A DNA stretch of 29,100 nt from Treponemataceae bacterium (GTDB lineage Bacteria > Spirochaetota > Spirochaetia > Treponematales > Rectinemataceae). The notes beneath the pieces were generated by a model. That model saw only the letters and a list, made by a program, of their open reading frames with translations, did no database searches and was not told the origin of the DNA. A program made the position numbers and the translations under genes. The stretch lies in NCBI GenBank assembly GCA_963677895.2, contig CAXXGJ010000029.1, positions 1 through 29,100 on the forward strand, read 5' to 3'. Shown here in pieces: positions 1 through 29,100 of the stretch. How positions within the stretch are numbered: the first letter of the stretch is position 1; the number at the start of each line of letters is the position of its first letter.

Positions 1-2
1 TC

Positions 3-95
3 TATCTGGACAGGCTGAAGAATCCGAACCTGCCGATAAAACATATCATCTATCCGCCCATTCTCACGGAACAGAAAAGCGTCCGCGACATTTAA
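3..95 (+). CDS. C-terminal end of a LacI-type ligand-binding-domain transcriptional regulator (partial, truncated by window start)
   Basis: Manual translation from base 3 gives YLDRLKNPNLPIKHIIYPPILTEQKSVRDI* (TAA 93-95). This resembles the typical LacI/GalR tail (L..RI..P......I..P.L..R.SV). Not in the ORF track. Confidence 0.7.
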   Translation, partial: YLDRLKNPNLPIKHIIYPPILTEQKSVRDI

Positions 96-103
96 AACGC
101 GGG

Positions 104-862
104 TTATCTGCAGATATAGAGTCCGCCGTTCACGTCCATGGTGTCTCCGGTGACATAGCCCGACAAGTCGCTCGCGAAGAAGAGCACAGCGTTGGCGATA
201 TCCTGCGGACTGCCGAAGCGCTGCATCGGGATGGTCAGCTTGGGATCGTCCTTGGGGTCGTGAAGCCAGCTAAGACCTTCAGCCATTTTGGTGAGCGTCC
301 TGCCCGGGCACACGGCGTTGGATGTGATGCCATACTGTCCGCCGTTGAGGGCAAAGGACTTGGAAATATTGAGCACTCCAGCCTTCGAGGCCGAATAGCT
401 GGCCGATGAGCCTCGGCCTCCCCGTTCACCCGCCATCGAAGCGATGTGGACAAGCTTGCCGTAGCGCTGCGTTTTCATTATTTCGAACACTGCCTGAGTG
501 CAGAAGAATACGCTTTTCAGGTTGATGTCCTGCATTCTGTCCCATTTCTCTTCGCTGATGCTTTCGATGGGCGCGGCCTCGGTGATGCCGGCGTTGTTTA
601 CCCAAATATCGATCCTGCCATACATCGCCTTCAATTCAGCAATATTCGCCTTAACACTCCCGAAATCGGAGACGTTGAAAACCTTATGCTTCGCCGCGAA
701 ACCGGCGGCAACGAGATCATCGGCCACTTGTTTTGCGCTCTCCTCGGCGATATCGGTGACGATCACCTTCGCGCCGTACTGGGCGAGTGTCCTGACGATC
801 GCTTCGCCGATTCCGCGCCCCGAACCCGTTACGACGGCTACTTTTCCATCCAGCAGATTCAC
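104..862 (-). CDS. Short-chain dehydrogenase/reductase (FabG-like classical SDR)
   Basis: TGSGRGIG Rossmann motif, NNAG, YSASK catalytic motif, C-terminal VTG..MDVNGG; GTG start 3 nt after the upstream stop. Confidence 0.93.
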   Translation of the reverse strand: MNLLDGKVAVVTGSGRGIGEAIVRTLAQYGAKVIVTDIAEESAKQVADDLVAAGFAAKHKVFNVSDFGSVKANIAELKAMYGRIDIWVNNAGITEAAPIESISEEKWDRMQDINLKSVFFCTQAVFEIMKTQRYGKLVHIASMAGERGGRGSSASYSASKAGVLNISKSFALNGGQYGITSNAVCPGRTLTKMAEGLSWLHDPKDDPKLTIPMQRFGSPQDIANAVLFFASDLSGYVTGDTMDVNGGLYICR

Positions 863-865
863 GAT

Positions 866-2425
866 TTACTCCTTATGCTCAGCTTCATTGGATTTCGAAA
901 TTTCCGGGGGTTCAATCCCCAAAGCCATACCGATAGCCTTGTTCCATCCAGCGATTTTTTCGGCGCGGAGGGCTTCAGCCATAGTCGGCCTGTACTCATT
1001 CCATTCCGCGAGGTCCTCGCAGGATTTCTTGTCGAATACGCCTGTGGCCATGCCGGCTATGAGCGCGGCTCCCAGGCAGGTCTTTTCCTCGTTATGGGGA
1101 ATCCGCACAGGGCAGCCCAGGATGTCGCTCTGGAACTGCATGAGGTAGTGGTTCTTCGTAGGTCCACCAGCCACGGCCATGGCGAGGACATCGACGCCAG
1201 AGTCGGCCGTCATGGCGCGCACGACGTCGGCCACCTGATAGGCTATGCTCTCCAGCCCGGCGCGGACTATTTCCGCGCGCCCGGTCGTGCGCGACATGCC
1301 GCAGAGGACGGCTTTCGCCTCGTTTTTCCAGTGCGGCGCCCCGATGCCCGTAAAGGCCGGAACGAGATAGCTGCGATCGGCGGGATTGGCGCCCTGCGCC
1401 AGGCTGTCGGTCTCAGCGGGTGAAGAAGCCAACCCCAGATCTTTGCAGAGCCAGGTTACGACGGCGCCCGAGTAGTTGATTACGCCGTCGAAGGCGTACC
1501 GCAATCCGCATGCCGTTTTCCAGGCTACGGAACTGAGGACACCGTGGTTCGACAGCAGGGGTATATCGCCGATATTCATCATCACGCAGGAGCCGGTCCC
1601 GAAGCCGGTCATGCACATTCCCTTTTCCAGGCAGCCCTGGGCAAAAAGGACGGCATGCGAGTCGCCTATCGCCGCATGTATGGGAATCGGATTCTCGAGC
1701 ATGCCATCGAGGTCGGCATATCCGTATAGCGCGTCGGAATCGCAGATTTCGGGCAGGCAGGCCATGGGTATGCCGAACAGTTTGCAAGCTTTCTCGTCCC
1801 AGCGAAGCTTTTCCAAGCTGAGCAGCATCGTCCGCGAGGCGTTGGAGACATCGGTTTTGTGAACCTTTCCGCCGGTGAGGTTGTAAATGACCCAGGAATC
1901 CATGGTGCCGCAGCAGAGTTCGCCCCGCTGGGCGCGCTCAAGGGCTCCCTTCACGTTCTGGAAGATCCAGGAGATCTTCGGAGCCGAGAAGAAGGGCGAT
2001 AGAATAAGTCCCGTCGTCTTCCTTATATAGTCGGCGCGACCTTCGCGCTCGAGGCGGGCGCAGAACGGCGAGGCCCTGTTGCATTGCCATACGATCGCGT
2101 TGTAAACGGGTTTGCCGGTTTTCCGTTCCCAAACCGCCACCGTTTCGCGCTGGTTCGCCACGCCGATACAGGAGATCGCCCGAGGATCGACGCCGCTGTT
2201 CCGAATGAGACGCTTCAGTACCGTCAGCACGTTGGCGGCTATCTCGGCCGGATCATGCTCCACCCAGCCCATCTCGTTCACGATCTGGCGATGGGCGATG
2301 TCCTCGCGGGCGACCAGGCGGCTGTCCCTATCGAACAACATCGCCTTTGTGCTCTGCGTGCTCTGGTCGATTGCGATGACGAAGGTTTTCTGCATGGCTC
2401 CCTCAGCTTCCGGCATTTCCGGCAT
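866..2425 (-). CDS. glpK: FGGY-family carbohydrate kinase, glycerol kinase-like with substituted substrate pocket (alternative start at 2395)
   Basis: IDQSTQSTKA, NQRET, AIVWQC, GTMDSW, TDVSNASRT, VPAFTGIGAPHW and LESIAYQ motifs; TAATG overlap with the upstream gene. The symbol denotes family only. Confidence 0.88.
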   Translation of the reverse strand: MPEMPEAEGAMQKTFVIAIDQSTQSTKAMLFDRDSRLVAREDIAHRQIVNEMGWVEHDPAEIAANVLTVLKRLIRNSGVDPRAISCIGVANQRETVAVWERKTGKPVYNAIVWQCNRASPFCARLEREGRADYIRKTTGLILSPFFSAPKISWIFQNVKGALERAQRGELCCGTMDSWVIYNLTGGKVHKTDVSNASRTMLLSLEKLRWDEKACKLFGIPMACLPEICDSDALYGYADLDGMLENPIPIHAAIGDSHAVLFAQGCLEKGMCMTGFGTGSCVMMNIGDIPLLSNHGVLSSVAWKTACGLRYAFDGVINYSGAVVTWLCKDLGLASSPAETDSLAQGANPADRSYLVPAFTGIGAPHWKNEAKAVLCGMSRTTGRAEIVRAGLESIAYQVADVVRAMTADSGVDVLAMAVAGGPTKNHYLMQFQSDILGCPVRIPHNEEKTCLGAALIAGMATGVFDKKSCEDLAEWNEYRPTMAEALRAEKIAGWNKAIGMALGIEPPEISKSNEAEHKE

Positions 2426-3153
2426 TATCGCGCGAACGCCTCGTAATGATGTTTCCCTTTGAGGCTTTCGACATCATAGGTAGGACGAAATCCCTGCTGG
2501 ACGAAACCGGCGATGCGCACATCGGGATTCTTCAATTCCGGCAGCAGGTGCTCCTCTTTCCCCCATTCTACTATTTCGAAATCGCCGTTATCCCACACAT
2601 TCATCTTGGACACGGAGGTGTTTTCAAGCCTGTTCATATTCCAGACGTCCTTGATGGGGATATCGAAGAGCTTGGCCAGGATCAACTGGATGGTGAGCAT
2701 GTGCGTGACGATCGCTATGCGTTTGCCTTTATTTTCCCTCACGATTCTCGAAAAAGCCGCCACAGCCCGCTCCTGGACCTGAAGAAATGTTTCGCCCCCG
2801 GGCATCTGCAGCTTGTCAGGCGCATTCTGCCATAGATCAATCATTCCCGGCCAGAGTTCTTCTATTTCCGCTCTGTTGAGATCTTCCCAGCCGCCGCAGT
2901 GAATTTCGCAGAGCCCGCGGTCCGTAATAATCTCCAGCGGTCTATCCCCCCTCACCTGTTCGGCTGTCATCATAGTCCGCTTATATGGGCTCGCGTAGAC
3001 TCTGTCGAGGGCAACTTTGGCCATGGGCGCTTTGAGGCAGGCGGCCTGTCTCATGCCCCTTTCATTCAAGGGTTTGTCGGTGCTACCGATAAATCGGTGC
3101 TTTACATTATTGTCCGTCTCGCCATGCCTAACAATATAAATTTCAGTCAACAC
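2425..3153 (-). CDS. Histidine phosphatase superfamily protein (CobC/GpmB-like)
   Basis: RHGET motif, ASPYKR, LCEIHCGGWE, PGGETF, second His in VTH; AGGAG RBS before the GTG start. Confidence 0.92.
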   Translation of the reverse strand: MLTEIYIVRHGETDNNVKHRFIGSTDKPLNERGMRQAACLKAPMAKVALDRVYASPYKRTMMTAEQVRGDRPLEIITDRGLCEIHCGGWEDLNRAEIEELWPGMIDLWQNAPDKLQMPGGETFLQVQERAVAAFSRIVRENKGKRIAIVTHMLTIQLILAKLFDIPIKDVWNMNRLENTSVSKMNVWDNGDFEIVEWGKEEHLLPELKNPDVRIAGFVQQGFRPTYDVESLKGKHHYEAFAR

Positions 3154-3165
3154 GGAAGATGCTCC

Positions 3166-4542
3166 TTATTTAACTTTTATCGTATGGATGGCTTTGCCGA
3201 AAGCGTCGAGCGCCGCTTCGCGGAGCATTTCCGACAAGGAAGGATGGGCGACTATAAGATGTTCCCATTCCTCCAGTTTCATGCGGTTCGTCACGGCGAC
3301 AGTCGCCATGGAAATCAGTTCCGAGGCATTTTCGCCCACTATGTGTACGCCGAGAGTAGTTTTTTCGTTTTTGTCCATGACGACGCAGACGATTCCCGCG
3401 GCTCCCTCGGCGAGTGCCATACCGTTCCCCTCGTATCTGAAAATTCCGGTAATAGTTTCAATACCTTCTTTTTCGGCCTGAACGCTTGTCAAACCGACTG
3501 CCGCGAGGCATGGCAGCGTGTAGACGCAGCGCGGGATGGCGCGAACATCGAGGCTTCGTTCCACACCCAGAATGTTGGCGACGGCGGTTTCCGCCTCGGC
3601 GTAGGCGGCGTGTGCCAGCTGATACCCGCCGGCCACATCGCCTATGGCATATACATTAGGCAGGTTAGTCCTCATATGCTTGTCGACTTGGATATACTTC
3701 CGCTCGCTCAGCTCGAGGCCCAGTTTTATGGTATCGAGACCAGAGAAGGAAGCCTTGCGGCCAATCGCCATCAGGACAATATCGGCCTCCACTTCTCCCA
3801 CGCCATCTTTGTTCTGGAAGGATACCCTGAATGCCGCGCCACTCCTTTCGATGTTCAGTACTCGCGATCCCGCGGCAATCTTCATGCCGCGTTTTTTCAG
3901 TGATTTCACGAGGAAATCCGCAGCCGTTTTTTCTTCCAAGGGAAGCAGGGAATCCAGCATTTCCACGATGGTGACTTCTGAACCGAAGGAGGCGAAGGCG
4001 CTGGCCAATTCAAGTCCGATTACGCCGCCGCCGATGACGGCGAGTCTGTGGGGGATTTTCTGGAGAGCAAGGGCTCCGGTGCTGTCGATAGCGAGTTCGG
4101 CTCCAGGTATCGGGATACTGACGGGAACCGAGCCCGTTGCGATGATCACATTCTCGGCGGTATATTCCGTTCCATCGCAGGTGGCTTTCCCTGCTCCAGT
4201 TAATAGCGCTTCGCCTCGCACAAGGGTTACGCCACTGGCTTTGAGCAAGGCGGAAACGCCGCCGACCAGCTTGTCCACAACCTCGCTTTTTCCTTTTTGA
4301 ATGGCGCGAAAACTGAAGGAACCGGCGTCTTTGAAGACACCTTTCCCCGTTAAGCCGCGGATCTTCTCGAGAGTCGCGGCCTTGTCCAGCAGGTACTTGG
4401 TTGGAATACAGCCCACGTTGAGGCATGTTCCGCCCAACGTATCCTTTTCGAAGAGAACCACCTTGAGACCGTTCTTGGCGGCCTCGATGGCGCTCGAATA
4501 TCCCCCGGGGCCGCTCCCGAGAACCATAAGATCGAAATGCAT
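3166..4542 (-). CDS. lpdA: Dihydrolipoamide dehydrogenase (E3)
   Basis: GSGPGG FAD motif, GGTCLNVGCIP redox disulfide, GGGVIGLE NAD motif, AIGD, HPSLSE. Confidence 0.96.
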   Translation of the reverse strand: MHFDLMVLGSGPGGYSSAIEAAKNGLKVVLFEKDTLGGTCLNVGCIPTKYLLDKAATLEKIRGLTGKGVFKDAGSFSFRAIQKGKSEVVDKLVGGVSALLKASGVTLVRGEALLTGAGKATCDGTEYTAENVIIATGSVPVSIPIPGAELAIDSTGALALQKIPHRLAVIGGGVIGLELASAFASFGSEVTIVEMLDSLLPLEEKTAADFLVKSLKKRGMKIAAGSRVLNIERSGAAFRVSFQNKDGVGEVEADIVLMAIGRKASFSGLDTIKLGLELSERKYIQVDKHMRTNLPNVYAIGDVAGGYQLAHAAYAEAETAVANILGVERSLDVRAIPRCVYTLPCLAAVGLTSVQAEKEGIETITGIFRYEGNGMALAEGAAGIVCVVMDKNEKTTLGVHIVGENASELISMATVAVTNRMKLEEWEHLIVAHPSLSEMLREAALDAFGKAIHTIKVK

Positions 4543-4552
4543 TCCAGCCCCC

Positions 4553-5818
4553 TCAGCAGAGCATAAGGGCTGGGCTTTCCAGCAACCCTTTTATCGACTT
4601 AAGAATTCGGGCTCCATAGGAGCCATCGATGACGCGATGATCGTAGGAAGCGGTTACTTCCATCATAGGGACGCTCTTCCATACCCCAGCTTCCCACACA
4701 GGCCGCGCCACGATGTTGCCAAGTGCAAAGATGCTACATTCGGGCGGGTTGATGATAGCCGTGAAATGGTCTATTCCGTGCATCCCCAGGTTGGATATCG
4801 TGGTGGAACCGCAACCCATGTCGGAAGGAACCAGGCTTCCTGCGCGCGCTTTTTCCACGCCGGCATTGTTGGCCGCGGCAATTTGCGCCAGCCCCAGGCT
4901 CTCCACATTCTTCGCAACCGGTACGATGAGTCCAGCGTCCAGCGCGACCGCTAAGCCGATATTGGAGTGCCGGTAGACCCGGATCTCGTCATTCTCGTAG
5001 CGCGCGTTCAGCAGCGGGAATTCCTTCGCGCTGACAGCGATAGCTTTCGCGAAAATATCGTTGTAGGAAATTTTCACGCCGCTCCTAGCAAAGATATCCG
5101 CCTTGAGCTTCATCGCTTCCGCCATGTCGATCTGTACCGAAAGCTGGAACGAAGGGATGGTCTGGACGCTTCTGAGCATCCTTTCACCAATTTTCCTGCG
5201 CATTGTGGTGAGCGCGAGCACTTCGTATTCCGTGGTCTCCGTCGCTGGGGCTTCCATCCGAGCCTCATCCTGCTGCGCTTCGGCGTCCGCCGAACCTTCG
5301 TTCATAACTTTAAAGCCCAAGGCATCCAGATAAGCCCGCACGTCGCTCCGTTTTACGAGACCCCCGTTGGCCGGCACCACCTTCGCGATATCCAACTTAT
5401 GCTCGGCCGCCAGTTTCTTGGCGTTCGGCATGGCGCGCGCTTCGGCCTTCGCGACATCTCGCATAATCAGCGCGAAATCATCATCATCGTCAGGCCGGTC
5501 CGTTTTTTTCGCAACGGTTGTGTCTACCGCGCCTACCGCGCCCGCTCCGTCCTTCGAAGCCGAGTAGGCAGCAAAATCCGACTCATCGCCCACTAATGCC
5601 AGCACGCAGCCTGCGTCGACGCTGTCGCCTTCCTTGACGAGCAGGTCGATGACGACGCCTTTCGCAAAGCTTTCTATCGAGAGCGTGGCCTTGTCCGTTT
5701 CCACTTCCAGAAGCAGGTCGCCGCGCTGAACCTTGTCGCCCTTCGCCACGAGCCAACGGCAGATGACGACTTCGTCAGTCGTCTGGCCGGCGCTCGGCAT
5801 CGTTATTTCCTTAATCAT
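4553..5818 (-). CDS. Dihydrolipoamide acyltransferase (E2) with a single lipoyl domain
   Basis: Lipoyl motif EVETDKAT, E3-binding segment (AMPNAKKLAAEH...GGLVKRSDV), TISNLG, catalytic DHRVIDG. Confidence 0.95.
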   Translation of the reverse strand: MIKEITMPSAGQTTDEVVICRWLVAKGDKVQRGDLLLEVETDKATLSIESFAKGVVIDLLVKEGDSVDAGCVLALVGDESDFAAYSASKDGAGAVGAVDTTVAKKTDRPDDDDDFALIMRDVAKAEARAMPNAKKLAAEHKLDIAKVVPANGGLVKRSDVRAYLDALGFKVMNEGSADAEAQQDEARMEAPATETTEYEVLALTTMRRKIGERMLRSVQTIPSFQLSVQIDMAEAMKLKADIFARSGVKISYNDIFAKAIAVSAKEFPLLNARYENDEIRVYRHSNIGLAVALDAGLIVPVAKNVESLGLAQIAAANNAGVEKARAGSLVPSDMGCGSTTISNLGMHGIDHFTAIINPPECSIFALGNIVARPVWEAGVWKSVPMMEVTASYDHRVIDGSYGARILKSIKGLLESPALMLC

Positions 5819-5834
5819 GTCGCATCACCTTTAT

Positions 5835-6848
5835 TCATGCCATCATCAATCTTCGCGCCGCCTCGACAATTCTTTCCTTGGAGGGAATGACATAGTTTTC
5901 AAGCGGCGGAGAGAAGGGCACCGGCGTATCGTAGGCAGCGACGCGCGAAATCGGCGCGTCCAGCAGGAATATCTCGTTCTCCGCGAAATACGAGGCTACC
6001 TGGGCTCCCCAGCCGCAATTGTAGTTGTCCTCGTGAACGATCATCAGCCTGCCCGTCTTCCGGACCGATTCGACAACCGTTTCGTAGTCAAAGGGAACGA
6101 GGGTTCTCGGATCTATGACTTCGCATTCGATCCCCTCTCTCGCCAGAATGTTCGCCGCCTCCTGGGCTTTGTAGCTCATGAGAAGGTTGGCCACGATGGT
6201 GATGTCTTTGCCCTCGCGGCGGATTGCCGCCTTTCCGAAAGGAACGGTGTAGTCCCCATCCGGTACATCGCCAGCCGTGTCGATGGCGTCCTTTTCCTTT
6301 CGCTTGCTTCCATACAAAAGCTTGTGCTCGAAGACGATGACGGGATTATCGTCTCTGATGGCTTCCTTCATCAGGCCTTTGGCGTCGTAAGACGTGGAGG
6401 GGCAGATGACCTTCAGGCCTGGAACGTGGGTAAAGTAGCTTTCCAGACTCTGCGCGTGCTGGGCTCCGCGGTTGCTCGCCCCGCAGGGAGCGCGCATCAC
6501 CATCGGTACGTGGACTTTGCCGCCGGACATATAGCACATCTTGGCGGCCTGGTTCACGATCTGGTCCATCATGCAAAAGAGGAAATCTCCATACTGGAGG
6601 TCAGCCACAGGCCGCATTCCCATCATAGACGAGCCTACGCATACGCCAGCGATCAGGATTTCTGATATGGGCGTGTTGATGACCCGCTTGCTTCCGAATT
6701 CTTCGGCAAGACCTTTTGTGACGGTAAAGGCGCCGCCCATTCCACCGGGAATATCCTCATCCTCGCCAATGCAGTAAACCGCCGGATTGGCTCTCATTTC
6801 TTCGGCTATCGCGCTCTTGAGAGCGTCGGCTATAGACATCTTGGCCAT
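5835..6848 (-). CDS. TPP-dependent dehydrogenase E1 beta subunit (AcoB/PdhB-like)
   Basis: IGED, NTPISE, DQIVNQAAK, QHAQSLE, FEHKLLY, EVIDPRTLVP; TGATG overlap with the alpha subunit gene. Confidence 0.95.
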   Translation of the reverse strand: MAKMSIADALKSAIAEEMRANPAVYCIGEDEDIPGGMGGAFTVTKGLAEEFGSKRVINTPISEILIAGVCVGSSMMGMRPVADLQYGDFLFCMMDQIVNQAAKMCYMSGGKVHVPMVMRAPCGASNRGAQHAQSLESYFTHVPGLKVICPSTSYDAKGLMKEAIRDDNPVIVFEHKLLYGSKRKEKDAIDTAGDVPDGDYTVPFGKAAIRREGKDITIVANLLMSYKAQEAANILAREGIECEVIDPRTLVPFDYETVVESVRKTGRLMIVHEDNYNCGWGAQVASYFAENEIFLLDAPISRVAAYDTPVPFSPPLENYVIPSKERIVEAARRLMMA

Positions 6849-7831
6849 CAGTTTTTCCCTCCATTCCAGTAAACGTCCGTCATAGCGGTTTCAAGCGCGG
6901 GGAACGGAGCGTTTTTCGCGTATTCGACGGCTTCGTCGATGTCATCCTCAATTTTCTTCTCTGTGGCGAGCAGTTCATCCTCGCAGGCCAGGCCCTTTTC
7001 CAGAATCAAGGCGCGGAACATGGTCACGGGATCTTTGGAGAACCAGAGCTTCTCTTCCTCTTTGGGCCTATACCCGCAGGCATCGTTGCGTGAATGCCCT
7101 CCGTGTCGATAGGTTTTAAGCTCGAGAATGGTCGGGCCCTCACCTTTCCGGGCGCGCTTTATAGCGCGGGCAGCCGCTTCGTTAACAGCCAGCACATCGT
7201 TCCCGTCCACGACTTCGGCGGGGATATCATAGGAGCCGGCCCTGTCGGCAGCCACATTCTCTTTGTTGCAGGTGATCTTGATGGATGTCGTGGCGGAATA
7301 AAGGTTATTCTCGCAGACGAATATGACTGGCAGCTTCCAGATGGCCGCGCCGTTCAGCGTTTCATGGAACGAACCTTCGTTGGTGGCGCCGTCGCCGAAA
7401 AAGCAGACAACAACGTTATCCTTGTTCTGCATCTGGTAAGCGAGTGCCACACCGGCCGCTATGGGAAGATTGCCGCCTACGATGGCATTAGCCGTCAGAG
7501 CCCCTACAGCGACATCGCCAGTATGCATCGCTCCGCCCTTGCCGTTGCAGCATCCATCAACCTTCCCGAACATTTCGCACATCATGGACCTCAGGGAAAC
7601 GCCTTTCGCGAGGTCATGACCGGCGGGGCGATGGGTAGATGCCATATAGTCATCCAGGCGCAGGTCATACAGCATGCCGACGGCGCAGGCTTCCTGACCG
7701 GTGCTCTGATGGATCGTTCCCGGCATAATCCCCTCCAGGAACAGATAATAAATTCTTTCCTCGTACTTGCGGATGAGAAACATCCTTTCATACATACCCA
7801 GCGATTTCTTCTTTTCAGGCATTTTCTTCAT
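6848..7831 (-). CDS. TPP-dependent dehydrogenase E1 alpha subunit (AcoA/PdhA-like)
   Basis: GQEA, STHR, GKGGAMH, TPP motif GDGATNEG...ENN, TYRHGGHS. Start moved from 7870 to ATG 7831, which follows AAGAGGGG. Confidence 0.94.
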   Translation of the reverse strand: MKKMPEKKKSLGMYERMFLIRKYEERIYYLFLEGIMPGTIHQSTGQEACAVGMLYDLRLDDYMASTHRPAGHDLAKGVSLRSMMCEMFGKVDGCCNGKGGAMHTGDVAVGALTANAIVGGNLPIAAGVALAYQMQNKDNVVVCFFGDGATNEGSFHETLNGAAIWKLPVIFVCENNLYSATTSIKITCNKENVAADRAGSYDIPAEVVDGNDVLAVNEAAARAIKRARKGEGPTILELKTYRHGGHSRNDACGYRPKEEEKLWFSKDPVTMFRALILEKGLACEDELLATEKKIEDDIDEAVEYAKNAPFPALETAMTDVYWNGGKN

Positions 7832-7848
7832 TAGGCCCCTCTTAAAAC

Positions 7849-7860
7849 ATGTAATTACAT
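7849..7860. promoter_or_regulatory. Putative operator, perfect palindrome ATGTAATTACAT (copy 1)
   Basis: Exact 12-bp self-complementary sequence just upstream of the E1 alpha RBS; identical copy at 8001-8012. Confidence 0.7.
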
Positions 7861-7947
7861 TAATAATCACGATGGTTTTTTTACGCTAAAAACAATCGGT
7901 TATGTTCAATAATGTGAACAAAGCGGCAATTATGTCCGCCTGAATGT

Positions 7948-7976
7948 AGTATGACATTAGTTATTCGGGTTGTCAA
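7948..7976 (-). promoter_or_regulatory. Sigma70-type promoter of the E1/E2/E3-kinase operon
   Basis: Minus-strand TTGACA (7976-7971), 17-nt spacer ending in TGn, then CATACT (7953-7948). Confidence 0.65.
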
Positions 7977-8000
7977 TAATATTTTACAACTACTATAACA

Positions 8001-8012
8001 ATGTAATTACAT
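8001..8012. promoter_or_regulatory. Putative operator, perfect palindrome ATGTAATTACAT (copy 2)
   Basis: Identical to 7849-7860; lies upstream of the -35 box. Confidence 0.7.
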
Positions 8013-8134
8013 ATACTAACCATTTCGCGCTGCTCTGGTTCTGCGCCAACCCCCAGCCCCGAGCTGGTAACGCGACTCGCCGGAGGCTATTATGCAAAAG
8101 GCCAAATTTCGCGACAGCTGATCAGGGGTGAACC

Positions 8135-9178
8135 ATGCAGAAGCGCATACGTGATTACGGAATTGAAATCGGCGAGATGAAGACGGGCAGGCTCAACAAG
8201 ATAAGCGACGTCAAGGACGTTCTCGTGGGGCATTGCACGATCGATACCGACGTAAATAAAACCGGCGTGACCTTCGTATCGCCATCGACCGCGAATCCTT
8301 TCTCGCGCAAACTTCCCGCCGCGGCCTTCATCCTGAACGGATTCGGCAAAAGCCAAGGCCTGCTTCAGATCGAGGAGTTGGGTTGCATCGAGACTCCGAT
8401 CTTCCTCACCAACACCCTCAACGTGGGACTCGTCCACGACGCGGCCGTCGGCTACATGATCGAACGCTGTGAAAAGGATGCCGTGGAACTGCGCTCCGTG
8501 AATCCGATCGTGATGGAGTGCAACGATTCCAACCTCAATGACATAAAGCGCAGAGTGGTGCGCGCCGAACATGTGGAGAAGGCGGTCGCCGACGCCAGGG
8601 AGGATTTCCCGGAAGGCGACGTAGGCGCCGGCAAGGGCATGATCTGCCACGGCCTAAAGGGCGGGATCGGCTCGGCCTCGAGGATATTCACCCTCGGTGG
8701 CAGGGAATTCACGCTGGGCGTCATGGCGCTCACTAACCACGGACGCCTGGGAGACCTGACGATAGCCGGCCAGCCCATCGGCCGGGAAATCATGAAAAAG
8801 CGGGAAGCCGTCAACAACGAAGACAAAGGCTCCGTCATCCTCGTATTCGCCACCGACGCGCCGCTGTCGAGCCGCCAGCTCAAACGCGTGATCAAGCGCG
8901 GATCGGTCGGTCTGGCGCGCCTGGGTTCCTTCATCGGCCACGGCTCGGGCGAAGTGTTCCTGGGATTTTCGACGGCCCAGAGCGTTTCCGGCGACAGCGA
9001 CATCATCGAGATTTCGATGGTCAGGGAAGAACGCCTCGAGCTTCTCTTCAGGGCCGCGGCGGAAAGCGCCGAGGAAGCGGTGCTGAATTCCATGGTCTGC
9101 GCTTCCTCGGTGACAGGCTTCAAGGGTTTCCGCTGCGAGTCCCTGGCCGGCTACATGGATCTGCTGCGCCGGCCTTAG
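8135..9178 (+). CDS. P1/S58-family peptidase (DmpA-like L-aminopeptidase/D-esterase)
   Basis: N-terminal RIRDYG...G..NKISDV..V.VGH, NGFGKS, ETPIFLTNT, ECND, GDVGAGKGM, KGGIGSASR, autoprocessing site DKG/SVI, HGSGE. Confidence 0.92.
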   Translation: MQKRIRDYGIEIGEMKTGRLNKISDVKDVLVGHCTIDTDVNKTGVTFVSPSTANPFSRKLPAAAFILNGFGKSQGLLQIEELGCIETPIFLTNTLNVGLVHDAAVGYMIERCEKDAVELRSVNPIVMECNDSNLNDIKRRVVRAEHVEKAVADAREDFPEGDVGAGKGMICHGLKGGIGSASRIFTLGGREFTLGVMALTNHGRLGDLTIAGQPIGREIMKKREAVNNEDKGSVILVFATDAPLSSRQLKRVIKRGSVGLARLGSFIGHGSGEVFLGFSTAQSVSGDSDIIEISMVREERLELLFRAAAESAEEAVLNSMVCASSVTGFKGFRCESLAGYMDLLRRP

Positions 9179-9222
9179 ATGCCCCTCGTCGGCGGCCTCG
9201 TCCGCGCCCTGCCGGCCCTCGA

Positions 9223-10572
9223 TTACGCTTGGGTCTTCAGTTCCCTGAAAAAGCGCAGAATGAAGGGGATGCAGAACAGGAAGGTACAGAGATCGGCCAG
9301 CGGCTGGGTGATCTGGACGCCCAGCAGACCGAAAAATCCCGGCAGGACGAGGATCAGCGGCAGAAAGAAGATGCCCTGCCTGGCCGCCGATAAAATCGTC
9401 GCCGTCCAGGATTTCCCGATGGACTGGAAGGTCATGTTGCACATCACGCCGAGGGGCATAAGCGGCATCGCGAGACACTGCGCGCGTAGAGCCACGGTTC
9501 CGACGCGAATCACCTCAGCGTCGCTGGCTATGAAAAGTCTGATCAGCGCCGGGGCGGCTAGGTATCCCGCGATCGCGCAGGTGGTCATCACCGCGACATT
9601 GGTTTTCAGCGTGAAAAAAAAGGCTTCCCTCACTCGCGCCATCTTTTTCGCGCCGTAATTGTACCCTACCACCGGCTGATATCCCTGTCCGATGCCTAGA
9701 ATAATAGAGAAGATAAACATGAAAACTTTCGTGACGATGGACATCGCCGCCACGGCGGCGTCGCCGTAGAAGGCCGCGCTTACGTTCAACGCGACGGTGG
9801 AAACGCTCGCGAGCCCCTGCCGGCAGAAAGATGGAAGCCCGTTTTTTATGATCCGCAGATAGGTATCGGGTCTTTTCGCCATGCTCCCCGCGCCAATCTT
9901 CACGATAGTCCTGCCGTTCAGAAAGACAGCCAGGAGAATGATGAAGCTTATGAGCTGACTGAGGGCGGTGGCGACGGCCGCTCCCGCGATGCCCATCCTG
10001 AACGTGAAGATGAAAAGCGGATCCAGGCCGCAGTTGAGGATGCCGCCCGTCGCGATGCCGATCATGGCGAATTTGGCCTTGCCTTCCGAGCGCAGGATGT
10101 TGTTGAGCACGAAAGAAGCCATCATGATGGGCGCGGCGAGCAGTATATAGCTCGCGTAAGCCTTGGCGTAGGGCAGGATGGTATCGGTCGCGCCTAGGAT
10201 GTGCATGAGAGGATCGATGAAAATTACGCCGAAAATGGCAAGCAGTATTCCCAAAAAGATGGACATGAAGAACCCGCTCGAGGCGACCTTGTTCGCCTCC
10301 TCGGTCTTATGCATCCCGAGCAGCCGGGAAATCCAGCTGCCCGAACCCATGCCGATGGTGAATCCCGCGGCCTGGATGATCGCCATGAGGGAAAACACGA
10401 TTCCTACCGCCGCAGACGCGCTCGTCCCGATCCTGGAAACGAAAAAAGTATCGGCCATATTGTAGATCGAGGTTACCAGCATGCTTATGATCGTCGGGAC
10501 AGCCAGCGACGAAATCAGCCTTCCTATAGGCAGCTGTGTCATTTTTGCGTATTGCGCGTCGTTATGTTCCAT
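9223..10572 (-). CDS. MATE-family efflux transporter
   Basis: PTIISMLVTSIYNMADTFFV, ISRLLG, LRSEG, LDPLFIF, QPVVGYNYGAK; about 12 hydrophobic segments. Confidence 0.95.
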   Translation of the reverse strand: MEHNDAQYAKMTQLPIGRLISSLAVPTIISMLVTSIYNMADTFFVSRIGTSASAAVGIVFSLMAIIQAAGFTIGMGSGSWISRLLGMHKTEEANKVASSGFFMSIFLGILLAIFGVIFIDPLMHILGATDTILPYAKAYASYILLAAPIMMASFVLNNILRSEGKAKFAMIGIATGGILNCGLDPLFIFTFRMGIAGAAVATALSQLISFIILLAVFLNGRTIVKIGAGSMAKRPDTYLRIIKNGLPSFCRQGLASVSTVALNVSAAFYGDAAVAAMSIVTKVFMFIFSIILGIGQGYQPVVGYNYGAKKMARVREAFFFTLKTNVAVMTTCAIAGYLAAPALIRLFIASDAEVIRVGTVALRAQCLAMPLMPLGVMCNMTFQSIGKSWTATILSAARQGIFFLPLILVLPGFFGLLGVQITQPLADLCTFLFCIPFILRFFRELKTQA

Positions 10573-10585
10573 GGTTCCTCGTCTG

Positions 10586-11908
10586 CTATGATTTGAGTTT
10601 TCGCCAGCTTCCTATCCCGGAAATGCCGAAAAGCGGAAGTAGATACAGATAAAAGGCATAGGGCAGATACCCGACGCTGTCCACGCCGATGGTCGACGTA
10701 ACCGCGAAAGCCGCGACGTTCCATGGAATCATGGCTGCCAGAACGATGCCCGTATTTTCGAGATCGAGCGCGAACTGATACTGGTCGATTTTCCTGGACT
10801 CGTAGCTTTTCCTCATTATCTGATGGGTAAGGACGGTCGCGATCGTCTGGCTGCAGCCGAAGGAAGCCGTTCCCAGGCTGACCGCCAGGGTATGGACGAA
10901 GAGGCTTCTACGGCTCTTAGCCTTCATCATCAGCGTCTCTATATCTTTCAGCATGCCGGTTCCCTCATAAATGCCCGAAAGCGCGCAGGAAATCATGACG
11001 ACGATCGAAGCCTTCACCATGGAAAGGAGTCCGCCGCCTTTCAGCATGCTCCGCAGAGGACTCTCGGGTTCCATGGCGAAGCCCGTGACGATAAAACGCG
11101 CCAGCTCCAGAAAGCCGTAGTGGTTCAGCGCCATGGCGATGCCGAAAGCGGAGACGAGACCGATCGAGATCGTATATTCGATCCTGGTTCTCAGCAGGGA
11201 GAAAAGGAGGACCAGAAGGACCGGTACCAGCACCAGAATATTGATGTCGAAAGCCTTCACGATCTCGCCCGTAGTCTTCATGTCGAGGGAGGTCAGAGGG
11301 TTCAGGAGCGAGAGTATGAGGTAGCAGGCAAGCGCGGCGACAAAGGGCAGAGCGCCGCTTTTCAGCATATTCTTAATATTCGCGTGCTGCCTGGTCCCGG
11401 TCAGGGTGGCTACCAGATAGGCGCTCGAAGACATGGGCGAGCAGCGGTCGCCGAAATAGACGCCCGACATGACGGCGCCCGCGAGCATACTCATGTTTAT
11501 GTTTCCGCTCCTGGCGATGAGGGCCAGGGCCACGCCTATCGTGCTCGCCGTGCCCAGCGAGGTTCCAAGGAGAAACGATACTAAGCTGCTTATGAGGAAG
11601 GCGTACAGGAGAAAGTATTTCGGGTTCAGGTAGGTGATTCCATAATAGATGATTCCGGGTACCGTACCCGAAGCCATCCAGACGCTGGTGAGCCCGCCTA
11701 TCAGCACGAGTACTCTTATTACCTGCAAAGCCTTGCCGCCGCCAATCCAAGCCATCCCGGCGATCGCCTTCACCGAGAACTTTCTTTTCCAGGCTATGAA
11801 CGCGAAGGCGAAAAAGCCGGCGAGCAAGGCAAAGCCGACAAATACTCCATTCAGGACGGAAAATACCAGCAGCAGAAACGTCAGCAGTACACCGAGCAGG
11901 ACATCCAT
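10586..11908 (-). CDS. NhaC-family Na+/H+ antiporter or amino-acid transporter
   Basis: WMASGTVPGIIYYG, LGTSLGTASTIG, SGVYFGDRCSPMS, GGGLLSM, LENTG...MIPWN motifs typical of the NhaC family. Confidence 0.88.
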   Translation of the reverse strand: MDVLLGVLLTFLLLVFSVLNGVFVGFALLAGFFAFAFIAWKRKFSVKAIAGMAWIGGGKALQVIRVLVLIGGLTSVWMASGTVPGIIYYGITYLNPKYFLLYAFLISSLVSFLLGTSLGTASTIGVALALIARSGNINMSMLAGAVMSGVYFGDRCSPMSSSAYLVATLTGTRQHANIKNMLKSGALPFVAALACYLILSLLNPLTSLDMKTTGEIVKAFDINILVLVPVLLVLLFSLLRTRIEYTISIGLVSAFGIAMALNHYGFLELARFIVTGFAMEPESPLRSMLKGGGLLSMVKASIVVMISCALSGIYEGTGMLKDIETLMMKAKSRRSLFVHTLAVSLGTASFGCSQTIATVLTHQIMRKSYESRKIDQYQFALDLENTGIVLAAMIPWNVAAFAVTSTIGVDSVGYLPYAFYLYLLPLFGISGIGSWRKLKS

Positions 11909-11989
11909 TGTAAATAGCCTCTTCGATCGCGCGCGACTATTTTCGCGGGATGTCCCCCACTATAGGATATTTTTCGCTTGAAGGTATAG

Positions 11990-13021
11990 TCAGAATCCCA
12001 CGCCGATGTACCATTTGGTCCAGGCCGTGAAGCTCTCGCCGAACCAAGTGTCGGAGAAGGCCCAGCCTTTCGCGAGGGCGGATGGCAGATTCGGCGCAGC
12101 GGCGAGCAGAATGTCGGAGCGGAAACCTCCGGTGAGGCGAAGCGCGCCCAGCTTCAGGGAAAGGCTCGCGTCGAGCGTAGGCCAGGGCGCCAGGACATCT
12201 TCCGGTCCGCGGCCGCCACGATAGGCCAAAGCATCGAAAAATCCGTCTATGTCCGGTCCCGTCGCCTGGGAAGCCGATACCGCGAGATCGAGATGGAGGC
12301 TGCGCGAATCGCCGATTCTCGTTCCCAGACCCGCCGACAGCACGGTGTTGTCGGGAATATTGAACCAATCGTCCCGAGGCATGGCGATCGAGTAAATTCC
12401 GAATACCGAGGTATTTCCCGTTTTCAAGGTTCCGTAGACGTACTCGGTTTGGGATTCCCAGGATCCCGATAGTTCGAAAACGCCGTTGGAGGATATGTTC
12501 ACGAGCCCCAGCTGGATGCCATCCACGCGATCGGCCACATTGACGATTCCCACCTGGAATCCGCGCACGTCGTCCGCTATGTTGAACACCGGCGAGATCT
12601 GCGCGCCATCGACGTCGCCGGCGATGTTGAACACGCCGGCGGTCTGGATCCCCTCCACGCCGTCCGCTATGTTGAATACGCCGGCTAACTGCACGGGGGT
12701 ATAGGCATCTCCCGCTATGTTGAACACGCCGGCCGCCTGGATGCCTTCCATGGTGTCGTCGGCGATGTTGAAGACGCCCGCGGCCTGCAATCCGCGAATA
12801 TCATCGGCGATGTTGAAGACACCGGCCGCCTGGAGAAGGTCCACTCTGCCCGATATGTTTCCGATCGAACCCAGCACGATGCCGGCCCGGTCGGCGCTGA
12901 AGGGCAGGGCTACGCCCGGGACGACGGAAATTTGTACCGGAACGTAATCGAAGGCAAAAAGGGTGGTTGCGGGGAAAAAGAAGATGGTCGCCGCGGCGAT
13001 AATGAAAAGAAAATGTTTCAT
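11990..13021 (-). CDS. Secreted/outer-membrane protein with Q-x-x-G-V-F-N-I-A repeats (LA_2272-like surface repeat family)
   Basis: Signal peptide from ATG 13021 (GGGGGA RBS), about eight 14-16 aa repeats, and a C-terminal alternating beta-strand region ending YIGVGF. Confidence 0.75.
   Translation of the reverse strand: MKHFLFIIAAATIFFFPATTLFAFDYVPVQISVVPGVALPFSADRAGIVLGSIGNISGRVDLLQAAGVFNIADDIRGLQAAGVFNIADDTMEGIQAAGVFNIAGDAYTPVQLAGVFNIADGVEGIQTAGVFNIAGDVDGAQISPVFNIADDVRGFQVGIVNVADRVDGIQLGLVNISSNGVFELSGSWESQTEYVYGTLKTGNTSVFGIYSIAMPRDDWFNIPDNTVLSAGLGTRIGDSRSLHLDLAVSASQATGPDIDGFFDALAYRGGRGPEDVLAPWPTLDASLSLKLGALRLTGGFRSDILLAAAPNLPSALAKGWAFSDTWFGESFTAWTKWYIGVGF
12505..12860 (-). repeat. Intragenic coding tandem repeat, 45-48 bp period
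   Basis: ATGTTGAA core on the + strand at 12579, 12624, 12669, 12717, 12765 and 12810 (spacings 45, 45, 48, 48, 45). Confidence 0.9.
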
Positions 13022-13130
13022 GCTATCCCCCGTTCGGGCGGATTCAGACGTAGCTGTCCTGAGCGGACACGCTTTAGGCAAAAGATAGCACAAACCTCGA
13101 GAAACACCCAACATATCGATGAAAAATTAT

Positions 13131-14435
13131 CTACATTGCCGCAGCCGTCTCGTAGACCGCGGCTGTCTCGTTCGCCTCTGCCTTCCTGTCCAACATTTCG
13201 CCGATTCTTCTCTTTTCCTGGAACTTGTACATTTCCTCCACCGCGAACTGCAGCTTGGTGACCGCGTTTTTAGCGGTGAGGGGGTAGAGATAGAAAGTAT
13301 CCTCGATGGTGGACAAGTCCAGGCAGTCGCCCTTTCCGAAATAATCGAATTCGATATGGAGGCTGTAGAGCGACGAGGGCTTCTTTTCCAGACGGAATTG
13401 CCTGTCGCCTTCCAGCTTTTCCAGGACGAAGCCTTCGGAGGAATGTGTAAGGGTAGCCTCGCCGAGACGGATATAGCCTTTTGCGTTGGGCAGGGAATCG
13501 ACCATGACCCTGTCCCTGAAAAAGTATGTCCCCTCCTCGATTTGCCTGCGGACCATCTTCCGCTCGAATTCGAACCAATCGGGAATATGGGAGTATTCAG
13601 TCACGCCCTCGACGGCGGACAATTCCCCGAGTTCGCTCATCGTCCAGCGCTTGTGGCAATGCTCGCACCATAGCTCGTTCTTGTCGGAGTTCATCCTGGA
13701 TTCGGTCAGGCAGTGGGGGCATTGATAGAGAATATGGTGGAGTCCCTTGGCCCGGTTCGGGAAATCGATGGCGACGGCATTGTCCTTCTGCCAGCGGTAT
13801 TCGTCGTACCGGAAGGCGGCGTTCACTTTCCGGTTTATCTCGTCGACGCTTGCCGCCTCGATTTGTTCCGCCGTATAGAGCCGCTCCATCGTCGCTTCCA
13901 GCCCGCACTTTCTTTTCTCGAGATTCCACACCGGCTGGGACAGATAATTTCCATGCTGCGTCAGCACGACGACCGGCACCTTGAACAGCTTGATGAGTTT
14001 GCCGAGGGAATCGGGCAGGACAGAGGTTGTTCCGCAATAGGAATACCGCGCCTCGGGGTACAGCGCCACGATAGTCTTGTGTTCCTGCAGCGAATGCTTC
14101 ATCTGCCTGACGAGAAGAATATCGTTGGTGAATTTTCGCTTGCAGATGCATCCGACCTGCCTGAGCAACCATTCGCCTTTGAGAAAGCCATCGATCGCCA
14201 CCACGTAGTTGGCGCGATGGGGGAAGATGGCCCGCGTCGTCACCTTGAAATCGACGAAGGCCATATGGTTGGATAAAAGCAGATATGGAGGTTTCACTCC
14301 CTCCATATTGATTTTCGTGATCTTCAGCTTCCGCTGAAGAATTTCGGGAAAACTCAAAAGCCAGGCTACCGGCGTCAGGAACCATCGCTGCTTGACGGGC
14401 TTTTTCGCCATGTCGAACTTTTTTACCGCTTCCAT
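13131..14435 (-). CDS. Lysophospholipid/glycerol-phosphate acyltransferase family protein with C-terminal Cys4 module
   Basis: NHMAFVD (HX4D) and LYPEAR blocks; CPHC...CEHC. Likely start is ATG 14435 (CAGGAGA RBS, TGATG overlap with the corA stop), not 14819. Confidence 0.85.
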   Translation of the reverse strand: MEAVKKFDMAKKPVKQRWFLTPVAWLLSFPEILQRKLKITKINMEGVKPPYLLLSNHMAFVDFKVTTRAIFPHRANYVVAIDGFLKGEWLLRQVGCICKRKFTNDILLVRQMKHSLQEHKTIVALYPEARYSYCGTTSVLPDSLGKLIKLFKVPVVVLTQHGNYLSQPVWNLEKRKCGLEATMERLYTAEQIEAASVDEINRKVNAAFRYDEYRWQKDNAVAIDFPNRAKGLHHILYQCPHCLTESRMNSDKNELWCEHCHKRWTMSELGELSAVEGVTEYSHIPDWFEFERKMVRRQIEEGTYFFRDRVMVDSLPNAKGYIRLGEATLTHSSEGFVLEKLEGDRQFRLEKKPSSLYSLHIEFDYFGKGDCLDLSTIEDTFYLYPLTAKNAVTKLQFAVEEMYKFQEKRRIGEMLDRKAEANETAAVYETAAAM

Positions 14436-15451
14436 CAGGATCTCCTGTTGTCCAGCCATTTTAAAAACGCGTAGTTGGCGATGCCCATCAAGGCCATGAC
14501 GCCGAGGAGGATCGGATACACGATTTTCCAGTTTTCCGCTCCGGCTATCATCGTCAGTTCGGACATGCCGCCGATCCCGGCGATCAGGCTGAGCGGCATG
14601 AATATCGTCGTGATCAACGTTAGGCGATTCACTGAGTGGTTGGTGCGGTTCGACGACTCGGCCATCGCGTTGCTCGTCAACGAAAGCTGGATCTGTACGA
14701 GATTCGTCACCGTCTCGCGGTTGGATTCCACGATTTCCACGAACTTCGCCAGATGATCGTAAAGGTCGCTGAAATAGGCCAGATCCCCTTCCTTGATGAG
14801 GGGGCTGTCGTGCCTGCATATCCTCACCAATATTTCGCGCTCATGAAAGAGGCTCTTGCGCATGACCATCAGGTTCTGCCTTATACCATGCAGCTCCGCG
14901 TTGTCGACGGGGCCGCTTTGGGTGAGAATCAAATCCTCGAACCCCGATATCCGGTCTCCCACCTTCTCGACGGCCCCGAATTTATTGTCGATCATTCTAT
15001 CGAGAAGCGCGTACAGGACGCGCGCCGGTCCCCGAACCGGTTTCGCGGCATCGACGGCGAGTTCGTCGAGAATATCCTCGCAACGGTAGAGATCCGCGCA
15101 TCCATCCCTGATGACCGAGACGAGAAAATCCTTCCCGAGGAAAAAATTGACTTCCCTGATGCCCAAAGTCTCGTTTCCGGCGAGGAAATCGTTGAACAGG
15201 ATTCCCGTGTAATCGGTGAATATATCGATTTTCGGGAGGTAATCCTCATCGAAACAATCCTCTATGGAGAGAGGATGAATGCCGAGCTCGGCGACCAGTG
15301 GATCGAGATCGGCCTTGTCCGGCGAGACATAGGCGAGCCAGACGAACCCGCCTTCCTTTTTCAGGCTCAAGGCATTCTCGCGGGTATGCGCGTCGATCAC
15401 CGCGCCATTCGGCGAATAGTAATAGAAGTTATTTTTCGTCATGATGAACAC
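14435..15451 (-). CDS. corA: CorA-family divalent cation transporter (GMS signature variant)
   Basis: LGIHPLSIEDC, PKID, FFLGKDFLVS, YFSDLYDHL, RLTLITTIFMPLSLIAGIGGMSE and a final TM helix. Start uncertain (15451 GTG or 15442 ATG). Confidence 0.9.
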   Translation of the reverse strand: MFIMTKNNFYYYSPNGAVIDAHTRENALSLKKEGGFVWLAYVSPDKADLDPLVAELGIHPLSIEDCFDEDYLPKIDIFTDYTGILFNDFLAGNETLGIREVNFFLGKDFLVSVIRDGCADLYRCEDILDELAVDAAKPVRGPARVLYALLDRMIDNKFGAVEKVGDRISGFEDLILTQSGPVDNAELHGIRQNLMVMRKSLFHEREILVRICRHDSPLIKEGDLAYFSDLYDHLAKFVEIVESNRETVTNLVQIQLSLTSNAMAESSNRTNHSVNRLTLITTIFMPLSLIAGIGGMSELTMIAGAENWKIVYPILLGVMALMGIANYAFLKWLDNRRS

Positions 15452-15563
15452 AATAGCATACCTAATAGCATAAGTTTATCCCGGGAACCGCTCCATCTTG
15501 ACCGCGGCTCCCGGGCCGTGTACGGTTCATCTGTCGATGTTACCGTATCAAGGAGGATTTCAA

Positions 15564-16253
15564 ATGAAAAGAATTCTGACGTTGGCGATCGTTTTGGCAT
15601 TGTTCGCCCTGGTTCCGGTGATGGCCGCCTCTGAAGCCGAACTCAAGGCGAAGTATGAAGACGCCGCGAAAAACGCTTCCGGAGCGCCGAAGGATTACGA
15701 ACTCAACTGGAAGGCGGCCGAAGCCGCGCGCAGGTATGGAGACTTTCTCGTAAAGGAAGAAATCTCGGGCTGGAAGGATTCCGCCCGAATCGCCGCTAAA
15801 GAAGGCATCAAGTTCGGAGAGATTGCCTGCTCGCTCAATCCGACTGGCATAGAAGGCTGGTATTATTACGGACTCTGCGTCGGCACCTACTCGGACTGCG
15901 TTAGCATCATCAAAGCCCTCGCCGAAGGCCTCAAGGGCAAGACGCAGAAAGGCTTCGAGAACGCCTATAAATACGACAAGATGTACGACAAGGGCGGCCC
16001 GATGCTTTCGCTTGGGCGCTTCTGGCAGGTGCTGCCCGGGATAGCGGGCCAGGACAGGAAGAAGGCGGAACAGCTTTTCAACGAATATATCTCGCTTTTC
16101 GGCGACAAGCCCGACCCGAACAGCGACGCGTGGTACTTCCGAGGACAACTCTACAAGGACATGGGTAAAGCGGCTGAGGCTAAGACCGATCTGCAGAAAT
16201 CCTCCGCCATGGGCAACAAGAACGCGACAAGACTCCTCGCGGAGATGAAATAA
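15564..16253 (+). CDS. Secreted helical-repeat (TPR-like) protein
   Basis: AGGAGG RBS at 15551-15556 and signal peptide MKRILTLAIVLALFALVPVMA; TPR-like segments GWYYYGLCVG and AWYFRGQLYKDMGKAAEAKTDLQKS. Confidence 0.75.
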   Translation: MKRILTLAIVLALFALVPVMAASEAELKAKYEDAAKNASGAPKDYELNWKAAEAARRYGDFLVKEEISGWKDSARIAAKEGIKFGEIACSLNPTGIEGWYYYGLCVGTYSDCVSIIKALAEGLKGKTQKGFENAYKYDKMYDKGGPMLSLGRFWQVLPGIAGQDRKKAEQLFNEYISLFGDKPDPNSDAWYFRGQLYKDMGKAAEAKTDLQKSSAMGNKNATRLLAEMK

Positions 16254-16283
16254 TCTGACGATGCTGGCCGAAGGAGACCGAAT

Positions 16284-16622
16284 ATGACACAAGCGGAAAT
16301 CGTTTCCAGGCAGCTGGAACTCTACAACGCGCACGACCTGGAAGGTTTTTGCTCATGTTATGCCGATGACGTGGAACTGAGGAATATGGGCGAGGCAGGC
16401 GTATTGGCGAGTTCGAAGGACGAGCTGAGGAAAATATACGGCAAGAAGTTTTCAAACCCCGCGCTCAAGGCCAGGATCGCGAACAGGATCGTCAAGGGCG
16501 ATTACGTTATCGATCATGAACTGGTCGATGGTGTGGGCGCGGGAGACAAGCCGCTGGAAGTCGTCGCCATCTACAAGGTAGATGGCGACCTCATCCGGAG
16601 CGTTCTTTTCATCAGGAACTAG
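16284..16622 (+). CDS. SnoaL/NTF2-like domain protein (ketosteroid isomerase-like)
   Basis: RQLELYNAHDLEGFCSCYADDV, NRIVKGDYVIDHE, VAIYKV; AAGGAG RBS. Confidence 0.88.
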   Translation: MTQAEIVSRQLELYNAHDLEGFCSCYADDVELRNMGEAGVLASSKDELRKIYGKKFSNPALKARIANRIVKGDYVIDHELVDGVGAGDKPLEVVAIYKVDGDLIRSVLFIRN

Positions 16623-16626
16623 CGGC

Positions 16627-17289
16627 TCAATCGAACTTTTTCAGCTCGTTTATCATGGCCATGACATCAGTATTATAGAGTCGCTCAACGTTAATCTTGG
16701 GGAATCCGCCCGCGCGGAAATGCTTGCGCAGTTCCACTTCCTTGGCCACGGATTCCTCCGCCCTGACGAGCAGGTCCAGGTAATTGTCGGGAGGAATGAC
16801 CACGACGCCGTCGGCGTCGCCGAAGACGAGGTCGCCGGGATGGACGACCGCGCCCGAGCAGCTGACCGTGACGTCATGCTCGCCCGAGATGCCGATGACG
16901 TTGGTCGTCACCACCGATAAGCCGGTGCAGAAAACTGGATATCCGGATTTTTCGATGGCCAGGGAATCGGTCGCCGGACCATCGATGACGATGCCGGCGA
17001 AGCCCTGGCACTCGCAGAACAGCGCCACCATTTCGCCCACGCAGGCATAGGTCGTATCGCCGCAGCGGTCGATCACGATGACCGATCCCTTGGGCGCGTG
17101 TTCCATGGCGTAATAGAGCGCGCAGGAATCCTTTCCCTGCAGCCTCACCGTATAGGCGGGCCCGACCATTTTCGAATTCTTGTTGATCGGCTTCATCTCG
17201 GGGCGCATGTAGCCGCCGCCGATATAATGACCGATGGTCGCCGGATCCACTTTCATGAACCGGTCGATGATGTCTTGCGGAATTGCCAT
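16627..17289 (-). CDS. RraA/HMG-aldolase family protein
   Basis: MVGPAYTV, GSVIVID, ACVGEM, GIVIDG..TD, YPVFC, VHPGDLVFGDADGVVVIP. Confidence 0.9.
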   Translation of the reverse strand: MAIPQDIIDRFMKVDPATIGHYIGGGYMRPEMKPINKNSKMVGPAYTVRLQGKDSCALYYAMEHAPKGSVIVIDRCGDTTYACVGEMVALFCECQGFAGIVIDGPATDSLAIEKSGYPVFCTGLSVVTTNVIGISGEHDVTVSCSGAVVHPGDLVFGDADGVVVIPPDNYLDLLVRAEESVAKEVELRKHFRAGGFPKINVERLYNTDVMAMINELKKFD

Positions 17290-17301
17290 TATTAACCTCG
17301 C

Positions 17302-18129
17302 TTAGCGAATTTTGAGCTCGTAGATATCGGACCTTCTGTTCTTCAACGACGGGATCTGCCCGCGGATCTTGTCCAGGAAATCCAGATCGATTTCAGCCAA
17401 CGTCACGCCCGGCTGATCCTTGGATCTCGCGATGACGGTTCCCCAGGGATCCACGACAAGGCTGTTGCCGAAAGCGGTGAAATTGGGTTTCTTGCCTATC
17501 TGGGCCGGCGCGACGATATAGCAGCCGTTTTCGATGGCGCGGGCGCGGAGAATGGGCTCCCAGTGATCTTTGCCCGTGGACAGGGTAAAGTTGGCCGGCG
17601 TAAAGATGATCTGGGCTCCGTCCAGGGCGAGAAGACGGAACAGCTCGGGAAAGCGGATGTCGTAGCAGATGGAGAATCCAAGCTTGCCCAGGTCGCTGTC
17701 CACGGTCACGATTTCCGCGCCCGGCTGGATTCTTGCCGACTCGTTGCATACGGTGCCGTCCGTGAGGGTGACATCGAAGGTATGGAGTTTTCTGTAGCGC
17801 GCGATGATCCTGCCCTCCCTGTCCAGCATAACGGTGGTATTGAATCCCTTCGTCTCGCCGGGAATTTCTTCCTTGATGCTGCCGCAATGGATGTAGATGC
17901 CCAGTTCCTTGGCCTTCCGCGCCAGAATTTCCGTGCTGTAGCCGGGGATGGGTTCCGCCCCGCCGCCTTCGCCGATATTGTCCCCCAGCAGGTTCATCAC
18001 CTCGGGAAGGGCGACGAGCCGCGCGCCCTTGCGCGCGGCTTCGTCTATATATTCGCAGATCTGGGCCAGATTCTTCCCTTTGTCGTTCTGCGTATCCAGC
18101 TGGATGATCCCGATCAGGAATTTTCTCAT
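17302..18129 (-). CDS. Carbon-nitrogen hydrolase (Nit1/Nit2-like amidase)
   Basis: Glu-Lys-Cys triad: LPEV, YRKLHTFDV, SICYDIRFPE; HWEPILRARAIEN. Start at ATG 18129 after GAGGAG. Confidence 0.93.
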   Translation of the reverse strand: MRKFLIGIIQLDTQNDKGKNLAQICEYIDEAARKGARLVALPEVMNLLGDNIGEGGGAEPIPGYSTEILARKAKELGIYIHCGSIKEEIPGETKGFNTTVMLDREGRIIARYRKLHTFDVTLTDGTVCNESARIQPGAEIVTVDSDLGKLGFSICYDIRFPELFRLLALDGAQIIFTPANFTLSTGKDHWEPILRARAIENGCYIVAPAQIGKKPNFTAFGNSLVVDPWGTVIARSKDQPGVTLAEIDLDFLDKIRGQIPSLKNRRSDIYELKIR

Positions 18130-18142
18130 CGTATTCACTCCT

Positions 18143-19108
18143 CTAAATAAGGCCGTTGATGGCTTTGACATGATGGCAGGCAACGTAATAATCCTCTCTC
18201 GCCTTTTCGAATGCCGGCTCCGTGGTCGAGCAGATTTCGGTGGCGTATTCGCAGCGCTTGGCGAACCTGCAGCCGGGTTTCGGATTGATAGGCGAGGAAA
18301 TTTCCCCTTTGAGCAGGCGCCTGCCCTTCTTCGCGCCGAGCGCGGGCACGGGAACCGCGGCGAGCAGCGCCTTGGTGTAGGGGTGAAAGCGGTACTTGAA
18401 AATTTCCTTCACCGGCGCGTATTCGACCATCTTGCCCATATACATGACGAGGATGTTGTCGGAAATATGCTTGACGACGGCCATGTTGTGCGTGATGAAA
18501 AGGTAGGTGAGGTTTCTCTCCTGCTGCAGATCCTGCATCAGGTTGAGGATCTGCGCCTGGATGGATACGTCGAGGGCGGAGACGGGTTCGTCGCAGACGA
18601 TGAACTTCGGATTGAGGGACAGGGCGCGCGCCACGCCGATGCGCTGGCGGCGGCCGCCGTCCAGCTCGTGCGGATAGGAATCCGAAAGCCTGCGCGCGAG
18701 CCCTACCGTATCCATGAGCTTTCCGACCTGCTCGCTCAGTTCGGCGGGATTCTTGAACTTATTATAGATCTTCAGGGGCTCCGCGATGAGATTGCTCACC
18801 GACATTCTCGGATCGAGGGATGAAAAGGGATCCTGGAAAATCATCTGCATATCCTGGCGATACCGCTTGAGATCGGCGCGATTCAGCTGGCTGATATCCT
18901 CTCCCTCGAAATGGATGCTGCCCGAGGTCGCCTCCAGGAGGTGGATGGTCAGCCGGCCGAGCGTCGACTTGCCGCAGCCCGATTCCCCCACGACGCCGAG
19001 CGTCCGGCCCTTTTCGATGGCGAAGGATACGCCGTCGACGGCATGAAGATCGCCCCTGGGTGTCTTGAAATATTTCCTGAGATCTTTGACTTCTATCAGT
19101 GCGCTCAT
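18143..19108 (-). CDS. oppF: Peptide/nickel ABC transporter ATPase (OppF-like)
   Basis: GESGCGKST, FQDP, YPHELDGGRRQR, IVCDEPVSALD, HPYT, GCRFAKRC. Confidence 0.93.
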   Translation of the reverse strand: MSALIEVKDLRKYFKTPRGDLHAVDGVSFAIEKGRTLGVVGESGCGKSTLGRLTIHLLEATSGSIHFEGEDISQLNRADLKRYRQDMQMIFQDPFSSLDPRMSVSNLIAEPLKIYNKFKNPAELSEQVGKLMDTVGLARRLSDSYPHELDGGRRQRIGVARALSLNPKFIVCDEPVSALDVSIQAQILNLMQDLQQERNLTYLFITHNMAVVKHISDNILVMYMGKMVEYAPVKEIFKYRFHPYTKALLAAVPVPALGAKKGRRLLKGEISSPINPKPGCRFAKRCEYATEICSTTEPAFEKAREDYYVACHHVKAINGLI

Positions 19109-19117
19109 ATCAACCTC

Positions 19118-20083
19118 TTACCCATGGTACTTCACGCATTTCACGAAATGTCCCGGCTCCACTTCCACGACGGGCACGGCCGCGGCGCGGCATTTCTCCG
19201 AAGCGTCGGGGCATCGCGGCGCGAAAACGCATCCCTGAGGAAGATTCGTCGGGTCGGGCATCAGACCGGTGATCGGCTGGAGCCGGTCAACGTCCTCGTT
19301 CAGGTTGGGAATCGAACCGAAAAGACCGATCGTGTAGGGGTGTTTGGTGTTATTGTAGATATGCTCCAGGGTACCGTATTCCACGATTTCGCCCGCGTAC
19401 ATTATGGCCGCTTTCTGGCAAATCTCGGCCACCACGCCCAGGTCGTGCGTGATGAGGATGAGCGACGTACCCCTGTCCCTCATGAGCTTTTCTATGAGAT
19501 CGAGCACCTGGTCCTGGATCGTCACGTCGAGTGCCGTTGTCGGCTCATCCGCTATCAGCAGCTCGGGATTGCAGGCCAGCGCGATCGCGATGACCACCCG
19601 CTGCTTCATGCCGCCGGAAAACTGGTGCGGATATTCCGCGTAACGCTCGCCCGGAATGCCCACCAGCTCCAGCATTTCCTGGGCCTTTATGGAGGCCTTC
19701 GCGCGGGATATTTTCTGATGAAGGCGCACAACTTCAGCTATTTGATCGCCGACCGTGAGGACGGGGTTAAGCGCCGTCATGGGATCCTGGAAAATCATGG
19801 AGATCTTGTTGCCGCGAATCGAGCGCTTATCAGAAGGCGACATGGCGACGAGGTCCTGCCCGTCGTAGAGTATCTGGCCGCTGACGATCTTCCCGGGCGG
19901 ATCGGGAATCAGCTGCATTATGCTGAGCGCCGTGGTGGTTTTCCCCGCGCCCGTCTCGCCGACCAACCCCAGGGACTCGCCCTTCTTCAGGGAAATAGTC
20001 ATTCCGTTCACGGCGTGAACGGTGGTTGTGTCCGTCACGTAATGGACAACGAGATTCTTGATCTCGAGAATAGTGTCGTTCAT
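19118..20083 (-). CDS. oppD: Peptide/nickel ABC transporter ATPase (OppD-like)
   Basis: [45 protein letters not shown]. Confidence 0.94.
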
Positions 20084-20094
20084 TCACCGTCCCC

Positions 20095-20973
20095 TTAGCT
20101 CTTGAGCCGTGGATCGAGAGCGTCGCGCAGCCCGTCGCCCAGAAGATTGATGGAAAAAACCGTAAGCATTATCGCGAGTCCGGGGAAAGTGACGACCCAC
20201 CAGTAATCGCGGATGAAAGCCCTGCCGGAAGCGAGCATCGAACCCCACTCAGGCGTCGGGGGCATTATCCCCAATCCGATGAAGCTCATTCCCGCGCCCT
20301 GGATGATGGCGGCCGCTATGCTCATCGTAGCCTGGACGATGATGGGCGCCATGCAGTTCGGAATGATATGGCGCGTTATGATGCGCCAGTCGCTGGCGCC
20401 GTTGGAGCGGGCGGCTTCGATGTATTCCTGTTCCTTCACCGAGAGAATGGAAGCGCGCACAACGCGAGCGTAGCCGGGCACGGCGCCGATTCCTATGGCG
20501 AGGATCAGGTTGAAGAAACTCGTGCCCATGGCGGCGACTATCGAAACGGCCAGGAGGATGTTCGGTATCGAGAGCATGATGTCGATGAAGCGCATGATTA
20601 TGTTGTCCACGACCTTGCCGTAATAGCCCGAAATGCATCCGAGGATGATCCCGATCAGGCAGGATATCGTGACCGATACCAGACCCAGGGTGAGCGAGAT
20701 CCTGCAGCCGAAGATGACCCTGCTGAATATATCCCTGCCAAATTCGTCGGTTCCGAAAGGATACTCGAGGGAAGGCGCCTTGAAACGGCGGGAGAGCATC
20801 TGTTCGTCGAAGCCATAGGGCGCTATGAGCGAAGGGACGAGCGCCAGTATCGTCAGGAGAATTATGAAGGCGAGGCCGAGCACGGCGCCCTTGTTCTTTA
20901 CGAAACGCCGCCAAATCTCCTTGGATTGGCCTCGCTTTTTCATTTTTATGGAGAGGACTTCGTTGTCTGCCAT
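20095..20973 (-). CDS. oppC: Peptide/nickel ABC transporter permease (OppC-like)
   Basis: FGTDEFGRDIFSR, EYIEAARSNGA (EAA loop), PEWGSML, GDGLRDALDP. Confidence 0.94.
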   Translation of the reverse strand: MADNEVLSIKMKKRGQSKEIWRRFVKNKGAVLGLAFIILLTILALVPSLIAPYGFDEQMLSRRFKAPSLEYPFGTDEFGRDIFSRVIFGCRISLTLGLVSVTISCLIGIILGCISGYYGKVVDNIIMRFIDIMLSIPNILLAVSIVAAMGTSFFNLILAIGIGAVPGYARVVRASILSVKEQEYIEAARSNGASDWRIITRHIIPNCMAPIIVQATMSIAAAIIQGAGMSFIGLGIMPPTPEWGSMLASGRAFIRDYWWVVTFPGLAIMLTVFSINLLGDGLRDALDPRLKS

Positions 20974-20974
20974 A

Positions 20975-21946
20975 TTATGCCGCCTCCTTCGCAGGATGCA
21001 GCTTTTTCGTCCTGGGGCGGGTGTACATGGAACGGATCCTGGGATCCGCGAAACTGTACAATATGTCCACCAGAAGGTTCACCAGCGACATGACGAAGGC
21101 TATGAAAAGCACGCCGCCCTGGACCATCGGGAAGTTTTTAAGCTTTATGGCATCCACCATGAGTTTGCCGACGCCGGCGATGGAAAAGATGGATTCCGTC
21201 AGGACGGCGCCGCCGAGCTGCCTTCCGAAAGAAAGCCCCACGACGGTAATGATGGGGATCAGCGCGTTCTTGAGCGCGTGTTTCCAGATGACGACCCTTT
21301 CGGACTGTCCCTTGGCGCGGGCCGTCCTGATGTAGTCCTGGCGGACTATCTCGAGCATGCTCGACCGGGTCATGCGCATTATATTGGCCGAAGCGTTGGT
21401 ACCCACCGTGATTACGGGAAGCACCCAATGCATGGGCGTGCTGAATCCCGAGGGCGGGAACCATCGCAGCCACACGGCGAAGACGATTATCAGCATCATC
21501 CCCTGCCAGAAATTGGGCATGGATACGCCGATCATCGAAATCGAGGTCGCGAACTGATCGATGAACGAATATTGCCTTGTCGCCGAAATGATGCCCACCG
21601 AGATGCCGATTATCACGGCCAGCAGCACGCTGAGCGCGGATAGCTTGAGCGTGGCCGGGAAGCGCTGAAGGATCTCATCCGTGACAGGCTGCCTCGTCAC
21701 GTATGATGTCCCGAGGTCGCCTTCGAAGACGACGCCTTTCATATAGCGCAGATACTGGACGAGGAAAGGTTTGTCTAAGCCCTGCTGCTCGCGAAAAAGC
21801 TGCTTGTCCGCCGGCGTGGCCATATCGCCGAGAATGGCGTCGGCAGCGTCCCCCGGCGCGAAAAAAAGCATGCCGAATATGACGAAAGACACCCCCAGCA
21901 ACACGGGTATCATCATCACCAGCCTTCTGAATATGAATTTGATCAA
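20975..21946 (-). CDS. oppB: Peptide/nickel ABC transporter permease (OppB-like)
   Basis: GLDKP, GDLGTS, SMPNFW, DYIRTARAKG, HALKNALIP, DILYSFADPRIR; TTG start. Confidence 0.94.
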   Translation of the reverse strand: MIKFIFRRLVMMIPVLLGVSFVIFGMLFFAPGDAADAILGDMATPADKQLFREQQGLDKPFLVQYLRYMKGVVFEGDLGTSYVTRQPVTDEILQRFPATLKLSALSVLLAVIIGISVGIISATRQYSFIDQFATSISMIGVSMPNFWQGMMLIIVFAVWLRWFPPSGFSTPMHWVLPVITVGTNASANIMRMTRSSMLEIVRQDYIRTARAKGQSERVVIWKHALKNALIPIITVVGLSFGRQLGGAVLTESIFSIAGVGKLMVDAIKLKNFPMVQGGVLFIAFVMSLVNLLVDILYSFADPRIRSMYTRPRTKKLHPAKEAA

Positions 21947-21993
21947 AGAACCATTCTCCTTCCCGGCGGAATATGTGCCGACTCCATAAAACA

Positions 21994-22032
21994 GGATCCT
22001 CGATCCGACAGGCTTTGCCGGATCGAGGGTCC
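21994..22032 (-). terminator. Intercistronic stem-loop after oppA (partial terminator or mRNA stabiliser)
   Basis: Minus strand GGACCCTCGATCCGGCA-AAGCC-TGTCGGATCGAGGATCC followed by TGTTTT; 17-bp stem with one mismatch and one G-U pair. Confidence 0.75.
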
Positions 22033-22067
22033 ATTACGCATGTATCGCAGAAAATGTTCTTGAGCGC

Positions 22068-23567
22068 TTACTTGTAGACGGAAACCTTGGCCATCTCCAC
22101 CTGCTGCATCGGATCGCAGACCCAGCCTTCCACCCTGTCGCTCAATCCGTAGATGACGGGCGTAAAGGCGAAGGGAACGGTGTATCGGATATCCCAAAGG
22201 TAGTCCTGGATCTCCGCGTATGCCGCCGCGCGTTTCTTGCTGTCGTAGATGGTCTTGGCGGCCGCGAGCTTCTTGTCGATCCAGGGATCGTTCGGCTCGA
22301 GGCGTTCGCCGAAGGCGGAGTCGTAGATGATGAGGATGTTGGACGGCTCGTTGACGTTGCCGGCCCTCATGCCCGCCTGGAACTTGTTGCCCTGAGCGGT
22401 GTAGGTGGAAGCCGTCATCTGGAAGATCTTCACCTTTACGCCGACGGCTGCCCACATGTTCTGGATGATGGACGCGAGCCTGATGTCGGCTTCGCGGTTC
22501 TCAAGCAGGAAATTCATGGTGAAGCCATCGGGATAGCCGGCCTTCGCGAGGAGTTCCTTGGCCTTGACCGGGTCGTAGGGCAGGACGCCCTTGTTCTTGA
22601 ACGCGAAGACGGTGGGCGGATACAGGCCGTTCGCCACGGAGGCCGTCCCTTCATACACCGCGTCGACCAGGGCTACCTTGTCGATGGCATAGGACAACGC
22701 GTACCTGATGTCTTTGTTGCTGAGGAGCTTGTCCTTCATGCTGAAGGTGAGGGTCATGTAGCGGCTGGAATCACCCATGAGGATGTGGGCGTCTTTCAGG
22801 TTCTTCACTCGTTTGACGTCGTTGGCGGCGACATCGAAGACGGCGTCCACGCCGCCGGTCTCGAGCTCGATGACGCGGTTGGCGGCTTCGGGAATGATGG
22901 AAAAGATCACGTTCTTCGTGATCGCTTTTTCGCCCCAGTATTCCTCATTGCGCACGAGCGAGATCTCGGAACCCGATTTCCACGAAGCGAGCTTGTAGGG
23001 ACCGGTTCCGACGGGATTGCGGGCAAAAGCGTCGGCGCCCATCCGCTCAACGGCGGCCTTGCTCACGATGGCGCCGCGTCCCGTGGTCAGGGTGTTGAAG
23101 ATCGCCGCGTAGGGAGTCTTGAACTTGATCCTGATGGTGTAGGGATCCACGATCACGGTGTTGTCGGTATCGAAGGGAGCGAAGGTGGAGGCGCTGATGG
23201 AGTTGGCCTTCCCGCGCTTGAAGGTGAAAAGAACGTCCTCGGCGGTGAATTTCCCGCCGTCGTGGAATTTGACGTCCTTGCGAAGCTTCATTTCAAGGGT
23301 AAGGTCGTCGAGGAATTTCCACTCGGTGGCGAGACGGGGATGCACCACGCCTTCGGCATCTTCGTAGACAAGCTTGTCGAAGATATTCAGCTGAACCATC
23401 CAATTGCTGACAAAATTGGATGCCTGGGGATCCATGGTCTTAAGATCTTCCCATGTCGCCACCCTCAGGGTGTCCTTGAGCTTCCTGCCGGTGTTGTCCG
23501 CCGCGCCGACGGTCACGGCGAGCAGCAGCGCGATGGCCATGGCCATCAAGATTACCTTTCTCTTCAT
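22068..23567 (-). CDS. oppA: Family-5 ABC substrate-binding protein (OppA/DppA/GsiB-like), non-lipoprotein signal peptide
   Basis: KTMDP, LATEW, KLRKDVKFHDG..FTAEDV.FT, PVGTGPYK, RYALSYAIDK, AKELLAKAGYPDG; no lipobox Cys. Confidence 0.93.
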   Translation of the reverse strand: MKRKVILMAMAIALLLAVTVGAADNTGRKLKDTLRVATWEDLKTMDPQASNFVSNWMVQLNIFDKLVYEDAEGVVHPRLATEWKFLDDLTLEMKLRKDVKFHDGGKFTAEDVLFTFKRGKANSISASTFAPFDTDNTVIVDPYTIRIKFKTPYAAIFNTLTTGRGAIVSKAAVERMGADAFARNPVGTGPYKLASWKSGSEISLVRNEEYWGEKAITKNVIFSIIPEAANRVIELETGGVDAVFDVAANDVKRVKNLKDAHILMGDSSRYMTLTFSMKDKLLSNKDIRYALSYAIDKVALVDAVYEGTASVANGLYPPTVFAFKNKGVLPYDPVKAKELLAKAGYPDGFTMNFLLENREADIRLASIIQNMWAAVGVKVKIFQMTASTYTAQGNKFQAGMRAGNVNEPSNILIIYDSAFGERLEPNDPWIDKKLAAAKTIYDSKKRAAAYAEIQDYLWDIRYTVPFAFTPVIYGLSDRVEGWVCDPMQQVEMAKVSVYK

Positions 23568-23598
23568 GTTTCCTGGGTCTCCTTTCTAAAAATTTGCT

Positions 23599-24351
23599 TT
23601 ATGCTTTGAGTTCAATCTTAAATTCATAAGCCATATAGGCGGCAATCCGGTCGACGCACTTCTCCACGAGAGCTTTCCCTTTTTCGGCCGTCGCGATCGT
23701 GGCGTCGCCGACGGTGGCGTTGGGAGTCTTGGCGCTCAAAGGGATATAGCGGATCACGTCGGTGAAGTCCTGGTAGAATTCGGAGGGAGGTTCGATCCTC
23801 GTGGCCTTGGACATATCCACAAGGTCTGGCCGCAGATAGAGCAAGACCGAAGTGCCGCATTCGCTCGCGTGGCCGTGAGCCATATACCCCTTCAGCTCGA
23901 AGATGTCATTGCCGTTGGCCGCGGCGAAACGCCACCAGTCGATCTGGCCGCACTTCACCTTGCGCTCTCTCTGATAACGCCTGGCCAGATAGTTCACCAT
24001 GTCCACATTGCCCGCGTGGCCGTTTATGAACATGAGGTTCTTGAATCCATAGTCCATGAGCGCGGTGCATAAATCATCCATGGCCGCTTCGTAGGTGGAT
24101 TTCCGCAGCGTGAGCGTGCCCGGATAATCCAGGAGCATCGAGGAGTCGCCCATGCCGATGGCGGGGGCCACGAGAGCGCCCGTCTTTTCCGCTATACGGA
24201 TCGCGAGCGCCTCGGCGACGATGGTATCGGATCCCATCGGCAGGTGGGGTCCATATATCTCCACCGCGCCGGTCGGAATTATCACCGTGTCCGTCATTTT
24301 TCTGCGCTCGTCGAAGGCCGTCCAGCTCATCTCTTCTATCTTGTGGGTCAC
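23599..24351 (-). CDS. Creatininase-family amidohydrolase (non-canonical metal ligands)
   Basis: IPTGAVEIYGPHLPMGSD, YPGTLTL, INGHAGN, GHASECGTS, LRPDLVDM, VGDATIATAEKG; AAGGAG RBS and GTG start. Confidence 0.9.
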   Translation of the reverse strand: MTHKIEEMSWTAFDERRKMTDTVIIPTGAVEIYGPHLPMGSDTIVAEALAIRIAEKTGALVAPAIGMGDSSMLLDYPGTLTLRKSTYEAAMDDLCTALMDYGFKNLMFINGHAGNVDMVNYLARRYQRERKVKCGQIDWWRFAAANGNDIFELKGYMAHGHASECGTSVLLYLRPDLVDMSKATRIEPPSEFYQDFTDVIRYIPLSAKTPNATVGDATIATAEKGKALVEKCVDRIAAYMAYEFKIELKA

Positions 24352-24533
24352 ATCGCTGCTCCTTGAGGGTTATGGGCTGATTTTACGCACTGTCGCGGTA
24401 TCAATATTCAGTCGGCTAAAACACCTGGTATAAAAGAAGACTGCTTAAGAATCTCCCCAGGGGTTTTGCAGAACCGCGTCGAGGAAGATTATGCATATAT
24501 ATAGGTGCATCATCCTATCCCAATAAGTTCCCA

Positions 24534-24561
24534 AGTATAGACTGAAAATTCCTTATGTCAA
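24534..24561 (-). promoter_or_regulatory. Sigma70-type promoter of the creatininase-opp operon
   Basis: Minus-strand TTGACA (24561-24556), 16-nt spacer, TATACT (24539-24534), with AT-rich upstream sequence. Confidence 0.6.
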
Positions 24562-24776
24562 TTAAAAGTTTTAATAATGTTTGTTGTCGTTTATGAGTAA
24601 ATATAACCATATGGTGATAATTTATGCGTTTTCGTACCCAAGAGTCAGAGCTATCGGGAGAGAAACACCACGCTCCAATGTTTCATCATTGAAATCGAAG
24701 CCAGAATCACGCAGACGTGGCCATGCCTCGCCGCCTGCCGCGGGAACCGCTGTCAACACGATTTTCTGGCCGCATC

Positions 24777-24807
24777 CATAATCGCTTTCATAATCGCTTC
24801 CATAATC
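24777..24807. repeat. 12-bp-period tandem direct repeat CATAATCGCTT(T/C), about 2.6 copies
   Basis: CATAATCGCTTT CATAATCGCTTC CATAATC read directly, 43 nt before the AKR start. Confidence 0.85.
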
Positions 24808-24850
24808 CAGTGCCTTCATGGTAAAACGGGCGGCACAAGGAAGGAATGCC

Positions 24851-25873
24851 ATGTCCACGGTCATACTGGGAAAAACTCGCATCGAGGTGAACAAGAATGG
24901 CTTCGGAGCCCTGCCCATCCAGCGAATCCCGCAGGAAGAAGCAGCGGCTCTCGTCCTGAAAGCATATAAGGGCGGAATCGGGTTCTTTGATACGGCGCGG
25001 GGCTACTCCGACAGCGAGAAGAAGCTGGGCGCGGCCCTTAAGGATGTCAGGAAGAACGTATTCATAGCCTCCAAGACACAGGCCAAGACGGGCGAAAACC
25101 TGCGTGCCGACCTCGAAACCAGCCTACGCGATCTCCAGACCGACTATCTGGACCTTTATCAGTTCCACAATCCCGCCTTCTGCCCGAAACCGGGGGACGG
25201 CACGGGCCTGTACGAGGCGATACTCGAGGCAAAAGAAAAGGGTAAGATCCGCCACATCGGCATTTCCAACCACCGACTCCAGATTGCCCATGAAAGCGTC
25301 GATTCGGGTCTATACGAGACTCTCCAGTTTCCATTTTCCTACCTTTCGACGGCCAAAGACCTGGAACTGGTCCAGAAATGCAAAAACGCCGACATGGGGC
25401 TCATCGCCATGAAGGCGCTCTCCGGCGGCCTGATCACCAACTCGGCGGCGGCCTATGCCTATCTCGACCAGTTCGACAATGTGCTTCCCATATGGGGCAT
25501 CCAGAAGGAAAGCGAGCTGGATGAGTTCCTCGCCTATATAGCCGATCCCCCCCGTTTGACGGAGGAAATCCGCGCCCTCATCGAAAAGGACAGGACGGAA
25601 CTCCTGGGCGAATTCTGCCGCGGCTGCGGCTACTGCATGCCCTGCCCTGTCGGCATAGAGATCAACATCTGCGCGCGCATGTCCCTGATGATACGCCGTT
25701 CCCCGCCGAAAAAACTGCTCTCGCCCGAGTCCCGGGCGATGATGAAGAAGATCGAGGACTGCCTCCACTGCGGCCAGTGCGGCTCCCGATGCCCCTACAA
25801 TCTGGATACTCCCGCGCTGCTTACGAAAAATTATGCCGATTACAGGGAAATTTTAGCTGGAAAAGCGATTTAA
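24851..25873 (+). CDS. Aldo/keto reductase with C-terminal 4Fe-4S dicluster domain
   Basis: GFGALP, FFDTARGYSDSE, IASKT, DYLDLYQFH, GKIRHIGIS, AMKALSGG; CRGCGYCMPCP and CLHCGQCGSRCP. Start at ATG 24851 after AAGGAAGGA. Confidence 0.93.
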   Translation: MSTVILGKTRIEVNKNGFGALPIQRIPQEEAAALVLKAYKGGIGFFDTARGYSDSEKKLGAALKDVRKNVFIASKTQAKTGENLRADLETSLRDLQTDYLDLYQFHNPAFCPKPGDGTGLYEAILEAKEKGKIRHIGISNHRLQIAHESVDSGLYETLQFPFSYLSTAKDLELVQKCKNADMGLIAMKALSGGLITNSAAAYAYLDQFDNVLPIWGIQKESELDEFLAYIADPPRLTEEIRALIEKDRTELLGEFCRGCGYCMPCPVGIEINICARMSLMIRRSPPKKLLSPESRAMMKKIEDCLHCGQCGSRCPYNLDTPALLTKNYADYREILAGKAI

Positions 25874-26076
25874 CCCCTTCTTTTGCCCTTAAAACCGCGT
25901 TCGCGAGGTTTAAGGAAGAAAATAGGTCCCAGCCACCTATTTATTGTTTGAACAATGTGATACACTACCCTTAACTTAAGAATGGATACAAAAAATCCAT
26001 TGTTCAGCATATCCACGCTTACCGCGGATACAGGTTTTAGATGCCCGATGCAACGCTTCGGGTGGAGGAATTTACT

Positions 26077-26349
26077 TTGGGCAAGAAAATTTATGTCGGG
26101 AATCTGAGCTACAATACTTCTGAGGACAGCCTTCGAAATCTTTTTCAGACTTACGGTACTGTCGCTTCGGCGAAAATCATCTCTGATCGTGACACCGGCG
26201 TTTCCAAAGGCTTCGGCTTTGTGGAAATGGGTTCGGACAATGAAGCCAGCGCAGCAATCAATGGTACCAATGGTATCGATCTCGATGGTCGCCAGATCAA
26301 AGTGAACGAAGCCATGGACAAGCCCCGCCGCAGCAACGACCGCTACTAA
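26077..26349 (+). CDS. RRM-domain RNA-binding protein
   Basis: RNP2 KIYVGNL and RNP1 KGFGFVEM; GGAGGA RBS then TTG start at 26077. Confidence 0.95.
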   Translation: MGKKIYVGNLSYNTSEDSLRNLFQTYGTVASAKIISDRDTGVSKGFGFVEMGSDNEASAAINGTNGIDLDGRQIKVNEAMDKPRRSNDRY

Positions 26350-26372
26350 GACCCTAAAGTCTTAGCGCTGTG

Positions 26373-26404
26373 AAAAAAGCCGCTCCTTCGGGAACGGCTT
26401 TTTT
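26373..26404. terminator. Bidirectional intrinsic terminator with cUUCGg tetraloop
   Basis: AAAAAAGCCGCTCC-TTCG-GGAACGGCTTTTTT between convergent genes. Confidence 0.9.
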
Positions 26405-26407
26405 ATT

Positions 26408-26435
26408 ATCATCGTCCCTACATTATCGTCCCTAC
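26408..26435. repeat. 14-bp tandem duplication overlapping the GIY-YIG stop codon
   Basis: ATCATCGTCCCTAC followed by ATTATCGTCCCTAC (1 mismatch). Confidence 0.8.
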
Positions 26436-26695
26436 CGGTTATATCCTATCTTAGGATTATCCGAATCGAATATCCGGATATAAGCGGCTTCCCTTTGGGC
26501 CACATCCTCGTCGTCCGCCGTTTCCGATTCCCATAGAATCTCTTTTTTTAAGGTAAAGTGGGGAGTTTTGACATTCTTGTAGTCCGCCTTTACATAGTGC
26601 GGATCGAAGCTCCCGAAATATGTCAGTGTTCCGGTCAAATCTTTTCCGATGTAGATTTTGTTGTTCGGAAACGTGATTTTAAAGATTTGCTTCAT
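26432..26695 (-). CDS. Small stand-alone GIY-YIG nuclease-family protein
   Basis: QIFKIT..NNKIYIG (GIY-YIG pair), YFGS, conserved Glu helix (REAAYI) and terminal GYN; AGAGGA RBS. Confidence 0.8.
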   Translation of the reverse strand: MKQIFKITFPNNKIYIGKDLTGTLTYFGSFDPHYVKADYKNVKTPHFTLKKEILWESETADDEDVAQREAAYIRIFDSDNPKIGYNR

Positions 26696-26716
26696 GCCTT
26701 TTCCTCTGAATATCCT

Positions 26717-27410
26717 TCAAGCCAACTCTTCGATCAATCTGTAGCCGATGCCGATCTCCGTCAGAATGTAGAGCGGATGCGTACTCTCCGGTTCTATTTT
26801 CCTTCGTATATTGGCCATGAAAACTCTCAGGGATTGATATTCGTCCGTCGTTTCGTAGCCCCATACCTTTTTCTGTATGAACTGATGGGTCAAAACCTTG
26901 CCCGAATGCTCGGCGAGAAGGGCAAGAAGCTCTGTACTCGATGGGGGTCAGATGCACGTCTTTCCCGTCGACCGTCACGATGCGCCGCTCGAAATCGATG
27001 AAAAGCCCTCCGACGGAAAAGATGGTCGGTTCGATATCCCGAGGAACGGCGTGCCTGAGCGCTACGCGAATCCTCGCCAGGAGCTCCGGGATGTTGAAGG
27101 GCTTGGTGATGTAATCGTCAGCCCCCGCGTCCAGGGCTACTACCTTCTCCCTTTCCTGATCCCTCGCCGAGATGACGATGACGGGCACCTGCGAACGCAT
27201 TCGTATTTGGGCAAGCACTTCGGAACCATCGATGTCGGGCAGGCCAAGATCCAGGAGGATGATACCCGGGTTGTTGGCGAGAAAAAGCGAAATGCCGGAA
27301 AGGCCCGACTCAGCCGTATCGCAGCGATAGCCGCTGGCCTTGAGCGATATTCTCAGCAGGTTCTGTATGCTCTTGTCATCCTCTATGATCAGGACTCTTG
27401 CCTCATCCAT
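26717..27410 (-). pseudogene. kdpE: KdpE-like OmpR-family response regulator with +1 frameshift near 26931-26934
   Basis: Receiver motifs IEDD, LLDLGLPDIDG, SAR, GADDYITKPF. After HLTPIEY the shifted frame reads LLALLAEHSGKVLTHQFIQKKVWG...LRVFMANIRRKIE...YILTEIGIGYRLIEELA* (TGA 26719-26717). Span is 694 nt = 3n+1. Confidence 0.88.
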
Positions 27411-28873
27411 GGCTTTCCTCCTCTAAAATAGGAAGAGAAAAAGAGAAGGTGGCTCCGCCCTCGGCGTTGTTCATGCCCGTTATCGAGCCCCCGTGCGCCA
27501 GAATCGTGGCCTTGCATATGCTCAAGCCCAGTCCCGCGCCTTTCCTGCTCTCTGCCGCGTTCTTTCCCGATGTCCCGAAACTCTCGAACAGGTGGTCCAG
27601 GACATCCTTTCCCATTCCTCCCCCGTCATCGGACACCGAAAACTCCACTTTGTCCTGTCGCTGTTCAACCTTCACGACGATATGGCAGTCGGCCTTCGTG
27701 TGTTCGATAGCGTTGTTGAGGAGATTTATCAGCACCTGGATAATGAGCTGCCCGTCCAGGGGAACGAGAAGGATACCCTGTGAGGGAATGTAGGAAAGAC
27801 GGTGCTGCCCGAGATTCTTGGCCACTCTCGAAAGGGCCTCGCTCACGATATCGTCCACGATCTCGGCTTGTTTCTTGATGATGAGCTTCCCCTCCTGGAT
27901 GCTGGGCCATGTTGAGGAGGTTCTCGACCATGGTTCCGAGCCAGACCGCGTCCGAATGGATATCGGCGAGCAGGCTCCGTTTCGTTTCCTCGTCTATGTC
28001 CCGGCTGCGGTCGAGCAGGAATTCCGAACCTCCCGCGATCGCGGTGAGGGGAGTCCGAAGATCGTGGGAAATACTTCTCAATAAATTGTTTCTCAATCGT
28101 TCTTTTTCGATGTTGATGCGATGGCGTTCCTCCGCCTGATGTAGTTCCTCGCGCTCCATGGCCATGACGAACTGGGAGAGTATGGTTTCGAGATAGAGTC
28201 GTTCGTCCTTGGCGATGTCGCCTTCCGAGCAGTCGATCTTGAGCACACCCACGGTCTTGTTCTGGTTCATGACGGGGATGAAGCGCTTCCCGGCGATCAT
28301 GGGACCATAGCCTTCCACGCTTTCGGCGGGCTTTTTCGCATAGCAGGCGGCAGCCTCGGGATCGGCGAGGGCAGAAGCTTCGCCGTAGAAAATGGCGCAA
28401 GGTTTGCCGATGAGCATGGTGATGCTCTTTTCGCCGTAGGCGACGATTTCATCTTTTTCGGAAATATTCAGGTAGCCGTTGCTGACTTTATAGAGCTTGT
28501 CGGTCATTTCCTCGTTGCGCGCGGAAATGGCGATCTGGCTCTGGAGTCTCGACGTGAGCGTGGAGACGATGAAAGCCGAGATCAGGAAGATTCCCAGGGA
28601 GACGAAATAGGACGGGTCGTCGATCGTGAATGTATGCAGGGGTTCGGTGAAAAAATAGTTGAAGGTGAATATGCAGAAGAAGGAGGAGAGGACGCCCCAA
28701 ATGTAGCGTTTCGTCTCGATGACGATGATCAGGATGCTGAGCACGTAGATTATGAGGATGTTCTCGACCCGCAGATTGAGGCTTCGGATGAGAAAGGCCA
28801 CGAGGGTGGAGAGGAGAAGGATGCCGAAGGTCTCGGCGGCGTGCTTGGCCATGGCGCTGTGCTTATGATCCAT
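27403..28873 (-). pseudogene. kdpD: Short KdpD-like sensor histidine kinase (4-TM, GAF-like, HisKA, HATPase) with +1 frameshift near 27904-27906
   Basis: FNYFFTEPLHTF TM motif and SISHDLRTPLTAI H-box. After NLLNMA an extra C shifts the frame; the continuation SIQEGKL...VDDIVSEAL joins the N, G1 and G2 boxes (NLLNNA, DDGGGM, GAGLGLSIC). Span is 1471 nt = 3n+1. Confidence 0.88.
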
Positions 28874-28874
28874 A

Positions 28875-29099
28875 TTACCTTCCATGAATCGCGTCGGCGG
28901 CATCTTTGGCGATTCGCGCGAACCCCATGAATACGACATAGATTTCCAGCCGCCCCAGCAGCATTCCGGCGATTCCCACCCACAGGACGCCGGATGGAGC
29001 GGCAGGGCCGGTTATGCCCGTCGAAAACCCGACCGTCCCCAGGGCCGACGCGAACTCGAAGGCCGAATCCTGTATCGAATAGCCGAAAAAACAATAGGC
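28875..29099 (-). CDS. trkH: TrkH/KtrB-family K+ uptake membrane protein, C-terminal part (truncated by window end)
   Basis: Manual translation: AYCFFGYSIQDSAFEFASALGTVGFSTGITG...GMLLGRLEIYVVF...IHGR*. Contains the FE..SA.GTVG.S.G pore loop and M..GRLE motif. TAA at 28877-28875, 1 nt before the kdpD ATG. Not in the ORF track. Confidence 0.9.
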   Translation of the reverse strand, partial: AYCFFGYSIQDSAFEFASALGTVGFSTGITGPAAPSGVLWVGIAGMLLGRLEIYVVFMGFARIAKDAADAIHGR

Positions 29100-29100
29100 G

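Follow-up and report, generated by a model that had tools for sequence, protein, structure and literature searches.

The window, by which we mean the whole 29,100-nucleotide stretch analyzed here, begins with seven intact, closely spaced genes on the minus strand (Table 1; gaps of -1, 16, 10, 12, 29, and 3 nt), each preceded by a purine-rich stretch, and the tight gene cluster reported in a first-pass annotation of this DNA is thereby borne out. Product families were assigned by Pfam and NCBIfam profile matches. All hallmarks of the 2-oxoacid/acetoin dehydrogenase superfamily are present: the ThDP motif (GDG...ENN) and catalytic His246 in E1alpha, the catalytic His131 in E1beta, the lipoyl Lys43 and DHRVIDG in E2, and the redox-disulfide motif CLNVGC in E3. 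Elsewhere, the genome encodes LplA-like proteins (28 to 32% identity). The operon is also covered by contigs from four public runs, none of which spans its full length.

Table 1. Features at the start of the window
Feature	Coordinates	Strand	Remarks
LacI-family regulator, 3' end	1..95	+	Converging; cut by contig end; C terminus same as that of the L143 LacI
SDR dehydrogenase	104..862	-	PF13561; conserved xRGGR loop ahead of catalytic Tyr
FGGY kinase, GlpK-derived, AplK-type pocket	866..2395	-	GDSH, GTGSCV, GGPTKN; NCBIfam, motifs, trees
Histidine phosphatase, branch 1	2425..3153	-	PF00300, RHG motif; under all NCBIfam cutoffs
E3 dihydrolipoamide dehydrogenase	3166..4542	-	TIGR01350, 473.6 bits versus cutoff of 408.8
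E2: lipoyl domain, E3-binding domain, intact acyltransferase	4553..5818	-	Pfam and motifs (DHRVIDG)
E1beta	5835..6848	-	PF02779 and PF02780; RGAQH loop
E1alpha, ThDP-binding subunit	6848..7831	-	PF00676; clade motifs HQS, HRP, GHSRND (Arg248)
Operator-like palindrome O1 (ATGTAATTACAT)	7849..7860		Just upstream of E1alpha ribosome-binding site
Sigma-70-like promoter, TTGACA-17-(TG)CATACT	7948..7976	-	Consensus match alone, 10/12
Operator-like palindrome O2 (ATGTAATTACAT)	8001..8012		Repeat of O1

The two copies of ATGTAATTACAT upstream of E1alpha have no third counterpart in the 3.5-Mb assembly, and none of 2,000 base shuffles of the intergenic region produced a repeated palindrome of at least 10 bp. 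The promoter-like site lies between both palindromes; the promoter scan as a whole returned 6 sites, where chance alone would give 5.2. Only a 30-residue tail of the regulator (positions 3 to 95) falls in the window, and this tail has no Pfam match by itself, but the full 338-amino-acid LacI is encoded on a 96.8%-identical metagenome contig, L143, and ends in the same residues. In 19 of the 21 loci with an orthologous LacI, the 260 nt ahead of E1alpha contain two copies of TGTAATTACA, while none of the 22 aldolase-type loci described below has such a pair. Operator-like sites also precede ABC genes in L143 and L003. Thus, the converging regulator and the operator-like palindromes at the operon's 5' end both withstood closer inspection, and, as in LacI regulons, the palindrome co-occurs with the regulator, marking it as a putative operator known from sequence. 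The seven genes form one operon, which LacI likely represses.

E1 falls into a clade of its own (SH-aLRT 100, stem 0.35), outside the acetoin, pyruvate, and branched-chain dehydrogenase clades; the acetoin dehydrogenases separate at 99, and FastTree concurs. The expectation of a dedicated, non-housekeeping complex is thus supported by both phylogeny and motifs, although the acetoin dehydrogenase references are defined by gene context rather than by assay, and an AU test did not reject the clade as their sister (p = 0.16). The nearest branch is a group with the loop GHSKSD (SH-aLRT 84; FastTree 1.0). HRP and GHxRxD occur in E1alpha of all 76 related loci and RGAQH in all 75 that have an E1beta, whereas GHFEGD, GHSMSD, and GHSKSD are absent from all 76, as are the AcoA/AcoB loop motifs (GHFEG, 0/76; AAQH, 0/75). 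E1alpha scores under the TIGR03182 and TIGR03181 cutoffs, missing the PdhA equivalog cutoffs at 335 versus 393.85 bits and 246 versus 411.35 bits, and its loop is GHSRND, not GHSMSD/HTM; E1beta clears the broad subfamily model NF006667. PDB sequence searches returned no structure of an acetoin dehydrogenase or of a member of the E1 clade. Alignments place two arginines, alpha-Arg248 and beta-Arg127, as clade-specific active-site residues. The latter precedes the catalytic His by four residues and aligns with the Asp of the transketolase/DXS motif GEDG.TH, which we take to read the donor's C4 hydroxyl; an arginine there would suit a phosphate near C4.

The complex is an accessory trait: in none of 60 relatives did E1beta have a match at an E value of ≤1e-100, and among the matches listed for 400 genomes of the phylum, the best E1alpha reached 51% identity (57% over a partial stretch). 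The host, an anaerobe, encodes PFOR and acetate kinase. Our search of the open-access PMC and bioRxiv literature found no description of such a system.

Across the 76 surveyed loci related to the E1 complex, two mutually exclusive types stand out: 41 loci carry one orthologous SDR, and 22 carry an aldolase-like gene, with a xylulokinase-like kinase alongside in 21 of the latter. Cultured carriers include Lawsonibacter (L006) and Clostridium vitabionis (L035). A phosphoesterase of some kind accompanies the SDR in 36/41 loci, a histidine phosphatase in 30/41, an ortholog of the window phosphatase (at least 54% identity) in 20/41, and an NPP-family gene in 20/41. The linkage of SDR and phosphatase to the complex, anticipated in the first-pass annotation, is therefore conserved. 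The kinase, which had been cast as a core pathway member, recurs rarely (7/41 SDR loci; complete SDR, phosphatase, and kinase set in 6/76) and is better regarded as accessory. When a metagenome scan was made for the SDR without E1, the matches listed (80 loci) included one ortholog, that of L143; samples of 400 genomes each, with up to six candidates scored per genome, gave no new ortholog, their one strong match (G1055) being the genome of L057. R147 and R150 of the SDR are invariant across 13 aligned orthologs, and in a wider set the second position is His in two.

Transport genes vary among the SDR loci: Ugp-like ABC (12/41), TRAP (7/41), galactitol-type PTS (4/41), and SsuA-like ABC (2/41). 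In L143, genes for a Ugp-like ABC transporter and two phosphodiesterases come after LacI, and L143 and L233 share a block of LacI, ugpA/E/B-like genes, a Pce/ComEC-type hydrolase, and an NPP. The binding protein scores 72 bits against a UgpB cutoff of 411, and a UgpB-like query, run without a positive control, found no match in five esterase-type genomes. We considered whether the PF01663 gene encodes a phosphonoacetate hydrolase and rejected this, as it has no NCBIfam match and its nearest structures are NPPs. Because the usual partners are phosphodiesterases together with Ugp-like ABC, TRAP, or PTS transporters, the incoming polyol likely carries a phosphate on arrival, and rather than acting before the kinase, as had been proposed, the SDR likely uses a phosphate ester. 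Sugar acids are also plausible cargo for the TRAP and SsuA-like carriers.

The kinase itself (564 bits) falls below the TIGR01311 cutoff of 590 and above the broader NF000756. It has GDSH, GTGS, and GGPTKN in common with the apulose kinase AplK of Escherichia coli SE15 and joins AplK rather than GlpK in the tree (88/85), in its own sub-branch and with AplK on a long branch, even though it is 39% identical to AplK versus 43% to Klebsiella GlpK. The glycerol-pocket positions Y135, Q246, and F270, in what we take to be GlpK numbering, are replaced by F, S, and C. Tyr135Phe was dismissed as a mark of a methyl-branched substrate, since AplK lacks that Tyr too. A canonical GlpK is encoded on contig C6, and C24 carries a separate kinase/isomerase-like/transketolase locus; neither aptA nor aptB adjoins the kinase in the window. 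The E1 active-site loops are unchanged in aldolase-type loci, whose other genes include ketose-type kinases and members of the dihydroxyacetone-kinase family. Several of these loci adjoin a cassette made up of a split transketolase, an AplK-like kinase, a Zn-dehydrogenase, and a histidine phosphatase, which suggests that E1 can fill a transketolase role; a transketolase gene is found in 6/22 aldolase-type loci and 1/41 SDR loci.

The fate of the acyl group is approached through E2. In a sub-branch of 20 loci, 5 have E2 joined to a family-VIII esterase in one fusion protein (L037 and L054, for example) and 13 have an E2 that lacks the catalytic His, with a free esterase adjoining in 11 of those; no esterase occurs at the 49 loci with an intact E2 DHR. 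A degenerate or esterase-replaced acyltransferase suggests an acyl group other than acetyl, and since acetate kinase was found in all five esterase-type genomes tested, throwing away an acetyl thioester would cost ATP. This one sub-branch's swap of acyltransferase for esterase, a single evolutionary event, many loci being closely related, makes acetyl-CoA a less likely product. The esterase could work as a transferase. The acyl-pocket segment FTAIINPP carries, in 31 of 33 pattern-matched loci, a Phe that we presume to play an acetyl-type role.

Considering these data, we propose that the chemistry is most likely ketol cleavage. On balance, and with moderate confidence, we favor a scheme in which the SDR makes a ketose phosphate from a polyol phosphate and the own-branch E1/E2/E3 complex cleaves it oxidatively into triose phosphate plus a small acyl group that is not acetyl and probably of glycolyl type. 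First, phosphodiesterases would release the polyol phosphate for import by the Ugp-like ABC transporter or, in other genomes, by TRAP, galactitol-type PTS, or SsuA-like ABC systems. The histidine phosphatase, with the AplK-like kinase where present, may set the phosphate position or admit free polyol, and the NAD-dependent SDR would then form the ketose phosphate. ThDP would attack its carbonyl, triose phosphate would depart, and the acyl group would move to lipoamide, from which E2 would pass it to CoA here, while the esterase of the sister sub-branch would free the acid; E3 would yield NADH. As for the substrate, a branched apulose-4-phosphate-type ketol, giving DHAP and glycolyl-CoA, is our leading guess, albeit a speculative one; no phosphodiester of apiitol is known to us from nature. 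Glycerol-1-phosphate and D-ribitol-5-phosphate were set aside by reasoning alone, as their ketoses reach central metabolism without E1. Erythrulose-4-phosphate suits the beta-arginine but would leave no triose phosphate to fund PTS or kinase uptake.

Other readings start from the same genes. The SDR substrate might instead be a phosphorylated sugar acid, a 2-hydroxy acid whose oxidation gives a 2-oxo acid that E1 decarboxylates in the normal way to a hydroxy- or phospho-acyl thioester and CO2. The TRAP and SsuA-like carriers are in keeping with this, the SDR and E1 arginines could hold a carboxylate, and a (phospho)glycerate-type acid freed by the esterase would enter glycolysis; we nevertheless consider it unlikely, as the galactitol-type PTS and AplK-type kinase indicate neutral polyols, and the ketose-type and dihydroxyacetone-kinase-family genes of aldolase-type loci accompany the same E1 loops. 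A slightly less probable variant retains ketol cleavage but keeps the phosphate on the acyl half (phosphoglycolyl or 3-phosphoglyceroyl), with either this product or a bisphosphate as the substrate of the histidine phosphatase; NPP could, for instance, generate such a bisphosphate by opening a cyclic pyrophosphate. While the acetyl-type Phe of the E2 pocket suits a small uncharged acyl group, this variant would explain why phosphatase orthologs are frequent without the kinase (20 versus 7 of 41) and draws on the two E1 arginines, the known cleavage of pyrophosphates by NPP enzymes, and the kinase matches in five tested genomes, which are GlpK-type or weaker in four and missing in the fifth.

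Acetyl-CoA would be the product if a 1-deoxy ketose phosphate, for instance an analogue of deoxyxylulose phosphate, were the substrate, as proposed for the neighboring DXR-II-linked group. That group, the GHSKSD branch, includes loci with a gene annotated solely as NAD(P)H-dependent oxidoreductase, which we take to be DXR-II, and E2 in the window is intact and has a pocket of the acetyl type; the active-site loops, however, differ in all 76 loci, and the esterase sub-branch would discard an acetyl thioester despite having acetate kinase, leaving this reading improbable, a shade more so than a phosphorylated acyl product. Least probable by far is an ordinary pyruvate or acetoin dehydrogenase co-transcribed by chance with sugar genes. 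Automatic annotations point to such an enzyme, E1alpha is 43 to 47% identical to context-defined AcoA, and the sister placement was not rejected, but clade and motifs are both separate, the distribution is accessory, and the host has PFOR. In addition, acoX, AcoR, and butanediol dehydrogenase are absent from the window and from annotated recurrent neighbor clusters, singleton ORFs being partly annotated.

Returning to the favored cleavage of a ketose phosphate, we tentatively suggest a new family of ketose-phosphate dehydrogenases that depend on lipoate and serve as the oxidative equivalent of transketolase and phosphoketolase, by which gut and digester anaerobes may ferment a branched polyol phosphate from an unrecognized phosphodiester to DHAP and glycolyl-CoA, one lineage having turned its E2 into a CoA-free lipoyl-esterase that releases free acid. 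If true, this would be a third means of splitting ketose phosphates, besides aldolase/transketolase and phosphoketolase, and would reassign proteins of these anaerobes that are automatically annotated as pyruvate or acetoin dehydrogenase. This reading would imply a phosphorylated polyol circulating in gut and digester communities. It would also make available a dehydrogenase complex that, through its lipoyl-esterase E2, naturally dispenses with CoA, as well as a ThDP carboligase suited to ketols that bear a phosphate and may be tertiary.

Several known systems resemble parts of this proposal. In AcoC, annotated next to some AcoAB genes, a lipoyl domain and a hydrolase fold are presumably likewise combined. 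The acetoin dehydrogenase system AcoABCL shares the heterotetramer-type E1alpha/beta, lipoyl E2, and E3, and the proposed ThDP cleavage of an alpha-hydroxyketone extends there to tertiary ketols, methylacetoin being cleaved (PMC3744081). It differs in its separate clade and motifs (HLY/HRG/GHFEGD/AAQH, versus HQS/HRP/GHSRND/RGAQH here), in its sigma-54 activator AcoR in place of LacI and operator, and in having acoX and butanediol dehydrogenase where we find SDR, phosphoesterases, and Ugp-like transport. The heterotetrameric pyruvate and branched-chain 2-oxoacid dehydrogenases have the same fold, cofactors, and two catalytic histidines (H271alpha and H128beta in PMC2663715), but our E1 is only 30 to 38% identical to them, scores under the NCBIfam PdhA cutoffs, and has other loops and a non-housekeeping distribution.

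The D-apiose transketolase pathway, whose chemistry, with DHAP as leaving group, was reportedly worked out by Carter et al. in 2018, offers AplK-type kinase motifs, a layout of dehydrogenase, kinase, and ThDP enzyme, and the leaving group proposed here. There, however, the C2 unit is transferred to an acceptor, whereas here it would be oxidized onto lipoamide; the SDR shares just 31 to 36% identity with those of SE15, the kinase has an accessory place, and a phosphate ester is the likely input. The genes of that pathway are named ApsI (or oxidoreductases), AplK, and AptAB (PMC13001218). In ugp/gpdQ operons for glycerophosphodiester utilization, too, UgpA/E/B-like ABC genes occur together with those for phosphodiesterases (NPP, GDPD, calcineurin-like, and Pce/ComEC-like), but our binding protein is well under the UgpB cutoff, and glycerol-3-phosphate requires no lipoyl complex. 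Phosphoketolase parallels the proposed ThDP cleavage in splitting a ketose phosphate into triose phosphate and an activated C2 acid. In contrast to phosphoketolase, in which dehydration leads to acetyl phosphate, the complex described here would be oxidative, lipoate-dependent, and NADH-yielding, and would retain the hydroxyl in a glycolyl group.

The window comprises one entire contig (C29, 29.1 kb). Seven genes, all intact and spaced by -1 to 29 nt, make up the minus-strand operon (table), so the close-packed, co-directional arrangement described by the first-pass annotation stands. The operator-like palindromes that it placed at the 5' end held up as well: ATGTAATTACAT occurs twice, flanking a sigma-70-like promoter, has no other copy in the 3.5-Mb assembly (completeness 92.8%) and was reproduced as a repeat by 0 of 2000 shuffles. 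Just 30 codons of the converging LacI gene lie inside the window. The gene is complete on a contig (L143) 96.8% identical to window positions 1-1354, where ugpA/ugpE-like permeases come next, then a UgpB-like binding protein, a Pce/ComEC-type metallo-hydrolase and an NPP-family phosphodiesterase; three operator-like sites separate lacI from the ABC genes. Because blastn found no match to this continuation within the window's own assembly, it is projected onto the window genome from that near-identical strain; a further genome (L233) has this operon with this block after it. A doubled operator lies 5' of E1alpha at 19 of the 21 loci that carry this LacI versus 0 of 22 aldolase-type loci.

Coordinates of the features discussed (G000, the window's own assembly; C18, another of its contigs; L numbers, compared loci)
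Feature	Location	Strand	Remarks
E1alpha, E1beta, E2, E3, histidine phosphatase, FGGY kinase, SDR	window 7831-104, in that order	minus	profile-family assignment
ATGTAATTACAT palindromes	window 7849, 8001
ORFs without Pfam match	window 11990-13114, 13131-14819		first with about eight short GVFNIA-type repeats
Flanking block	window 16627-24351		contains RraA-like gene
Flanking block	G000:C18:414936-424920		labels assigned by eye
Response regulator	window 26679-27410		C-terminus seemingly frame-shifted
Sensor kinase (DUF4118 + HisKA)	window 27403-28939		ATPase part apparently in another frame
Second complex (L001)	G000:C18:401173-414534		neighbours: sugar ABC system, xylulokinase-like kinase; by eye, Zn-dehydrogenase-like, cyclase-like and SorC-like regulator genes
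GNAT-fused histidine phosphatase	L014:1076-2215
Class II aldolase-like protein (example)	L047:12008-12922		LNESD
Esterase-fused E2	L037:12055-13797, L039:12109-13845, L048:5631-7082, L054:8799-10550, L055:4931-6664		beta-lactamase-family (family VIII) esterase with SxxK motif in acyltransferase's place

As the first-pass annotation had held, the complex is not a housekeeping one; it is a patchy, accessory trait: the genome encodes PFOR, along with acetate kinase, and all 60 relatives examined lack an E1beta match at E<=1e-100. Among the matches listed from 400 phylum genomes, full-length E1alpha identity reaches 51% at best, and 60-81% orthologs occur in Bacillota, other spirochaetes, one coriobacterium and Acidiphilium. 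The window genome holds a second complex, which belongs to this clade too (64-66% identity), and both E1 loci lie near blocks that resemble each other in having genes for a peptide ABC transporter and for creatininase-family and nitrilase-family proteins. Elsewhere in the window, the sensor kinase and response regulator may represent either a disrupted two-component pair or errors in the sequence.

In trees of E1alpha plus E1beta, whose references were annotated plasmid records classed by context, none an assayed enzyme, the window group forms one clade (SH-aLRT 100 with 28 rows; 1.0 with 97). Its separateness from the acetoin-dehydrogenase clade (support 99; defined by nearby acoX, AcoC, AcoR or butanediol dehydrogenase), PDH and BKD was upheld, but joining it to the acetoin enzymes was not rejected (p-AU 0.16). 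The candidate sister is a neighbouring group with a GHSKSD loop (support 84; L087, L088, L089, L090, L100, L105), whose loci are tied to polyol PTS genes of glucitol or galactitol type, to an NAD(P)H oxidoreductase that is a putative DXR-II, or to regulators of SorC type; two basal clade members from Armatimonadota (L073, L074) neighbour a RuBisCO-like protein, a rhamnulokinase-like kinase and an isomerase-like TIM barrel. By sequence, the loops HQS (74/76), HRP (76/76), GHxRxD (76/76; GH[SA]RND in 68) and beta RGAQH (75/75) are diagnostic for the clade, and acetoin, PDH and sister-group motifs occur at none of the 76 loci. Clade-specific arginines adjoin both catalytic histidines, H271alpha and H128beta in PMC2663715. 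In the alignment, beta-Arg127 takes the column of the Asp in the GEDG.TH loop of transketolase/DXS. There, this Asp reads the C4 hydroxyl of the donor. We infer that beta-Arg127 may bind phosphate.

The 76 loci, which include many close kin, were surveyed over flanks of up to 10 kb. Recurrence of the operon's partners, which the first-pass annotation had made a check on its pathway, was borne out for the SDR (41/76; 55-78% identity, one further at 44% with the same motif) and the histidine phosphatase (30 of those 41, 20 being close orthologs), but not for the kinase, present in just 7, with the full trio in 6. Any phosphoesterase is present in 36 of the 41, NPP in 20, Ugp-like ABC in 12, TRAP in 7, galactitol-type PTS in 4 and SsuA-like ABC in 2. 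At L014 and TRAP/ABC-type SDR loci, the window-type histidine phosphatase gives way to another kind that carries a fused GNAT domain. An xRGGR loop separates the catalytic Ser and Tyr of the SDR; together, partner counts, operator pattern and this loop point to a polyol that would normally arrive phosphorylated. At 22 loci an aldolase-like gene always lies between E1beta and E2 (xylulokinase-like kinase alongside in 21), with LNESD where class II aldolases usually have the metal-binding motif HLDH. No locus has both SDR and aldolase-like genes, 13, mostly on short contigs, have neither, and the SDR type is nested within the aldolase type (97-row tree).

Among five genomes tested, four have GlpK-type or weaker matches alone and one has none at threshold, so the kinase is optional to the pathway. 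The window kinase lacks the GlpK glycerol-pocket residues (a canonical GlpK lies on contig C6) and groups with AplK, to which it is only 39% identical, and transketolase-adjacent kinases (support 88/85), sharing GDSH, GTGS and GGPTKN; aplK is the gene so named in PMC13001218. Beside several aldolase-type loci, a cassette comprising a split transketolase, an AplK-like kinase, a Zn-dehydrogenase and a related histidine phosphatase (40-45%) mirrors the window layout with transketolase in E1's place, which suggests that E1 may take the donor half-reaction, oxidising the C2 unit rather than transferring it. Contig C24 of the window assembly has a separate apiose-type locus (L109): AplK-like kinase, isomerase-like gene, split transketolase and TRAP system, labelled partly by eye.

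E2 is altered in one supported sub-branch of 20 loci (97-row tree), a single evolutionary event, not twenty; the window E2 is intact. Five loci fuse lipoyl and E3-binding domains to the esterase, 13 lack the catalytic DHR motif (free esterase adjacent in 11) and two are incomplete; in sister loci of the fusions a degenerate E2 core persists together with the free esterase. The esterase occurs at 0 of 49 loci scored DHR-intact; L008 (DHK), partial L011 and five loci in which the pattern picked no E2 fall outside both sets. Acetate kinase is encoded in 5/5 esterase-type genomes tested, and E3 elsewhere in the genome in 5/5 tested without adjacent E3. In esterase-fusion genomes E3 sits in another lipoyl cluster beside an unrelated ~490-aa protein (L240, L241, L242, L243). 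We infer that this sub-branch may hydrolyse acyl-lipoamide, as would be sensible for an acyl group other than acetyl.

We think it somewhat probable that a polyol phosphate would be freed from a phosphodiester and turned by the SDR into a ketose phosphate, which E1/E2/E3 would split into triose phosphate, a glycolyl-type thioester and NADH, with LacI as regulator. By our reasoning, a triose-phosphate leaving group is needed because the ATP or PEP of the kinase and PTS versions must be repaid; that phosphate instead remains on the acyl half is improbable, a little more so than decarboxylation of a 2-oxo acid by E1, itself unlikely. Conversion of a deoxyketose to acetyl-CoA ranks just below these two. 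A plain PDH/AoDH is very improbable.

For the favoured ketose-phosphate cleavage, an apulose-4-phosphate-type branched ketol is a tentative candidate substrate, fitting kinase, beta-Arg and energetics best; we know of no natural phosphodiester source of it. The apiose pathway chemistry used for comparison reportedly comes from Carter et al. 2018. Searches of open-access text yielded no description of the system, which is a real, conserved pathway variant, probably undescribed, with a predicted mechanism. AcoABCL splits a tertiary ketol into ketone and acyl-CoA (PMC3744081; aco cluster, PMC3543383). The window complex would work like acetoin dehydrogenase in its proposed chemistry, yet falls outside that family and PDH by membership tests, as its kinase falls outside GlpK.

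Follow-up and report, generated by a model that had tools for sequence, protein, structure and literature searches.

A predicted import-and-hydrolysis operon combining a creatininase-like protein, a Nit amidase and an Arg-less RraA-fold protein, with a tentative ring-opening route for cyclic amides

The analyzed stretch of DNA (the window) comprises 29,100 nt of contig CAXXGJ010000029.1 of a Treponemataceae bacterium. As shown in Table 1, its minus strand carries, from position 24351 to 16627, eight co-oriented ORFs encoding (i) a creatininase-like protein (Crn), (ii) a solute-binding protein (SBP), (iii–vi) four Opp transporter components, (vii) a Nit amidase and (viii) an RraA-like protein (RraA-T), separated, in this order, by 31, 121, 1, 11, 9, 13 and 12 nt. 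The GC content of all eight genes is 0.57–0.58, compared to 0.56 for the genome.

Table 1. Predicted genes and signals of the operon.
Feature	Position	Strand	Remarks
Promoter, sigma70-type, TTGACA-16-TATACT	24534..24561	-	11/12 consensus match; boxes conserved in relatives
Crn, creatininase-family Tyr/Gly variant, 250 aa	23599..24351	-	PF02633; probably one-metal amidohydrolase
SBP, family-5 solute-binding protein, 499 aa	22068..23567	-	PF00496; best PDB match 5U4O
Hairpin, SBP/permease gap	21998..22028	-	13-pair stem, T-rich tail, within 121-nt gap
OppB-type permease	20975..21946	-	PF00528+PF19300
OppC-type permease	20095..20973	-	PF00528+PF12911
OppD-type ATPase	19118..20083	-	PF00005+PF08352
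OppF-type ATPase	18143..19108	-	PF00005+PF08352
Nit, Nit1/Nit2-type amidase, 275 aa	17302..18129	-	PF00795; E43-K114-C155 triad intact
RraA-T, RraA-fold, Arg-less clade, 220 aa	16627..17289	-	PF03737, 118.7 bits

The predicted promoter lies 183 nt ahead of the Crn start, and both its -35 and -10 boxes are identical in 5/5 aligned close relatives, one of which (L021) has kept them although the flanking DNA has diverged. The promoter scan by itself was at chance level (7 promoter-like sites, compared to 6.3 in shuffled sequences), as were terminator-like sites overall (11, compared to 10.1); the hairpin is a possible mRNA-stabilizing or partial terminator element. The ORF calls, the Pfam content (no peptidase was found among the eight genes) and the conservation of the boxes confirmed the initial annotation in describing eight co-oriented genes that lie behind one predicted promoter and include no peptidase. 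Judging by their layout, these genes are a real uptake-and-breakdown operon, recurring across anaerobic bacteria. A 98-aa ORF at 24622–24918 was considered as an M20 remnant and rejected, the link being a clustering artefact.

Crn shares PF02633 with creatininase (1J2T/1V7Z), MftE and IolN, and scores under the equivalog cut-offs of all three (for creatininase model TIGR04448, 129 bits with a cut-off of 235). The binuclear site of creatininase (EC 3.5.2.10) is presumably composed of Glu34, His36, Asp45, His120 and Glu183. Alignment to this enzyme revealed that Crn retains E31, D42 and H112, and that equivalents of Glu34, Asp45, His120 and His178 are present; His36 is replaced by Tyr33 and Glu183 by Gly166, and Glu122 is also not retained. 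Y33 was observed in 119 and G166 in 118 of the 120 top homologs, and in 141 scored representatives the two creatininase positions vary together (69 with His/Glu, 59 with neither, 11 and 2 mixed). Since both His36 and Glu183 have been substituted, Crn would not be the canonical binuclear amidohydrolase that had been assumed at the outset; the alignment suggests that one of the two metal sites has been lost. No creatinase or sarcosine genes were found near the operon, and in the ESM Atlas the creatininase and RraA matches were only to clusters of unnamed function.

RraA-T belongs to the same family as the HMG/CHA aldolase-oxaloacetate decarboxylases (LigK/GalC, 3NOJ) and retains their metal ligands, D108 and E184 aligning with Asp124 and Glu199 of 3NOJ. 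It differs from them in that T107 takes the place of Arg123 and Asp102 is replaced by Glu, in an invariant His21, and in falling into a separate clade. Residues H21, D54, E86, T107 and D108 are present in 120/120 close homologs, and E184 in 119/120. The Arg-less proteins constitute one side of a 100/98 branch, where RraA-T groups with 23 others that adjoin amidases and importers, Proteobacteria included. The LigK model gave 93 bits (cut-off 304), and no gallate or protocatechuate genes were found near RraA-T. Genome G000 encodes four other, Arg-containing RraA paralogs. Arg123 is reported to be essential for HMG aldolase activity (PMC5065237). Because this residue is missing, canonical keto-acid cleavage by RraA-T as the final step, as originally proposed, is unlikely, and the protein may act ahead of Nit.

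The closest PDB matches of Nit are mouse Nit2, worm NitFhit and yeast Nit2/Nit3 (2W1V, 1EMS, 4H5U, 1F89). It shares the E-K-C triad and the CYDxRFPE and FTxxTG..HW motifs with the Nit1 deaminated-glutathione (dGSH) repair enzyme and the Nit2 omega-amidase, and E43, K114, C155, R159 and F181 are invariant in 21 cassette Nits. The two dGSH amidase equivalog models scored under their cut-offs (179/500 and 155/355 bits), and the N-carbamoylputrescine amidase model gave 102 bits, compared to 179 for dGSH amidase. Hydrolysis of omega-amides is established chemistry in this family. Unlike the Nit1/Nit2 systems, however, the cassette Nit is encoded in a catabolic operon together with an importer, Crn and RraA-T. 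According to the available part of PMC10452834, Nit1/Nit2 substrates are 2-oxo-acid amides that cyclize: alpha-ketoglutaramate is 99.7% inert lactam, whose opening is slow at pH 7.2, is described there as base-catalyzed only, and is regarded as spontaneous and rate-limiting for omega-amidase. A review (PMC6302742), in which the nicotine omega-amidase is cited, describes 2-hydroxy-5-oxoproline as seldom explored.

The importer has the family-5 architecture of the E. coli DppABCDF and iaaA-gsiABCD systems, in the latter of which gsi shares its transcript with an amidase gene. The SBP scores under the GsiB (172 bits, cut-off 594) and DppA cut-offs and differs from DppA in the peptide site. In an alignment with E. 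coli DppA that is gappy in this region, the R355 and W405 columns are gaps and D408 is replaced by N, S or T in 18/18 cassette SBPs; R164, Y270, R401 and Y415 are invariant in these proteins. In DppA we take Asp408 to bind the peptide amine and Arg355 the carboxylate, Trp405 being also part of the site. This pattern suggests that the imported ligand has no free alpha-amino group. The transporter is exchangeable: Opp was present in 18/25 Crn groups, with TRAP or GltS-family carriers elsewhere, so that the importer did not prove to be the fixed component initially envisaged. For the TRAP binding proteins of two such loci, the best PDB matches were distant DctP proteins, including sialic-acid ones, and no pyroglutamate binder was labeled among the best 60. 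G000 contains many SBP paralogs, and Opp operons are frequent in it.

Examination of 25 informative non-redundant groups of Crn neighborhoods revealed Nit in 23/25 and RraA-T in 15/25 (both within 10 kb), counts that overstate independence, since the loci are related and were chosen by similarity. In three further groups (L001, L051, L107) a gene of the isocitrate-lyase (ICL) family was found, never together with RraA-T; the proteins encoded there are Cys-less, without the KxCGH loop. As a control, Nit or Crn lay within 1.5 kb of 8/10 top-scoring RraA-T loci and of 0/34 lower-scoring RraA loci. Among 401 Bacillota-centered genomes, Crn was detected in four and RraA-T in four, three being common to both, and in another 401 genomes the sole RraA-T lay 0.9 kb from a Crn. 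Both Spirochaetota and Bacillota contain the gene set, in which gene order and type of transporter vary from locus to locus. The cassette was also observed in human-gut metagenome contigs. An RraA-T member is listed by NCBI for Anaeropeptidivorans aminofermentans, and Shinella and Aminobacter encode homologs as well.

The RraA-T clade also occurs in 22 proteobacterial plasmid loci, where its neighbors include Nit (7 loci), a 5-guanidino-2-oxopentanoate (keto-arginine) decarboxylase (2 loci; 649 bits, cut-off 500) and a carbamoylase with a pyrroline-2-carboxylate (Pyr2C) reductase (2 loci); these partners act on substrates that cyclize. In Terrarubrum the order is Opp-Crn-RraA-T-GGT, with a GGT-like amidase where Nit would be. 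Asp433 of GGT, which we take to bind the alpha-amino group, is absent in 5/5 GGT-like partners, paralleling the loss of DppA Asp408 in the SBP.

The catabolic-operon idea of the initial annotation has therefore held, in that the enzymes do co-occur elsewhere and the SBP, as far as the alignment indicates, lacks the peptide-terminus residues of DppA. What stands is that a non-standard amide would be imported and hydrolyzed by a conserved cassette; a fixed Opp importer and canonical RraA-like and creatininase-like enzymes are not supported, and the last of the proposed steps is doubtful. That the cassette serves an N-blocked cyclic amide is very probable. Our tentative reading, for which we would claim rather less than an even chance, is the scavenging of a ring-closed 2-oxo-acid amide derived from a deaminated glutamine or gamma-glutamyl compound, the most likely substrate class being either 2-hydroxy-5-oxoproline, which is the lactam of alpha-ketoglutaramate, or a conjugate in which an amino acid is N- or C-linked to it. 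In this ring-opening model, (i) the Opp system would import a compound without a free alpha-amino group, (ii) Crn, as a one-metal amidohydrolase, would cut a first amide, located either in a second ring or in a peptide-like bond, (iii) RraA-T, or the Cys-less ICL-family protein where that takes its place, would hold the alpha-hydroxy-carboxylate end on Mg2+ and open the 2-hydroxyproline-type hemiaminal ring, giving the 2-oxo acid in its open-chain form, and (iv) Nit would hydrolyze the open-chain omega-amide to a 2-oxo acid and an amine or ammonia. The part assigned to Crn is the least constrained. We propose that Arg123 is dispensable in RraA-T because C–N cleavage needs no pyruvate enolate.

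Several observations count against the ring-opening model. The eight genes include no transaminase or enzyme producing the substrate; four of the 25 groups (L065, L069, L078, L119) contain Crn and Nit without RraA-T or the Cys-less ICL, and two (L083, L097) lack all three partners. Three plasmid loci contain RraA-T plus a transporter alone, and the GGT-like partners also lack Arg114, presumably the residue binding the glutamyl alpha-carboxylate. Finally, the matches of the Cys-less ICL-family proteins include an oxaloacetate decarboxylase, PA4872, whose loop we take to be Cys-less as well.

This last precedent suits the order first proposed, in which the ring of a cyclic imide or amide is opened by Crn and a 2-oxo-dicarboxylate, either oxaloacetate or a 4-hydroxy-2-oxo acid, is then freed by Nit. 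RraA-T, or the Cys-less ICL in its place, would decarboxylate this product or cleave it to pyruvate in a non-canonical manner. The exchange of the two proteins would be explained, since both families include oxaloacetate decarboxylation (titles of 3NOJ and 3B8I), and the omega-amidase type of Nit, a 4-OT-like tautomerase in 4/25 Crn groups and a 2-oxo-acid dehydrogenase adjoining the paralogous cassette L001 agree with it. It is nevertheless somewhat unlikely: Arg123, the stabilizer of the pyruvate enolate, is missing clade-wide, the four Arg-containing paralogs of G000 are already at hand, HpcH aldolases beside RraA-T in four plasmid loci would make it redundant, and its position beside keto-arginine decarboxylase is left unexplained. 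That position, and the one beside carbamoylase, Pyr2C reductase and RidA, would fit a bicyclic hydantoin- or creatinine-like substrate derived from keto-citrulline or keto-arginine, whose cyclic forms were reportedly the subject of work by Cooper and Meister in 1978. Here RraA-T is still the ring opener: Crn would open the imidazolidinone, as suits the creatinine-shaped substrate of its family, RraA-T the hydroxyproline ring, and Nit would remove the carbamoyl group, yielding pyrroline-2-carboxylate and then proline. This route is unlikely, as the CYDIRFPE motif of Nit is that of an omega-amidase, its scores with carbamoylase models are far below that with dGSH amidase, and the anaerobe cassette has no conserved Pyr2C reductase.

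The same C–N lyase chemistry would equally account for the loss of Arg in a route where Crn generates an N-acyl-alpha-hydroxy amino acid by opening a hydroxy-hydantoin, imidazolidinone or hydroxy-diketopiperazine, RraA-T acts like ureidoglycolate lyase to yield an amide and glyoxylate (or pyruvate), and Nit hydrolyzes the amide. A glyoxylate/hydroxypyruvate reductase does lie near RraA-T in three plasmid loci, but all three are Rhodobacterales and no glyoxylate enzyme recurs in the mapped anaerobe loci, which makes this version distinctly unlikely. A last alternative, disfavored as highly improbable, is a common peptide importer to which housekeeping or repair genes are only loosely attached, the RraA-like protein being non-catalytic or regulatory. 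OppB comes near the broad Opp2B cut-off (339/350) and Opp operons and SBP paralogs abound in G000; against this, the gene set persists in both phyla despite shuffling and transporter exchange, the SBPs lack the DppA residues, and RraA-T retains its metal ligands and has gained invariant polar residues. Creatinine catabolism, gallate/protocatechuate cleavage, mycofactocin and inositol routes and canonical gamma-glutamyl peptide use were rejected, as conserved neighbors give them no support, and so was an isoaspartyl route as a general answer (IadA occurs only in L001).

The ring-opening model resembles nicotine/hydroxypyridine catabolism, where 2,3,6-trihydroxypyridine is converted to alpha-ketoglutaramate and a cyclic imide hydrolase is paired with an omega-amidase; in both, a ring is opened and omega-amidase follows. 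The cassette differs in having no oxygenases or dehydrogenases, in its ring-opening families and in its anaerobic hosts. Literature searches found no paper on a creatininase/RraA/Nit cassette and none joining RraA and ketoglutaramate.

Importer-plus-amidase operons without an assigned substrate are common. In this one, as judged by alignment, two of the three enzymes (Crn and RraA-T) are without textbook catalytic residues, and the current labels “HMG aldolase” and “creatinine amidohydrolase” are probably wrong. RraA, ICL and creatininase folds that each lack such residues in one genomic setting are a sign of new chemistry, and one enzyme may be of a previously unknown kind that reopens keto acids spontaneously closed into rings. 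If RraA-T does open keto-acid lactams, a catalyst would exist for the step regarded as spontaneous and rate-limiting for omega-amidase, and 2-hydroxy-5-oxoproline would be given a fate. It is a more doubtful proposition that the RraA proteins without Arg make up a widespread and hitherto undescribed class opening cyclic hemiaminal 2-oxo acids (candidates being the alpha-ketoglutaramate lactam, cyclized deaminated gamma-glutamyl compounds, keto-arginine and keto-citrulline), convergently replaced by Cys-less ICL proteins and with one-metal variants of creatininase as partners. If true, bacteria could feed on “dead-end” cyclized metabolites.

The eight genes, the spacing and the promoter motif that the initial annotation had described for a candidate catabolic operon were all found in the window. 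A promoter scan of the window by itself gave a chance-level result; both hexamers are unchanged in an alignment with five close relatives. Relatives that carry a name, with 96–98% identity, belong to Rectinemataceae. No regulator gene was found next to the operon in the flanks within the window; at the cassettes of relatives, regulators of the LysR, GntR, RpiR or sigma54 type are present.

Location and content of the operon, its surroundings and related loci in the same genome (G000)
Feature	Position	Strand	Content
Operon	window 16627–24351	minus	Crn (PF02633), binding protein (SBP), OppB/C, OppD/F, Nit, RraA-like protein
Dehydrogenase genes	window 104–7870	minus	2-oxo-acid/acetoin dehydrogenase E1a, E1b, E2, E3; histidine phosphatase, glycerol kinase, SDR
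DmpA/S58 peptidase	window 8135–9178	opposite to operon	7.4 kb from operon
KdpD-like kinase	window 27403–28939		two overlapping ORFs (424 aa, 151 aa); single 511-aa ORF on contig C6
Duplicated region	window 8060–29100		97.7–97.9% identity to C6 copy; most of window
C6 copy	G000:C6:323712–352771		about 8 kb extra (another Opp operon) at junction
L001, second, paralogous cassette	G000:C18:408000–427000		beta-aspartyl peptidase (passes TIGR01975), canonical creatininase-family gene, Opp, Nit, isocitrate lyase (ICL)-family protein without KxCGH loop (Cys-less), Crn*; convergent with 2-oxo-acid dehydrogenase operon
L002, third creatininase and Opp locus	G000:C25:150000–168000		also class I/II PLP enzyme, ornithine-cyclodeaminase-family protein, RidA

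The window is contig C29 of a bin with 5.46% contamination, and its positions 1–8060 have no match in the C6 region. The duplication probably represents two strains within one bin, and the split kinase is likely a frameshift or assembly error. The DmpA/S58 peptidase does not recur among cassette neighbours. The gene content of L002 points to a range of systems that handle modified amino acids.

Nit is of the canonical Nit1/Nit2 type. Crn retains one creatininase metal set (E31, D42, H112), but the creatininase metal ligands His36 and Glu183 are replaced in it by Tyr33 (as in 119/120 close homologues) and Gly166 (118/120). In the wider family (n = 150) these two positions covary (69 H/E, 59 neither, 13 mixed, 9 gapped), as expected if both serve one metal site. 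The RraA-like protein retains the equivalents of Asp124 and Glu199 of HMG/CHA aldolase; at the Arg123 position it has Thr, as do its homologues (RraA-T; 120/120), and His21, Asp54 and Glu86 are invariant. Arg123 is essential to the aldolase (PMC5065237). In an unrooted tree of 40 RraA proteins from the analysed loci, built without solved enzymes, the 24 Arg-less proteins are separated from the rest by a branch with 100/98 support. The enzyme subfamilies of the cassette are uncharacterised and do not pass as HMG aldolases or creatininases in membership tests. The SBP lacks R355, W405 and D408 of DppA and has invariant Arg and Tyr residues of its own; an ordinary peptide operon is highly improbable.

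Conservation was examined with the best 80 of 192 metagenome relatives from a Crn alignment search, plus genome loci. Clustering at 90% Crn identity gave 41 groups, which became 42 after L030 and L031 (distant, 42–44% identity, other context) were left out and L117–L119 added; 25 had sufficient flank. Within 10 kb of Crn, Nit occurs in 23/25 groups, an Opp SBP in 18, RraA-T (at least 180 bits) in 15, an ICL-family gene in five and a tautomerase in four, counts that kinship among loci inflates. Three of the five ICL-family genes (L001, L051, L107) lack the KxCGH loop and two are canonical. No group combines RraA-T with a Cys-less ICL, and six have neither. Gene order varies, TRAP or GltS-family carriers replace Opp in several loci, and accessory genes encode M20 amidohydrolases, a second nitrilase, RidA and EamA exporters. 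A fused 4-oxalocrotonate-tautomerase-like protein, beginning with Ser or Ala rather than the catalytic Pro1, accompanies the cassette in L054, L060/L061, L064, L117 and L118. In L022 and L048 the SBP is truncated at 183 aa and the other cassette genes are missing; L049, of the same 90% group, has Nit and RraA-T, and the difference is recent decay. Loci L169 and L170 hold a different Opp operon, accompanied by several M20 hydrolases and by two or three paralogues of RraA, one of them Thr-type.

At the genome level (Crn* E≤1e-70, RraA-T E≤1e-60), the Tyr/Gly variant Crn* was detected in G063, G079, G221 and G396 and RraA-T in G063, G221, G317 and G396, among 401 genomes from the phylum of G063. 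Among 401 from the order of G061, Crn* occurs in two and RraA-T in one, the two adjoining in G518. Among 61 relatives, all six genomes with Crn* above 1e-100 contain RraA-T; in one further genome (80% complete) RraA-T lies at a contig end. Nit or Crn was present within 1.5 kb in 8/10 top-scoring RraA loci, the other two being at contig ends, versus 0/34 lower-scoring ones (31 Arg-type and three holding a Thr-type protein). The cassette is real; it occurs patchily and in few genomes (about 1% of those sampled).

The clade extends to proteobacterial plasmids, of whose listed RraA-T loci 22 were inspected. All adjoin a transporter (TRAP, TTT, Opp, polyamine-type ABC or MFS), which in three is the only partner; Nit is adjacent in seven and a creatininase-family gene in six, never both, and the five creatininase-family sequences checked lack His36 and Glu183. 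Among these loci RraA-T is further accompanied by leaderless GGT-like amidases, N-formylglutamate amidohydrolase-like proteins, a carbamoylase with pyrroline-2-carboxylate reductase, keto-arginine decarboxylase and HpcH aldolases. Terrarubrum repeats the window layout with a GGT-like gene in the position of Nit. Because the GGT-like proteins, which retain the Thr nucleophile, lack Asp433 and Arg114, they are predicted to be inactive on intact gamma-glutamyl groups; this loss would speak neither for nor against a 2-oxoglutaryl group. In Nitratireductor (L172), alone among these loci, a LysR-TRAP-Nit-RraA-T unit lies immediately upstream of thiCOSGE.

Nit substrates, keto-arginine and keto-citrulline all close into 2-hydroxyproline-type rings; the cyclic forms of the latter two were reportedly treated by Cooper and Meister (1978). 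Of alpha-ketoglutaramate, 99.7% exists as an inert lactam, which opens slowly at neutral pH (PMC10452834). Opening such a ring would require a metal holding the alpha-hydroxy-carboxylate and a base, without a carbanion stabiliser, which would explain the loss of Arg123 in RraA-T and of the Cys loop in its ICL-family substitute, and would place RraA-T ahead of Nit. The data show the gene content, the co-occurrence, the changed residues and the clade, while each reaction and the substrate are inferred. In the proposed pathway, import would be followed by cleavage of a first amide by Crn* (the bond being unconstrained), ring opening by RraA-T and omega-amide hydrolysis by Nit. This order is put forward tentatively; against it stand the six groups with neither RraA-T nor a Cys-less ICL and the TRAP SBPs, in which a pyroglutamate-like clue was sought and none was found. 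The sequence proposed in the initial annotation, if its keto-acid cleavage after Nit were carried out by a non-canonical decarboxylase or aldolase, is a somewhat weaker candidate. Conversion of bicyclic keto-citrulline or keto-arginine to proline is unlikely, and a route releasing glyoxylate is more doubtful still; the remaining probability falls to substrates outside those considered.

A literature search, with most subscription journals outside its reach, found no publication on the cassette, although supplementary tables could list its genes. Catabolic operons combining an importer with amidases are of a known kind; the new part is the uncharacterised enzyme subfamilies within this one.
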